A stretch of DNA of 58,799 nt, taken from Candidatus Zhuqueibacterota bacterium. GTDB taxonomy: Bacteria; Zhuqueibacterota; Zhuqueibacteria; Residuimicrobiales; Residuimicrobiaceae. The notes beneath the pieces were generated by a model. The model saw nothing but the letters and a program-made list of their open reading frames with translations. It searched no databases and was not told where the DNA came from. Positions 1 through 58,799 of the stretch are shown here, piece after piece. The translations under genes were made by a program, and so were the position numbers. Each line of letters opens with the position of its first letter. Positions within the stretch are counted from its first letter, which is position 1. The stretch spans positions 1 to 58,799 of the forward strand of contig JAFGSU010000516.1 in assembly GCA_016934435.1 (NCBI GenBank). The letters are read 5' to 3'.

Positions 1-468
1 GTTGCACATTTCAATGATTTATTTCATACTCTGGAGTTTTCATCAGCTCAGGCCATTTCATCAAAGTTGATGGAATACTATCTGCAACGGAAATTTGATA
101 AAGTCTTGGTCATCTATAATGAATTCAAATCTGCGATGCAACAAAAGATAGAGGTTGAACAGTTTTTACCGATAACCCCTGTCTCCCCTGCAGAAGGTCG
201 TTTCGCCGTGGGTTTTATTTATGAGCCCGGTCCGGAGCGAATTTTAAAAGAGTTATGCCCGCTTAATTTAAATATCCAGATGTGGCGTATTTTGCTGGAA
301 TCAAACGCTTCGGAACTGGGCGCTCGCATGACTGCCATGGAAACGGCGACCGATAATGCGCAGGATATGATCAACGAACTGGTATTATATTATAATAAGG
401 CCCGACAGGCCGCCATTACCAAGGAATTGAATGAAATAGTCGGTGGAGCAGAAGCCCTGAGAGGGTAA
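1..468 (+). CDS. atpG: F1 ATP synthase gamma subunit, C-terminal part (5' end lies outside the window)
   Basis: Frame 1 is open from nt 1 with no stop before 466-468. The C-terminal helix ...ELGARMTAMETATDNAQDMINELVLYYNKARQAAITKELNEIVGGAEAL is typical of gamma. The gene is followed by atpD and atpC. Confidence 0.9.
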   Translation, partial: VAHFNDLFHTLEFSSAQAISSKLMEYYLQRKFDKVLVIYNEFKSAMQQKIEVEQFLPITPVSPAEGRFAVGFIYEPGPERILKELCPLNLNIQMWRILLESNASELGARMTAMETATDNAQDMINELVLYYNKARQAAITKELNEIVGGAEALRG

Positions 469-1917
<1,449 letters not shown>

Positions 1918-1958
1918 ATCAGTCCAGTAATAAAGTACATCGAATATAATGCAGCATC

Positions 1959-2363
1959 ATGGCCAAGACCTATAAACTTGAAATCGTCACACCCTTAAAA
2001 ATCGTATTCTCCGGCATGGTAATTCACGTTAAAGCGCCCGGAATTGCAGGCTATTTTGGCATTTTGTATCAACATGCTCCTTTTCTAACCGCACTAAAAA
2101 TAGGCATCATTGAGGTTAAAACGGAGAAGGAAGTGAAATATTTTGCTACCAGCGGTGGATTTGCCGAGGTGGTGGAAAATGAGATGAAAATTTTGGCGGA
2201 GACCTGTGAATGCGCTGAGGATATCGATGAAGAGCGGGCAAAAAATGCCCGTGACCGCGCTCTGAAGCGTTTAGCGGCCAGGTCACAGGAGATCGATATC
2301 CCGCGGGCTCAGGCAGCTTTAGGTCGCGCTCTCAATCGTATTCAGGCGGCGGACTTGAAATAA
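1959..2363 (+). CDS. atpC: F1 ATP synthase epsilon subunit
   Basis: 134 aa directly after atpD. It has the beta-sandwich plus C-terminal helical hairpin pattern (...EDIDEERAKNARDRALKRL...). Confidence 0.88.
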   Translation: MAKTYKLEIVTPLKIVFSGMVIHVKAPGIAGYFGILYQHAPFLTALKIGIIEVKTEKEVKYFATSGGFAEVVENEMKILAETCECAEDIDEERAKNARDRALKRLAARSQEIDIPRAQAALGRALNRIQAADLK

Positions 2364-2375
2364 AATAATATTTTC

Positions 2376-2404
2376 TTGACAGGAATAGAAATTATGCTTA
2401 ACAT
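2376..2404 (+). promoter_or_regulatory. Candidate sigma70-type promoter (TTGACA-17-TAACAT) for the TPR/Exb gene block
   Basis: TTGACA at 2376-2381, a 17-nt spacer, then TAACAT at 2399-2404. It sits in the atpC-to-next-gene spacer, about 65 nt upstream of the ATG at 2470. Confidence 0.45.
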
Positions 2405-2469
2405 TTAGAAATGACGAAGAGTACCGTGTCCCTTTAGTCTTCGATTTTGATGTCTCGAAAGGGCAGTAC

Positions 2470-5382
2470 ATGAATCGCTTTTTGTTTCACCATTTGCATC
2501 TGGATAGGCATCTGGTTCAATTACTGCTTCTATTGACTGCTTATCACCTCCTTCTGCCGGTAAAGCCGATCCTCTGCAAACAAACCGAGTCGCTGCAACA
2601 ATCTTCTTCATCGGAAGAGATTCCCTTCCGCGAACGTTTGCGCCACTACGTCGACATGAAAACGAACCAAGTAGTGGAAGATTTACTCGCCCGGGAAGAA
2701 CAACTCTTATCACTCGTTCATAACATTCACGATGAGATAAAGCTTCGCGATAAAGAAATCTGGTCAAAAGAGGATCATGCCTTTGCCCGCCTCGATCTTC
2801 ACTCCGACACACTCATCGATTCCTATGATCGCGAGCTGGTTCATTTAATCAAAATATATGATGACTTGAACCGATTGCGCCGTATCGCAGATTTTGCAGA
2901 GGAGACGAACGTACAATCGATGATAACGGACAGTAAAACCCGCCTCTTCAAAGCCGTAGAACATGCAGAATTATTTGCCAAAGTCCCTTTTGACTATAAA
3001 CGGTTTACCGAAATCCTTCGGGCGTACACGTTTGAACTCGATTCATTGCTCAATATTTATGACCGCCTGGAACGGTTGGAAATGGATGCCACAGCGCGTC
3101 AGGATGAAAGGGCGGTAAAATCTATTGAGGAACAAAAGGGCAGGCTATTCAAGGTGATGGCACAGTGGGGCAAATGGGGGCCTTTAGCTGAGCAGGATTT
3201 TCAGAGTTTGCAGACGGAATTGAAACAGATCGATTCCATGTTTGTGGATATCAATGCGTTCGCCGAGCAGGAGGAAGGAGATCACGCCCGACAGCTTGAA
3301 ATTATTAAACGGTCACTGATGAATCGAGTGGATCGAACGGTTTATGACCTCATGACAGATTCGGATTATCGAATGGCGTCGATGCCGACCGTCAGCGATT
3401 TTATCGATGCCTGGAAAAAGAAACGATACCTGGATGTCGAAGTCAAGTTGACGGAATATGAGATCATTTTGAAAAACCTCCTGGACACGGCCGACCAGGA
3501 AGAGCGTCAGCGAATGATTGCAAGAGATATAAATGACGCCCTTTCCAGTTACAGCGAAAAACAGTATCGATTATGTGAATATCAGATGGACGCCATTCTG
3601 AAAAGATATCGAGGTTTTCTTGTTAACAGGACACCTCTCCAATATTACCTGGCTGAATGTCAGTATAATCGCGCTGCTTACGATGCTGCCGCCGAGATGT
3701 ATAAGCAAGTGATATCTGATACCAGCGAGCCTGTTTTTTGTACTCAGTCATTGGTTCGACTCATGCAACACGCACGCGAGAATGGCCTGTCAGATGATTT
3801 ATTCGATTATTATCATCAGCTTCTTGCATGGTCGAGCAAGGCAACGGAATCCCTGTTATCGTATGCACACTTAATAGCGGCAAAGGAACATTTTAATCAA
3901 AGACAGTATGAGCAGGCAATCGTAACCCTGCAAAAAATATCCGTCTCGTCTCAGTTATACTGGATTGCCCAGCTGGTACAGGGCATCGCATATGTAAACA
4001 TGAACGACTTTGATCGAGCCGTTCTCATTTTTAAACGCTTGGCAGAACAAAAAAGCTATCCATGGACAAATCTGCAAACAGCTTATCTGAGAAATACCGC
4101 CTTGATTCGTTTGGGTTTTCTCTATTATCAACGTGGAGACTACAATCTTGCCATTAAGACATTCGACAAGGTTTCTCAGGGTTTTATTGAAAATGATCAG
4201 GCGCTCATTGGCCAGGCCTGGGCAAATTTGCGATTAGGTCGATTCGACCGGACGCTGCGAAGCAGCTCCGATATTCTGGCAAAATATCTGACTTCGCGTT
4301 TTACCTATGAGGCCCTCGTACTTGCCGCCCAATGCAAGCAGCTGATGGCGCAGCCCGAAGATGCATTGAACGCCTATCGATACGTTGTACGGGCTCGCGG
4401 AGCCAAAGAAACGAGCCGTGTGTTTCAACAGGAACGAGAGCTAACACTGCAGCAAGCGAGAGAAATCGACCGAATGGAAAAAGAGGCGATGGAGAAACGG
4501 AGGTTGGATCTCTATCAAGAAATCGAAACTGTACGTGGTCATATTGATCTGATTTTGGCTGGGTTACCCGAACAGAGCGATACGGCCATCCGTTTGATGG
4601 AAGCCTATGACGATGAGCGCCAAGAGCTATTCGATAATTTGAATAAATTGGACGCCGTTGTTTTATGGGCGGAAAACAATGGGCAAAGCGAGATTGCCGC
4701 AAGCGCCCGCCGTCAACGTAATCGTGTAATGAAAATATTATACACCTATCACCTGGACCGCAATATTGATGATACTGCCTTGTTGATGGATTTTCCTCTG
4801 GCGGCTAAAGAGTCCATGTTTACGTATAAAAATATTAATATGTCTCAAGTCTATCGTGAATTGGAACTGGAGAAACGTCAATTACAGCAGGCGATCGAAC
4901 TGGTTATGCAATATAAAAGTCAATACCCCTCTTCGGACCGAATATCTGAAATGAATGACCTAATCCTGTTGCAAGATGACCTGAACCGATTGCGCGACCG
5001 CATGAGTCGTTTTCGTAACTGGATCCACGAACAAAAAGCCGATGAGATTCAAACCAATGTCGATTATTGGAGCAATTTGGCCGGTTTTTATCTGAGTGAT
5101 ATACTCGACCAAAAAAGACATGAAAATATCGCCGAGATCAATGAAAATGCACGACGCATTCAGATGATACAGAGTCTATTTTTTAGAAAAAAAGATGAAA
5201 TCGAAAATCAACTGGCCGACTATGAACAAGATATCCGACATATTCAGAGAGAGCTCATCGCCCGTAAAAACCAACTGGAATTGTTAGAGCGCAAGACATA
5301 TTTTGAAAAATATTATTTCGACGATAAAGTTCGGGAGCAGGAGAACTGGCAAAATCTGCCGTCGACGGATAATCAGCCATGA
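2470..5382 (+). CDS. Large coiled-coil / TPR-repeat protein with a hydrophobic N-terminus (function unknown)
   Basis: 970 aa. The N-terminal hydrophobic stretch is LVQLLLLLTAYHLLLPV. The protein has long heptad-like Glu/Arg/Leu-rich segments. TPR-like units include YNLAIKTFDKV, FDRAVLIFKRLAEQ and PEDALNAYRYVV. AAGGG lies upstream of the ATG. Confidence 0.75.
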   Translation: MNRFLFHHLHLDRHLVQLLLLLTAYHLLLPVKPILCKQTESLQQSSSSEEIPFRERLRHYVDMKTNQVVEDLLAREEQLLSLVHNIHDEIKLRDKEIWSKEDHAFARLDLHSDTLIDSYDRELVHLIKIYDDLNRLRRIADFAEETNVQSMITDSKTRLFKAVEHAELFAKVPFDYKRFTEILRAYTFELDSLLNIYDRLERLEMDATARQDERAVKSIEEQKGRLFKVMAQWGKWGPLAEQDFQSLQTELKQIDSMFVDINAFAEQEEGDHARQLEIIKRSLMNRVDRTVYDLMTDSDYRMASMPTVSDFIDAWKKKRYLDVEVKLTEYEIILKNLLDTADQEERQRMIARDINDALSSYSEKQYRLCEYQMDAILKRYRGFLVNRTPLQYYLAECQYNRAAYDAAAEMYKQVISDTSEPVFCTQSLVRLMQHARENGLSDDLFDYYHQLLAWSSKATESLLSYAHLIAAKEHFNQRQYEQAIVTLQKISVSSQLYWIAQLVQGIAYVNMNDFDRAVLIFKRLAEQKSYPWTNLQTAYLRNTALIRLGFLYYQRGDYNLAIKTFDKVSQGFIENDQALIGQAWANLRLGRFDRTLRSSSDILAKYLTSRFTYEALVLAAQCKQLMAQPEDALNAYRYVVRARGAKETSRVFQQERELTLQQAREIDRMEKEAMEKRRLDLYQEIETVRGHIDLILAGLPEQSDTAIRLMEAYDDERQELFDNLNKLDAVVLWAENNGQSEIAASARRQRNRVMKILYTYHLDRNIDDTALLMDFPLAAKESMFTYKNINMSQVYRELELEKRQLQQAIELVMQYKSQYPSSDRISEMNDLILLQDDLNRLRDRMSRFRNWIHEQKADEIQTNVDYWSNLAGFYLSDILDQKRHENIAEINENARRIQMIQSLFFRKKDEIENQLADYEQDIRHIQRELIARKNQLELLERKTYFEKYYFDDKVREQENWQNLPSTDNQP

Positions 5383-8300
5383 TAAAGTTGACTCAAAAAA
5401 TAGCAAGCAAGAAAAAAGCTATTTCCACCCCCTCTATGAAAATCCGTTACAGAAAACCGATTTTACTTCGAATGGTTTTTAATTGCTTTGAATCTTGGTC
5501 AGGATTTTGGTGTTTTTTGTTTCTTTTCATTTTTTGCTTAATCCTGATGGAGGGTAACAGCCAGACACGGCTATCGGTCACTGAGGTGAGGGCAGAACAG
5601 GACTCGGCGCTGAAGGGTTATACACTGGAAGAGCTGGAACAATATAATCGTTTGTATTCTCGTGAGATCACCCGCTTACAGCGTGAAAACGTCGAATTGC
5701 GGCGGCAAGGTATTCGTGAGGCGGAATTGTTCTTGACCAGCAATCCGGCAAGTAAAGACGCGGACAAGATAATCCTGCAATTGGCGGAACTTTATTACGA
5801 TCAATCGCAGGATTACTTTCAGATTGCCATGCAGGAATTTGATTCGCTGTCAGCGCAATACCAGGGCGGGAAATTATCCGCTCCACCATCGGAGCCGAAG
5901 AAAGATTTTCGACGACCCATAGAGCTTTATTACCATCTGATTCAGCATTATCCGGCAAGCGCTCTGGCGGATGATGCTACTTATAATCTGGCGCTGTTAC
6001 TGGAAGAGACCGGTCAGGCTGATAGCGCTTTCGTTTTTTATGAAACAATACTGGAAGAGTACCCGAATACGCCCCTCAAGCCCGATGTTCTGATGAGAAT
6101 CGGTGAATACTATTTTAATCCGCCGAACAATATGATTGACCAGGCTATTCATTATTTTGAGCAGCTCCTGCAATACCGCGATAGCCCCCGATATGATGAA
6201 GCTCTGTATCGGTTAGGGTGGTGTTATTACCGCCGCAACCAGTACGCTAATGCCATCTCCTATTTTACTCTGTTAGTCGATGATATCACGCGCACAAAAC
6301 CGTATGATCCGTTTCAGAGATATTCCAATCCCTCGCTTGTGGAAGAGGCAATCGAATATATCGGCCTTTGCTTTTTAGATTATGGCGGAGTGGAAAAAGC
6401 GGCACAATATATTGACGATATCGGTGGCCGTCCCTATGGGGTGAACGTTTTAAAACGACTTGGCGATGCCTATATGGATGAAAAGGAGGATTATGCTCGG
6501 GCTCTAAAAACCTATCAAGTTTTGTTGCGTATGTATCCTTTTGATGCCATGGCGCCTGCTGTGCAGAATCGGGTGGTCCAGACATATCGACGAATGGAAG
6601 ATCAATCCATGGCTTTTTTTGCGCGTGATTTACTTTTTCAACAATACCGGGAAGGCAGTGAATGGTGGCAAAAGAATAATGATAAAGAAGCACGAAGAAG
6701 GGCGCTCATTTTTGTTGAGAGCGCCTTGCGCGATAATATTACCGTTCTCATCAATCGCGCCCAGGATAGCGGGCAGAAGGAGTTCTATCGGCAAGCAGTC
6801 GCGGAGAGTCACAAATATCTGGATTATTTTCCCAATGATTCACTTTCGGCCATGATTCACTGGAACCTATCTTTGATCCTGGATACAAAGTTGAATAAGG
6901 AAATGGAGGCGTATGAGGAATATATTAAAATCAGTCAATCTTATTTGAATACCAAATATCAGCAACACGCAGCGGAAAATGCCGTTGTTCTGGCGCGCGA
7001 GGCTGCCGATCGGACTGCAAGCCAGAGTCCATCAACCGCTCCCTCTGTACATATTGAAGATTTACGCATCCAGTTTGGGACAGTCACAGAAAAAATATTA
7101 AAGTTTCGTGAGAAAATGCGGATTCAACCAATTCCGCTATCCCGGGAACAAGAGCGACTGGCAAAGGCATATGACAACTATTTCACGCTGTTTCCGCATG
7201 GCTCTGAAACGCCTATTTTTCTGGCAAACGCCGGCACGCTTTATTATCGTCATTTTCAGTTTCGCGAAGCCTTGAAATATTACAACACGCTGTTAAAACA
7301 TTTTCCAGATAGTGAAGAGGCTCATCAGGTGCGTTTTGCTGTCATGGAGAGTTATTTTGGCAAAGCCGATTTTCGCAGTTGTGAAATCGTAGCGCGTCGT
7401 ATCCTCTATAGCGATGCGTCGGATGAGATAAAAACCAAAGCGCGGCGTCGTATGTCGGAAGCCATTTTTTTGGGAGCAGAATTGCTCGCGGATGGCAGCA
7501 AACATCTTGAGGCTGGCAATGAATATCGCCGCATGGCTCGGGAAAATCCGGGGGGTCCATTTGTCGATTTGGCGCTTTTTAATGCCGCGCTGGAATATGA
7601 AAAGGCCCATGAATTCAATCGTGCCATAGAGGCCTATAATTATCTTTTGGCCTACTATCCTCAATCTTCTTTCGTACATGACGCTCAGAATAATTTAGCC
7701 TTTGATTACGCCGAATTATATGATTACCGTAATGCTGCATTGACTTATGAAAGAGTCGCCGCAGCACATCCCGATCCTGTACAGGCACGGGATGCCTTGT
7801 ATAATGCAGGATTGTATTTCAGCCAATTAGGGGATTACCAGAACGCAATTCGCATACACAAGAACTTTTCTAAAAAATACAGCCATGATGATCTCGCAGA
7901 TGACCTGGCTTTCGAGATCGCCCATTTGTACCAGGCGCTCGATGAAGACGAACAAGCGCAGCAAGCCTACCAGCAATTCGTTGAGGATTATCCGCATTTA
8001 CCGAGAGCTGTGGAAGCGTATTATGTGCGCAGCACCTATTTTTTAAAAAAGGGAGATGCCCAAAAGGCGTCTGATGAACTGCAAAAAGCCATCGCGTGCA
8101 GTAAAGAACTGGAAAGAATGGGGCAGGATAGAAATGATTATTTTGCCGCAGAAGCTGAATTTTCGCTGGCTATGATCCATTTTGCGGAATTTGTTCAAAT
8201 CCAATTTCAACTTCCCGGCAAAACCTTGCAAGCAAACAAGGTGCGCAAAAAGGAATTGCTGCAGCAAATTGTGCATCATTTAGGCAACTGTGCCGCTTAT

Positions 8301-9983
8301 GGAACGACGAGGGTATATGAAGCAACCTACTATGTGGGCCGTACCTATCAGGAATTTGCACAAACCTGGGAATCCCAGCAAATTCCATCCATGGAACCAA
8401 ATCGCAAAATCATTGCGCAAAAAGACGTATATGATGCGTCGGTTTTATTGTACAATAGATCGGCTAAAGCCTTCTATCAGGGCGTCGTTGTGTTGACCCG
8501 GTTGGCTGAAGCGTATCGGCGCACCTTACAGGCGGGCTCTGACAGCCTGACTGCTCGGCCTACACTTACCGGCACAGTTGCCTCTGATAGTCTTTCGCGC
8601 CTTGCCGACAAATGGATCGGACAGTGCAAAGAGGGGCTCGCGGAAGTAAAGTACTGCGCGGCAAATGTTTTTTACAAGTCAGCCATCATGGTGATGGATG
8701 CTCCGGTTCCTCATAACATGGAAGCATTACAAGCGCTAACTTATCGGAAACGGATTCTGGAGGTCGGAGGCCAACCATTATTAAAAGAAAGTATGGTACA
8801 CCACCTCAACAACATGCAAGTGGCGGACTCATTGCGGATATTATCCGAGTGGATTACATTATCACAGCAGAAAGCATTCAGGATTCCACAAATTCTGCAA
8901 CGGTACTATTCTTCACTGGCAATGGACGCCTTACAACTGCTTGAGCAAAAAATGGTGCGCTATGCAGGACTTTTATACAGTCGGAGACGTTCGGAAGACC
9001 AGCTAAACCAGCTGTCAGAATACTCCGATTTGCTGACTAGTGCAGTGAATTTTGCTAGAAATTCCATGATTCGCGCCGTAGATTGCTTGTTCGAGGATTT
9101 GCTGGATGGCCTTGAAAATCAAGCTCGGAATTCAATGCTTTCGACTAACCAGGATTCGTTGATTCTGGCTGTCGTTACTTTTGCGGAGAAAAGCGACTCT
9201 CTTGTTGAAAGCACAAAGGCACGTGCCCATGAGATGCGAGGGAAATTTATACGTACACAGAATCCCGTTTATGAACAGGCGCTTTTCACGTTCGAAAAAA
9301 TCCATTTGGCTCTGTCTGAAGCCGAGAAAGAAATTGTACAGCAGGCATATACGCGCATCAAAGAATTTCAGGTAAATAACGTTTTATGGCAAATGATGCT
9401 TTTACATCTGGCAAAATTTGAACCGGATCGCTATGTAAAAGTCGCCGCACTTGAAATAAAACAACAGGTAATTTCAACCGATACAACCTGGAGATCCCAT
9501 TCCGTTTATGTCGAGAATTGGACCGGGCCTGAAGTCGATGACCACCTTTGGTCTCCGGCTGCAATTATTTCAGAGGGCAATGCGAGCATACCGGCCATAT
9601 GGATTCATAGCGGCAGGGGTGGTATTCCGCAAGTAGATTCGGCTGCCGATACGCAGACAAGCTCAGGGCTGGTTTATTTTCGCAGGACGTTTCACGTGAA
9701 CGGCTGGACGGTTGCATGTCGCATTAAGTTCCGAAAATTGGTGGAAATGAATGTGTATATGAATGGAGCTCTGGTAAAGAAATATTCGGTGAGCGACGTC
9801 GGCAAAGAGGATGAAATTGATATATCAGGATGGATCGATGATGGCGCCAACGTATTAGCCCTGGAGGCAGGGAGAAATACTGCGAATGAGGGAGGCATTG
9901 CCGCATCGATAACCTGTCGCTGGATTGCGGATTGGCATGGCAAAATGGCCCGTTTGCGTCAGGCCCTGAGCCGCAAAGATTAG
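5379..9983 (+). CDS. Giant TPR-repeat envelope protein with a C-terminal galactose-binding-like jelly-roll domain
   Basis: 1534 aa. Its start overlaps the previous stop (ATGA at 5379-5382). There is an N-terminal TM segment (FWCFLFLFIFCLILM) and many TPR units, for example DEALYRLGWCYYRRNQYANAISYF. The C-terminal ~180 aa (...YFRRTFHVNGW...NVYMNGALV...GANVLALEAG) resemble a GH2-N/galactose-binding fold. Confidence 0.8.
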   Translation: MIKLTQKIASKKKAISTPSMKIRYRKPILLRMVFNCFESWSGFWCFLFLFIFCLILMEGNSQTRLSVTEVRAEQDSALKGYTLEELEQYNRLYSREITRLQRENVELRRQGIREAELFLTSNPASKDADKIILQLAELYYDQSQDYFQIAMQEFDSLSAQYQGGKLSAPPSEPKKDFRRPIELYYHLIQHYPASALADDATYNLALLLEETGQADSAFVFYETILEEYPNTPLKPDVLMRIGEYYFNPPNNMIDQAIHYFEQLLQYRDSPRYDEALYRLGWCYYRRNQYANAISYFTLLVDDITRTKPYDPFQRYSNPSLVEEAIEYIGLCFLDYGGVEKAAQYIDDIGGRPYGVNVLKRLGDAYMDEKEDYARALKTYQVLLRMYPFDAMAPAVQNRVVQTYRRMEDQSMAFFARDLLFQQYREGSEWWQKNNDKEARRRALIFVESALRDNITVLINRAQDSGQKEFYRQAVAESHKYLDYFPNDSLSAMIHWNLSLILDTKLNKEMEAYEEYIKISQSYLNTKYQQHAAENAVVLAREAADRTASQSPSTAPSVHIEDLRIQFGTVTEKILKFREKMRIQPIPLSREQERLAKAYDNYFTLFPHGSETPIFLANAGTLYYRHFQFREALKYYNTLLKHFPDSEEAHQVRFAVMESYFGKADFRSCEIVARRILYSDASDEIKTKARRRMSEAIFLGAELLADGSKHLEAGNEYRRMARENPGGPFVDLALFNAALEYEKAHEFNRAIEAYNYLLAYYPQSSFVHDAQNNLAFDYAELYDYRNAALTYERVAAAHPDPVQARDALYNAGLYFSQLGDYQNAIRIHKNFSKKYSHDDLADDLAFEIAHLYQALDEDEQAQQAYQQFVEDYPHLPRAVEAYYVRSTYFLKKGDAQKASDELQKAIACSKELERMGQDRNDYFAAEAEFSLAMIHFAEFVQIQFQLPGKTLQANKVRKKELLQQIVHHLGNCAAYGTTRVYEATYYVGRTYQEFAQTWESQQIPSMEPNRKIIAQKDVYDASVLLYNRSAKAFYQGVVVLTRLAEAYRRTLQAGSDSLTARPTLTGTVASDSLSRLADKWIGQCKEGLAEVKYCAANVFYKSAIMVMDAPVPHNMEALQALTYRKRILEVGGQPLLKESMVHHLNNMQVADSLRILSEWITLSQQKAFRIPQILQRYYSSLAMDALQLLEQKMVRYAGLLYSRRRSEDQLNQLSEYSDLLTSAVNFARNSMIRAVDCLFEDLLDGLENQARNSMLSTNQDSLILAVVTFAEKSDSLVESTKARAHEMRGKFIRTQNPVYEQALFTFEKIHLALSEAEKEIVQQAYTRIKEFQVNNVLWQMMLLHLAKFEPDRYVKVAALEIKQQVISTDTTWRSHSVYVENWTGPEVDDHLWSPAAIISEGNASIPAIWIHSGRGGIPQVDSAADTQTSSGLVYFRRTFHVNGWTVACRIKFRKLVEMNVYMNGALVKKYSVSDVGKEDEIDISGWIDDGANVLALEAGRNTANEGGIAASITCRWIADWHGKMARLRQALSRKD

Positions 9984-9987
9984 GATT

Positions 9988-10016
9988 TTGATACAGATCC
10001 GCAGTAGCTTTATACA
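9988..10016 (+). promoter_or_regulatory. Candidate sigma70-type promoter (TTGATA-17-TATACA)
   Basis: TTGATA at 9988-9993, a 17-nt spacer, then TATACA at 10011-10016. The predicted start at about 10022-10025 coincides with the first bases of repeat copy A. Confidence 0.4.
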
Positions 10017-10020
10017 TAGC

Positions 10021-10102
10021 AGATTCGGTGTTAACTGGCAAATTGAAGGGATGAGGCGCCACCCACAGGAGTACCGAAATAATTTGTAGACACCGAATCG
10101 GT
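10021..10102 (+). repeat. Conserved intergenic element, full copy A (candidate 5'-leader RNA or operator)
   Basis: Aligns without gaps over 82 nt to 20904-20985 and 25096-25177. The 5' GATTCGGTG is complementary to the 3' CACCGAATC. The copy ends in the perfect palindrome ACCGAATCGGT (10092-10102), 25 nt before the ATG at 10127. Confidence 0.8.
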
Positions 10103-10126
10103 ATCCATTTGAACCAGGGAGCAAAA

Positions 10127-10477
10127 ATGATTTTTATTTCGAGTAGAGTGTCAGCGTTGTGGGGGATCGTCCTGTTGAGCTTTTTATCCGCTAACGGCTT
10201 AACACAGGATGTTATAAAAATGCATCCTCAATCTCGAACGGACAGTACGCTGACGAAAGAAATTCTATTGGAGGATATTTATATAGAAGCGGTCATCGAG
10301 AAACCGAGTGTCACACTGATCCCCAAACGCGTCGAACCCGATATTGGCACCATACCTTTTAAGTATCGTTCATTTGATGAGGAGCTAAAGGCCAAACCGG
10401 AGATGCTGGAAGAATATGGAAGGGAATTTGAAGAAGGAAGAAGAGCACAAAAAATTAAAAAAAATGTTGCTAAATAA
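10127..10477 (+). CDS. Small secreted protein with a Lys/Glu-rich C-terminus (unknown function), first gene of the Exb-like operon
   Basis: The ORF track starts at a TTG at 10109. The ATG at 10127 is preceded by GGGAG (10116-10120) and gives a signal peptide, MIFISSRVSALWGIVLLSFLSA. Confidence 0.6.
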   Translation: MIFISSRVSALWGIVLLSFLSANGLTQDVIKMHPQSRTDSTLTKEILLEDIYIEAVIEKPSVTLIPKRVEPDIGTIPFKYRSFDEELKAKPEMLEEYGREFEEGRRAQKIKKNVAK

Positions 10478-10546
10478 TGGAAATAGAAATATATTATAAT
10501 TTATGTTCGATTTGGCATTTTATGATTTTGCTTCCGGGAGGTATGA

Positions 10547-11197
10547 ATGGCTGAAGTGTTCAGAAGTTTTAATCCGGATGTTACCGGCTGGCAATTTATG
10601 TGGCTTTTGGTTATTCCCGCGGTTTTTGCGGTGGCCATTTCTATTGAACGTATGATCTATATCATGATTAAAAGCGACATAAATGCCGCCAAATTCATGT
10701 CGCAAATCCGCAAGTATGTGGTTGCACATGAATTTGGTAAAGCCATTGAGCTCTGCCGCATGGCGAAGGAACGTGCTTTGCCCAAAGTGGTTGCATGCGG
10801 ATTGCGCGCAGCAGCGGAAAACGATCCGGTTGATTTTCGTACGGTTCAAAATGCTGTGGATGAAGGGATGCTGGAAGTGATTCCAAGGTTACAAGAGCGA
10901 ACCAACTATCTGGCCATGATTGCCAATATTGCCACTCTGCTCGGCCTTTTAGGGACGATCTATGGGCTCATCATTGCTTTTCGTTCCATTTCCGCACCCG
11001 GCATCGACGCCACGGAGAAGGCAAGGTTGCTTTCGGCTGGAATCTCCACTGCCATGAATACGACCCTTGTAGGACTTTCCATTGCCATTCCTACGATCTT
11101 TTTTTATACGTTTCTGGTGAATAAAACAAACAAGATCATAGATGAGATAGACGAACATATGGTCAAGTTGATCAACCTGCTGACCGGGAATCGTTAA
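10547..11197 (+). CDS. MotA/TolQ/ExbB-family proton channel
   Basis: 216 aa with three TM segments. The conserved C-terminal region is LGLLGTIYGLIIAF...ISTAMNTTLVGLSIAIP. Confidence 0.9.
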   Translation: MAEVFRSFNPDVTGWQFMWLLVIPAVFAVAISIERMIYIMIKSDINAAKFMSQIRKYVVAHEFGKAIELCRMAKERALPKVVACGLRAAAENDPVDFRTVQNAVDEGMLEVIPRLQERTNYLAMIANIATLLGLLGTIYGLIIAFRSISAPGIDATEKARLLSAGISTAMNTTLVGLSIAIPTIFFYTFLVNKTNKIIDEIDEHMVKLINLLTGNR

Positions 11198-11199
11198 GT

Positions 11200-11736
11200 A
11201 TGGCGTATAAACCCTCAAAACGTCGGATGTACGAACCGGAGTATGTGGGATTGAATTTATTCCCGGTGATGAATTTATTGGTGGTACTAATTCCCCTTCT
11301 TTTGTCGACGGCAACTTTTGTAAAATTGGGTGTCATCGAACTTAATTTGCCGAAAGCGGCGAGTGGACCCTTGGCCCAACAGACCCTGGGAAAAGAATCG
11401 CAGCGCAGTCTGGACCTGACTATAACGATTACCGGCAGGGGATTCTATTTGTCCAGCTCAAGGATTATTTTACGCGATCCCGGATCAGGCGGTCCGACGA
11501 TCCCGGTTCTGTCGAATGGCGCGTATAACTACCTGGAGTTATCGACGCAATTATTCGAGTTAAAACAAAAAATCAGCAGTACTTTTTTTGATTCTAAACG
11601 AATTATTTTACAGGCCACGAGGGATATAGAATATCAGATTTTAGTCGATACCATTGATGCGGCTCGATCAATTCATATGGACGGTAAACAGTACGAATTG
11701 TTCCCTGATGTTGTAATCAGTGCCGGAATTATTTAA
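11200..11736 (+). CDS. ExbD/TolR-family protein (paralog 1)
   Basis: 178 aa. An N-terminal basic stretch is followed by a single TM (LNLFPVMNLLVVLIPLLL) and a periplasmic domain. It starts 3 nt after the ExbB-like stop. Confidence 0.8.
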   Translation: MAYKPSKRRMYEPEYVGLNLFPVMNLLVVLIPLLLSTATFVKLGVIELNLPKAASGPLAQQTLGKESQRSLDLTITITGRGFYLSSSRIILRDPGSGGPTIPVLSNGAYNYLELSTQLFELKQKISSTFFDSKRIILQATRDIEYQILVDTIDAARSIHMDGKQYELFPDVVISAGII

Positions 11737-11762
11737 TCCGCTGTTCAGCGAGGAAATTGGCA

Positions 11763-12257
11763 ATGGCATTTATTCCATCACGTCGGAAAAAACATGCAAC
11801 GGGACCGGTTCGTGTTAGTTTAAATCTGACTTCGATGATGGATATGTTTACCATCATCATCGTCTTTCTGATTAAAACATATAGCACGGAAGGACAGCTT
11901 ATTCATCCATCGAAAAACCTGACCCTGCCTTCTTCGACAGTTGAAACGGCACCGGAAGTAGCTTTGGATGTGGTGGTTTCACAGGAATGGATTATGGTGA
12001 ATGACCGTCCGGTAATCCGGGTCGCGAGCTTGAAAGAACAGCGAGATTTATTCATACCCGAGCTGAACGCAACATTACTGAAATATGCCACCGAAGCGAA
12101 GCGGATTGAAGAAAAATATGGCATCAAGTTTACCGGCAAGGTAACCATTCAGGGAGATAAGAAATTACCATTCGGTACACTCTTGAAGGTGATGGCAACC
12201 TGTGGCCGCTCGGAATATCCCAACATGCGCCTGGTAGTATATCAAAAGTCAGGATAA
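11763..12257 (+). CDS. ExbD/TolR-family protein (paralog 2)
   Basis: The sequence SLNLTSMMDMFTIIIVFLI carries the TM Asp that is typical of ExbD/TolR. The ATG at 11763 lies 7 nt after GAGGAA. The ORF track uses the TTG at 11757. Confidence 0.85.
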   Translation: MAFIPSRRKKHATGPVRVSLNLTSMMDMFTIIIVFLIKTYSTEGQLIHPSKNLTLPSSTVETAPEVALDVVVSQEWIMVNDRPVIRVASLKEQRDLFIPELNATLLKYATEAKRIEEKYGIKFTGKVTIQGDKKLPFGTLLKVMATCGRSEYPNMRLVVYQKSG

Positions 12258-12288
12258 GTATATTCCACGTGTTAGTATAGGAGATCAA

Positions 12289-13386
12289 TTGACGCAAACA
12301 GTACCGAAAAAGAAATTTTTCACCAAGCCATTTTGCAAGCCGGATCGTAGGTATACAGCAATTCTTTTTATTACATTTTTTCTTTTTATCTGTATCATCC
12401 TTATTTTTGTAAGGTCTCCTCTCCGTAAAGATGGAAATGAGTCGCCCATTCGCAGTATGCCGGAAAGTTATGCAGAACAGATCGCGGTTCGAGATCGCCA
12501 AGCCTCCAAAGATGTCGATAACGCCACCGATGCGTCGCCGAAAGCTGGAGTACAGCGTAGCCGTCCTTCCAGTCCTCAGAGATCTGATTTGGGATGGGGG
12601 GTAGCATCTGCGGCGCCGCTGGAGGCTATTTCTGCCGCCGAAGAGAGAAGCGAATCGTTTCAAAATGACCAAGTCTCTGCTTATGCGGATCACCCGGCAG
12701 AGGATGGAACGGAAACGGCTTCGGAACAGGGCGTCTGGGCGGTGGTTGAAAATATAGGGACGCCTTCTTCACGAGATGAACTCTCGGATATTATCGGCCA
12801 GGAGGCCATAGCGGAACAGGAGTATCAAAGAATTTTTCAAAATTTGCATCAATTGAGTGAGTCTGAACCTTTCTCCGGTGGAGGGAGTTCATCCGAGCAT
12901 TCATCCGATGAAGCGCATCAGGTGGCGGCGCGAGGGCAGCGTACAACCGCAGGCGGTGGCATCGATGGGTTGATCAATGGTTTGGACCCCGGTTTGAATA
13001 TAAACATGCAAAAGACAGAGGCTATTGCCGCTCCTGAGCTGGTGTCATTGTCGGATGATGGTACAGAATTGACAGGTAAAAATAATATCAATGCGAGAGA
13101 TGTAGATAGAGTCCGTGCTATTGTCCACGCCCATAGCACATCGATACAGTATTGTTACGAACGAGAGCGTCAAGGCCAGCCCCATTTGAAAGGAAAAGTG
13201 GTGATACGATTCACTATACTGCCGTCAGGCAAAGTAACGGATGCCCGGCTGCTTTCATCGAGTTTGAATAATGAAACGGTGGAACGGTGCATACTTTCGC
13301 GTATCAGCCGATGGGATGATTTTGGCGCTGTGGACGACCAGTTGGGAAACACTACGTTTCGTCAGACTTATTCGTTTGGATATTAG
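12289..13386 (+). CDS. TonB-like energy transducer with an AgmX/PglI-type C-terminal domain
   Basis: The TTG start lies 6 nt after TAGGAGA. The protein has an N-terminal TM and a long acidic/Ser-rich linker. The C-terminus is ...IQYCYERERQGQPHLKGKVVIRFTILPSGKVTDARLLSSSLNNETVERCILSRISRWDDF, matching the CYe..L...P.l.GkV.v.f.I pattern of AgmX/PglI tails. Confidence 0.75.
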   Translation: MTQTVPKKKFFTKPFCKPDRRYTAILFITFFLFICIILIFVRSPLRKDGNESPIRSMPESYAEQIAVRDRQASKDVDNATDASPKAGVQRSRPSSPQRSDLGWGVASAAPLEAISAAEERSESFQNDQVSAYADHPAEDGTETASEQGVWAVVENIGTPSSRDELSDIIGQEAIAEQEYQRIFQNLHQLSESEPFSGGGSSSEHSSDEAHQVAARGQRTTAGGGIDGLINGLDPGLNINMQKTEAIAAPELVSLSDDGTELTGKNNINARDVDRVRAIVHAHSTSIQYCYERERQGQPHLKGKVVIRFTILPSGKVTDARLLSSSLNNETVERCILSRISRWDDFGAVDDQLGNTTFRQTYSFGY

Positions 13387-13506
13387 GACGGTAATTTTTC
13401 ACCTGACGATTCCGGCGCAGGACAAAAAAATAATCAACCTGTTTCATGCAAGGTATCGGGGCGGGGGCAGGATGGCTTGTTATCCATATTGACAAGAGCG
13501 GAACAA

Positions 13507-15282
13507 ATGAATTGGAAAAGGACACATACGTGCGGTGATCTTTCTCTGCAGCAGAAAGGACAGAAGGTAATATTAAACGGATGGATTGATCGCAGGCGCG
13601 ATCACGGTTCGCTCATTTTTCTTGACTTGCGCGACCGGTATGGGCTTACCCAGGTCCGGGTCGATCCCAAATCGAGCTGCTATGAAGAAGCCAAGAAACT
13701 TCGCGGTGAATATGTAATCGCTGTTGCGGGTATGGTTGAACAGCGGCCGGAGGGCATGATCAATAATAAGATCAAAACCGGCGAGATAGAGGTGAACGCG
13801 AGCGCTATCAAGGTGTTCAATGCAGCCCAGACCACACCGTTTATTATATCCGGCGAGAGAAACGTTACCGAAGATTTACGTTTAAAATACCGCTATTTAG
13901 ACCTTCGTCGTCCGGAAATGCAGCGTAATCTTTTCATAAGGAATCAGACCTATCAAATTGTTCGTAACTATTTTTATGAAAAACAATTTGTTGAAATCGA
14001 GACGCCCTTTTTGATGAAGAGCACACCGGAAGGAGCTCGGGATTACCTGGTGCCAAGTCGGATATGGCGAGGGCGATTTTATGCGCTGCCGCAATCTCCG
14101 CAACAATACAAACAATTACTCATGATCGCCGGTTTCGATCGCTATTTCCAGATTGTACGTTGTTTTCGAGATGAGGATTTGCGCGCCGATCGGCAACCGG
14201 AGTTCACTCAAATCGATGTAGAAATGTCGTTCGTGGATGAAGAAGATATATTTCCAATCATGGAAGGATTGATGGCTGCCATATATCGCGAGGTTAAGGG
14301 TATTTCAATAACGCTTCCGATACCGCGCCTGCCATATGAAGCGGCCATGTCCAGATATGGCTCCGATAAGCCGGATTTGCGTTTTGGCATGGAAATAGAA
14401 AATATAACCCAATTTGCTGCCGGTTCCGAGTTTAAAATCTTCAGGGAAGTGGCACAATCTGACGGCCTGGTAGGGGCGCTTTGCCTACCCCACTGTGCCT
14501 CTTATTCCAGAAAGCAAATTGATGATCTAACCGACTATGTGAAGGTAAGGGGCGCTGCCGGTTTGGTCGCGATCAAAGTAAAGGAGAACGATTGGGATAG
14601 CTCGTTGAACAAATTTTTCTCATCCGCACTGCGCCAGAAAATATTGGCAGTGATGGGTGCGCGATCAGAAGACCTTTTACTTATCGTCGCAGACAAACGC
14701 GACATTGCGCTCGCCGTGCTCGGTGATCTTCGTTGTCACATAGCGCAAAAGGAGTCGCTCATTCCGGAGGATAAATTGGCTTTAGCTTGGATTGTTGATT
14801 TTCCACTCTTCGAATACAGCGCGGAGGAAGGTCGTTATGTCGCCCGACATCATCCCTTCACGGCACCCAAGCCGGGTCAGGAAGCATTATTGCTTAAAAG
14901 TCCCGGAGAAGTGCAGGCTCGTGCCTATGACCTGATTTTAAATGGCATGGAAGTAGCGGGGGGTAGTATCCGTATTCATGAAGCCGCTTTACAGGAAAAG
15001 ATGTTTCAAGCACTGGGAATAACCCGGGAAGAGGCAACGGAGAAATTTGGTTTTCTTCTCAATGCGCTCTCATACGGTGCTCCGCCGCATGGCGGCATCG
15101 CCTTTGGATTTGATCGCCTGATTATGATCCTGGCGGGTTGTGATTCGATACGCGAAGTGATTGCCTTTCCCAAAACAGCAAGCGCCATGTCCCTGATGGA
15201 TGAGAGTCCTTCATTGGTATCCCCGGAACAATTAAAGGAATTGGGTTTGCGCTTGCAGGATCAGACACAGCAGGAAGGATAA
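13507..15282 (+). CDS. aspS: Aspartate--tRNA ligase
   Basis: Class II motifs are present: FRDEDLRADRQPEFTQID, GGSIRIH and GIAFGFDRL. There is an N-terminal OB anticodon-binding domain. I preferred the ATG at 13507 (MNWKRTHTCG) over the track's TTG at 13477. Confidence 0.95.
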   Translation: MNWKRTHTCGDLSLQQKGQKVILNGWIDRRRDHGSLIFLDLRDRYGLTQVRVDPKSSCYEEAKKLRGEYVIAVAGMVEQRPEGMINNKIKTGEIEVNASAIKVFNAAQTTPFIISGERNVTEDLRLKYRYLDLRRPEMQRNLFIRNQTYQIVRNYFYEKQFVEIETPFLMKSTPEGARDYLVPSRIWRGRFYALPQSPQQYKQLLMIAGFDRYFQIVRCFRDEDLRADRQPEFTQIDVEMSFVDEEDIFPIMEGLMAAIYREVKGISITLPIPRLPYEAAMSRYGSDKPDLRFGMEIENITQFAAGSEFKIFREVAQSDGLVGALCLPHCASYSRKQIDDLTDYVKVRGAAGLVAIKVKENDWDSSLNKFFSSALRQKILAVMGARSEDLLLIVADKRDIALAVLGDLRCHIAQKESLIPEDKLALAWIVDFPLFEYSAEEGRYVARHHPFTAPKPGQEALLLKSPGEVQARAYDLILNGMEVAGGSIRIHEAALQEKMFQALGITREEATEKFGFLLNALSYGAPPHGGIAFGFDRLIMILAGCDSIREVIAFPKTASAMSLMDESPSLVSPEQLKELGLRLQDQTQQEG

Positions 15283-15391
15283 AAGCCGCCAGTCTATTCA
15301 GGTGCCGGACCTTTACCGGCATGCTAAAAATTAATAGGTTGGGGATGATGTAAGAGATGTGCCTGTTATCTGAATGTATCGCTCAATCGGA

Positions 15392-15442
15392 CAACACCGA
15401 TTCGCCGCCCACAGGTTACAACGTTTACCTTATGGGTGGCAC
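15392..15442 (-). repeat. Diverged 3'-half copy (E) of the intergenic element, inverted orientation, containing a hairpin
   Basis: The reverse complement reads GTGCCACCCATAAGG...CCTGTGGGCGG-CGAATCGGTG. It has the same 38-nt spacing between the GYGCCACCCA block and CGAATCGGT as copy A. GCCGCCCACAGG (15404-15415) pairs with CCTTATGGGTGGC (15428-15440). Confidence 0.55.
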
Positions 15443-15526
15443 ATTATCCGTTCAGTTCAGGTTGAGGCAAAATTTAGGGACAAATTAACCAAGCTTTAAA
15501 ATGTTAAAAAATATTAATCTTTCCAC

Positions 15527-15555
15527 TTGACAATTAGTCATTTTTTTATTAAAAT
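15527..15555 (+). promoter_or_regulatory. Near-consensus sigma70-type promoter (TTGACA-17-TAAAAT)
   Basis: TTGACA at 15527-15532, a 17-nt spacer, then TAAAAT at 15550-15555. It lies about 130 nt upstream of the lipoprotein gene start. Confidence 0.6.
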
Positions 15556-15685
15556 GATCTTAGTATGGAGTAGTAAATAACTACAAAAATGCTAAAGCAT
15601 GTGCAATAATAAGTTTTTTAATAATTTATAAAGGCACTGTTTGAAACTCAGTAAACGCATTCGTGCGAAAGGAGGTGTAGAGTTG

Positions 15686-15952
15686 ATGAAGAGATCGATT
15701 TTTCTAGTATTTGCCGTCTGTTTGCTACTTTTGGCCTTTATGATTGTTGGTTGCAGTCGCCATCCCAATGAACAGGAACTGAAGGCATTAGAGGAACAGA
15801 AGCAAGCCGCTGTAGCAGCGGAAACGAAAGCTACAGATTGTGGAAACGAGAAAGCTGCCCTGGAAAACCAATTAGCGGAAACGACCAGGAAGGCGGAAGA
15901 AATGAAGCAGGAAAAGGTGGCCGTTGAAAAACGCCTTGCTGAGTGGGAGTAA
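15686..15952 (+). CDS. Coiled-coil lipoprotein
   Basis: The ATG at 15686 follows AAAGGAGGTG by 8 nt. The signal peptide plus lipobox is MKRSIFLVFAVCLLLLAFMIVGC. The mature part is Glu/Lys/Ala-rich and heptad-like. Confidence 0.75.
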   Translation: MKRSIFLVFAVCLLLLAFMIVGCSRHPNEQELKALEEQKQAAVAAETKATDCGNEKAALENQLAETTRKAEEMKQEKVAVEKRLAEWE

Positions 15953-15998
15953 TACAAACATGATGATAAATCAACTAAAAAATTGTGGAGGGAAGCTA

Positions 15999-16850
15999 AT
16001 GAGATTTTCGAGTCGTTTTGCACTCTCTTTAGCGATTGCGCTTTCCTTCTTGCTGCTCTTTGGCATTCAAGCGACTTTTGCGGCTGACGAAATGAGCATG
16101 GATGAATATCGTGCTCAGCTGAAGCAATATCAAGACCAAGAAGCTGCTGCCAATCAAGCTGCAGAAGAATGTGCAGCCGCTTTAACGAGCCTTAAAGCAC
16201 AGATCGAAGAGGCGCAAGCCGAAGTAGATAAAACCTGGGATGAAATCCTGCAGGTGATCGGCACGGACCAAGCCGGTGTCGATGCCTATGGCGATAAGGT
16301 TAAGGCTTTGGAGGCCCAGGTGGATGGGCTTTTGGCGTTGACTCCTGAAGAGCTGTTTAAAAAACGGGATGAGCTAAAAGCTGCCGAAGAACAATTGGCT
16401 GAATTGAAGAAGGATCGCATTTCTGTTCTCACCGAAATGCAGAATTCTCTCGCGGCTATTGAGGGTAAAATTGCCCGGTTGAAAAACAAAATGCCGAAAG
16501 CCATGTATGATCAGTATACCGTTGTGGTGGGTGATTACTTGTGGAAGATTTCCGGTAAACAGGACATCTATAATAACCCCATGCACTGGATGCGGATCTA
16601 TTCATACAACAAAGATCAAATTAAAAATCCAGACCTGATTTATCCGGAGCAGATTTTTAAGATTCAACGCGAATGTGGCCCGGACGAATATCTGGTGGCA
16701 AAAGGCGATTTTCTGAAAAAGATCGCAGCCAATCCCGATGTGCTGGGAGATCCAGCCGCTTGGACCAAGATTTACGAGAAAAATAAAGACATCATTGGCG
16801 ATGATCCACATCGGATTTTCCCATATACGGTTCTCGTAATACCGAGGTAG
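15999..16850 (+). CDS. Secreted coiled-coil protein with two C-terminal LysM domains
   Basis: The ATG at 15999 follows GGAGGGA. The signal peptide is MRFSSRFALSLAIALSFLLLFGIQATFA. The two LysM-like units are YTVVVGDYLWKISG...IYPEQIFKI and YLVAKGDFLKKIA...IFPYTVLVIP. Confidence 0.85.
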   Translation: MRFSSRFALSLAIALSFLLLFGIQATFAADEMSMDEYRAQLKQYQDQEAAANQAAEECAAALTSLKAQIEEAQAEVDKTWDEILQVIGTDQAGVDAYGDKVKALEAQVDGLLALTPEELFKKRDELKAAEEQLAELKKDRISVLTEMQNSLAAIEGKIARLKNKMPKAMYDQYTVVVGDYLWKISGKQDIYNNPMHWMRIYSYNKDQIKNPDLIYPEQIFKIQRECGPDEYLVAKGDFLKKIAANPDVLGDPAAWTKIYEKNKDIIGDDPHRIFPYTVLVIPR

Positions 16851-16996
16851 AAAGCGCAACATAAAATATAAACGTTCATGCGTATCGATCGGGCGTGCTT
16901 TTAATTGGTTTAGTTTTTTTGACGACAGCTTGTACATGGATGACGAGCAGTGGCCAATGTATGCCCAGCGATGCCATGGGGACGTTTGGATTCATA

Positions 16997-17047
16997 AACT
17001 CTCGATCTCAATGTACCCAGTTGTGGATCGAGAGTTTTTATTTTTTT
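16997..17047 (+). terminator. Rho-independent terminator
   Basis: A 12-bp stem pairs AAACTCTCGATC (16997-17008) with GATCGAGAGTTT (17027-17038). It is followed by TTTTTATTTTTTT. The loop is large, about 18 nt. Confidence 0.6.
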
Positions 17048-17057
17048 AGAGGTCTAT

Positions 17058-18020
17058 TTGGCGAACAACGAAATTGAAAAGCATATCCTGCTCAAGGGGA
17101 TTGATCCTCTACTTTTTTTCGGTGCTCAGGATGCCCATATTAAAATTCTGGAAATGGAACTGCAGACCAAAATCATTGCACGGGGCAATGAAATGATACT
17201 GCGTGGCGAACGAGAAAAAGTACAGGATGCAGAAAAGGTCATTAATGAATTGATCTATTTGATCAATCGCGATGGTCAGATTTTGCCGCAGGATTTCGAA
17301 CGCGTGGCAAAAATGCAAAATGTTGCAAGCGATGTAACCAGTCAAGCCCCCGACGTTGAATCGGTTGTCCTGTATACCAGATCCGGTTTTATCAAACCTC
17401 GGACCAAGGGGCAGGAAGACTATGTAAGGTGCGCGAAAGAGAATGATATCGTCTTTTCGATCGGTCCGGCAGGGACGGGAAAAACATTTCTCGCCGTAGC
17501 GATCGCCGTCGCCGGTTTGAGAGATAAAATTGTCGATCGCATTATTCTCTGCCGACCTGCAGTGGAGGCAGGTGAAAGCCTGGGATTTTTGCCCGGCGAT
17601 TTTCGTGAAAAGGTGGACCCTTATCTCAGACCTTTGTACGATGCCTTGTATGATATGATTCCAAGCGACAAGCTCAAACGGCTGATCGAAACACGAACAG
17701 TAGAAATTGTCCCCTTGGCTTACATGCGCGGCCGCACCTTGAATAATTCGTATGTTATTCTTGACGAAGCCCAAAACACAACTTCGGCACAAATGAAAAT
17801 GTTTTTGACCCGTCTGGGCGTGAACTCGAAAGCCATTGTGACTGGCGATATCACACAAATTGATCTTCCGGAAAAAACAATTTCCGGGCTAGTACAAATT
17901 CAAAATATACTTAAAAATATTGATGGAATTGGATATATATACCTTACTGAAAAGGATGTAGTGCGACATCAACTTGTGCGTAAAATTATCAAAGCTTATG
18001 AAAAGTTGAATCATAATTGA
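17058..18020 (+). CDS. PhoH-like ATPase (YbeZ family)
   Basis: 320 aa. Walker A is GPAGTGKT, and other blocks are ILDEAQNT and VTGDITQIDLP. The TTG start follows AGAGG. Confidence 0.92.
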   Translation: MANNEIEKHILLKGIDPLLFFGAQDAHIKILEMELQTKIIARGNEMILRGEREKVQDAEKVINELIYLINRDGQILPQDFERVAKMQNVASDVTSQAPDVESVVLYTRSGFIKPRTKGQEDYVRCAKENDIVFSIGPAGTGKTFLAVAIAVAGLRDKIVDRIILCRPAVEAGESLGFLPGDFREKVDPYLRPLYDALYDMIPSDKLKRLIETRTVEIVPLAYMRGRTLNNSYVILDEAQNTTSAQMKMFLTRLGVNSKAIVTGDITQIDLPEKTISGLVQIQNILKNIDGIGYIYLTEKDVVRHQLVRKIIKAYEKLNHN

Positions 18021-18048
18021 TATCAACCCTCTGTTTTTTTAATTTGGA

Positions 18049-20376
18049 ATGATAATGAAACATAAAGTAAATATCTTACATAACCGTTTTAATAAATCGA
18101 ACAACACAGGGAGTCGAGATCGAAAAGGGGATGGAAATCGGCATACGCTGGGTGAGCTCCTGAAACAGTACAAGTATCAAATACTTGGCTTGATATTGCT
18201 CTCGATTGTGACGGCCTGGATGTTTCCGCGAGAAAAAACATTTCAATTCGCTGATTTGAAGGAAGGCCGGGTATATATTGGTCCCGAGATTATCGCAACG
18301 TTTACATTTGCCGTAAATAAAAGCCCGGAAGAATATGCAGCAGATGTTAAAAAAGCGCAGCAAAGCATCGCCCCTATTTTTCGACGAGATGATAGTGTAA
18401 CCGTGGAACAACAGCAACAGCTGCGCGATTTTTTAGAACAATTCACTCAGGCATTACGTGAAACCGATAACGAATTTGCAAAAGTGAAAAGCCTTTTTCA
18501 GGACAATGGTATCATCGTTACGGACGAAGACGTAGAGTTATTAATTCGACCGGACGAGGCTACCGATGACCGCAGTAGCGGCAGTAGACCCAGCCGCTTC
18601 ATGGGCACAACTGTCATGCAAAGGGTGCGGCCCATCACTTCCACCGTTCTTGCTATTATGAGCGAAATATATACAGCTGGCGTTCTTGATATAGAAAAAG
18701 AACAACTGACGCCGACTCCCGCAAAACTTTCAATCCGGCACGCAGAACGAGAAATGCTGGAGAACGCTGACTTTTGTTATGGCATGAAAGAAGCACAAAA
18801 TTATATTCTGGATCAACTGCGCAACGAAGTAAACTTTACTGAGCCAAGAGTAAAAATTGCCTATCAAATTGCCACTCGTTTTTTGCAACCCAACCTGTTT
18901 TATAACGAGGCAGAAACGCGGGCGCGTATCGAGGAAGCGGTCGCCCTTGTACCACTCGCCAAGGATCAGGTGCTTGCCGGGGAACGCATCATTGAAGGCC
19001 ATGAGCGTATCACTAAAGAGCATATTGATAAATTGAACTCTTATGCCATAGCTAAAGCCGAAAGAAGAAGAGAAGAAGGCGTAGTATCCCGTGTTATGCT
19101 GGGATCCGGCAAATTGGCCACCACTATTCTCATATTTTCGATTTTCATCGCTTTCATCTGGCTGGCCAGAAGGCATATCATCGACACCTCCCGTCATCTG
19201 TTGCTCATCGGTATCGTTGCTCTGTTGATGGTTGCCCTCACGTTCCTCATTAATCAGCTGAATTTATCGCCCTATCTTATTCCTGTGACCACCGGCGCCA
19301 TGATTGTGACCATATTTTTTGATGCCTATACTGGGATTTTATATATCCTCTCTATCAGCCTGTTATTGGGCACCATGCGAGGTAACGAATATGGTATAAC
19401 ATTTGTGACGCTGTTTGTCAGTTCTTTCGCCATCCTCTCCGTAACACGGGTGAGGAAGCGCAATTGGGTTCTGCGCAGCATTGCCGTTATTATGGTGGCT
19501 TATGCTGCAGCCATAACCGTCCTGGATTTGCTCAATTATATTTCATTAAAAGATTTAATGTCCAACCTCGGATTTGGATTGATTAACGGATTTTTATCAC
19601 CCATTTTTGCTTACGCCTTGATCGTAATATTTGAAAATGTTTTCGATATGACAACCGATATGACCCTGCTCGAGCTCTCGGATTTAAACCATCCATTATT
19701 GCGTCAATTGGCAATGGAAGCGCCCGGTACCTATCATCACAGCATCACGGTGGGTTATCTGGCAGAAGCCGCTGCTGAAGCAATAGGGGGTAACAGCCTT
19801 CTGGCGCGAGTCGGTGCCTATTATCATGATATCGGCAAGATTGAAAAACCGGAATATTTTGTTGAAAATCAAGGGCGCGGTCGTAATCCTCAGGAAAAAT
19901 TGACGCCCACTATGAGTTCATTGGTACTTTTAAATCACGTTCGCCGGGGAGCGGAAATGGCCAGGCAATATGGCTTGCCGGCCGTGGTCGAGGCATTTAT
20001 TTACGAGCATCATGGCACCGGTTTAATGAATTATTTCTATCAGAAAGCTGTAGAACAAAGCGAGGGAGAACCCGTTTCACAGAATGCTTTCCGATATCCG
20101 GGACCCCGACCACGCACGCGAGAAACCGCCATCGTTATGCTGGCTGACTCTGTCGAAGCCGCCACCCGCAGCTTACGGGACCCTTCTCCCAGTCGCATCA
20201 AAACCGTCGTGGAACAGATTATCGACGAGCGTTTTAAAAGCGGAGAATTGGACGATACGCCTCTCACGTTGCACGATTTATCTCGCATTTCTGAAGCCTT
20301 TCAAAAAATTATATATGGAACGTTTCATCGGCGCATCGAATATCCAAAGAGCGTTGCAAAAAATAAGGATGTGTAA
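18049..20376 (+). CDS. 7TM receptor with intracellular HD hydrolase domain (HDIG; PgpH/YqfF-like, possible cyclic-di-AMP phosphodiesterase)
   Basis: 775 aa. An extracytoplasmic N-domain is followed by about 7 TM segments, then HHSITVGYLAE...GAYYHDIGK...EHHG, which is the HD/HDIG signature. Confidence 0.85.
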   Translation: MIMKHKVNILHNRFNKSNNTGSRDRKGDGNRHTLGELLKQYKYQILGLILLSIVTAWMFPREKTFQFADLKEGRVYIGPEIIATFTFAVNKSPEEYAADVKKAQQSIAPIFRRDDSVTVEQQQQLRDFLEQFTQALRETDNEFAKVKSLFQDNGIIVTDEDVELLIRPDEATDDRSSGSRPSRFMGTTVMQRVRPITSTVLAIMSEIYTAGVLDIEKEQLTPTPAKLSIRHAEREMLENADFCYGMKEAQNYILDQLRNEVNFTEPRVKIAYQIATRFLQPNLFYNEAETRARIEEAVALVPLAKDQVLAGERIIEGHERITKEHIDKLNSYAIAKAERRREEGVVSRVMLGSGKLATTILIFSIFIAFIWLARRHIIDTSRHLLLIGIVALLMVALTFLINQLNLSPYLIPVTTGAMIVTIFFDAYTGILYILSISLLLGTMRGNEYGITFVTLFVSSFAILSVTRVRKRNWVLRSIAVIMVAYAAAITVLDLLNYISLKDLMSNLGFGLINGFLSPIFAYALIVIFENVFDMTTDMTLLELSDLNHPLLRQLAMEAPGTYHHSITVGYLAEAAAEAIGGNSLLARVGAYYHDIGKIEKPEYFVENQGRGRNPQEKLTPTMSSLVLLNHVRRGAEMARQYGLPAVVEAFIYEHHGTGLMNYFYQKAVEQSEGEPVSQNAFRYPGPRPRTRETAIVMLADSVEAATRSLRDPSPSRIKTVVEQIIDERFKSGELDDTPLTLHDLSRISEAFQKIIYGTFHRRIEYPKSVAKNKDV

Positions 20377-20382
20377 TAAACC

Positions 20383-20838
20383 GTGATTCAGATGGTCCGT
20401 AATATCCAGATTCATGTCCAATGCCCGAATTCCCGTCTGCCGGTGGGAGATATGGAACTTTTAGCAGACCTGATTTTAAAAAAATACCATAGCAGAAAAG
20501 GATGGCAGGTCTCCATTATCCTCGTCAATGATGAGCAAATGATCAGGCTCAATAGAACTTATTTTAATAAAATAATGCCCACCGATGTGATCTCTTTTAA
20601 TATGGATGATAATGACCATCCGTCGTTCCTGCAAGGTGAAATTTATATAGATATAGATCAGGCTTCTTTACAAGCACGACGATATGGGGCGTCTTTGCAA
20701 AATGAAATCTTACGCCTGACCGCGCATGGCATCTTTCATCTGTTGGGATATACCGACGAAACTGAAGAAAGCAGTTTGATGATGACAAAACTTGAAGATG
20801 AAATCTTAACCGAATTTGAGCAGTTTGGTCGGAATTAA
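20383..20838 (+). CDS. ybeY: rRNA maturation endoribonuclease YbeY
   Basis: 151 aa. The metal motif HGIFHLLGYTDE aligns with HGxLHLxGYDH. The position after phoH/HD is the usual synteny. The start is uncertain: GTG at 20383 or ATG at 20392. Confidence 0.88.
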   Translation: MIQMVRNIQIHVQCPNSRLPVGDMELLADLILKKYHSRKGWQVSIILVNDEQMIRLNRTYFNKIMPTDVISFNMDDNDHPSFLQGEIYIDIDQASLQARRYGASLQNEILRLTAHGIFHLLGYTDETEESSLMMTKLEDEILTEFEQFGRN

Positions 20839-20845
20839 AAATCCC

Positions 20846-20874
20846 TTGACAATAAGGTAAATTTTTGATAATAT
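20846..20874 (+). promoter_or_regulatory. Near-consensus sigma70-type promoter (TTGACA-17-TAATAT)
   Basis: TTGACA at 20846-20851, a 17-nt spacer, then TAATAT at 20869-20874. The predicted start at about 20881 lies roughly 20 nt upstream of repeat copy B. Confidence 0.6.
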
Positions 20875-20903
20875 TAAAAGAACGTCGCATATTATATTTT
20901 CCC

Positions 20904-20985
20904 AGATTCGGTATTAACTGGTAAATAGAATTGATACAGCGCCACCCACAGGGTTGCCGAAATAACTTGCAGACACCGAATCGGT
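20904..20985 (+). repeat. Conserved intergenic element, full copy B (candidate 5'-leader RNA or operator)
   Basis: AGATTCGGTATTAACTGGTAAAT...GCGCCACCCACAGGG...GCCGAAATAACTTGCAGACACCGAATCGGT. The palindrome at 20975-20985 ends 27 nt before the ATG at 21012. Confidence 0.8.
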
Positions 20986-21011
20986 GATTTTAATTCTGAT
21001 GGAGGCTGACC

Positions 21012-22160
21012 ATGCATGTGCTCCGATTTGATTACCGGGATTTATTTCGCGCTCCCAGATTGGCATTCAGCATGCAACGTATCTGGATACAGTTTTTTGG
21101 CATGAGTATTGGATATGGCGTCTATTTGGTATTAACCTATATTGCTTTCCTGATCAATGGAACTTCTATCACGCAGACGTGGGAGGCGTTCGGTCTTGCA
21201 CCCTGTTTGTTTGCCGCCTGGGGTTCAATTGCCTGGTACGCCTGGTTGGCGTTCGCTTTTGCTATCTTTGCATTATTTTTTGTTTTTTTAATCACCAATA
21301 CTGCCGTTGCCAGAGTGACATACATGGTTTCGAAGGGCAACCACTTTTACAGTTCGCGAGAAGCATTATCGTTTTCGTTGCGAAAAATGGCAGCCGTTCT
21401 CTCGACGCCTTCTTCGCTATTGCTATTGCTGGTGTGCATGGTTGTCGGCAGTATGATATTGGGTCTGATCGGGCGTATTGCCTATTTCGGAGAATTGGTT
21501 GTCGGAATATTTTCAATACTATGGTTCCTGTCGGCTTTACTATTTATTTATATTTTCCTGGTCTTTCTCGCTTCGTTTCTTCTAACACCAAGCATCATCG
21601 CTTGTACGGATGAGGACGCTTTTGAGGCTGTTTTTCAGACTTTTTCCATTACATGGGGGCAACCCTGGCGCCTGATTCTCTATGAGATCATTACTATCAT
21701 ACTTGCTCTATTTTCGATGGGCGTTCTTGCCTTTCTGGGTAAGCGAGCGATTATGTTGACAAATGTACTGCTCTGCCGTTTTATGGGTATGGATTATATC
21801 ATCTTGTCTAATAATGGACAGGCGCTCGTGCAAAACTGGATCATTGCAATCGAAGCCCCCTTACGGGCCATATATCACAACTTTACAGGGCAAATATTTT
21901 TCACCAATGAATTTATCTATACGCCGACAAATAATGTGGCATTAACCATCGCCTCGTTTTTGTTTGCCCTCAGTCTGCTGTGTTTCGGCGCTTGGATTCT
22001 CGCTTACGGTCTATCGACATTTACAGTTGGTAATACCTTGACTTATCTTATTTTGCGGCATAAAAAAGATGGGGAAAATCTGCTGGAGCGAAAAGATAAA
22101 GAAGAAGAAAGCGAAGAGTCTGAGACGAATGAGGTGAGCAGCGAACAGGCGCCCGGATAA
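21012..22160 (+). CDS. Polytopic inner-membrane protein with an acidic C-terminal tail (unknown function)
   Basis: 382 aa. GGAGG lies 6 nt upstream of the ATG. There are about 8 hydrophobic segments, and the C-terminus is KDKEEESEESETNEVSSEQ. Confidence 0.7.
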   Translation: MHVLRFDYRDLFRAPRLAFSMQRIWIQFFGMSIGYGVYLVLTYIAFLINGTSITQTWEAFGLAPCLFAAWGSIAWYAWLAFAFAIFALFFVFLITNTAVARVTYMVSKGNHFYSSREALSFSLRKMAAVLSTPSSLLLLLVCMVVGSMILGLIGRIAYFGELVVGIFSILWFLSALLFIYIFLVFLASFLLTPSIIACTDEDAFEAVFQTFSITWGQPWRLILYEIITIILALFSMGVLAFLGKRAIMLTNVLLCRFMGMDYIILSNNGQALVQNWIIAIEAPLRAIYHNFTGQIFFTNEFIYTPTNNVALTIASFLFALSLLCFGAWILAYGLSTFTVGNTLTYLILRHKKDGENLLERKDKEEESEESETNEVSSEQAPG

Positions 22161-22300
22161 AGAAAAAAACGAGCCGGATAGCGGCGCCGGCAGCGATTAA
22201 GTTGGTTATGTTTGCTATCCAATGCAAACATTCTGTTTAAGACTGTCGGCTAAAACAAAAAGTTGGGCAACATGAGATGAAGCAGCGAAGGTGAATCGAA

Positions 22301-23584
22301 ATGTCTGTATTTGTAAAAATTAAAGATAAGCAGTTAGGGCCCTATTCCTACCAGGAGCTCAAGCAGCTGGTGGGACAGGGTGCTTTCAGCAAAGAAGACC
22401 TGATATTCCATGAGGAACGGCAGGAATGGGTAAAAGCGGCCCAGATAGAGGAAATTCGTCAATTATTTCCGGACCAGCACTATTCGGCAACCGGGCGAAC
22501 AGTTTTCGCTGTCGGTGGAGGAAAGGGTGGGGTTGGCAAAACCGTTCTCACCGCTTCAATAGGTATTGGCCTGGCGACATTGGGTTACAAGGTGGTCATT
22601 GTTGACGCCGATTTGGGCGGCGCGAATTTGCACACCTGCATGGGTATTTTGGAGCCGGAGTATACTTTTTACGATTTTTACTCATTACAAAAGGACAACC
22701 TGGTAGACATATTACTTGATACGCCCATAGAAAATTTAAAACTTATCAGTGGGGCTTGCGGCACGCTGGGGTTGGCTAATCCTCGCTACTCACAAAAATT
22801 AAAATTTATCAATCAACTGAGACGGATCAACGCCGATTTTATCTTGCTTGACCTGGGGGCTGGATCATCATTCAACGTCATCGATTTTTTCCTCGCTGCC
22901 GACCAGGGGATCGCCGTTACCTCGCCCGAACCCATGGCCATCCAGGAGACTTTTAACTTTATTAAAATATCGTTGATGCGACGACTCTTGCGAGAGTTTA
23001 AAGATAATCCACAGGTGATTTCAAAATTAGAACAAAACGCCTTCTCAGAATCAGGCCGCATGGCTGCAACCCTGGAATCGGTTATAGAGCAGATACGTAT
23101 CATAGATACCAAGGCTGCTGAGAGTATGCAGCATACCATCGACCGATTCAAACCCTCCCTTATTCTGAATATGGTTCATTCCCAGGAGGAAATTAAAGAG
23201 GGTATGGCACTACGCACAGCAGTCGAGGATCTTTTGTCTTTAAAAATGGATTATATGGGTTATGTTGATTATGATGATTCCGTTCGCAAGGCGGTAAAAG
23301 AACTTCGGCCTTTTGTGATCGATAATCCAAAATCAAAAGCATCGAGGAGTCTGGCAAAATTAATCACCATCGGACTTTTAGGAAAAACAGGCTGGAGCGG
23401 TTTTAAAGAAAAACGGAGAGTACTAAAACACATAACCCAGGATGCAAAAACTTATCCGGCAAATAGCCTTAAAGAAAGCGATACCATTTGCTCGGTGCAA
23501 TGTTTTTACTGGGGCGATTGTGAATACCAAAATGGCGGCTATCCCTGTCCCGTTCGTCATCTGGACCCCATTTTTCGACGTTAA
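22301..23584 (+). CDS. GYF_2-domain / MinD-ParA-FlhG-type P-loop ATPase with a C-terminal Cys motif
   Basis: The N-terminal ~55 aa (GPYSYQELKQLVGQGAFSKEDLIFHEERQEWVKA) are GYF_2-like. The deviant Walker A is GGGKGGVGKT, followed by VIVDADLGG. The C-terminus is CSVQCFYWGDCEYQNGGYPCP. Confidence 0.8.
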   Translation: MSVFVKIKDKQLGPYSYQELKQLVGQGAFSKEDLIFHEERQEWVKAAQIEEIRQLFPDQHYSATGRTVFAVGGGKGGVGKTVLTASIGIGLATLGYKVVIVDADLGGANLHTCMGILEPEYTFYDFYSLQKDNLVDILLDTPIENLKLISGACGTLGLANPRYSQKLKFINQLRRINADFILLDLGAGSSFNVIDFFLAADQGIAVTSPEPMAIQETFNFIKISLMRRLLREFKDNPQVISKLEQNAFSESGRMAATLESVIEQIRIIDTKAAESMQHTIDRFKPSLILNMVHSQEEIKEGMALRTAVEDLLSLKMDYMGYVDYDDSVRKAVKELRPFVIDNPKSKASRSLAKLITIGLLGKTGWSGFKEKRRVLKHITQDAKTYPANSLKESDTICSVQCFYWGDCEYQNGGYPCPVRHLDPIFRR

Positions 23585-23668
23585 TATATTTCTTTTTCAT
23601 AACCTTTATTTTAATTATAATATAAGGTGAGCAACAGGTTCACCTTTTTTATTGTGCAAGGTCGAAAT

Positions 23669-25039
23669 ATGAAGCTTTTCTTGTCATTATGGCACAGAAC
23701 ATCAAAACGGTTACATCCGTCTCACACCCTGGCGATCAGTTTTTTTATTTTCATAATGATCGGCACCGGTTTGCTCTATACACAATGGAGCTGCAATGGC
23801 GATCGATTAAGCTTTATTGATGCTCTTTTCACGGCGACTTCCGCCACCTGTGTTACCGGACTCATCACTCAGGATACCGGCGCCTTTTTTACACGGTTCG
23901 GGCAACTTGTCATTTTAGCTTTGATTCAGCTCGGTGGACTGGGGATCATGACCTTTTCCACCTTTTTCGCATATATCATCGCAGGGCGGTTCACTCTACG
24001 CGGCAGGGATTTGATCGAGACCAGTGTAAGCAGCAAACCAGTCCCCTACCTTGGGAAACTGCTGCTTTTTACAGTGGTCGGCACGCTCATCGTCGAGGCG
24101 ATCGGAGCTGTCATCCTGACCTTTAGATTTTCACAGGACTATCCGCTGGACCGCTCTATTTATCTGGCTATATTTCATGCCGTCTCTGCGTTCTGCAATG
24201 CAGGATTTTCGCTGTTCTCAGACAGTTTAATCGCTTACCAGAACGATTGGATTATTAACGCCACGGTCCTCTGTCTTATCATTATCGGAGGCATTGGATT
24301 CTGGGTTCTTTATGATTTAATGAATTTATTCAAGAATGGCTCAGGACAGCTGACCTTACATAGCAAATTAGTTCTTACGGTGACCGCTTCGTTGGTATTA
24401 TTCGGAGCCATGCTGTTTTTATTTTTTGAATGGAATCATACATTACAGCCCATACCGATGAATGGAAAAATACTCTCTTCTATTTTCCAATCTGTGACGG
24501 CTCGAACAGCCGGTTTTAATACCGTGGACGTAGGCGGACTCGATGAAGGCTCCCTGTTGATGCTGATGATTCTTATGGTCATCGGCGCTTCCCCCAGTTC
24601 TACGGGAGGGGGTATTAAAACCACAACGTTCGGAGTAATCCTTGCTCTTATTTTTTCTCGCTTGCGTTCTCAGGAACAGGTGCGGCTTTTTAATCGTGGT
24701 ATTCCCGAGTCCATTGTATCCAAGGCTATTGGCATCAGTTTTTTCTGGATTGTTACTGTTACTGTTGCTGTGATGTGTTTGTTGGTCAGTGAATCGTATG
24801 GTGTTTTGGGACATGCCCCGCGCGGGATGATGATGGATATTTTTTTTGAATGCTTTTCTGCTTTCGGAACGGTGGGGCTCAGCACAGGCATCACCCCGCT
24901 TTTGACCAAGGCAGGGAAAGTAGTGATCATTATACTCATGTATGTTGGACGAATAGGGCCCATAACGCTTGCATTGGCGATTGCGAATAAACCGCCCTTA
25001 CGAATCCGATATGCAGAAGAGAAAATAATTATCGGCTGA
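23669..25039 (+). CDS. trkH: TrkH/KtrB-family K+ transporter membrane subunit
   Basis: Repeated M1-P-M2 units carry selectivity-filter-like sequences (TATCVTGL, NAGFS, RTAGFNT, GTVGLSTG). The ATG at 23669 follows AAGG. The ORF track uses the GTG at 23627. Confidence 0.9.
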   Translation: MKLFLSLWHRTSKRLHPSHTLAISFFIFIMIGTGLLYTQWSCNGDRLSFIDALFTATSATCVTGLITQDTGAFFTRFGQLVILALIQLGGLGIMTFSTFFAYIIAGRFTLRGRDLIETSVSSKPVPYLGKLLLFTVVGTLIVEAIGAVILTFRFSQDYPLDRSIYLAIFHAVSAFCNAGFSLFSDSLIAYQNDWIINATVLCLIIIGGIGFWVLYDLMNLFKNGSGQLTLHSKLVLTVTASLVLFGAMLFLFFEWNHTLQPIPMNGKILSSIFQSVTARTAGFNTVDVGGLDEGSLLMLMILMVIGASPSSTGGGIKTTTFGVILALIFSRLRSQEQVRLFNRGIPESIVSKAIGISFFWIVTVTVAVMCLLVSESYGVLGHAPRGMMMDIFFECFSAFGTVGLSTGITPLLTKAGKVVIIILMYVGRIGPITLALAIANKPPLRIRYAEEKIIIG

Positions 25040-25095
25040 TATTTATTTTCACGATCTTGTAAGATATTATCCATGAGGTTCGATTGATAAATCTT

Positions 25096-25177
25096 AAATT
25101 CGGTATTAACCGGTAAACAAAAGCGATGAGCCGATACATTCGGGATAGATGAATAATCTGGTAAACACCGAATCGGT
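25096..25177 (+). repeat. Conserved intergenic element, full copy C (variant core), between trkH and trkA
   Basis: AAATTCGGTATTAACCGGTAAAC...CCGATACATTCGG...GAATAATCTGGTAAACACCGAATCGGT. The palindrome at 25167-25177 ends 32 nt before the ATG at 25210. Confidence 0.8.
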
Positions 25178-25209
25178 ATAAATTTTGACTTGAAGAAGAG
25201 AGCGAAAAT

Positions 25210-25866
25210 ATGAAATCCTTTGCTATTTTAGGATTAAGCAGTTTTGGCCATTATTTGGCCAAGGCGCTTTCTAAACAGGGTCACCAAATAATGGCTATCG
25301 ATATCAATGAAGATAAAATTGAAAAAATCCGTCAATATGTCGATCGCGCCATTGTGGCTGATGCATGCGATAAAGAGACGCTGGCCGGCCTGGGCCTTGC
25401 TGAATTGGATGGCGTCGTCGTCAGCCTGGGTGAGGAGATTGATGCCAGTGTGCTGGTAACATTATATTTACGCGACCTGGGCGTGAAAAAGATAATCGCC
25501 AAAGCACTGACAGAAGATCATGGCCGCATATTGGATATTATCGGTGCGACACGTGTTGTTTTTCCGGAAAAGGATGAGGCCTACCGTGTGGCCAATACCC
25601 TGGAGAGCAATTACTTGCTTGATACGATCGTGCTGGGAGATGAATTCAGCATAATCGAGCTGGCGCCGCCGCAAGCTTTTATAGCTAAAACGCTGGGGGA
25701 ACTGGATTTGCGCAATAAATATGGTGTCTTGGTTTTGATCATCAAAGAGGTGATCCCCGATAATGTGGTGCTCATTCCTACGGCGGATCGGATTATTAAA
25801 GACAGTGATATTCTGATGTTGTTGGGTAAAAATGAAGATCTTGAAAAAATAAAAAAGATGAAGTAA
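25210..25866 (+). CDS. trkA: TrkA/KtrA-type K+ uptake regulatory subunit (RCK: TrkA-N + TrkA-C)
   Basis: 218 aa. The Rossmann motif is ILGLSSFGHYLAKAL. The C-terminal TrkA-C domain includes GELDLRNKYGVLVLIIK. Confidence 0.9.
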   Translation: MKSFAILGLSSFGHYLAKALSKQGHQIMAIDINEDKIEKIRQYVDRAIVADACDKETLAGLGLAELDGVVVSLGEEIDASVLVTLYLRDLGVKKIIAKALTEDHGRILDIIGATRVVFPEKDEAYRVANTLESNYLLDTIVLGDEFSIIELAPPQAFIAKTLGELDLRNKYGVLVLIIKEVIPDNVVLIPTADRIIKDSDILMLLGKNEDLEKIKKMK

Positions 25867-25962
25867 ATTTGGTCGATTGATAATTATTTCGGAATATTCC
25901 TATCGATAGTTTGATTAATAAAAAGTAAAATATGTACCTTTTCAACAGAGGTGATTACAAAA

Positions 25963-26430
25963 ATGCCACTTCAGGTTATTCATATCATCCGCGATATGAC
26001 CGATCGCGGAGAGCACACAGCATCGAAAGTTAAGTCGTTCTGTTGTTCAGATACGGAAGCCCCATTACAGGTCAATTGGGAACCCAACACCGACATCGTA
26101 GAATGCGAGGATCATGTAGAAATTCGCATGGAGCTGGCGGGCGTTTCTCGCGACCAGGTGGGTGTTTTTTTAAAGAATGGCAGACTATTGGTGCAGGGGG
26201 TTCGGTTTGAAAAAAAACCACAAAACCCAATTTACTACCACCAGTTAGAATGGTCATACGGGTCGTTTGCCAAAATCATTCCATTGCCGGAATCGATTGA
26301 ACATAATGATATAACTGCTACCCTTGATGGCGGATTATTGCAGATCAAAATCTCCAAAGAGAGCAAGGTAGTCGAAGTACCCATTATCAGCGAGCACAAA
26401 TCAGAAACCGATAACCAACATGGTGAATGA
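25963..26430 (+). CDS. Hsp20/alpha-crystallin family small heat-shock protein
   Basis: The alpha-crystallin domain is WEPNTDIVECEDHVEIRMELAGV...GSFAKIIPLPESI...ATLDGGLLQIKISK. The ATG at 25963 lies 8 nt after AGAGGTGA. Confidence 0.88.
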   Translation: MPLQVIHIIRDMTDRGEHTASKVKSFCCSDTEAPLQVNWEPNTDIVECEDHVEIRMELAGVSRDQVGVFLKNGRLLVQGVRFEKKPQNPIYYHQLEWSYGSFAKIIPLPESIEHNDITATLDGGLLQIKISKESKVVEVPIISEHKSETDNQHGE

Positions 26431-26460
26431 ACCCAAAATGGCCAACAAGCGGGAGACAAT

Positions 26461-26504
26461 GCCCCCACAAAATAATGTTCGAACCTGTGGGCGCCAGATC
26501 GGCA
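26461..26504 (+). repeat. Diverged 3'-half copy (F) of the intergenic element with a hairpin, between hsp20 and lon
   Basis: GCCCCCACAAAATAATGTTCGAACCTGTGGGCGCCAGATCGGCA resembles copy E read on its own strand (...AACCTGTGGGCGGCGAATCGGTG). GCCCCCACA pairs with TGTGGGCGC with one mismatch. Confidence 0.45.
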
Positions 26505-26565
26505 TGCGAAAAACGGTCTGAAATTGTCTCATAACATTTATTAACACGACGTATTTGGAGATACA

Positions 26566-28950
26566 ATGGACGAAGTATTTGATATAAAAAAAATAGCCGC
26601 AGATCATGATGAGGTAACCAGGATTCCGGCACAGTTGCCTATTTTACCGTTACGGGATACGGTGATATTCCCCAATATCATAACACCCCTAGTAGTGGCT
26701 CGGGAAAAGTCGGTACAGTTAATCAATGATGTTGTCGCCGGAGATCGAATTCTCGGGTTGGTAGCACAGCGGAAAGCGGAGGTTGAAAATCCAGGAATGG
26801 ATGATATCTTTATTTATGGCTGTGCCGCCGTTATTTTGCGGATGTTAAAATTTCCAGATGGTTCTCTGAGAATTTTGGTCCAGGGTTTATCCAGAATCAA
26901 GCTAAAAGAACTTGTTCAAACACAACCCTATTTGATCTGTGCCGTTGAAACATTAAGAGAGAGTTATTCTCCCTCTACAGAGCTTGAAGCTCTGAAACGC
27001 AATATCGCGATTCAATTTCAAAAGATTGTGAGCCTGATGCCGCAATTACCGGAAGAATTACAGGTCGTTGTCAACAACACAAATAATCCGGATAAATTAG
27101 CCGATTTAATTGCTTCCAACTTGAACCTGTCGTTAACCGAGAAGCAGGAAATAGTCGAGATTCTGGACATAAAAAAACGGTTGCGGAGATTAACAGTTTT
27201 TGTCAATCGTGAATTGCAGGTACTCGAAATGGGGTCAAAAATTCAGGATAAGGTTCAAACTGAACTGGGCAAGAACCAGCGCGAGTATTTTTTACGAGAA
27301 CAGCTACGCGCGATTCAGAAGGAGTTGGGAGTGGGTGATGAGCGCTCGGCGGAGATCGAAGAATTGCGGCAAAAAATTATGGAAGCCGAGATGCCGGAAC
27401 AGGCTGAGAAAGAATCGTTACGAGAATTAGAGCGTTTGTCAAAGATGCAGCCGGGTGCGGCAGAATATACGGTCTCACGCACTTACCTCGACTGGATGCT
27501 GGCATTACCCTGGTCAAAGGCGACAGAAGACAACCTAAATATTCAAGCGGCGGAACAGGTATTGGATGAGGATCACTATGATTTAAAAAAGGTTAAGGAG
27601 CGTATTCTTGAATATCTGGCTGTGCGCAAATTAAAGGCAAACACCAAAGGACCTATCCTGTGTTTTGTCGGTCCCCCCGGTGTGGGGAAAACCTCATTGG
27701 GCCGGTCCATCGCCAGAGCCATGGAGCGAAACTTTGTTCGCATCTCGCTGGGAGGCGTGCATGATGAGGCGGAAATCAGAGGCCATCGGCGAACCTATAT
27801 CGGCTCCCTGCCGGGAAGAATTATACAGGGTATAAAAAATGCGGGGAGCAATAATCCCATTTTTATGCTTGATGAAGTGGATAAGATCGGGATGGATTTT
27901 AGAGGTGATCCGAGTTCCGCGTTACTGGAAGTATTGGATCCCCAACAAAATTTTTCTTTCTCTGATCACTATCTGGACGTACCCTTTGATCTGTCGAATA
28001 CCATGTTTATAACTACAGCTAATGTGCTTGACACCATCCCGGCAGCTTTGCGGGACCGTTTGGAAGTGTTAGAACTGCCCGGCTACATCGAGGAAGAAAA
28101 AATACAGATAGCTTTTTCCTACCTGATTCCCCGACAAATCGAAGAAAATGGATTAAAGAAGAAAGATATTAAATTCAGCAAGTCGATTGTGGCCAAGATT
28201 ATTCGCGACTACACACGCGAAGCCGGAGTGCGGAATCTGGAACGGCAGATAGCGACCGTTTGCAGAAAAGTGGCCAAAAAAGTAGCCAGAGGTGAACAAG
28301 GGCCATTTAAGATAGAGATGGAGCAATTGACCGAAATGCTCGGCCCGGTTAAATTTTACTCTGAAGTCGCTGAACGCACCAGCGAACCGGGTGTTGCCGT
28401 AGGATTGGCATGGACGCCGACCGGGGGAGACATATTGTTCGTTGAAGCCACCCAAATGAGCGGCAACAAGGGTCTGATGCTGACCGGTCAGCTGGGCGAA
28501 GTAATGCGCGAATCGGCTCAGGCCGGACTCTCCTATATCCGTTCACATGCTGAGGAACTGGAAATAGAGCAGAACCATTTCGATAAAAAAGATATTCATG
28601 TCCACGTCCCTGCCGGCGCCATACCAAAAGACGGCCCATCGGCGGGTGTAACCATAGCGACAGCATTGGTTTCGCTCATCCTGCAACGGCCCGTCAGAAA
28701 CGATTTCGCCATGACAGGCGAGATAACGCTCCGCGGTAAAGTACTCCCGGTTGGCGGCATCAAAGAAAAAGTCCTGGCCGCCAGACGCGCCGGAATTCGT
28801 AATATTATTTTACCGGAAAGAAACAGTGACGATCTGGAAGAAATACCACCGAATGTAAAAAGAGGTATGAAATTTTACTTTGTCAACCAGCTCGATCAGG
28901 TCCTGCAAACGGCTCTGGCAAAACGCAGAAAGCATCGGAGAAAAAAATGA
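26566..28950 (+). CDS. lon: ATP-dependent Lon protease (LonA)
   Basis: 794 aa with an N-terminal LON domain. Walker A is GPPGVGKTS and Walker B is FMLDEVDK. The protease domain carries PKDGPSAGV (catalytic Ser) and ...[19 protein letters not shown]. Confidence 0.97.
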
Positions 28951-30388
28951 CGGATTGGGAGCGCTAACATTGAACGATTTTGAAAAACAAAGAATACAAG
29001 CACATGAGAAACTAACTCAGGTGGGCCAGGAACATGTTCTGCGGTTTTGGCCGCAACTGTCACCTGCAGAGAAAGAGAACCTGTTAAAGCAAATAGAAGA
29101 CCTGGATTATGGTTATTTTGCTGCGATAAAAAATATTTCATTTACGGCAAAATCTGCCAAACGTTCGCTCGACGACTTGAAGCCATTTCCGGTGATATCG
29201 CTGGCGAGGTCCGAGGAGGAGCGCAACCGTTTTGAAATAGCCAGGCAGAAAGGTGAACAGCTGCTACAATCAGGGAAAATTGGCATCATTCTGGTCGCCG
29301 GTGGTCAGGGCACACGATTGGGATACGATGGGCCAAAGGGAACGATACCGGTTGGACCCGTCACATCCAGGTCCCTGTTTCAATACCATCTTGAAAAAAT
29401 GATTGCGATGGAAAGACGATACCGGATAACCCTGCCTCTTTACATCATGACCAGCACCTGGAACCACGCACAAACCCGAACCTACTTTGAGGAACATGAT
29501 TATTTTGGCAAGGATCCGGCAACGGTCACCTTTTTTAAACAACGTATGCTGCCGGTTCTCGACCAGGATAAAAAGATACTTTTGCAAGACGCACATACCA
29601 TTTCACTCGCGCCCGACGGGCATGGCGGTTTAGTGAACGCTATCGATAAGTATAACCTGATAGAGGATATGAAACAGCGCGGCCTGGAATTTTTATTTTA
29701 CTTTCAGGTTGATAATGTACTCGTGAAAATTTGTGATCCGACTTTTATAGGGTTTCACGCTCAGGCAGAGGCCGAAATGTCTGCAAAGACAGTGTACAAG
29801 TCCCATCCGGATGAAAGACTGGGCGTGATGGGACTGTTGAGCGGAAAACCCGTGGTCATTGAGTACACGGAAATGCCGCGCGAGTTAAAAGAAAAGCAGA
29901 ATGAAAAGGGCGTTCTGATTTTCGGTCAAGGGAGTATTGCTATTCACATGTTTGCGGTATCCTTTTTTGACCGGCTAATACAGGAGGGAGTGGCGTTACC
30001 CTATCATGTGGCACATAAGCAGGTGGATTATATCGATGCCGAGGGTAAAACGCAAAGGCCTTCTGAACCCAATGCTTACAAACTGGAACAATTTATTTTT
30101 GATGCGCTTCCTTATGCCCGGAGAGTCATGGCTATGGAAACGGAGCGTTCGGTGGATTTTAGCCCGATAAAAAACGCGGAGGGAGAGGATTCTCTCGATA
30201 CCGCCCGGCATGATTTGTGTGAATTATTTGCCGGTTGGCTGGAAGAAAACAGGTTAAAAGTTGCTCGCGACGCAGATGGAAAGCTGACGCAAAAAATTGA
30301 AATCAGCCCTCTCTATGCGTTGAACCCTTCTGATCTGGCGGGCAAGGTGACACAAGACATGTTAGGGACTGGCGATATTCTCCTGTAA
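28880..30388 (+). CDS. UDPGP-family UDP-sugar (UDP-N-acetylhexosamine-type) pyrophosphorylase
   Basis: Motifs present are QEHVLRFW, LVAGGQGTRLGYDGPKG and LAPDGHGG. The start is uncertain. The ATG at 28880 overlaps lon by 71 nt. The in-frame TTG at 28970 lies 9 nt after GGGAG and avoids the overlap. Confidence 0.85.
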   Translation: MSTSSIRSCKRLWQNAESIGEKNDGLGALTLNDFEKQRIQAHEKLTQVGQEHVLRFWPQLSPAEKENLLKQIEDLDYGYFAAIKNISFTAKSAKRSLDDLKPFPVISLARSEEERNRFEIARQKGEQLLQSGKIGIILVAGGQGTRLGYDGPKGTIPVGPVTSRSLFQYHLEKMIAMERRYRITLPLYIMTSTWNHAQTRTYFEEHDYFGKDPATVTFFKQRMLPVLDQDKKILLQDAHTISLAPDGHGGLVNAIDKYNLIEDMKQRGLEFLFYFQVDNVLVKICDPTFIGFHAQAEAEMSAKTVYKSHPDERLGVMGLLSGKPVVIEYTEMPRELKEKQNEKGVLIFGQGSIAIHMFAVSFFDRLIQEGVALPYHVAHKQVDYIDAEGKTQRPSEPNAYKLEQFIFDALPYARRVMAMETERSVDFSPIKNAEGEDSLDTARHDLCELFAGWLEENRLKVARDADGKLTQKIEISPLYALNPSDLAGKVTQDMLGTGDILL

Positions 30389-30421
30389 TAATAAAAAAGG
30401 ACGTCTACGACCGTTTTTTGA

Positions 30422-33400
30422 ATGAATGAATCTGCAAACATATCACGGAGATCACCAGGCAGAAAACCGAAACGCTGGTGGAAACGCGTTCTGCGATCCC
30501 TTCTGTTTATCATGCTTGGTATGACGCTGCTGCTGGTGGGTTTTTATGTTGTTCTGCGTATCTTATATCCCACTGAAAAGCTGAAGCAGATGGCTATTGA
30601 GATGGTAGCCGAGGGAGCTAATCGTCGTCTTGAACTGGGTGACACTTATATTCATCTATTGCATGGATTTGTATTTAATGACGTTCGTCTAACATTGCCG
30701 GCTGATACAATAGCAAGCGGGGATGTTTTCCCCATCCGTTATGCTTATTTTCGCAAAATTGAAATGCAATACAGTTTGCGCCAAATTTTAAAAAGAAGAA
30801 TCCTTATCAATAAAATAAATATTGAATCACCCGAGCTGGAAATTTTTGTCGATATGGAAACGCCTTCTGCCATCGACCTGGCGGAGCTTATCAGAACAGA
30901 TACGGGATTCAATCTCCATTTAAACGAGCTTTCATTTCAGGATGCCAAATTTAAAATTATATTGGGTTATTCACAACTGGTGCAAAATATACATATCAGT
31001 CATCTAAGTTGTTATCTGGAGCAAATCCAGTTGCCACGCGGTGGTCTTGTGCAAAACGATAGTCTTTTTCAGGCAAACATCAAGGTCGTCAGTAAAAATT
31101 GCAAATTGCTCATCGAACAGATAAACCGGCTCGAGGAACGTACCCTGAGTGCGACGGGGACGGTTAATCTCAAGGCAGAGTTTGAAGCAAAAAGCCTCGC
31201 AGATTTGAAATTCGATTTTGATTTTTTGATGAATAACCTGATGATGACGGATGATTCGCAATTGGGTCTGACACAGTATCAGATAGACGCGCCCTTAAAC
31301 ATTAATTTAGGCTTGCATGCCGACGCAAAAAGAGAGGCGATATGGCTGGATTCCCTCTGTATGGATATCGACGGCCGGACCTGGCTTCGCCTTGTCGCAC
31401 AGGTTGACAGTCTATCATCCATTGCCCGGTTTAAAGCGAAGGTTGAAAAGAGCCGGATACCGATTATGCAATTGCTCGACCTAACTCAGGAGTGGCTGCC
31501 GGAGTCGTTTGTGCAGCGATTCAAACCGATGAATCAAAATGCCTCCCTATCGCTTGCGGGCTCATCCGCGAACGGCTCTTTGCAGGGCGATATGAATTTC
31601 GCAGCCCGTGTTCGTCTCCTGCCAACCGGATTCGTTTACCGTGGTGATTCTCTCCACTATTTTATTGCCGGTTTTTCTCTTGATGTCGGTGCACAAGGAC
31701 TATATTCTTCTGTTGGTCTACAGTCGATAGGATTGAACGCTCAAACGCGTTTTGATACGCTGGATATCAGATTGTTGCAGCAGCCATATTTCTACTCGGG
31801 CGGCGGCAGCCTGTCTGCGGAGATAGACCTGAATTCACAATTAGTCCCGACCACTATTAAAAGTGAACTGCAGGTGGATAATTTACTGGGTGCACAACTC
31901 CTTGGTGGATTAGAACTAACATCAAAGTCAACCATTCACAACATGGCCGGCAGTGGATTCGTCCGCCTTTATGATCTGGATTTGAGCAGGATTCCTGACA
32001 CGCACATAAAGGGAGATGCTGCGATGCGCTTCACTGTTGCCATGCAGACGCTCGATGACATTAATGCCCAATTATCACTGAATACCGGATCGCTGACGGT
32101 CGCGCAGGAAGATGAGCCGCTGATATTCTCCCCCGCTAATTTTACCGTGCGTTCACGAGCGCGATTGGATTCTTCTTTTAAGATAGTCCGTTTGGATAGC
32201 CTCCGTATGGAATTGAACAAGATATTTGCAGCCAAGCTCATTGCCTCGATATCTCTGTCTGATCCTATCCAAGCCTGGTTGAATCTGGAAGATTTTACCC
32301 TGAACCATCAAGCGATGATGGATTTTGTCCCCGAAACGATTCGCGAACGCATCTCGGAACCGCAACTATTGGGATCCACTCACATCAAGGCGGAAGCGAA
32401 TCTGGGAATGAAGCGTGAAGATCTGGATTATCGTGTAAAGGGTCATTTATATACCCAGAATACTTCCTATTATGCGCCAGCACAATTTCTCGCTATCGTC
32501 GGACTCGATTTGAACGCCGATTTTGCAGTTGATTCGCAAACAGGCGGTGAGGTTGGCTTTAAACTGCATCTGGATTCATTACGAAATAGTACCGTCGGCG
32601 CCGTTTCCTTTGCGAATAATCGTTTACATTTCAATGCAAAAAGTGTAAAGTTTTCTACCCTTGAACTCAGGGATGGAATGATAGAGTTGCCCGATTTATT
32701 CGCAATCGGCAAGTTTTCTGGGCGGATAGAAAATTTAACCGGCTCTCCTTCTGTTGATGCCCGGTTCCATCTTCAACAGGATGTTCGCGACACATTGCAT
32801 CTACCGATGAACATGCGAATGATTGGCAAAAGCGATCTCGATCTCGATTTTCAGATGGACTCCACCCGGGCGATCATCAATGCAAATATATTGACGAATG
32901 CTTTATCGCTGTTTCTATCTAAAAGTACTGCTATCCAGGATGTCAACGCCCGACTATCGATCAGCCAGGATATCGATCTTAAACAGGGAAGGCTGGTTGG
33001 AAGCCCGCACTATACCGTACTCACACCGAGCAGCGCCTTGATGGATTATCTGGTATATCGCGATTATTATCATGCTGAAAACCTGCCGCTTTCCAGGATT
33101 ACGATTGCCCGCATCGATTTTGCCGACTATCGTATCGAAGATATATCTCTGGATCTGTTTTATAAAGAAAGCCGTTTAGAGATTTCGGCTTTGATGGCAA
33201 AAATGTATGGCGGCAATGTCGCCGGTCGTCTCGCCCTGGATTTGGCTCAAGGGGAGTTGAACCGCGCCTCGTATACCGTCAACGCCCATTTTGCCAATAT
33301 TAACTCCAACTTGATTTTGCCCAAACGAAAGAGAGATACACAAGAGGGCATCATAAACGGTAATTTGGATTTGCATGGATCAGGACTCGATCCGGAATCG

Positions 33401-33706
33401 GAATTTGATATTCAGGGACAGGTTTATTTCACAGAGATCGGCCCGCGGGTGGCCGATAATATCCTGCGGTCTCTGGATCCCCAGGGAAAGGATTCGGGTA
33501 TCCGCACCACTCGTATGCTCATTAATCGTGGTTTTAAGCCTGAATTGATGACCTTTATTTTACGACATGGATATCTTTATCCTACCATCATATTTAACCA
33601 ACCCTGGTATCTGCCGGTTCGGTTAAGCGGCGGTAAGGTGGAATTGGCGCGTATCCCGCTTGAATTTTTTATTAAGAGCACCTCTCCTTCTTCTATTGCT
33701 CCCTGA
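30422..33706 (+). CDS. AsmA-like / YdbH-like giant envelope-spanning protein (putative inter-membrane lipid transport)
   Basis: 1094 aa. A basic N-terminus and single TM (LLFIMLGMTLLLVGFYVVL) are followed by about 1000 aa of amphipathic beta-rich sequence. A YdbL/DUF1318 gene follows directly, as in the E. coli ydbH-ynbE-ydbL operon. Confidence 0.65.
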   Translation: MNESANISRRSPGRKPKRWWKRVLRSLLFIMLGMTLLLVGFYVVLRILYPTEKLKQMAIEMVAEGANRRLELGDTYIHLLHGFVFNDVRLTLPADTIASGDVFPIRYAYFRKIEMQYSLRQILKRRILINKINIESPELEIFVDMETPSAIDLAELIRTDTGFNLHLNELSFQDAKFKIILGYSQLVQNIHISHLSCYLEQIQLPRGGLVQNDSLFQANIKVVSKNCKLLIEQINRLEERTLSATGTVNLKAEFEAKSLADLKFDFDFLMNNLMMTDDSQLGLTQYQIDAPLNINLGLHADAKREAIWLDSLCMDIDGRTWLRLVAQVDSLSSIARFKAKVEKSRIPIMQLLDLTQEWLPESFVQRFKPMNQNASLSLAGSSANGSLQGDMNFAARVRLLPTGFVYRGDSLHYFIAGFSLDVGAQGLYSSVGLQSIGLNAQTRFDTLDIRLLQQPYFYSGGGSLSAEIDLNSQLVPTTIKSELQVDNLLGAQLLGGLELTSKSTIHNMAGSGFVRLYDLDLSRIPDTHIKGDAAMRFTVAMQTLDDINAQLSLNTGSLTVAQEDEPLIFSPANFTVRSRARLDSSFKIVRLDSLRMELNKIFAAKLIASISLSDPIQAWLNLEDFTLNHQAMMDFVPETIRERISEPQLLGSTHIKAEANLGMKREDLDYRVKGHLYTQNTSYYAPAQFLAIVGLDLNADFAVDSQTGGEVGFKLHLDSLRNSTVGAVSFANNRLHFNAKSVKFSTLELRDGMIELPDLFAIGKFSGRIENLTGSPSVDARFHLQQDVRDTLHLPMNMRMIGKSDLDLDFQMDSTRAIINANILTNALSLFLSKSTAIQDVNARLSISQDIDLKQGRLVGSPHYTVLTPSSALMDYLVYRDYYHAENLPLSRITIARIDFADYRIEDISLDLFYKESRLEISALMAKMYGGNVAGRLALDLAQGELNRASYTVNAHFANINSNLILPKRKRDTQEGIINGNLDLHGSGLDPESEFDIQGQVYFTEIGPRVADNILRSLDPQGKDSGIRTTRMLINRGFKPELMTFILRHGYLYPTIIFNQPWYLPVRLSGGKVELARIPLEFFIKSTSPSSIAP

Positions 33707-33727
33707 GGTGCCTGAGGAGGTAAAAAA

Positions 33728-34300
33728 ATGAAAAACTATATGGTTGCTTTAGTTGTTTTCTTCTCACTCCTGTTCGGATTGCAATGCAGCATAAGAGCGC
33801 CGGAGCTAAATGTGACCGGAGAAAAGACCGCACTGGAAAATCAGGTTCTCGGGACCTATAAGCAGCTCGAGAGCGACACCTGGTTGATCGCTTCAAGTCG
33901 CGCAATCGGCAGCAATACCAACGTTGAAATGCCCAGCGCAAAAAAAGAGGTGATGGAAGCGGTGCAAAATCGAAAGTTTAACAAAGATGATGTCGATGAA
34001 TTAAAACGCGAAAAAGTGATTGGGGAGAACAACCGGGGTTATGTGGAGGTTTTGCCTCACGAAAAATATCAGACGGATGAAGATTTTAAAAGGTATGTCG
34101 ATCAAATCGTTTCTGAGGAGAACCGCGATCGTCAGATCATTTTTGCGCGGATTATCATGATTAACGAGGCGTCCGCCGGCGCGGACAAAGAAAAGGTGAA
34201 CGATGTGCTGTGCAAACTCAATTATGACAATTCTGAACCGGGAACCATGATACAAACAGAAGAAGGGGAATGGATCGAAAAACCGGAATCTGAAAAGTAA
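33728..34300 (+). CDS. YdbL-like DUF1318 periplasmic protein
   Basis: A signal peptide is present. Two segments (...EVMEAVQNRKFNKDDVDELKREKVIGENNRGYVEV... and ...IVSEENRDRQIIFARI...) match the DUF1318 pattern. GAGGAGG lies upstream of the ATG. Confidence 0.65.
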   Translation: MKNYMVALVVFFSLLFGLQCSIRAPELNVTGEKTALENQVLGTYKQLESDTWLIASSRAIGSNTNVEMPSAKKEVMEAVQNRKFNKDDVDELKREKVIGENNRGYVEVLPHEKYQTDEDFKRYVDQIVSEENRDRQIIFARIIMINEASAGADKEKVNDVLCKLNYDNSEPGTMIQTEEGEWIEKPESEK

Positions 34301-34390
34301 AAGTCATAGCACATTGACCCGGTTATTGCTGTGCCTTCATCTGCCTGAAGCAACGATTTTCAGGCGCGCGATTCTAAAAAAATAGGTCCA

Positions 34391-35950
34391 GTGGTGCTGA
34401 GAGGTAAGGTCTGGAGGAAATATTTATTTGTTATCGTTCTGATTGCATTGATAGTGCGTGGAATCGGCATCATAACGAAACATACATGGACTCATGATGA
34501 GACCGTTTCCTACATGGCTGCTACCGGTCATCAGGGCGAATATCTGCGGACGATACAAATGAAAAACCCCCCATATGGGGCATGGGCAACCTGTAGAGAA
34601 TGGAAAACCTTTGTTCAGGCGGATAGTCGATTTTGTTTTTCAATTATCAGCCGCGACCTGATGGAAAGTGATGTCCATCCACCTCTGTATTTTTGGCTTT
34701 TACATCTATTCTCTCTGGTCAATAAAGTAAAATTATCGACGGGCATTTGGCTGAATATGCTTCTGGTGTGCCTGAGTTCTTTATTGCTTTGGAAATTGGC
34801 TCTACAGGTGTGCCAGGATGAACGGCTTGCATTGTTTGCTGTCGCTTTGTGGGCTTGGAGTCCTGCAGTTATCCCGATCAGCCTTGAAGCCCGGCCTTAT
34901 GAGTTACTGGCATTGGCGGCCATACTATTCGTCCTGGAACTAGTGCGATTTGCCGATTCGTCCGGGAGGCGAAGAACTGCTTTAATCGGTTTGTCATTCG
35001 CCACCTTATTAGGTGTTCTCACGCATTACCATTTTTATATTTTACTGTTTTGTGGTTTGATATATATCGTTTACCTGTCAATACGAATGCGGCTGAAATC
35101 AATACTAATGGCGCTCATAGCCATTATGGTCGCCTTACTGGCGGGTCATTTTGTTCATCCCGGACTATTCAAAGCGATAAAACGGATGGGATCCGAGCTG
35201 ATCTTTTTCGATGGCATAATTAAAAGGCTGGACAGAACGGCACTGGCGGCATCTTCGTTTCTCAGTAATATTCATCTGTTTCAGTATATCCTGATTGCTG
35301 TCGGAATATATTTTTTGATCAGTTTTATGGTAAAATACAGGTACAGACGAACAACCTGGAGGAGGGAGACCTCCCCTGCAGGCGCTGTTTTATTTCTGGG
35401 ATTCGGTTTTTTCTTCATTACCGTTTTTCTGTTTATTCTGGGATTTTCGCCTGCTCACGCTATGGGAGAGAAGTATCTGTGTGTTGTTTGGCCATTAGCC
35501 GCGGTTTTTGCGGCCGCTCTGTTAACTCTAAAAGATGTTCGTCATCAATTGCTTCCGGTTTTTATAATGGTTTTCATTTTTTTACAGAGCGCCATTATAC
35601 TATCGCTCCCTTTTTTTGAAAACCTGGAGCAAAGGGATATTAGATCTCTTTTGAGAAAACCCGATGCCGTTGTCGTGGATAATGTTGCGCGCGGAGAATT
35701 GTTGCGTTTGATCTGGTATGTGCCGGAGGACAAACAGGTATTTGCCGCCAATCAGTCCGATTTGTTGCAGCAACCGGCATGGAGTCGGGACCTGACCTGC
35801 AATACGATGTTCATCAGTAAATGCTCGTATGGAAATACGGCTGAACGACAAAAAGAAATATTAAAAAAATGGCCCTTGAATTGCGAATTAATCCGATTCA
35901 ATGGCTCCCCTTATTTATCGGGGCAGCTTTTTTTTGCTGCGGATAGGTAA
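34391..35950 (+). CDS. GT-C fold glycosyltransferase (ArnT/PMT, GT39/GT83-like)
   Basis: 519 aa with 10 or more TM segments. HDETVSY sits in the first loop, an Asp-Glu motif typical of GT-C enzymes. There is a soluble C-terminal domain. The start is a GTG. Confidence 0.55.
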   Translation: MVLRGKVWRKYLFVIVLIALIVRGIGIITKHTWTHDETVSYMAATGHQGEYLRTIQMKNPPYGAWATCREWKTFVQADSRFCFSIISRDLMESDVHPPLYFWLLHLFSLVNKVKLSTGIWLNMLLVCLSSLLLWKLALQVCQDERLALFAVALWAWSPAVIPISLEARPYELLALAAILFVLELVRFADSSGRRRTALIGLSFATLLGVLTHYHFYILLFCGLIYIVYLSIRMRLKSILMALIAIMVALLAGHFVHPGLFKAIKRMGSELIFFDGIIKRLDRTALAASSFLSNIHLFQYILIAVGIYFLISFMVKYRYRRTTWRRETSPAGAVLFLGFGFFFITVFLFILGFSPAHAMGEKYLCVVWPLAAVFAAALLTLKDVRHQLLPVFIMVFIFLQSAIILSLPFFENLEQRDIRSLLRKPDAVVVDNVARGELLRLIWYVPEDKQVFAANQSDLLQQPAWSRDLTCNTMFISKCSYGNTAERQKEILKKWPLNCELIRFNGSPYLSGQLFFAADR

Positions 35951-35955
35951 CCATC

Positions 35956-38900
35956 ATGGAACATAACTCGATCATATTCAGGCTGCGGTTCGCACCCATC
36001 ATACTCCTGGCCGGTTGGTTGCTGCTCGGCGTGAAAGAGGTGGCTTGGTCGCAAGATGCGGAAAGTTCCGTTGAAAAGCCGGATTTTTATCAGGTAACCA
36101 CTCATCCGGATATTGATTTGTCGCCTCGGATTTCGCCGGATGGCAAATGGATGGCTTATGTTGTACGGCAAACATATAATTTTGATATATGGGTTCGCGG
36201 AACCCGAGGGGGGCGGACGCGGCAGATTACTTATACACAAGCCGACGATTTTTATCCGGTATGGTCTCCGGACAGCAAATCATTGTTCTACGTCAGCCAG
36301 ACAAAAGATGCAGCTGGCGATATTTGGCGCATCCGCTTGAAGGAAGTCAAGCGCAGCATGTTCCCCAAAGGCGAACCGGAGCGTATCACCGATTACCAGG
36401 GATTTGATGGATATCCAGCCGTTTCCGGTGATGGCAAAAAGATCGCATTCGTTTCGGATCGCAGCGGTCGCGATGAAATCTGGCTTTATGATGAAGACAC
36501 CCGTCTGACCGGTCAACTCACTTTTTTGGGCGGCACCCACCCCGCCTGGGGCGTTAACAAGAATTTACTCGCCTTTACTTCGTTTCGATCCGATCCGCAC
36601 TGCAATGGTGACATCTGGCTGATGGATCTGACTGAAAATAATCCCGCGAGTGCTTTGGAAAGTAAAAATCAAGAATCGCCTGAGCCGGCTGTCTGGCCAT
36701 TAACATATGGTCCTGCAGCGGATGGATTTCCATCCTGGTCGCCCGATGCAAACCGGATTGTCTTTTTACGCTTTGAGTTTGATACCAACGGGGACGGTGT
36801 TTTATCTCCGGCTGATTGCGGAGAACTCTGGCACATCAAAGTTGGAGTACCCCCGGAAGAATCAATGCAATCCGAGTTGCTCCAATCTCCATTCAGGGAT
36901 TTACTGCAAAGATCTTTTAATCCGATGATGGTGAGGGCAGCTACTCCGTTGACGAGCAGCGGTACAAATATTATGCAACCATGGTATGGCGGTGACCGGA
37001 GGGTATATTTTACTTCAGACCGGGGAGGGAATCTAGATATCTGGTCTATCCCTGAAAGTGGTCCCATCCCCAGACAGGAAAATGTGCAAAGCCAGCTCGA
37101 TTATGTCGATCAGATGTATCCCCTGAATGCACGGGCATCCCTGCAAAGTTTGGGGCCATTATACCTTGGCTTCCGTGAGCTCTCTTTCTCGTCCAAAGAA
37201 CGCCGCACGCTTTGGGATCGTATATTGGCCTTGAAATATGTTATTGAGTATTTTCCCGAAGAACCGGCCATAACGGCGCAAACTGTTTATGAATTGGGCG
37301 TCAATTATGCCTTTTTAGGTTTTGAAAGGCAGGCAAGAGATTATTGGCAGACCTTATTGCAACGTTTTGCCGATGAACGAAGAATTGCCTTCTATTCTGA
37401 ATTGGCTTTGCTGGGATTGAAGGTTGATACAACTCCAGATGTTCGTATGGCTGAGGACTTTAGAAGGGAAATCAACAGTTTAATAGAAAAATATAAGGAT
37501 CAGGTTGAACCGGCTTCGGTTGCTCAAATTGCTGTCGGTGATCTTTTTTACCTCTCGGGCGATCATATGCGCGCGTTCCAGGAATATGCCAAGGTTCAGA
37601 AAAATTATGCAAAACAACGAGATGCCTGTGCCGCAAGTCAATTAAAGATAGGCGATGTCTTTAAAGAATTTGCATCCCAGCAGGAGGTCATAAACGCCTA
37701 TCTCGAAGTGCTTAAGAATTATCCGGATCAGAGGCAATGGATGGTGCCGGCTCGCGAAAGGATACTCCAAATCCTCACCGAAGGTACTCATAGCGATCAG
37801 GAGCTTATCTCGCGCTACCGGGAAATAGCTGGTCAATATACAGATTTTGGAATCCTGGCTGTGGAGGCACAGTATAGAATAGGACAATTACTCTATAAGA
37901 TTGGGGATTATAGAGAGGCGGGGCAAGAATACGAAGTCATCGAAACGCTGTTTCCGTCTCTTCCTGTGGAAGTCTTCAATGCACAGATGGGGAGAACGGA
38001 GGCGTTGATACAGTCCGGCGAAAGTATGAAAGCCTTTGATTTGTTGCAGTCGCTTGTTATAAAACATAAAGACTCGAATAAGGCTTTTGCAAATCAGGCT
38101 GAAAATAAATTGGTACAAGCCTATCTGTATTCGGCTGATCAATTGCGAGGGGGTGGGGATTTACAATTAGCCAGCGTTCGCTACCGAGCAGCGTGGATGA
38201 TTGATCTGCGCAACATCCACGCTCATAGAGGATATCTGGAATGCAAGTATTACATGCGGGCTATTGATGATGCCATTATCGAATACAGACAGTTAAACAC
38301 ACTTAATCCCGGCAATAACATTTTGCAATACGCTTTAGGATTGGCTTATTCTTATAAAGGCACGGAAAAAGCGGAATTGGATGGTGATCCGGATGGCCTC
38401 GATCCCTATTATCTGGTTTCGAGATCGGGTGGTACCATCGCCCGCGCCCTTTCCCTCGATTATACCCTGGTTCCGGCTTATTTAACCATAAGCTATAATG
38501 CTGAGATGATGGAAAATTATGAGGCGAGACAAAGAAGCAAGCCGAAACCTTTTTTAACCAAGGTGTGGCGTACCCTCACCGCTCCTATTATCAGTTTATA
38601 TCACAGCTTGACGTTTTATGAAGAAACCAAGCCGGTGCGATATTATGAAAGGGCAATACACGAGCTAAACAAGGCTATCGTGCTAAACGATGAGACTGTT
38701 GATCCCAAACTGGAAGCGAGTCTGGCGCTTAATTTAGCCAATAACTACTACAACCTCGGCGAGTTTGGCTATGAGAAAGCGTATGAATTTTATCAAGTCA
38801 AACTGAAATACGATTCTGCCTTTGTTGACAAACAGCGGCAGGCCTTAATTTACGAACGCATGGGGCACTGTGCGCTGGTTACGGAAGATTTACAAAAAGG

Positions 38901-41900
38901 TCCGGAATTTCTCTTACATGCCATTGAAATGTATCAAAAAATGGATAACGAGCCCAGACTTTTGCTCAATATTAAAAGACTGGCACTGCTTTATGAGATC
39001 GGCCGTCAATACGACATGGCTATCGAATATTATCAGCGAGCCATTGACATGGAGGCCAGGTATAATGATTACGATAACTTGCTGAGGAGTTATCGCAGCA
39101 TTGCCTACAATTTTCTTAACCTGAAAGAACCAGCCGATGCAATTGAATATGCGCGCAAGGCCTATAATCTTTTACAAAGTGGCAAGGTGAAAACCGTAAA
39201 AAGTGAAGCCAGCCGTATTAAAGTGGGGTTTTTAGGTCTGTATGTACCGATCCCTTTTATCGATCTCAGCAATATGGCCGGTGGATCAACACGCAGTTTT
39301 TCTACTGAGGATGAACTGGCGCTCATCTATTCCATCTTTGGCGAAAGTTACGTTCTGACCAAAGACTATGATAGCGCTATTCCATTTTTTTTGAAAAAGA
39401 TAGAAATTTTTCACAAGAGAAAAGACGATCGTGCCGAGGCCATTTTTTATAACAACCTGGGTTATATATATTTTCTTCGCGGTGATTATAAAGAAGCCTG
39501 GAATTATTTTCGCAGCTCCTTGCGGTTGTGTGAAAAGAATAAAATTTTCCAGGGAATCATTGAAAACAATCTTAATCTGGGAAGGATCGTCAGCAGCTGG
39601 CATCTTCAGAAGAAACAGGGGCAAATACTACCCCTGAATCAGACGGAATTCCAGGCCTATATCGATGACGCAGCGGAGAGAATTAATATAGCGTTTAAAA
39701 CACTCGAAGAATCCGAAGCGTTTTATAGTCGTGAGAGGTGTCAGCTTTTGTTACAGCTGGCGGAACTTACAATACTATATTCACAGGAAGGGAAAAGCGA
39801 AGGTGTTTTGGCGTCCATTGAAGCATCGCTTCTGCAAATTGAAAAAGCTACCCTTGCAAGCGTTTATCTGAAAGAAGTGCTGGAAATCAGTCAGCGCTAT
39901 CGATTGTCTGATATGGAAGCAATGGCGCACTATGCTCTGGGCGAACTTAATCGCTCCATCGCAGATTTCGATAACGGTTTAACTTACCTGCAAGATGCTC
40001 GTCGCATTGCATTACGGAATGGATTGTTTGAAATTCTCTGGCGTATCGATCTTGGTTTGGGCGACCTGCATGTTGCAATGAATCGTGAGACAAAGCATCG
40101 CCTGATCATCCAACAGGATGCCAGTGAATTCTATTTTGAAGCCATTGATATTCTTGAGACACATCCTGAATTAAGCAAAGACGATGTGGTGCCGGAAATG
40201 CGACAGGCGAAAAAATTGCCCTATCTGCGTGCCATTCAATATTTGGCGGCAAAAGGAGATACGCTTGGTTCATTAATTTTTGCCGAGAGAATGCGGGCGA
40301 AAGCCTATCTGGATTTGGTCAATTCAGAGGAAATCGTTTTACGAAAAGAGCGGCACAAGATTTATTTCGGCAATGCCCGTTTTGTGCAAAAGAAACTGGA
40401 TGAGATAAATAGCAATTTGTTGCGCGCCAAAAACCAGGCGGACATACCGCCGTATCAGGTGCGAGAGTGGCAGCGACAACGCCGTGATTACCTCGAAGAA
40501 TATGAAAATATTATCGAAAATGTGCGAGCCGAAATCCCGGAATTAGAAAATATGGTACGCGTCAATCCGGTCGGGCTCGCTCAGGTACAACAACAAATCA
40601 ATTTTGACGAAGCACTTGTCTTTTTCCAGTCATGTGACAGTACCATGTTATCCTGGACTATAACCCGGGAAGCGATCAAACTGTCGGTTCTTCCCATAAC
40701 GTCTCGGAAGTTGCACGATAGCATGGCGACCATGATACGAACCTTGCCGCAAGCTGACAGTTTGTACAGCAAAGGTCACATCTTCGAACAATTGATGAGA
40801 CCCATAAAAGAACTTGCTGAAGAATTCAACCGCATCGTCTTGATTCCTGAAGGGCAAATGGTTTATTTCCCCTGGAACGCCTTGATTCTCTCTCAACTAA
40901 AGAATAATACTTTTTCCCAGGTTTCGGCAAGTACAAGTCTCACCGCCTACTATTACGCCAGCCAGAAGCGGAAAATTCAAGGCGATCGAATCTTCATCGC
41001 CGACAACCGCAATTTGGCTCAGGAACTCGGCAACCAGCGATATCGAGTTGTTCAGCCCACACCGACCGCGCAACAAAAAGTATCCGAGATTCAGTTCGGA
41101 GCTATGTCATTAAGCGATATCATCCACTTGCGGATTGAAAGCGAGTGGAACACGATAGATCCTTTACAATCAAAAATTGGATTCCGCATACCACGCTCCG
41201 CACCAGCTGTCTTTAATGTTAAGCAGCTTTATCAGAATAATTTTGCCGCCGGATTAATGGTATTGCAACCTAATACATCCCTTATTTCAATCAAAAGCGA
41301 CGAACCCTTTTTGGCCTGGGAGCGTGGGCTTATCTATTCGGGTGTTCCAGCCATGATGCTGTCATTGTGGTCCGGCTCGGCTGAGAAAGAGGAAGCATTC
41401 TATCGTGATTTTTATGCGAATTTGATGGAAATGCCGCCCGGGAAAGCCCTGACGGCAACCCAGATGAGTCGGCTTTCTCGCAATGAAGATATTTCGGAAT
41501 GGGGTCGATTTCAGTTGTTTGGATTTGGCGGCATGACATCGGAAGAGGAGCAACTGTATGCTGCCGAAGGATTTTCCGGCAAGGTGCGTCGCGGTCATAG
41601 CGCATTCGATTTAGGGGAGTGGTCGGATGCCATTCGATTCTATGAAGAGGCGCTGCAAATGGCCGAGCGTCAGCGAGAGCAGGAGAGCATCGCGTTATTG
41701 AATCAACGTATACTGGAAAGTGCCGTGAATGGCGCGCTATGGGAGAAGGCGATTGATTTACAGAATCGTCTGCTCGAAGAAGCGGAAAATGCCCGCGACA
41801 TCAGTGGAATAGCAAATAGTTACAATAATCTGGCTTTTTTCCATACTCAGAATGGTCAATTTAATCAGGGAGTGGCATTTAAAGCCAAATATAGCGAATT

Positions 41901-44439
41901 GGCTAATAGATACGGTTTGCATCAGGAGGAGGCAAAATCCCTGCGAGAAATGGGTCTTATCTATGAGCGCGGCAATCAACCGGAGAAGGCACTGGAATTA
42001 TTTCAACAAGCCAAAGAAAAATTCGAACAGATTGATGACCGAACGGGCACGGCACAGAGTCTGCGCGATATGGGGCGAATCTATTTCATATATTTCGATA
42101 ACTATACGGCTGCTCTAAAGGTGCAAGAACAGGCGCTATCGATTTTCCGGCGAGGGCCCATACAAATGGATCTGGTCGACGCCTGGCAAAATCTCGGCCT
42201 TATTCATGAAAAAATGGGTAATTATCAATTGGCGCTATCCTGTCAGGAGACCGCTTATGATCTGGCCCTGCAATTGCAGGACTTAAAATACATCGGACTG
42301 GCTCATCAATATCAGGCCAATGTTTTATGGAAAATGGGTAATTATCAAGCGGCCCTGCAGAACCAAAATCACGCCCTGGAAATATTTACCGAATTGGGCG
42401 ACGAAAAATTGTTGCAGGTGGCACTCGCCACCCGGGGTCTCATCGCCTTGAGTTTTAATCAATTTGAGCAAGCGCTGGCGTTTGAAGAACAGGCCCTGCA
42501 ATATGCCCTGCAAAGAGACGATCAACACGATCAGGCTATGATCCACAAAAACATCGGGCTGGTCCATCGAGCGCAAAAAAAGAATGATCTGGCATTGGTA
42601 AGTTTTGAGCAGGCGGCGATGATCGATTCAACAATCGGTTCAAAGCGCGGATTAGCCTACGATTATCGCAATCTGGCCGCTCTCTACGGAGAAGAAAATC
42701 GCACCGCCCTGGCCATACAAACTGCTTCGCGGGCCTTATCCATGAGTGTGGAAATAAATGATGTGCGCAACCAGGCGCAGAGCTTATTGGCGCTGGCTCA
42801 TTTGATGCAAGAGACGGCACATGTGGATACCATCGCCGTGATACTGCAAAAAGTCGTGCAATTATCCGAAAGCCATTTTATGCCGGAAATCACCTGGCGG
42901 GCTCAGAAAAAGCTGGCCGAAATCGAGCGCGATCGCAACCATATTCCGGCCGCCATCGAACAGTTTTATCGAGCCCTGGACACCATTGAAAGCATGCGGG
43001 CGCGTATTCAGGTAGAAGAATACGCCGCCGGATTCATTGATGACAAATTGGATGTTTATGGTGAATTGATTGACCTGCTTGTAAAAGAGAACAAGGCTGA
43101 GGAGGCATTGATCGCTTGCGAGAGAGCTCGAAGCCGCAGTTTTCTCGATATGCTCGGTCAACGACGCATCGATTTTTCTTCAACCCGGGAAACAACCCTG
43201 ATGTCGGTTCGGGATAGTCTGCAGGTATTGCTGAATCAAGCTCAAACGGAATTGATTTTTCTACGCTCCCTTCAGGATATCTCACAAACCCGACGTATCA
43301 AGGAACTCGAGTCACAGGTAGAGTCGCTTCGAGCGGAATTCTCCCGACACCTCCTCACGATGCGAGAATACAATCCGGAATTCTCCGATCTGGTGCAACC
43401 GCAACCATTACAGATAGATACGATTAAAGCCTTGCTCCCGGATAGCACCGGGCTGATCGAATATTTTCTACTCCATGACAAACTGATCATCTGGCTGGTC
43501 ACCTCTCATTCTGTTCAGGCGGTGACAACCGCCCTCACAGAATCACAGCTCGACCAGGATATATTCGACTTGCGTCACAGCCTCGAGCGCCAGCTGTCCT
43601 TCGACGAACTGGCCAAGCGAATCTATGGTTATCTGATCCAACCCCTGGAGGAGAAATTGGCGCGCCTGAATCATCTCATTCTCATTCCTCATAAAAAGTT
43701 GCATTATTTGCCGTTTGCCGTCTTGCATGCGGGCGATAAAAATTATTTTGCTTTTAATCATACCCTGTCGGTCTCACCCAGCGCAACCATCTTTGGATAC
43801 TGCTTGAAGAAAGGGAAAATATTTTTATCAAAGGATGAAAAACAAATGGATGTACTGGCATTTGGGAATCCCGATTTGGGTGATCCCAAGTTATTTCTGC
43901 CATTTGCTGAGCGAGAGGTTAAGAGTTTGCAACGTTTTTATCCCAATGTTGAATATTATCTTAACCAGCGCGCCAGCGAAACACAATTAATTGATTCCGC
44001 TGCCGATGCGTCATTACTCCTGTTTAGCTGTCATGGTATGTTTGATGATGCCAACCCGTTATTGTCTGCCCTGCTTCTGTCTCCCGATGACGCCAATGAC
44101 GGGCGTCTGGAAGCTCATGAAATATTTTCATTGCAACTGGACGCTGCGCTTGTGGCGATGAGCGCTTGCGAAACCGGATTAGGCACTATCCGCAGCGGGG
44201 ATGAAGTAGTCGGACTCTCCCGCAGCTTTATCTATGCCGGAGCGGCCTCGTTGATGTCCAGCCTCTGGAAAGTCGATGATTTAGCGACCGCTGTGCTGGT
44301 TAAACGGTTTTTTCGCTATCTGGCAGAAGGATATTCCCGCGCACAAGCATTACAAAAAGCCCAGAAGCTGGTTTATGAGGCCGTTAATCCCTACCCGGCC
44401 TACTGGGCGGCCTTTACCATCACCGGCGATTTCAGGTAA
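35956..44439 (+). CDS. Giant secreted PD40 beta-propeller / TPR / degenerate-CHAT / TPR / CHAT (caspase-like) protein
   Basis: 2827 aa with a signal peptide. TolB-like PD40 repeats are present (SPDGKWMAYV, WSPDSKSLFYVS, SGDGKKIAFVSDRSG, WSPDANRIVF, YFTSDRGGNLDIWSI). There are dozens of TPR units. The C-terminal CHAT domain has FSCHG (His codon 44032-44034) and MSACETG (Cys codon 44167-44169). Confidence 0.9.
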   Translation: MEHNSIIFRLRFAPIILLAGWLLLGVKEVAWSQDAESSVEKPDFYQVTTHPDIDLSPRISPDGKWMAYVVRQTYNFDIWVRGTRGGRTRQITYTQADDFYPVWSPDSKSLFYVSQTKDAAGDIWRIRLKEVKRSMFPKGEPERITDYQGFDGYPAVSGDGKKIAFVSDRSGRDEIWLYDEDTRLTGQLTFLGGTHPAWGVNKNLLAFTSFRSDPHCNGDIWLMDLTENNPASALESKNQESPEPAVWPLTYGPAADGFPSWSPDANRIVFLRFEFDTNGDGVLSPADCGELWHIKVGVPPEESMQSELLQSPFRDLLQRSFNPMMVRAATPLTSSGTNIMQPWYGGDRRVYFTSDRGGNLDIWSIPESGPIPRQENVQSQLDYVDQMYPLNARASLQSLGPLYLGFRELSFSSKERRTLWDRILALKYVIEYFPEEPAITAQTVYELGVNYAFLGFERQARDYWQTLLQRFADERRIAFYSELALLGLKVDTTPDVRMAEDFRREINSLIEKYKDQVEPASVAQIAVGDLFYLSGDHMRAFQEYAKVQKNYAKQRDACAASQLKIGDVFKEFASQQEVINAYLEVLKNYPDQRQWMVPARERILQILTEGTHSDQELISRYREIAGQYTDFGILAVEAQYRIGQLLYKIGDYREAGQEYEVIETLFPSLPVEVFNAQMGRTEALIQSGESMKAFDLLQSLVIKHKDSNKAFANQAENKLVQAYLYSADQLRGGGDLQLASVRYRAAWMIDLRNIHAHRGYLECKYYMRAIDDAIIEYRQLNTLNPGNNILQYALGLAYSYKGTEKAELDGDPDGLDPYYLVSRSGGTIARALSLDYTLVPAYLTISYNAEMMENYEARQRSKPKPFLTKVWRTLTAPIISLYHSLTFYEETKPVRYYERAIHELNKAIVLNDETVDPKLEASLALNLANNYYNLGEFGYEKAYEFYQVKLKYDSAFVDKQRQALIYERMGHCALVTEDLQKGPEFLLHAIEMYQKMDNEPRLLLNIKRLALLYEIGRQYDMAIEYYQRAIDMEARYNDYDNLLRSYRSIAYNFLNLKEPADAIEYARKAYNLLQSGKVKTVKSEASRIKVGFLGLYVPIPFIDLSNMAGGSTRSFSTEDELALIYSIFGESYVLTKDYDSAIPFFLKKIEIFHKRKDDRAEAIFYNNLGYIYFLRGDYKEAWNYFRSSLRLCEKNKIFQGIIENNLNLGRIVSSWHLQKKQGQILPLNQTEFQAYIDDAAERINIAFKTLEESEAFYSRERCQLLLQLAELTILYSQEGKSEGVLASIEASLLQIEKATLASVYLKEVLEISQRYRLSDMEAMAHYALGELNRSIADFDNGLTYLQDARRIALRNGLFEILWRIDLGLGDLHVAMNRETKHRLIIQQDASEFYFEAIDILETHPELSKDDVVPEMRQAKKLPYLRAIQYLAAKGDTLGSLIFAERMRAKAYLDLVNSEEIVLRKERHKIYFGNARFVQKKLDEINSNLLRAKNQADIPPYQVREWQRQRRDYLEEYENIIENVRAEIPELENMVRVNPVGLAQVQQQINFDEALVFFQSCDSTMLSWTITREAIKLSVLPITSRKLHDSMATMIRTLPQADSLYSKGHIFEQLMRPIKELAEEFNRIVLIPEGQMVYFPWNALILSQLKNNTFSQVSASTSLTAYYYASQKRKIQGDRIFIADNRNLAQELGNQRYRVVQPTPTAQQKVSEIQFGAMSLSDIIHLRIESEWNTIDPLQSKIGFRIPRSAPAVFNVKQLYQNNFAAGLMVLQPNTSLISIKSDEPFLAWERGLIYSGVPAMMLSLWSGSAEKEEAFYRDFYANLMEMPPGKALTATQMSRLSRNEDISEWGRFQLFGFGGMTSEEEQLYAAEGFSGKVRRGHSAFDLGEWSDAIRFYEEALQMAERQREQESIALLNQRILESAVNGALWEKAIDLQNRLLEEAENARDISGIANSYNNLAFFHTQNGQFNQGVAFKAKYSELANRYGLHQEEAKSLREMGLIYERGNQPEKALELFQQAKEKFEQIDDRTGTAQSLRDMGRIYFIYFDNYTAALKVQEQALSIFRRGPIQMDLVDAWQNLGLIHEKMGNYQLALSCQETAYDLALQLQDLKYIGLAHQYQANVLWKMGNYQAALQNQNHALEIFTELGDEKLLQVALATRGLIALSFNQFEQALAFEEQALQYALQRDDQHDQAMIHKNIGLVHRAQKKNDLALVSFEQAAMIDSTIGSKRGLAYDYRNLAALYGEENRTALAIQTASRALSMSVEINDVRNQAQSLLALAHLMQETAHVDTIAVILQKVVQLSESHFMPEITWRAQKKLAEIERDRNHIPAAIEQFYRALDTIESMRARIQVEEYAAGFIDDKLDVYGELIDLLVKENKAEEALIACERARSRSFLDMLGQRRIDFSSTRETTLMSVRDSLQVLLNQAQTELIFLRSLQDISQTRRIKELESQVESLRAEFSRHLLTMREYNPEFSDLVQPQPLQIDTIKALLPDSTGLIEYFLLHDKLIIWLVTSHSVQAVTTALTESQLDQDIFDLRHSLERQLSFDELAKRIYGYLIQPLEEKLARLNHLILIPHKKLHYLPFAVLHAGDKNYFAFNHTLSVSPSATIFGYCLKKGKIFLSKDEKQMDVLAFGNPDLGDPKLFLPFAEREVKSLQRFYPNVEYYLNQRASETQLIDSAADASLLLFSCHGMFDDANPLLSALLLSPDDANDGRLEAHEIFSLQLDAALVAMSACETGLGTIRSGDEVVGLSRSFIYAGAASLMSSLWKVDDLATAVLVKRFFRYLAEGYSRAQALQKAQKLVYEAVNPYPAYWAAFTITGDFR

Positions 44440-44473
44440 AGCATCCTGTGGGTTTCTCTGGAAAAAACAAAAA

Positions 44474-46075
44474 ATGAAAATGCCGCTCATCAGAAAACTG
44501 ACTCTGATCCTCATTCCGACACTGGTGCTGCCACTCGTCACCTACACCGCCTTTCAGGTTTTCCAACGCAGTAAACAACAGGCATTAATCCAGTCCATTT
44601 ATGAACAGCAATTGAATAGCATTCTATTCTCCATTAATCAAAATTCATGGGACCGTTTGAATAGTTGGGCCGGTTCTGTTAATACAATACTATATTACAG
44701 TAAGAACTGGAGAAACGATGATCAGGTTGAAACAAATCTGATCAGGTTGATGAAACGCTATCGTTCCATTGTTGCAATCACCATCTGTTCGGACTCGAAC
44801 CAGATACGATCGATCGCCGAACCGGAGGTTGAATCTGTGCTGGAACTTCAGCGGATGCGCTCAAGATGGAGGACGATTTTGCAAGATTCCGCCATTGGAA
44901 TTGAAAGAATGTTTAGACTGGCAAGGATGGATTATATCAGACCTCTGGTGATTCCATGGGAATCGCAGCGCCAACAATCTTTCACCTGTTTATTGATTCC
45001 TGTTTCGCAAGACGCCACGATTACGGCGGAGGAAAATCTTGTAGCAGGTCTGTTTTTGAGTAATATTGATTATATTGAGGAGATAGTAGCGCGCAAGATA
45101 GAGGAAATGCATTTGGAGGGCTTTGTCTTCGCCATCAAGAAACAAACCAGCGATCAAGTGTTATACTCAACTCGGGATGTGGCAATTGATGAGTTTGAAC
45201 AGAAGGCGCCTTTATGGGTTCTGCCGGATCTGGAGCTTTTAGTTAAAATGCAGGGGCTCACCTTAACCATGTTGTCCAAACGTCAGGCAACCTTGAATCT
45301 GTTCCTTCTTGTTGCTGTGAATTTCCTGTTTCTGTTTGGCATTTTTTATCTGGTACGCAATATGAAAAAGGAAATGGCGCTGGTCAGGTTAAAAACCGAT
45401 TTTGTTGCCAATGTTTCCCATGAGCTTCGGACGCCTTTAGCTTTAATACGCATGTTCGCTGAAATGCTGGAAATGAAACGTGTGAAATCCGAAGCAAAAA
45501 GGAGTCATTATCTTCGCACCATCATGAACGAGAGCACGCGGTTGACACAGCTTATCAATAATATCCTCGATTTTGCCAGGATCGATTCACACAAGAAAGA
45601 ATACCGGTTTGTCAGAGCGGATATAGTCGAGCTTGTGAAAGAGACACTGGACATGTACCGGTTTCATTTGGAACAAAAGGGTTTTTCGGTTTTGGAACAA
45701 ATCGAACCGAAAACACTGATGATAACCATGGATCGAGATGCCGTAATACAGGCTCTGGTCAATTTATTGGATAATGCGGTCAAGTTCAGCGTTGACAGCA
45801 AACGAATTGAGGTCACACTTTTGCAGGAGGATGCGTCTGTTCACCTACTAGTAAAGGATTATGGCATAGGCATACCTGAAAGTGAAAGGAAAAATATTTT
45901 TGAGAAATTTTATCGCGTTGAAAGCAGCCTGGTGCACAACACCAAGGGTAGTGGGCTCGGCCTGGCATTGGTGGATCATATCATGTGTGTGCATAAGGGA
46001 AAAGTGAGAGTGGACAGTAAAACAGGACAGGGCAGCACCTTCACTCTGATCTTCCCAATCGATGACCTGCAGTAA
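44474..46075 (+). CDS. Sensor histidine kinase (two TM segments, ~270-aa extracytoplasmic domain, HisKA + HATPase_c)
   Basis: The H-box is FVANVSHELRTPL, the N-box is LLDNAVKF, G1 is DYGIGI and G2 is GSGLGLAL. The ATG at 44474 avoids overlap with the upstream gene. The ORF track start is 44375. Confidence 0.92.
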   Translation: MKMPLIRKLTLILIPTLVLPLVTYTAFQVFQRSKQQALIQSIYEQQLNSILFSINQNSWDRLNSWAGSVNTILYYSKNWRNDDQVETNLIRLMKRYRSIVAITICSDSNQIRSIAEPEVESVLELQRMRSRWRTILQDSAIGIERMFRLARMDYIRPLVIPWESQRQQSFTCLLIPVSQDATITAEENLVAGLFLSNIDYIEEIVARKIEEMHLEGFVFAIKKQTSDQVLYSTRDVAIDEFEQKAPLWVLPDLELLVKMQGLTLTMLSKRQATLNLFLLVAVNFLFLFGIFYLVRNMKKEMALVRLKTDFVANVSHELRTPLALIRMFAEMLEMKRVKSEAKRSHYLRTIMNESTRLTQLINNILDFARIDSHKKEYRFVRADIVELVKETLDMYRFHLEQKGFSVLEQIEPKTLMITMDRDAVIQALVNLLDNAVKFSVDSKRIEVTLLQEDASVHLLVKDYGIGIPESERKNIFEKFYRVESSLVHNTKGSGLGLALVDHIMCVHKGKVRVDSKTGQGSTFTLIFPIDDLQ

Positions 46076-46096
46076 TAAAAGTGAGAGAATATTGGC

Positions 46097-46780
46097 ATGG
46101 CGAAAATATTGGTTATAGAAGATGAAACAGAAATGGCCCAAGGCTTGAAGGATAATTTTGAATTTGATGGGCACACGGTTTTAATTGCCGGCGATGGCGA
46201 GCAGGGTTTGCAGATGGCCCAGAATACCGATATACACCTCATCCTCCTGGACATCATGCTACCGAAAAAATCAGGCCTCGATGTCTGTAAAGAGCTGCGC
46301 GCCATGGGCATCAAAACACCGGTCATTATGCTGACGGCCAGAGGACAGGAGATCGACAAAGTGCTGGGATTAGAGTTTGGTGCGGATGATTATATCACCA
46401 AACCATTCAGCGTGAGGGAGCTTTTAGCGCGCGTCAAGGCTGTATTACGTCGGTATCCGCCGGTGGATGGCACAGCAGAAAAGAAGATTCGTATCGGCAA
46501 ATTGACTGTAAATTTTCAACGCTATCAGGCCGAGGACGATAAAGGAGAGGTCGAACTGACCCATAAAGAATTTGATATGTTAAAATATTTTTATGAACAC
46601 AAAGGCCGGGTTGTAAGCCGGGAACAACTCCTGGATGATGTCTGGGATTACAACGCGAGCCCTACCACACGGACCATCGATAACCACATTCTCAAACTTC
46701 GTAAAAAAATAGAAATTAATCCGGAACATCCCCGGCACCTGCTCACTGTTCATGGAATCGGTTACAAGTATATCGAATGA
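46097..46780 (+). CDS. OmpR/PhoB-family response regulator
   Basis: The receiver domain has a DD pair and LILLDIMLP as the phospho-Asp region. The winged-helix output domain is LTHKEFDMLKYF...TRTIDNHILKLRKKIE...VHGIGYKY. Confidence 0.95.
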   Translation: MAKILVIEDETEMAQGLKDNFEFDGHTVLIAGDGEQGLQMAQNTDIHLILLDIMLPKKSGLDVCKELRAMGIKTPVIMLTARGQEIDKVLGLEFGADDYITKPFSVRELLARVKAVLRRYPPVDGTAEKKIRIGKLTVNFQRYQAEDDKGEVELTHKEFDMLKYFYEHKGRVVSREQLLDDVWDYNASPTTRTIDNHILKLRKKIEINPEHPRHLLTVHGIGYKYIE

Positions 46781-46923
46781 CTGCAGCAGCGAGTGTACGC
46801 CGCTCCACTGTCCGTGAACACGCCGTTTTATTAAATTTACATTTTTTTACATCTATTTACACAGCCATGACAACAAAAACCGCGGCAATGAGTATATTTC
46901 ACTTGAGAGAGGAGGAATATCCG

Positions 46924-47967
46924 ATGAAGTGCTTGCGGATTATTGTAGTAATGATTGGCTGGTCTATGACGGTGTGGAGCATGGATATGAAACGTGAACT
47001 CGATCTGAATGGCTCCTGGCGCTTTGAAATCGGCGATGACCCGGTTTATGCAACCAACCTGTTCGATGATTCTGAATGGGAGATGATTCGTGTGCCGGGT
47101 CGCTGGGAAGATCAGGGCTTCCCCGGTTACGATGGGTATGCCTGGTACCGTACCACTTTTCTGCTATCCGCCCAGTTGAGGGACAAAACACTTTTTATTC
47201 ACTTGGGTCGGATCGATGACGTAGATCGTGTTTATCTCAACGGCCATCTCATCAATGGGGAAGGAAGATTTCCCCCCGATTTTGAGTCGGCATACACAGT
47301 GGACCGCTGGTATTATTTGCCATCTTCTTATTTGAATTCTGAAGGAGCAAATTTAATTGCCGTCCAGGTGTACGACGATTTTTTAGAAGGCGGAATCATT
47401 TCCGGTTCGATCGGCATCTATTCCACGCGCCATCAACCCGACTTGCTTGCAGATCTCACAGGCTTTTGGAAATTTAAAACAGGGGATAACCTCGGCTGGG
47501 CGGATGACAATTTCAAAGATGCGGATTGGGATAGCATCCTGGTGCCGATCCTCTGGGAGTTTCAGGGGTATGAAGACTATGACGGCTATGCTTGGTATCG
47601 AAAAAAGATCATCATAAAGAACGAATGGCAGCGGGAAACGCTTATACTGGCGCTCGGCAAGATCGATGATATGGATGAAGTGTATTTCAATGGTCAAAGA
47701 ATTGGTAGCACCGGGCGATTTCCGGTCCATGATGCAAATCCCAATAATGTATTCTGGCTATATGAACGATTTTATACAATTCCATCCTCGCTGGTGCGCT
47801 GGAGCGGTGAAAATACCATCGCCGTCCGCGTTTACGATATCTGGATAGACGGCGGCATCTATGAAGGGCCTATAGGTCTGATGACCAGAGAAAGCTATCA
47901 AAAATACGACCCGGCGAAGCAAAACCGTATTTTCGATTTCCTCAAAAGTGTATTTTTTCCCGAATAA
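46924..47967 (+). CDS. Secreted protein with two tandem galactose-binding-like (GH2-N / 7TMR-DISMED2-like) jelly-roll domains
   Basis: The ATG at 46924 follows GAGGAGG. The signal peptide is MKCLRIIVVMIGWSMTVWS. There are two ~165-aa repeats, each with W...VP..WE.QG...YDGYAWYR...LG.IDD.D.VY.NG. The track's N-terminal extension from 46777 is unlikely. Confidence 0.8.
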   Translation: MKCLRIIVVMIGWSMTVWSMDMKRELDLNGSWRFEIGDDPVYATNLFDDSEWEMIRVPGRWEDQGFPGYDGYAWYRTTFLLSAQLRDKTLFIHLGRIDDVDRVYLNGHLINGEGRFPPDFESAYTVDRWYYLPSSYLNSEGANLIAVQVYDDFLEGGIISGSIGIYSTRHQPDLLADLTGFWKFKTGDNLGWADDNFKDADWDSILVPILWEFQGYEDYDGYAWYRKKIIIKNEWQRETLILALGKIDDMDEVYFNGQRIGSTGRFPVHDANPNNVFWLYERFYTIPSSLVRWSGENTIAVRVYDIWIDGGIYEGPIGLMTRESYQKYDPAKQNRIFDFLKSVFFPE

Positions 47968-48074
47968 TTTTTCGAGCTGTTACGGAAATGACGGCAGAAC
48001 TCATTATTCTGCTAACCATTTCAATGTTTATGATAGGCTTGACTATTTTATTCATTGGAATCTATGCGCTCCGT

Positions 48075-48815
48075 TTACGAAAAAGAATAGGTCTGCATTG
48101 AAGCGGCCAATTCTTTCCCTAATAATTTCAGAATCCGCTGCTGTTGCATCTGCCGGTCGGTGTTGATGATGATCGTGCGGATGTCCTCTTTGTGTATTTG
48201 TCGCGCCAGAATCCGCAATTCTTTTTCAATATGACCCATTCGAGTCAGGGGCACATTAGCTTCACAATCGGATAGTATAACGAGTGTTATAATTCCAGAC
48301 GGATTTTTTCGCTTTTGTGTAATAATGATTTGCCGCACCTTTTGCAGTCCATCCGCCAGTGGCGTCGCACCGTCACACGGTATGTCTGAAATCTGATCTC
48401 GAATAATCTGGATACTGCGCGTCGGATGCAACAGGATATGGGCTTGTTCACCTGAAAAAGCCACCAAGGCCAACAAGCATTGATTTCGATTAATTCGGTT
48501 CAAAAGCATCAGGGCAAAGCCTTTCGCCAGTTGCAACCGGTTTTCAACCAGCATCGATTCGGAGGCGTCGACGAGGAAAATAATCAGAGAGCTTTGTATC
48601 TGTCTTCTCTGCTTTACATAGATATCTTCGAAAGCAATGCGTTTTACCCCATTGACCGGTATTGTTGAGATGTGGCGTCGGACGTGGGCGCGCAGGGTGG
48701 CATCCATGGCAATATGGGCATCACATTGGTGCCGTTGTAGCTGTAGCGCTTTAATAAAACGCCCGCGACAGGAATCGGGTAAGCTTCTATTTGCCGGAAG
48801 GGATTGTCGTTTCAA
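48075..48815 (-). CDS. VWA-domain protein resembling the C-terminal half of Mg-chelatase subunit D (ChlD/BchD)
   Basis: The MIDAS motif is VDASESM (DxSxS), and other blocks are GATPLADG and ILSDCEAN. The upstream AMDATLRA block is as in ChlD. The N-terminal AAA+ half of ChlD is absent. Confidence 0.8.
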   Translation of the reverse strand: MKRQSLPANRSLPDSCRGRFIKALQLQRHQCDAHIAMDATLRAHVRRHISTIPVNGVKRIAFEDIYVKQRRQIQSSLIIFLVDASESMLVENRLQLAKGFALMLLNRINRNQCLLALVAFSGEQAHILLHPTRSIQIIRDQISDIPCDGATPLADGLQKVRQIIITQKRKNPSGIITLVILSDCEANVPLTRMGHIEKELRILARQIHKEDIRTIIINTDRQMQQQRILKLLGKELAASMQTYSFS

Positions 48816-48880
48816 TGGCTCGCCAAGAGCTTTCCCAATATCTTGTTCGCGAAGGCTGAAAGTGGGTTCAACGGGATGGC

Positions 48881-50047
48881 TTAATTTTTTTTTTTAAGGA
48901 AATCAAACAAAATGCTGCCGGCAGCGCCTGAACCGGGTATTTGCATGCTTTCGGCGTCCAATTCCTTGATCTCCGATTCCGGATAGTCTTCCAAAGTATG
49001 AGGTGGCGGGGCGCCGAGTAAAGTCTCCAATGTGTGCTGAATTTTGTGTTTCAGTTTATCATAAGTATCGAGCGGTGATTTTTTAATGCGATGCAGTAGC
49101 ACCAGCGGGGCCACTTCCATCAAGTCATCCTCCGAGGCCGACGGCTTTTCCAAAAACGCTGCCAATGCGCGGGCGGCCTTGATGAGCGTAATATCCGTAC
49201 GGTGGCCGTGAACCTGGAGGGCCAGGGCTATTTTAACCGATCGTTCGTACAAGGGCTCCGTTATTTGGACGTTTGCAAGGTGGTTTTGTGCCTTTACTAT
49301 TTGCCCCTGCAGCAAAGCCTCTTCCCTGGAAAATTGATCGACCAATGTTGCAGTATTGGTTTCGAATTGAATACGGCGTCTGATAATTTCCCTTCGATTC
49401 TGTTCGTCTTCGAGGCCGGAGATTTCCACGCAAAATGCAAAACGATCAAGGAGTTGCGGCCGCAATTCGCCCTCTTCAGGATTCATGGTGCCAATCAAAA
49501 TAAATTGCGACGGATGAGCATAGGAGATGCCTTCTCGTTCCACCATATTGACGCCAGAGGCTGCTGTGTCCAAAAGCAGATCGACAATATGGTCATCTAA
49601 AAGATTAACCTCATCGATATAAAGAATCCCACGATTGGCAGAAGCCAGCAAACCGGGCTGGAACTGTATTTCGCCCCGGGTCAAACTCTTGCCGATATCG
49701 AGCGATCCCGCCACCCGATCCTCGGTCGCGTTCAGCGGCAATTCTACAAGGGGTATTTTCTGCTCATGGGACGGTAACTTTTCACCGGCCTGAAATCGTG
49801 CGAAACACTCCCTGTGCATTCGCTCTGGATTGTCCGGCGGGCAATGATAGGGACAATTTCTCACAACCGTTATAGAGGGAAGAATTTGCGGCAGGGCCCT
49901 TATGGCGGTGGATTTGCCGGTACCTTTCTGCCCGCGGATCAACACGCCACCGATGGTAGGATCAATCAGGTTCAGGATCAGAGCCGTTTTCATGGCTTCC
50001 TGCCCAACGATGGCGGAAAAAGGAAATATTTCTCTTGATCTAACCAT
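48881..50047 (-). CDS. ChlI/BchI-like AAA+ ATPase (magnesium-chelatase subunit I family)
   Basis: The N-terminus is FPFSAIVGQEAMKTALILNLIDPTIGGVLIRGQKGTGKST. Walker B is ILYIDEVNLLDDH. The Cys-rich insert is NCPYHCPPDNPERMHREC. Confidence 0.88.
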   Translation of the reverse strand: MVRSREIFPFSAIVGQEAMKTALILNLIDPTIGGVLIRGQKGTGKSTAIRALPQILPSITVVRNCPYHCPPDNPERMHRECFARFQAGEKLPSHEQKIPLVELPLNATEDRVAGSLDIGKSLTRGEIQFQPGLLASANRGILYIDEVNLLDDHIVDLLLDTAASGVNMVEREGISYAHPSQFILIGTMNPEEGELRPQLLDRFAFCVEISGLEDEQNRREIIRRRIQFETNTATLVDQFSREEALLQGQIVKAQNHLANVQITEPLYERSVKIALALQVHGHRTDITLIKAARALAAFLEKPSASEDDLMEVAPLVLLHRIKKSPLDTYDKLKHKIQHTLETLLGAPPPHTLEDYPESEIKELDAESMQIPGSGAAGSILFDFLKKKN

Positions 50048-50284
50048 AATTTATTATTCAAAGATAATAAGCACTGACATAAAATTCAAGAGAAATAGAA
50101 AAAATCTCTTGCTTTTATATTTCGACTTTTGTTTCTTAAATTATATACAGTGTTTGATGTGATATGCATTCGTCAGGTTTCTTTCAAATAATATACGGCT
50201 GATCTCAAGGGTATTTGATTTTCTCTCTCGAAGATGAGGGGTGGTATCGCTTATAACCTTAATTTCTCTCGTGGACGACAAAAT

Positions 50285-51559
50285 ATGGAAAAGACGCTCG
50301 CTCTGATGTTGGCAGGTGGCAGGGTTGACGAACTCTCTGTGTTGACGTTGTATCGCCCCAAATCGGCGCTGCCGTTTGGCGGCCTCTACCGCGTCATTGA
50401 CTTTCCTCTGAGCAATCTTATGAATTCGGGGATCGAACGCATCGGCATTCTTTCACAGTATCGGTCCGACTCGCTCATAAACCACATTGGCTCGGGCGCA
50501 GGATGGGATATGATCGGCAGCCAACGCGGCATCACCATGTTGCCGCCGATGAAAGGAACGCAAAGTTCCGACTGGTATCGCGGCACGGCAGACGCCGTAT
50601 ACCAGAATATGGAGTTTGTCCTGCGCCATCATCCGGATTATGTCCTGGTATTGTCCGGAGACCACATATATCAAATGGATTATCAGGACCTCATTCAATT
50701 CCATCAGCGCATGGAAGCCGATGTCACCGTGGCTTTTGTATCGATGCCGCAAAAGGGGGCGGATCGGTTTGGCCAGGGAATCATTAGTGAGGAAAATGAA
50801 AAGGGTGGGCGTCTGTTGCGCTATGTTGAAAAACCCAGTCAATCAATATCTCCCTGGGCATCCATGACCATATATTTGTTTAACCTCGAAGCGTTGATAT
50901 ATATCATGGATGTCATGATGCGGCCTCCGGCGACGGAACATTTTGGCCGGGATATTCTACCCGTATTGTTGGATCAGAAAAAAGTGTACGGTTACCAGTT
51001 TAGAGGATGTTGGGCCTATACGCGCACCATCGATGAGTATTATGAGGCCAACATGAATTTATTGGAGGACAACACAAAGTTCAATATCAGCGACTGGATG
51101 GTGCGAACCAATCTCGACAATGAACACATTCGTGATCGGGCCCCGGCTATTCTCGGGTCCAACGCTTCTGTTGGCAGATCGCTGATTCATCATGGATGTG
51201 TTATTCATGGGACGGTAAAAAATTCGGTGATTTTCCCGGGCGTCACGGTCGACAGGGGTGCTGTAGTAGAAAATTCGATTCTTATGTTTGACAGCCAGGT
51301 TCGTAGTGGCGCAAACGTCAATAGAGTCATCACCGACGTTGAAGTGCACGTCGGGTGTGATTCGAAAGTGGGGTGTAAAGAAAACAAAGGCGTCAACAAA
51401 GAATATCCGGATTTACTCAATTCCGGCATCTCGGTGATCGGCCGTAATACCCATCTGCCTGCTCGCATAAAAATCGGCTGTAACTGTATCATTTATCCCA
51501 ATAAAACGGAATCGGATTTCAAGGGTTTACAGATTGCTCATGGGAGGACGGTGAAATGA
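50285..51559 (+). CDS. Glucose-1-phosphate adenylyltransferase paralog lacking the catalytic Gly-rich loop (GlgD-like, probably regulatory)
   Basis: The sequence is MLAGGRVDELSVLTLYRPKSALPFGGLYRVIDFPLSNLMNSGI. GGRVDEL replaces the canonical GGxGxRL. A left-handed beta-helix C-domain is present. Confidence 0.75.
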   Translation: MEKTLALMLAGGRVDELSVLTLYRPKSALPFGGLYRVIDFPLSNLMNSGIERIGILSQYRSDSLINHIGSGAGWDMIGSQRGITMLPPMKGTQSSDWYRGTADAVYQNMEFVLRHHPDYVLVLSGDHIYQMDYQDLIQFHQRMEADVTVAFVSMPQKGADRFGQGIISEENEKGGRLLRYVEKPSQSISPWASMTIYLFNLEALIYIMDVMMRPPATEHFGRDILPVLLDQKKVYGYQFRGCWAYTRTIDEYYEANMNLLEDNTKFNISDWMVRTNLDNEHIRDRAPAILGSNASVGRSLIHHGCVIHGTVKNSVIFPGVTVDRGAVVENSILMFDSQVRSGANVNRVITDVEVHVGCDSKVGCKENKGVNKEYPDLLNSGISVIGRNTHLPARIKIGCNCIIYPNKTESDFKGLQIAHGRTVK

Positions 51560-52812
51560 GAAATACAGTAGCCTTTTTGTTAGCAGGAGGCATGGGCAGT
51601 CGCTTGAATATTCTCGGATGGATGCGAGCTAAGCCGGCAGTACCTTTTGGCGGTTGCTACCGGCTTATCGATTTTACATTGAGTAATGCCATGTATTCCG
51701 GTGTAAAACAGATTGGAATCCTGACTCAGTATCGACCATACTCCCTCATGGGACACATCGGCTCGGGTGAGGCGTGGGATCTGGTCGGGCGCACACGATG
51801 TGCAAAAATATTGCCTCCTTCCACGGGAATTGATGATTACGACTGGTATCGCGGTACCGCCGATGCAGTTGCTCAAAATATAGGCTTTGCTACCCGTTAT
51901 GATGCCAAACGGGTTTTGGTGCTTTCCGGCGATCATATCTACAAGATGAACTATGCCCCCATGGTCGAATTCCACAAGGAAAAAAATGCCAGGATTACCA
52001 TTGCCATGATGCCGGTCCCCTGGGAAGAAACGAGACATTTTGGTACCGGCATCACCGACAAGGCGCAACGCATCATCGATTGGGAAGAAAAGCCCGAGAA
52101 GGCAAAGTCCAATATGGCGTCCATGGGAGTGTATGTCTTTGATGTCGACTTTTTAATACAGGCTTTGAAAGATCGGAGTGGTCACGATTTCGGCAGACAT
52201 GTTATACAAGACGCCATTAAAGATAGAAATGTGTTTGCCTATCGATTCCAAGGCTATTGGGCGGATGTCGGGACATTGAATGCGTACTGGCAGGCCAGTA
52301 TGGATATCCTGAATCCGGATTCGGGTTTAAGACTGGGCGAGTGGACGGTGCGTACCAATTATGATGATGAAAGTTCACAGGGCGACCGAACACCAGCCCG
52401 AGTTGGACCGCATGCCCGAGTTTCCAATTCCGTCCTGTCCGCCGGTTGTGTCGTGGATGGTTTGGTGAGTAATTCTATCCTCTCTCCGGGCGTCCGAATT
52501 GAAAAAGACGTTCAGGTGCATGATTCGGTGATAATGCAGGATAGTGTCATCCATTCAGGGGCTGTACTAAATCAGGTTATTGCCGATAAGAATGTAGTGG
52601 TGGAGGCGGATGCCTGTATTGGTGGGGGAGATTCCGAACAACCCAATGAGAAATTTCCTCAACATCTGTACAGTGGCTTGACGGTGCTCGGTAAAAATGC
52701 GCATATCCCTCCAAAAATTAAAATATTTGCTAATACTATCGTTGAACCACTGGCAAACGACAGTAGTTTTGGTCACATTAATTTATCAGTGGGGAGTTAT
52801 ATTAAGCGTTAG
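51556..52812 (+). CDS. glgC: Glucose-1-phosphate adenylyltransferase
   Basis: The sequence is LLAGGMGSRLNILGWMRAKPAVPFGGCYRLIDFTLSNAMYSGV...WYRGTADAV...LSGDHIY. The start overlaps the upstream stop (ATGA at 51556-51559). Confidence 0.9.
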   Translation: MRNTVAFLLAGGMGSRLNILGWMRAKPAVPFGGCYRLIDFTLSNAMYSGVKQIGILTQYRPYSLMGHIGSGEAWDLVGRTRCAKILPPSTGIDDYDWYRGTADAVAQNIGFATRYDAKRVLVLSGDHIYKMNYAPMVEFHKEKNARITIAMMPVPWEETRHFGTGITDKAQRIIDWEEKPEKAKSNMASMGVYVFDVDFLIQALKDRSGHDFGRHVIQDAIKDRNVFAYRFQGYWADVGTLNAYWQASMDILNPDSGLRLGEWTVRTNYDDESSQGDRTPARVGPHARVSNSVLSAGCVVDGLVSNSILSPGVRIEKDVQVHDSVIMQDSVIHSGAVLNQVIADKNVVVEADACIGGGDSEQPNEKFPQHLYSGLTVLGKNAHIPPKIKIFANTIVEPLANDSSFGHINLSVGSYIKR

Positions 52813-52825
52813 AGAGGAGGATGCT

Positions 52826-53290
52826 ATGCCGGTTAAAAGACTCAAAGAAGCCCTGGATAAACATAAAATGAAATATGTGGTGGTCAGCCACTCGCTTGCA
52901 TATACTGCTCAGGAGATTGCCGCAACGGCGCATGTGCCGGGTAAGGAACTTGCCAAAACGGTTATGGTGAGAGTTGACGGCAAAATACAGATGGCGGTTT
53001 TGCCGGCTTCCCGACAAATTGATTTCTCAAAATTGAAAAAGGCTTTGCAGGCTAAAAAGGCTGATTTAGCAACAGAAGAGGAGTTCAGAGGGCTTTGCCC
53101 GGACTGCGAATTGGGCGCTATGCCGCCTTTTGGTTCTTTGTATGGCCTGCCCGTGATGGTTGACCAATCCCTTGGAGAAGATGAGGATATCTATTTTAAT
53201 GCGGGCACACATCGGGAACTGGTCAAAATGGCATTCGAGGATTTTATTAATATTGAGAAACCCGATATGGTCGATTTCAGCAAACCCTAG
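52826..53290 (+). CDS. YbaK/EbsC-type aminoacyl-tRNA deacylase domain protein
   Basis: The ATG at 52826 follows AGAGGAGG. The sequence ...AKTVMVRVDGKIQMAVLPASRQIDFSKLKKAL...GAMPPFGSLYGLPVMVD... fits the YbaK fold pattern. Confidence 0.75.
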   Translation: MPVKRLKEALDKHKMKYVVVSHSLAYTAQEIAATAHVPGKELAKTVMVRVDGKIQMAVLPASRQIDFSKLKKALQAKKADLATEEEFRGLCPDCELGAMPPFGSLYGLPVMVDQSLGEDEDIYFNAGTHRELVKMAFEDFINIEKPDMVDFSKP

Positions 53291-53312
53291 GCGATTTTTG
53301 CTTGTTTTGAAT

Positions 53313-53828
53313 TTAGACGGATTGTAAAATCGCTAAAATTTCGCCGAAATAAATGCGGTGATAGTCTCTTTGCGGATAGTTGTGTGCAATGCTCGCATCA
53401 AGAAAATGCTCGTAGTTAAAATCGTCCTGATAAATTTTACGGCATTCCAGGATCAACTGAGCTTCGGCAAAACAGGGCGCCCTGACAATGGTGGATGACA
53501 TGGGCGACAGACCGGACTCGCTGATTTTATCCCCCTCTCGACCCGATTTGTTACCTAACAACTGCAGGGCACTCCGATACTGCGAGGAAAAGGCGCACAG
53601 CGTGAAGGTTGGATACTTTTCCATAAATTCGTACGTGTAACGCGTCGGCCGCACCACTACCTGCGCAAATGGCTTGTTCCACATGATACCAAAGCTGCCC
53701 CAGGCCACCGTCATTGCGTTAAAGTGGCGGGTTTCCCAGTCACCACTGGTTAACAATAGCCATTGGTTTTTCCAGAGATCATAAATACGGACGGTGAAGG
53801 CGTCCACTGCAACGCTTTTAAATGCCAT
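53313..53828 (-). CDS. Flavin reductase-like (FMN-binding split-barrel) protein
   Basis: 171 aa. The sequence is ...WLLLTSGDWETRHFNAMTVAWGSFGIMWNKPFAQVVVRPTRYTYEFM...NKSGREGDKISESGL... Confidence 0.75.
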   Translation of the reverse strand: MAFKSVAVDAFTVRIYDLWKNQWLLLTSGDWETRHFNAMTVAWGSFGIMWNKPFAQVVVRPTRYTYEFMEKYPTFTLCAFSSQYRSALQLLGNKSGREGDKISESGLSPMSSTIVRAPCFAEAQLILECRKIYQDDFNYEHFLDASIAHNYPQRDYHRIYFGEILAILQSV

Positions 53829-53900
53829 TTTACTCCTGCTTCGCTTGAATGAGCTTTTTAAGATGATAATATAAAAAAACGCAGCATCTTTTCAAAGCCA

Positions 53901-53939
53901 AATAAAAAAGCGGTGCAGGAAAATCCTGACGCCGCTTTT
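53901..53939 (-). terminator. Rho-independent terminator (minus strand; A-tract/stem/T-tract, possibly bidirectional)
   Basis: GCGGTGCAGG (53910-53919) pairs with CCTGACGCCGC (53925-53935) with one bulge and a 5-nt loop. On the minus strand it is followed by TTTTTTATT. It lies between the GEVED gene and the flavin reductase gene. Confidence 0.6.
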
Positions 53940-54036
53940 CCACCCGGACAGGGGTGATTTCGGTCGATCTCATCTCGCTGTGAGATCAGGACCTTTTTTT
54001 ACAATTTGTCTGGGCTAAATGATTACCTTGTAGGTG

Positions 54037-54067
54037 AACCCGAAAGGTCATCGAGACCTTTCGGGTT
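54037..54067 (-). other. Perfect 13-bp stem / 5-nt loop hairpin, 10 nt after the GEVED gene stop, with no U-tract
   Basis: AACCCGAAAGGTC-ATCGA-GACCTTTCGGGTT. I checked all 13 pairs by hand. Confidence 0.7.
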
Positions 54068-54077
54068 GGGTCACTAT

Positions 54078-57000
54078 TTATTTCAGGAGCTCCATTTTTT
54101 TCGTTTCTTCAAAATCATTGACTTTAATGCGGTACAGGTATGTTCCACTGGGCATGAGTTGACCGGTGTCATCTCTGCCGTCCCAGATAACAGAATGCTC
54201 TCCGGCCGACACCTGTCGTGATACCAGCCGACGAACCAGCTGTCCGCGCAGATTATAAATGCCTAATTCCACATCCCCGGCTTGCATCATTTTATAATTT
54301 ATCTTGGTTTGTGGATTAAAAGGATTGGGATAGTTTTGATCCAATCCATAGTTTTGCGGCGCTGTCTGAACCGTCAAGGGCCCGTGCATGGTCATGACAC
54401 CATTGTAATTAATATCAGCCAGTTTGTAGTAATAGGCTTTGCCCGGTTGAAAGGTCTGATCGGTGAATTGATAATGATGCACACTTTGACTGGTGCCGGC
54501 GCCCGGAATCATATTTTGCGTAATACGATTATAATTACCCTCCAGTGACGCGGAGCGGAAAACATGGAATCCCAGGTTCTCGGTTTCTGTTTGCGTCGTC
54601 CAATCTAATTGGACCGTATTGTTGACAAACACTGCTGTGAAAGAAGATAACTCGACCGGAACCAAAATATCAACGGGATAATCTTCCACTTCTCCGTCCG
54701 GGGCAGGTCCGGTTGGCAGAGCGATGGCCGCGCTGTTGGAGCTCACTCGGAACCTGGCATAACTGTGCCCGCTGGTTTGAGTGGCGGAACCGGCTGGAAC
54801 CACCGGATACATGAGGATTACTTGGCCGGCGCCAGTTCCAGTCCATTGGCCGCTGGCCTGTTCGCTGGCATCCCAGACCTGATCGCCGTTGTAATCAACC
54901 CAACCGTAAACGTATACCGTCATGAATGCCGGTGTGCTCACATTTACGGTTACGTTGCGGGACTGTCCTTCGGTGAACACCAGTTGTGCCGGATCGACAC
55001 CGTCTTCATCATCATTTCCATCGTCGTCATCATCCCCTGCGGCATCACCTGCTAATTGATGGGAATCGGTTTCGCCGTCTATCAAGCTCCCCATCAACAA
55101 TCCCGGCAAGATCGTATGGCGAGCGCCATCGCTCGCAAGAAGTGATGGATAATTGGGGTCCGGGGCGTCGCCAAAATCGATATCGGGTTGCGTTTCTTCA
55201 ATGATTACCACATAATCTTCCACCTCCCCGTCCGGAGCCTCGCCCGCCGGCGTCATGATGAAACTTGCATCAGAACACAAACGCAGTCGCATATACGTGC
55301 GCGTGATCGGGATGGCCGGCGCTGTCGGGAAAACCAAGTTGACATTTGATAGTGCGCCAGTTCCAGTGCCGGAGGTCTGTGCAAATTCATCAACATCGGT
55401 CCAGTCGCCATCGGCATTCAGGTCGATCCAGCCGCTGAGGCTGTAACTCTGACCGACCGGGGCCATAATCGGAATCGAAAAAGATGGAATGACGCCGACA
55501 GAGAGCGTAACCGTAGTAGAAACAAAGGCATCTTCATCGTCACCATCGATATCCAGGTCATCCCCATCGGCCTCGGCATTTCCCTGGCCGTTGGTGTCCA
55601 TATCAATGGCATCGCCAATATGAAAATTGCTGAGGATAATATGGCGCCCGCCATTCTCGCTCAACATCAACGGGTAGTTATTGCCGTCGGGCGGCACATC
55701 GCCGAAATCAAGCAGACCCTGATCCGAAAGGATTGTGGCTGTATAGTCTTCCACTTCCCCATCGGGCGCTTCACCAGCCGGCGACATGATATAGCTCTCT
55801 TGCGAACAGAGACGGAATCGTATATAAGTGCGATCCGTCGGGATTGTGGGCGCCTGTGGGAACGTAACGGTGATATAAGTGGTACCACCCGTACCAACAC
55901 CGGAGGCCTGGGCGAATTCATCGGAGTCGTCCCAATCTCCATCGTCGTTCATGTCGATCCAACACGACACGCTAAAGGACTGGCCGATAGGTGCAACCAC
56001 GGGAACGGAGAAGCTTGGAATAACGCCCACCGCAAGCGTAATATTAGTATCGGTGGTAATGTCTTCATCGTCGCCGTCGATATCCAGGTCATCCCCATCG
56101 GCATCACCCGTGGGCTGTCCATTGGTATCCATGTCGACGGAGGAGCCGAGATAGAAATTGGGTACAATCGTATGACGGCCGCCGTCCTGCTCGAACATCA
56201 CCGGATAATTAAAACCGTTAGTCGGCGCGTCGCCGAAATCAAGGTCTTGGGGTTGTTCTATGCTGGTAACCGTATAGTCTTCCACCTCGCCATCCGGCGC
56301 GATGCCGGTTGGCTCGGCAATACTGGTATCACTGGTGCTAAGACGGAACCTGGCGTAGGTCAGTAAAATGGCGGCAGACGGCGCTTGGGTGAAATTTAAT
56401 ACGACCGTCCCAGGTCCTGTGGCCGTCACCGAAGCCGATTCACCCGGATCGGCCCAGCTGCCATTGCCATCCAGGTCAATCCAGCCGCGCACGGTATAAG
56501 TTGTATTCACATCCGCCGTTACAGGAATCGAGATACTAGGCGTCATACCCACCAAAAGTTGTATGGGCGTGGTATCGATGGCATCTTCATCGTCACCTTC
56601 GCTGTCGAGATCATCACCGTCGGCGTTTACGTTGGGCTGACCATCCGGGTCCCTATCGATCGCAGTGCCCATATTAAAACCAGGCACGATGGCGTGTCGC
56701 GCCCCGTCGCTGCTGCTCAGGGTCGGGTAATCGGTCGCCACACCCGGATCGTCAGGCGCATCACCCCAATCCAATTCCAGACAGATGGTCTGTACTTCGA
56801 TACGGTAATCGATACGGCTGTCCGGATCAATGATGAAATTAAACAGCAATCGTTCGCACGCCGGTTGAGGTATAATGCCGTCAAATGAAAACTCTCGGCC
56901 GTTATCAAATCCGTGTGCGGGTGTAAAAACATCCTGATCCATTAACTGGCCCTGGCCATCCGGGGTTGGAAACGGATCGCGCGGATTGACAGGACAGGCG

Positions 57001-57353
57001 CCGGGATTGTTCAGCCAGCTCATCAACGGGGCATTGCCGCCGGAGATGATGAATTCACCCGAACCGCTGACCGTCCATTCAACCTGTACCCAGACATCTT
57101 TGGCCAGAAACTCATTAAACTCATTGGGTACATCTACTACAGCCGTTACCAACTGTGCCTGCAATTCGGCATCAACGGGATCGACACTCGCGTTGAAAAC
57201 CGAACCCGTTGTCACAATCCGGTGAAAATGTGGATACCCTTGCGGATTGCTCCACCACCATGGCGTGTTTGCGGCCCAGGAAAACTGTACGGTGATCAAA
57301 ACAACCGAACAGACCAGCAGCAAAAGCCAGCTTTTTGAAAACAGGACTTTCAT
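54078..57353 (-). CDS. Secreted protein with four tandem GEVED-type domains and a T9SS/FlgD-Ig-like C-terminal sorting domain
   Basis: 1091 aa with a signal peptide (LLLLVCSVVLITVQFSWA). There are 4 repeats of about 177 aa, each running DFGDAP...DG(G/A)RH...ADGDDLD.DGDDED...GWID...RFRL...APDGEVEDY. The C-terminus is QNYPNPFNPQTKINY...GIYNLRGQLV...WDGRDDTGQLMPSGTYLYRIKV. Confidence 0.9.
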   Translation of the reverse strand: MKVLFSKSWLLLLVCSVVLITVQFSWAANTPWWWSNPQGYPHFHRIVTTGSVFNASVDPVDAELQAQLVTAVVDVPNEFNEFLAKDVWVQVEWTVSGSGEFIISGGNAPLMSWLNNPGACPVNPRDPFPTPDGQGQLMDQDVFTPAHGFDNGREFSFDGIIPQPACERLLFNFIIDPDSRIDYRIEVQTICLELDWGDAPDDPGVATDYPTLSSSDGARHAIVPGFNMGTAIDRDPDGQPNVNADGDDLDSEGDDEDAIDTTPIQLLVGMTPSISIPVTADVNTTYTVRGWIDLDGNGSWADPGESASVTATGPGTVVLNFTQAPSAAILLTYARFRLSTSDTSIAEPTGIAPDGEVEDYTVTSIEQPQDLDFGDAPTNGFNYPVMFEQDGGRHTIVPNFYLGSSVDMDTNGQPTGDADGDDLDIDGDDEDITTDTNITLAVGVIPSFSVPVVAPIGQSFSVSCWIDMNDDGDWDDSDEFAQASGVGTGGTTYITVTFPQAPTIPTDRTYIRFRLCSQESYIMSPAGEAPDGEVEDYTATILSDQGLLDFGDVPPDGNNYPLMLSENGGRHIILSNFHIGDAIDMDTNGQGNAEADGDDLDIDGDDEDAFVSTTVTLSVGVIPSFSIPIMAPVGQSYSLSGWIDLNADGDWTDVDEFAQTSGTGTGALSNVNLVFPTAPAIPITRTYMRLRLCSDASFIMTPAGEAPDGEVEDYVVIIEETQPDIDFGDAPDPNYPSLLASDGARHTILPGLLMGSLIDGETDSHQLAGDAAGDDDDDGNDDEDGVDPAQLVFTEGQSRNVTVNVSTPAFMTVYVYGWVDYNGDQVWDASEQASGQWTGTGAGQVILMYPVVPAGSATQTSGHSYARFRVSSNSAAIALPTGPAPDGEVEDYPVDILVPVELSSFTAVFVNNTVQLDWTTQTETENLGFHVFRSASLEGNYNRITQNMIPGAGTSQSVHHYQFTDQTFQPGKAYYYKLADINYNGVMTMHGPLTVQTAPQNYGLDQNYPNPFNPQTKINYKMMQAGDVELGIYNLRGQLVRRLVSRQVSAGEHSVIWDGRDDTGQLMPSGTYLYRIKVNDFEETKKMELLK
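54654..56774 (-). repeat. In-frame tandem coding repeats (4 units, ~531-nt period) inside the GEVED gene
   Basis: My hand count places the units at aa 194-370, 371-547, 548-724 and 725-900. Units 2 and 3 are the most similar, for example NGQ...ADGDDLDIDGDDED and GVIPSFS(V/I)P. Confidence 0.85.
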
Positions 57354-57403
57354 GTTGTGCCTCTCTTCTTTAAATATTTGTAAGTAATTTTTTTAAATAA
57401 TAT

Positions 57404-57430
57404 ATTTTACTATGCTTGTTATGTTGTCAA
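57404..57430 (-). promoter_or_regulatory. Candidate sigma70-type promoter for the GEVED gene (minus strand TTGACA-15-TAAAAT)
   Basis: The minus strand reads TTGACA (57430-57425), a 15-nt spacer, then TAAAAT (57409-57404). The spacer is short. AGAGAGG lies before the ATG at 57353. Confidence 0.35.
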
Positions 57431-57476
57431 ATTTGATATTAACCCGCAAACTAAACTGAATAGGAACCGAATCGGT
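57429..57476 (+). repeat. Short variant (D) of the intergenic element, retaining the ACCGAATCGGT palindrome
   Basis: AAATTTGATATTAACCCGCAAAC...GGAACCGAATCGGT aligns to the two ends of copy C with the centre missing. The palindrome is at 57466-57476. Confidence 0.6.
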
Positions 57477-57858
57477 GAGAATTTTATGTTCAAGGGTAAA
57501 ATCGATTGTTGTCGATTGTTTCCTTTTAAAAGCAACTTGCTATTCTCTGGTTGTTACCTTTATGTCCTTTGTTTGAGTGGCAATGAGGCATGATTGCCAT
57601 AAAGCCCTCATATTTATTGTCAAGAATGTGATATAAAATCTATAAAAACAGTAATGAAAATTATGAGATATTATTATTTTTCTTTGACGCAGGGTAATTA
57701 TTCAAAAAACGTACCAGTAATAATCATTGGCGAGAAGGCCTCCTGTAGATGACCTCTTAAATTCTGGTGGATGGTCGTACAACTGTTGTTGCTTTTTTCA
57801 AGCTACTTTGGTAAATTACCTTTAATGTAATTAATGTAATAAAGGCGGATTGATTTCT

Positions 57859-58799
57859 ATGAAACAAACCAGTAAAAAAACGAAAGTTGGGCGGGATGAG
57901 AAAAGCGATGTTGTAGTTGAACTGACTCCTGCCAAGTCGGGTGGCTTGCGCGTGACGCTGGAGAGTTCGGTGAAGGATCTTTTTGGAGAGCAGATAGAGC
58001 GTACGGTTCTGAATACGCTTCAGGCTCTGGGTGTACAACATGCACAGATTCATTTGCAAGACAACGGTGCGTTGGATTTTGTCATTCAGGCGCGCATCGA
58101 GGCGGCAGCGCGTCAAGCAGGGCACGTTGTCGAACTCGAAAGATCAGAAGGCAGGAAGAAGAAAGGATTCAGGGATCGATTACGCCGAACGCGACTTTAC
58201 CTTCCCGGAAACAATCCGGATCTCATGATTAATGCGGGATTATTTGCCGCAGATTGCCTCATTCTTGATCTGGAGGATTCTGTGGCTCCGTCGGATAAGT
58301 TCGCTGCTCGTATCCTGGTGCGCAACGCCCTCATAAAGCTGGATTTTGGCGCCTCCGAACGAATCGTGCGAATCAATCCACTTTCCTCTCCGTTCGGGAA
58401 GGAAGACCTGGAAATGATCGTACCGGCTCTGCCGGACACGCTTTTAATACCAAAGTGTGAAACGGCAAAAGATGTGCTTGCAGTGGATCGTATGGTGACG
58501 GAATTAGAGAAGAAGGCAAGGGTTTCGGCTCCCCTTTATTTTATGCCTTTGATCGAATCGGCAAAGGGGGTCTGGCATGCGTTTGAAATTGCCTCCGCTT
58601 CGCCAAGGAATGTCGCGCTCTGTTTTGGCGCCGAAGATTTTACCGCAGATATCGGAGCCGAGCGCACGGTGGAAGGTACAGAAAGTTTTGTAGCAAAATC
58701 CCTCGTTTTGCTGGCGGCAAAAGCTGCAGGTTTGCAGGCCATCGATACGGTTTTCTCCGACGTGCAAGATATGGAAGGCCTGGTTGCCGGCACGCAAGA
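57859..58799 (+). CDS. Citrate lyase acyl-carrier (gamma, CitD) fused in frame to citrate lyase beta subunit/citryl-CoA lyase (CitE); 3' end lies outside the window
   Basis: This ORF is not in the supplied ORF track because it has no stop in the window. My hand translation from the ATG at 57859 gives MKQTSKKTKVGRDEKSDVVVELTP...TLESSVKDLFGEQIERTVLNTL...DNGALDFVIQARIEAA (CitD-like). It continues ...RRTRLYLPGNNPDLMINAGLFAADCLILDLEDSVAP...RINPL...LLIPKCETAKDV...MPLIESAKGV...FGAEDFTADIG...AIDTVFSDVQDMEGL (CitE-like). I found no stop between the two parts. Confidence 0.85.
   Translation, partial: MKQTSKKTKVGRDEKSDVVVELTPAKSGGLRVTLESSVKDLFGEQIERTVLNTLQALGVQHAQIHLQDNGALDFVIQARIEAAARQAGHVVELERSEGRKKKGFRDRLRRTRLYLPGNNPDLMINAGLFAADCLILDLEDSVAPSDKFAARILVRNALIKLDFGASERIVRINPLSSPFGKEDLEMIVPALPDTLLIPKCETAKDVLAVDRMVTELEKKARVSAPLYFMPLIESAKGVWHAFEIASASPRNVALCFGAEDFTADIGAERTVEGTESFVAKSLVLLAAKAAGLQAIDTVFSDVQDMEGLVAGTQ

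Follow-up and report, generated by a model that had tools for sequence, protein, structure and literature searches.

A short intergenic repeat family in an uncultured KSB1 bacterium, most likely a new, lineage-specific MITE

Prokaryotic MITEs are shorter than 500 bp, do not code for a transposase, end in terminal inverted repeats (TIRs) of about 4 to 30 bp, and are flanked by direct repeats (PMC10969869). They are covered in the reviews PMC10969869, PMC2229807, and PMC3184786. The REP sequences form stem-loops that are described as G+C-rich (PMC3184786).

The stretch of DNA analyzed here, referred to as the window, comprises 58,799 nucleotides (58.8 kb) from a member of the KSB1 lineage and contains a dispersed 86-nt repeat. 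This repeat most likely represents a new, lineage-specific MITE family, that is, a kind of mobile DNA that is already known, and not a new regulatory RNA. The first-pass annotation had offered three readings: a leader RNA, an operator, and a REP/MITE-like repeat. Only the last of these is supported, as a MITE and not as a REP; the leader RNA and the operator are not.

Copies and detection of the repeat

Three copies of an approximately 82-nt unit had been described in the window, at 10021-10102, 20904-20985, and 25096-25177, along with a stray 11-mer. The gapless alignment of these copies, here named A, B, and C, is confirmed, with a mean column identity of 81%, flanks counted in. The 11-mer ACCGAATCGGT has four exact occurrences (10092, 20975, 25167, and 57466), as claimed, and the extragenic location is also borne out, every copy being outside long ORFs. 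An HMM built from A, B, and C finds two further members in the window, copies E and D, which brings the family to five members in the 58.8-kb window by both nhmmer and the covariance model (Table 1). The unit is 86 nt long, bounded by 5-bp direct repeats, and the uniform plus-strand orientation does not extend to the whole family, as copy E is on the minus strand. The 11-mer at 57466 does lie outside CDS but is not isolated: it forms the 3' terminus of the deleted copy D. The start codons 3' of A, B, and C are found at 10127, 21012, and 25210, at distances of 24, 26, and 32 nt.

With the filters off, the covariance model scores the five copies at 101, 99, 94, 81, and 30 bits, and the next match is at 13.8 bits with an E value of 0.56. 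Copies A and B are 81% identical, C is about 70% identical to either of them, and E is 60 to 64% identical to A, B, and C. The nhmmer E value listed for copy E is the one obtained after its own addition to the model. In the alignment, copy D retains the 5' block AAATTTGATATTAACCCGCAAAC and the 3' end ACCGAATCGGTG.

Table 1. Copies of the repeat, their target-site duplications (TSDs), and the 3' TIR of copy A in the window
Feature	Coordinates	Strand	Details
Copy A, full, 86 nt	10018..10103	+	Covariance model, 99.4 bits; nhmmer E = 4.8e-24
Copy A, left TSD TACAT	10013..10017	.	Partner TCCAT 10104-10108; 4/5
Copy A, right TSD TCCAT	10104..10108	.	Fixed-offset flank comparison
Copy A, 3' TIR ACACCGAATCGGTA, includes the 11-nt palindrome	10090..10103	+	Reverse complement vs 10018-10031: 11 of first 14-16
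Copy B, full, 86 nt	20901..20986	+	Covariance model, 101.3 bits
Copy B, left TSD ATTTT	20896..20900	.	Partner ATTTT 20987-20991; 5/5
Copy B, right TSD ATTTT	20987..20991	.	Fixed-offset flank comparison
Copy C, full, 86 nt	25093..25178	+	Covariance model, 93.9 bits
Copy C, left TSD TAAAT	25088..25092	.	Partner TAAAT 25179-25183; 5/5
Copy C, right TSD TAAAT	25179..25183	.	Fixed-offset flank comparison
Copy E, diverged, full length, 84 nt	15395..15478	-	nhmmer E = 1.7e-19; covariance model, 81.4 bits
Copy E, TSD TTGTC (minus-strand reading)	15479..15483	.	Partner 15390-15394; 5/5
Copy E, second TSD TTGTC (minus-strand reading)	15390..15394	.	Fixed-offset flank comparison
Copy D, internally deleted, 52 nt	57426..57477	+	Covariance model, 30.2 bits, E = 1e-4

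The repeat family is real and not a product of chance. With at most one mismatch, the 11-mer has 8 matches on both strands, compared with 1.04 +/- 0.99 in dinucleotide-preserving shuffles (n = 100), none of which reaches 8, and the 20-nt 5' block, with up to three mismatches, has 4 matches where 0.04 are expected. The E values of the matches range from 1e-19 to 1e-25. The copies are 19 to 40% divergent and are located in unique syntenic contexts. These observations make it vanishingly unlikely that chance similarity or an assembly artefact produced the repeat.

Copies A, B, and C contain stop codons in all three plus-strand frames and are too short to encode a transposase. On the minus strand, two of the three frames are open across the whole element (e.g., PIRCLQIISVLLWVAPHPFNLPVNTES); these open frames probably lack meaning. 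A search of 5.8 billion predicted proteins for spurious ORFs running through the copies, by alignment of concatenated frames, found nothing.

Beyond the window, the loose pattern ATTCGGT-N45-75-ACCGAATCGGT has at least 112 matches in the genome collection; the matches listed lack the internal motif and are due to chance. A stricter pattern has two matches in the JGI metagenomes, both unrelated and within CDS, and no true copy. Viral contigs, plasmids, and phages have no match to the element. It is also absent from 113,685 nt (113.7 kb) of DNA of KSB1 relatives, as judged by the covariance model.

Element ends and target-site duplications

For A, B, C, and E, the flanks on the two sides were compared at every pair of offsets, and for each repeat length the best offset proved to be identical in all four copies. 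At fixed offsets, 19 of the 20 positions of the flanking 5-mers are identical. The left repeat ends 3 nt 5' of the conserved A(G/A)ATT, and the right repeat begins 2 nt past ATCGG. For 6-mers, the match is 21/24, whereas the best offsets in 1000 flank shuffles give 13.4 +/- 1.0, with a maximum of 17; left and right flanks mispaired between copies match at 4 to 13 of 24 positions at the same offsets. The flanking repeats are copy specific and therefore belong to the targets, not to the element. Read from these repeats, the duplicated targets are AT-rich (16/20 bases). The flanks of copy D match at 2 of 5 positions, and a duplication is no longer recognizable there. Copy-specific 5-bp repeats of this kind are the signature of a staggered 5-bp cut.

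Boundaries defined by the TSDs (86 nt; 84 nt in E) make the two ends of the element symmetric, 5'-NNNAGATTCGGTRT ... ACACCGAATCGGTR-3', with imperfect TIRs. Of the first 16 nt, 11 in A, 11 in B, and 9 in C match the reverse-complemented last 16 nt, but only 6 do so in each of E and D; the core of the repeat is GATTCGGTGT / ACACCGAATC. The pairing that had been proposed as a closing helix is that of these two terminal inverted repeats. The 11-nt palindrome consists of the 3' repeat ACCGAAT and the terminal CGGT of the element.

The two ends differ in conservation. All five copies, the diverged E and the deleted D among them, end in an invariant 3' terminal 9-mer, CGAATCGGT (10094-10102, 20977-20985, 25169-25177, 15396-15404 on the minus strand, and 57468-57476). 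In contrast, the 5' terminal 5 nt are different in every copy (AGCAG, CCCAG, CTTAA, CCTAA, and GTCAA). This asymmetry may come from unequal needs of the transposase at the two ends or from a host function.

Insertion sites and gene neighborhood

The contig is assigned to candidate division KSB1 by homologues of its TrkA and ExbB proteins. Pfam scans and synteny with relatives give the gene order of the window. It begins with ATP synthase subunits, two TPR proteins, a small secreted protein, ExbB, two ExbD, and a TonB-like protein, followed by AspS, an 88-aa protein, a LysM protein, PhoH, a 7TM-HD protein, and YbeY and then by a 382-aa membrane protein, a GYF/ParA-like ATPase, TrkH, TrkA, Hsp20, Lon, and further genes. 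This order is kept in related KSB1 contigs, which lack the element at sites A, B, and C.

Copy A is found between the gene for a 1534-aa TPR protein, which ends at 9983, and the small secreted-protein gene (ATG at 10127), which heads an exbB-exbD-exbD-tonB-like cluster. This junction spans 143 nt in the window and 24 nt in contig L121, whose ExbB is 89% identical, and the genes overlap in contig L123; the element is absent from both. Such a junction in the relatives (24 nt or an overlap) implies that the gene 3' of copy A belongs to the upstream operon. The promoter scan does not report the TTGATA-17-TATACA promoter proposed earlier at copy A, the second hexamer of which overlaps the left 5-bp repeat.

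Copy B is inserted in the 5' UTR of the 382-aa membrane-protein gene, between the promoter TTGACA(20846)-17-TAATAT(20874) and a GGAGG RBS. Contig L112, with a TrkA that is 86% identical, has a near-identical TTGACA-17-TAATAT and the same GGAGG RBS and start codon without the element. Once 91 nt (86 nt plus one 5-bp repeat) are taken out, the window sequence aligns collinearly with that of L112 apart from one 1-nt gap. Copy C is located between trkH, which ends at 25039, and trkA (ATG at 25210). Contigs L113 and L114 have only 15 nt between trkH and trkA, and the spacers of L112 (151 nt) and L115 (111 nt) are both without the element. After excision, the spacers at A, B, and C would be about 52, 82, and 79 nt long; the closeness of these copies to start codons is largely due to the shortness of the original spacers.

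Copy E is situated between aspS, which ends at 15282, and a conserved plus-strand promoter, CCACTTGACAATT at 15523; it lies upstream of this promoter and is antisense to both neighboring genes. Copy D is found in a divergent spacer between a gene for a GEVED/T9SS protein (minus strand, starting at 57353) and citrate-lyase-like genes. Four of the five copies have the same plus-strand orientation as the genes downstream of them, which is not a significant bias.

A few other features of these loci deserve mention. Contig L112 stops within the region of site E, and its terminal positions 1-85 (minus strand) show a weak likeness to the 5' part and flank of copy E (TTAATT...AAATTTAGCTTTAA against TTAATT...AAATTTTGCCTCAA). 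This stretch may be a decayed orthologous insertion of E, in which case E would predate the species split. A promoter-like block, CCACTTGACAATT...TAAAAT, is shared by the window (15523-15560) and L112 (113-150) and precedes the 88-aa gene, whose start is near 15686.

Starting 8 nt past the ybeY stop codon, the TTGACA-17-TAATAT sequence at 20846-20874 is a near-consensus sigma-70-type promoter. L112 has an almost identical sequence and L115 a recognizable one, and thus the 382-aa membrane-protein gene has a conserved promoter of its own in this lineage, and KSB1 here uses classical -35 and -10 boxes. In more distant relatives, a CNNM/CBS/CorC gene (436 aa) is located between ybeY and the 382-aa gene (L113 4679-5989, L114 4680-5990, and L115 3876-5186); it is absent from the window (20838-21012) and from L112, so that genes have also been gained or lost at the junction carrying copy B. 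A cold-shock-domain gene (67 aa; L115 6732-6935 and L116 1624-1827) is found in one lineage of relatives between the gene for a 407-aa membrane protein and the GYF/ParA-like gene; the window is without it. At 22301-23584, the window encodes a ParA/MinD-like P-loop ATPase with an N-terminal GYF_2 domain, which adjoins the 382-aa membrane-protein gene; this pair is kept in all KSB1 loci that span the region (L112-L116). The gene at 35956-44439 codes for a protein of 2827 aa; in relatives, its orthologues have Tricorn-N, PD40, and TPR domains along with two CHAT (caspase-like) domains.

Nature of the element and comparison with known systems

The reading preferred in the first-pass annotation was a cis-regulatory leader RNA, a riboswitch or a protein-binding leader, in which alternative folds of the 3' arm control the downstream gene. 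The sense orientation of A, B, and C, which end 24 to 32 nt 5' of start codons, speaks for such a role, as does the position of copy B 3' of a strong conserved promoter, from which it is probably transcribed. The fold of copy A is somewhat better than those of its shuffles (z = -2.56). However, the folds of B (z = -1.03) and C (z = -1.61) are no better than shuffles, and the z-scores of all three vanish once the downstream leader is added. The RNAalifold consensus of four copies (-3.6 kcal/mol) consists of the terminal helix only, with a covariation term of -0.38 and one compensatory pair, which is supplied by copy E. Both arms of the terminal helix are altered in this copy (AUUUUGCC / GGCGAAU), with C-G changed to U.G and U-A to C-G and the pairing kept; at one both-sides change per helix, covariation stays within the shuffle control. 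The structure proposed earlier pairs 75.9% of the cells, compared with 73.8% in column shuffles, and its covariation score is matched by 60 of 500 shuffles, a comparison that has low power with four sequences. The inner helix, said to be compensated, is paired in 69% of the cells, and 6 of its 10 pairs depart via unpaired cells, which does not support that claim. Rfam, which the first-pass annotation had named as a check, has no match at the gathering score anywhere in the window, with only noise (E of about 1 to 3, at a cutoff of E <= 10) around copy A, indicating that this is not a known RNA family. Furthermore, relatives lack the element in front of their orthologues of the small-protein/exbB, 382-aa, and trkA genes. 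The genes 3' of A, B, and C (the ExbB/ExbD cluster, a membrane protein of unknown function, and TrkA) are unrelated to each other, copy E is antisense and has no downstream gene on its own strand, and flanking target duplications are unexpected for a leader that evolved in place. Mixed orientation and covariation not above that of shuffles had been named at the outset as grounds against a leader RNA, and this is largely what is observed. A leader RNA is therefore a very unlikely description of the repeat and is largely refuted as its origin. Three more specific candidates were also rejected: a c-di-AMP or other riboswitch class, prompted by trkA 3' of copy C, for which Rfam yields nothing; a sigma-54 or Bacteroidetes-type promoter inside the element, with unfit spacing and motifs; and an integron attC site, whose core GTTRRRY is not matched by GTTAACT (the last two by reading of the sequence only).

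Two other readings take the palindrome or the hairpin as the functional unit. A REP/REPIN-type hairpin repeat would be moved as single-stranded DNA by a RAYT (IS200/IS605-like Y1) transposase. Y1 single-strand transposition, as in IS200/IS605, results in insertion beside a fixed short target with no duplication. The element resembles such repeats in being short, noncoding, and intergenic, with ends that form a hairpin and are unequally conserved, and the arm changes of copy E that preserve pairing fit recognition of structure rather than of sequence. However, the variable, copy-specific 5-bp duplications of four copies indicate a staggered double-strand cut, and the window encodes no Y1 transposase. 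Among the folds computed for single-stranded DNA, those of A (z = -2.30) and C (z = -2.08) alone are better than shuffles, and modestly so; those of B (-0.85), E (0.07), and D (-0.27) are not. The stems are AT-rich and imperfect, in contrast to the G+C-rich stem-loops of REPs described in PMC3184786. Descent from this type of repeat thus appears highly improbable. The second reading is an operator, in which the palindrome ACCGAATCGGT and the upstream ATTCGGT half-site would bind a dimeric factor and the repeats would mark its regulon. The perfect 5-1-5 palindrome does have four exact noncoding copies in the 58.8 kb, and its part CGAATCGGT is invariant in 5/5 copies even though E is about 60% identical and D is truncated. 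Nevertheless, the palindrome is in every case accompanied by the remainder of the 86-nt unit and by the flanking duplications, and its position relative to promoters varies: at A and C it separates operon genes, at B it lies about 100 nt 3' of the -10 box, and at E it is antisense and precedes a promoter. The orthologous promoter of L112 is without it, and the only 11-mer in the 113.7 kb of DNA from relatives is inside the hsp20 CDS of L113 and L114. This match (10774-10784, reverse complement, ACCGATTCGGT; ...FTDSV...) is due to chance and is not an element copy; the two loci are near-identical and have it at the same position. Binding by the transposase would be a simpler account of a conserved transposon end, which leaves an operator with very little probability.

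A MITE family mobilized in trans by a putative transposase encoded elsewhere is the probable identity of the repeat. This assignment follows from the size of 84 to 86 nt (52 nt in the deleted copy) and lack of capacity for a transposase; the TIRs, with 9 to 11 matches of 16 in A, B, and C; the copy-specific 5-bp repeats at A, B, C, and E; the AT-rich intergenic targets; the five dispersed copies in 58.8 kb, some of them diverged or deleted; and the empty sites at A, B, and C. By comparison, the features of a structured RNA, namely, a match to a curated family, covariation (with low power from four sequences), and conservation upstream of orthologues, are not seen. A REP/REPIN is expected to have a RAYT association and no TSD, whereas here 5-bp duplications are present and the window is without a Y1 transposase. 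Neither the fixed position relative to promoters nor the conservation in orthologous promoters that an operator would have is observed. In the mechanism suggested by these data, a DDE-type transposase encoded elsewhere in the genome would bind the two ends of the element and cut an AT-rich target with a stagger of 5 bp; gap repair would then leave the 5-bp TSD. Pfam scans of the 58.8-kb window find no transposase or autonomous element with matching ends. A 5-bp duplication would fit several insertion-sequence families.

Given their location in a 5' UTR or between operon genes, A, B, and C are likely transcribed within the downstream mRNAs, where the hairpin could affect stability or translation as a side effect. 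The invariance of CGAATCGGT and the presence of three sense copies 24 to 32 nt before start codons also raise the possibility, unlikely as it is, that the host recruited this MITE as a portable protein-binding site or RNA hairpin that joins the exbBD cluster, the membrane-protein gene, and trkA. Should that be true, unrelated genes would be tied to one regulator or RNA-processing pathway, and a mobile element would have rewired a regulon within an uncultured phylum.

The main value of this analysis lies in a corrected annotation: the repeats should be masked as mobile DNA and not modeled as a candidate riboswitch. MITE catalogues are poor for uncultured phyla such as KSB1. Five copies per 59 kb, compared with none in 114 kb from relatives, point to a lineage-specific expansion, apparently in one lineage, and the family could act as a strain marker. 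The insertions in one 5' UTR and two operon junctions represent natural experiments on tolerance.

The element shares with the riboswitches and leader RNAs of Rfam the location of three sense copies just 5' of RBSs and a terminal helix that encloses it. It differs from them in having no Rfam match, conserved internal structure, or covariation, in not being conserved upstream of orthologues, and in preceding unrelated genes. REP, BIME, and REPIN sequences are likewise short, hairpin-forming intergenic repeats, often found within operons, whereas this element has copy-specific 5-bp TSDs, AT-rich imperfect stems, and no RAYT gene nearby. The prokaryotic MITEs compared here include Correia/NEMIS of Neisseria, ERIC/IRU of enterobacteria, RUP of Streptococcus pneumoniae, and QMITE of Coxiella. 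In common with them, the element is noncoding and shorter than 500 bp, with TIRs in the range of 4 to 30 bp, direct-repeat TSDs, and AT-rich intergenic targets, and is found in multiple diverged copies whose presence or absence differs among related genomes. The ends of these MITEs, too, can pair as a stem-loop in transcripts, with insertions in 5' UTRs and between operon genes. In contrast to these MITEs, the element has no similarity to plasmid, phage, or viral collections or to Rfam models, its parent insertion sequence is only putative, and its host belongs to an uncultured KSB1 lineage. Correia elements duplicate TA, whereas the TSD here is 5 bp. At 86 nt, the element is at the small end of the size range of prokaryotic MITEs, and it stands apart from them in a 3' end that is far better conserved than the 5' end.

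Follow-up and report, generated by a model that had tools for sequence, protein, structure and literature searches.

Copy B, a repeat of 86 nt at positions 20901-20986 of the window (the whole stretch of DNA that was analysed, 58,799 nt in length), is very probably a MITE, a deletion derivative of an IS1380-family element, that would have been moved in trans and inserted into the leader of a gene for a membrane protein. It is ordinary mobile DNA, a MITE of a known kind, of modest note only for its descent from IS1380 and its copy number. The initial annotation had considered the repeat as an attenuator, a riboswitch or an operator, which finds no support in view of the target site duplications (TSDs) of a mobile repeat, the mixed orientation of its copies, the absence of covariation and of Rfam matches, and the absence of the repeat from the leaders of relatives.

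Probable position of copy B in the leader of a membrane-protein gene

Copy B is located downstream of ybeY and upstream of a gene for a polytopic membrane protein, and the features recognised in this region are as follows:

20383-20838, plus strand: ybeY (endoribonuclease YbeY), the upstream gene; Pfam PF02130, E=4e-31
20846-20874, plus strand: sigma-70-type promoter-like site TTGACA-17-TAATAT, 10/12 consensus positions
20846-20851 and 20869-20874: -35-like TTGACA and -10-like TAATAT, with a 17-nt spacer
20896-20900: left TSD of copy B, ATTTT
20901-20913, plus strand: left terminal inverted repeat of copy B, CCCAGATTCGGTA (family consensus CCCAGATTCGGTG)
20901-20986, plus strand: MITE copy B, 86 nt, of the same subfamily as copy A (nhmmer and clustering; model R1 matches 1-86, 80.3 bits)
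20974-20986, plus strand: right terminal inverted repeat of copy B, CACCGAATCGGTG, itself a near-palindrome
20987-20991: right TSD of copy B, ATTTT, a perfect 5-bp direct repeat with the left one
21001-21005, plus strand: Shine-Dalgarno GGAGG, 6 nt 5' of the ATG at 21012
21012-22160, plus strand: polytopic membrane protein of 382 aa, with no Pfam family

Re-reading of the sequence confirmed the coordinates that had been given to the promoter, the repeat (20903/4-20985), the GGAGG and the ATG at 21012. Based on the composition of the flanks, the boundaries of copy B were placed at 20901-20986, which makes it 2 bases longer at the 5' side and 1 base longer at the 3' side than the unit first delimited. 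The membrane-protein gene is intact and conserved, 13 related genomes having orthologues that are 46-51% identical, and its adjacency to ybeY is kept in nine genomes of the same family. According to Pfam, the product of the next gene (22301-23584) joins an N-terminal GYF_2 domain to a P-loop ATPase of the ParA/MinD type, which is an unusual fusion.

In the 1-kb region, three promoter-like sites were found as compared to 3.0 expected from shuffled sequences, so that a match to the consensus alone is weak proof of a promoter. The site at 20846-20874 gains weight from the enrichment of TTGAC-type sites in the genome and from the recurrence of such a site at the same position in relatives. Among the genes with long upstream spacers in this genome, 55 TTGACn-16/18-TAnnnT sites were located within 150 nt upstream of genes, as compared to about 10 in shuffled sequences; the antisense strand gave 10. 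Start codons are preceded by a GGAG peak at -12 to -9 genome-wide, and the genome employs both Shine-Dalgarno sites and TTGACA-type promoters. A TTGAC/TTGAT...TAnnnT site was identified at the same position in five related genomes, a few bases past the ybeY stop codon. The consensus scan also showed a TG directly 5' of TAATAT (20869-20874), which is an extended -10, and no second promoter-like site was recovered within copy B or in the 25 nt between copy B and the ATG.

The promoter at 20846-20874 thus looks real, and the transcript of the membrane-protein gene is predicted to start near 20881. Copy B begins 22 nt past the -10, and the Shine-Dalgarno sequence and the ATG are both located outside of the element. 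The placement of copy B in the 5' UTR, between promoter and ribosome-binding site, had been part of the initial annotation and is, with a positionally conserved promoter and no other site available, the most likely arrangement on comparative grounds.

A dispersed repeat family with target site duplications

We searched the whole assembly (4.06 Mb, 551 contigs, 70.8% complete) with a profile of the repeat and obtained 301 nhmmer matches, of which 263 were near full length, so that the family accounts for about 0.6% of the assembly. The copies are nearly all intergenic: when genes were called simply from ORFs, 244 of the 301 could be assigned to the space between two genes, 42 were at contig edges and 15 extended by over 30 nt into a gene. 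In the clustering, 47 copies fell into one subfamily and 18 into another, and many older ones remained single.

The window contains four copies rather than three, the additional one being on the minus strand, with three copies in direct orientation. Besides copy B, these are:

10018-10103, plus strand: MITE copy A, with TSD TACAT (10013-10017) and TCCAT (10104-10108)
about 15395-15478, minus strand: fourth MITE copy, diverged, with TSD TTGTC on both sides
25093-25178, plus strand: MITE copy C, between trkH and trkA, with TSD TAAAT (25088-25092 and 25179-25183)

A TSD is hence present at all four copies in the window. Copies A, B and C are in the sense orientation and located 7-33 nt 5' of a start codon.

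The family has imperfect terminal inverted repeats of 13 nt, with CACCGAATCGGTG at the right end, and the consensus termini CCCAGATTCGGTG and CACCGATTCGGTG (the reverse complement of the right end) are identical at 11 of the 13 positions. The four top mutual-information signals among 223 aligned copies were identities between the left and the right flank, not base pairs; positions -7 to -3 equal positions +2 to +6 in 62-73% of the copies, as compared to a background of about 28%. Counted over 175 full-length copies, with offset flanks as controls, a perfect 5-bp TSD was present at 45 copies (0-1 in the controls) and a TSD with at least 4 of 5 matching positions at 96 (4-6 in the controls). Perfect TSDs were found at 27 of the 62 high-scoring, young copies, as compared to only 1 of the 31 low-scoring, old copies, and the TSDs of the family consist of 80% A+T. 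Copy B itself contains no ORF in its 86 nt. A short non-coding unit with inverted ends, a TSD of fixed length and hundreds of dispersed copies identifies the repeat as a MITE.

Across all subfamilies and in copies from a sister genus, the best-conserved part of the interior is a central block, GCCACCCACAGG (element positions 41-54, e.g., 20944-20954). A small ACCC/GGGT hairpin has its stem kept and its loop altered in the sister genus, and the block may be a subterminal site for the transposase or a host factor.

Relationship to IS1380-family insertion sequences

Members of the IS1380 family have TSDs of 4-5 bp and ends that begin with CC (ISfinder). We searched for transposases with the NCBIfam IS1380 model NF033539 at a cut-off of 180 bits, and full-length genes were identified in several genomes of the same order. 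One of them (L065) belongs to G008, a genome from the same taxonomic family, where the transposase scored 187 bits with NF033539 and E=5e-29 with PF13701; the element is about 1.55 kb long, ends in CTCTGATTCGGTGTTAAA on the left and CTCGGATTCTGTGTTAAC on the right (as reverse complement), and is flanked by the perfect TSD TCAAA. Two further IS1380-family records, L067 and L069, encode transposases that are 83% identical to that of L065.

The right end (IRR) of these two records, CCCGGATTCGGTGTTAAC as reverse complement, is identical to the left end of the MITE, CCCAGATTCGGTGTTAAC, at 17 of 18 positions, and the two remain alike over about the next 20 nt towards the interior (TTGA.CTGAAAA...GCC). 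The 5-bp TSD of L069, TATCA, is perfect. The left ends of the nearest autonomous elements resemble the right end of the MITE moderately, at about 9-12 of 13-18 positions. ISEcp1, the best-known member of the IS1380 family, begins on the left with CCTAGATTCTACGT and generates AT-rich 5-bp direct repeats (PMC6061673); the left end of the MITE, CCCAGATTCGGTGT, agrees with this IRL at 8 of the first 9 bases, both begin with CC, and AT-rich 5-bp target duplications are common to the MITE and the family. The elements of the family differ from the MITE in having a length of about 1.55-1.65 kb and a transposase, as compared to 86 nt and no transposase gene. Likewise, ISEcp1 and ISPme1 carry a complete outward promoter (PMC9330008), whereas none of that kind was seen in the MITE by scan or by eye. 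Inspection of both strands by eye and of the flank composition yielded nothing convincing as an outward or hybrid promoter.

No intact IS1380-family transposase was identified in the 71%-complete assembly, which contains one truncated relic only. This IS1380-like relic (G000:C258:10954-11802, minus strand) aligns to positions 23-308 of the 419 in the model and, with 116.6 bits, falls short of the cut-off; no ends could be recognised for it, nor any that match the MITE, and it adjoins a convergent gene. Orphan inverted-repeat matches and partial copies in the assembly were decayed fragments with no autonomous partner among them, and a single scan each of public genome contigs and of metagenome contigs gave close relatives of the G008 element, with no direct parent element recovered. 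Judging from its ends and target duplications, the MITE most plausibly arose by internal deletion from an IS1380-family element, and it would have been mobilised in trans by the DDE transposase of that family.

Record L067 is a 1.8-kb contig from a MAG labelled 'Smithella', and a nearly identical transposase in a MAG of such a different taxonomic label suggests horizontal spread or misbinning. Just past the IS1380 right end, at 1550-1779 of this contig, the sequence resembles, by eye, a further transposase gene of an ISL3-like kind, which would suggest that one insertion sequence had inserted into another.

Empty sites and the age of the insertion

We compared the spacer between ybeY and the membrane-protein gene to the same spacer in related genomes. 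It measures 173 nt here and 33-88 nt in nine genomes of the same family. Five of these relatives share the position of the promoter, and in them the -10 is 29-50 nt away from the ATG, as compared to 137 nt here. The latter number equals 46 + 91, where 91 nt corresponds to the element plus one TSD.

The MITE family is present in three of the 43 genomes of the order, with at least 104 copies in the genome studied here and with 14 and 6 copies in two genomes of one sister genus, the only other genus with the family. A copy from the sister genus has perfect inverted repeats of 16 nt and the TSD ATCCA. The site of copy B is empty in both of these genomes (G004 and G007), and the insertion is therefore specific to the present lineage. 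A contig of 326 nt that comes from another sediment study matches 20725-21050 with 96% identity and has copy B in place, so that the insertion is older than the split from that second strain. No empty allele was found within the species, for which the one other strain contig was occupied. The second strain differs by 7 changes in the 86-nt element and by 6 in 240 nt of flank, and although these numbers are small, copy B does not appear to be under stronger constraint than the DNA around it.

The element would have inserted at the AT-rich pentamer ATTTT, about 15-20 nt past the predicted transcript start, and have duplicated this pentamer, whereby the 5' UTR would have been lengthened from about 40 to about 131 nt. 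The membrane-protein gene would still be transcribed from its old promoter, through copy B. The right end of the element is terminator-like and might cost some read-through, with a stem that is marginal. We judge that the insertion is probably neutral or mildly deleterious or attenuating, and that it is tolerated rather than being a regulatory device. If so, the locus offers a natural experiment in which a conserved gene has kept its old promoter while the length of its leader has tripled.

Structure, orientation and distribution of the copies

RNAalifold predicted no consensus structure, either on 223 copies or on 55. In the terminal stem and the central mini-hairpin, 84% of the cells pair because the ends are conserved, and covariation was absent from both, with 1 compensatory cell as compared to 4.5 +/- 1.8 in shuffles. 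Over the full set of 223 copies, pairs are broken in 647 cells and preserved by double changes in 57, where independent decay would give 112 double changes. Single-sequence folds of both strands had z values of only -1 to -2, and the fold of the whole predicted leader (z = +0.66) was no more stable than that of shuffles. No Rfam family was recovered on the element, at the gathering score or at E-values up to 10.

The copies have no fixed orientation relative to genes. In tandem spacers, 68 copies are in the sense and 91 in the antisense orientation, and within 150 nt upstream of start codons the numbers are 63 and 102, respectively (p=0.003). Their distribution among spacers is also uneven, with 8 copies observed in convergent spacers as compared to 35 expected from the available length, and 77 in divergent spacers as compared to 56 expected. 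The depletion in convergent spacers and the antisense excess near gene starts go beyond simple random insertion and are not explained by it. The simplest account of these biases is a preference of the transposase for AT-rich, promoter-like DNA. About 15 nt outside of the TSD, the flanks display a symmetric composition signal: of 211 copies, 109 have T at -22/-23 and 101 have A at +21/+22. This pattern suggests that the transposase prefers palindromic target sites.

In the three metatranscriptomes of the source study nothing was recovered from this locus; the organism is about 5-7x deep in the DNA run.

Alternative explanations

The possibility that fares best beside plain insertion is that the repeat, a MITE by origin, has been co-opted at this locus or throughout the family as a leader module that tunes the downstream gene by terminating part of the transcription, by being processed by RNase or by stabilising the mRNA. 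This would add to the MITE reading, not replace it, and we regard it as unlikely. It draws on the right end of copy B, where CACCGAATCGGTG is followed by ATTTTAATT in a weak terminator-like pattern with a 5-bp stem and a 3-nt loop, on the capacity of the inverted repeats to close a long-range RNA stem, on the biases among spacers and near gene starts described above, and on the retention of the insertion in the strain of 96% identity from the other sediment sample. The terminator-like pattern consists of the right end of the element and the duplicated ATTTT; its stem, however, has only 5 bp, and the pattern is not a property of the family. At least five T in the next 8 nt were counted for 10 of 54 sense copies and 16 of 66 antisense copies (p=0.47); T-rich tails are thus not avoided after sense copies across the family, with no sign of selection against U-tracts, nor are they rarer there than after antisense copies. 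The pairing is not supported by covariation, the leader folds no better than shuffles, and the element has changed faster than its flanks in the second strain. A wider version, in which the MITE family is partly domesticated and selection, beyond mere target preference, keeps promoter-proximal, oriented copies, is in our estimate improbable; if it were true, transcribed copies such as copy B would be portable leader modules for more than 100 unrelated genes, whose mRNA levels they could set by incomplete termination, by RNase cutting at the long terminal stem or by a transcript end that confers stability.

We consider it highly improbable that the repeat is a riboswitch or an attenuator, that is, a cis-regulatory RNA common to the Exb-like operon, the membrane-protein gene and trkA. 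In favour of such a reading, copies A, B and C are all sense and close to a start codon, and copy B is located between promoter and ribosome-binding site. Copy B does resemble the riboswitches and leader attenuators among the cis-regulatory families of Rfam in this position, in its size of about 85 nt and in a stem that closes its ends. It differs from them in having TSDs and in the absence of covariation, of an orientation rule, of conservation at orthologous loci and of a functional theme among the downstream genes. Since a riboswitch or attenuator must be in the sense orientation, the mixture of orientations counts against a regulatory RNA; genome-wide, the orientation towards the next gene is mostly antisense among the approximately 300 copies with their TSDs, and the fourth copy in the window is itself antisense. 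Nor does the family have a consensus structure or an Rfam match, and it is confined to two genera and absent from orthologous leaders. That the downstream genes share no obvious ligand, as already remarked in the initial annotation, is what random insertion predicts. With the MITE reading, a false riboswitch or attenuator lead is removed, and copies A and C as well as the inverted copy are covered by one mechanism.

The repeats could also be operator sites for a DNA-binding regulator, with the near-palindrome CACCGAATCGGTG marking a large regulon, as might be suggested by the near-perfect palindrome at the right end, the core GATTCGGTG at both ends and the preference of the copies for spacers that contain promoters. 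We find this very unlikely, since a regulon leaves unexplained the fixed 86-nt unit with 5-bp duplications of unrelated flanks, the homology to the ends of insertion sequences and the copies at contig ends, while the ends are accounted for as binding sites of a transposase. A palindromic repeat of the REP/REPIN type, spread by a RAYT (Y1) transposase, would likewise be short, abundant and intergenic with inverted symmetry, but is so improbable that we reject it: REPINs generate no target duplications of a set length, in contrast to the 5-bp TSDs of this family, the interior of the element is not a continuous hairpin, and the Y1 transposase PF01797 is absent from the assembly, while control genomes gave matches.

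Comparison to other prokaryotic MITEs

Leader-located MITEs are well known from other bacteria, the Correia elements among them. We compared the present family to known prokaryotic MITEs (Correia/CREE of Neisseria, ERIC, RUP, Nezha and the Tn3-derived TIMEs), which are likewise short and non-coding with inverted ends and a fixed TSD, occur in hundreds of intergenic copies with several subfamilies of different age, and are frequently located near promoters and in transcribed leaders. Correia elements have TA duplications, as compared to 5-bp TSDs and an IS1380-like source here, and TIMEs have 5-bp duplications too, but Tn3-type GGGG ends. For the Correia elements a promoter, an IHF site and RNase III processing have been described. 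Unlike the hosts of the listed MITEs, its host is an uncultured sediment bacterium.

The occurrence of an IS1380-derived MITE at about 300 copies in such a bacterium also helps to account for the fragmentation of the assembly. Contig ends are occupied by 17 copies, as expected of a repeat that breaks assemblies, and several contigs end exactly in young copies that are nearly identical to each other (e.g., C54:1-86, C190:1-86, C26:8600-8685 and C352:4277-4362), from which we conclude that the MITE is a main cause of the break-up into 551 contigs.
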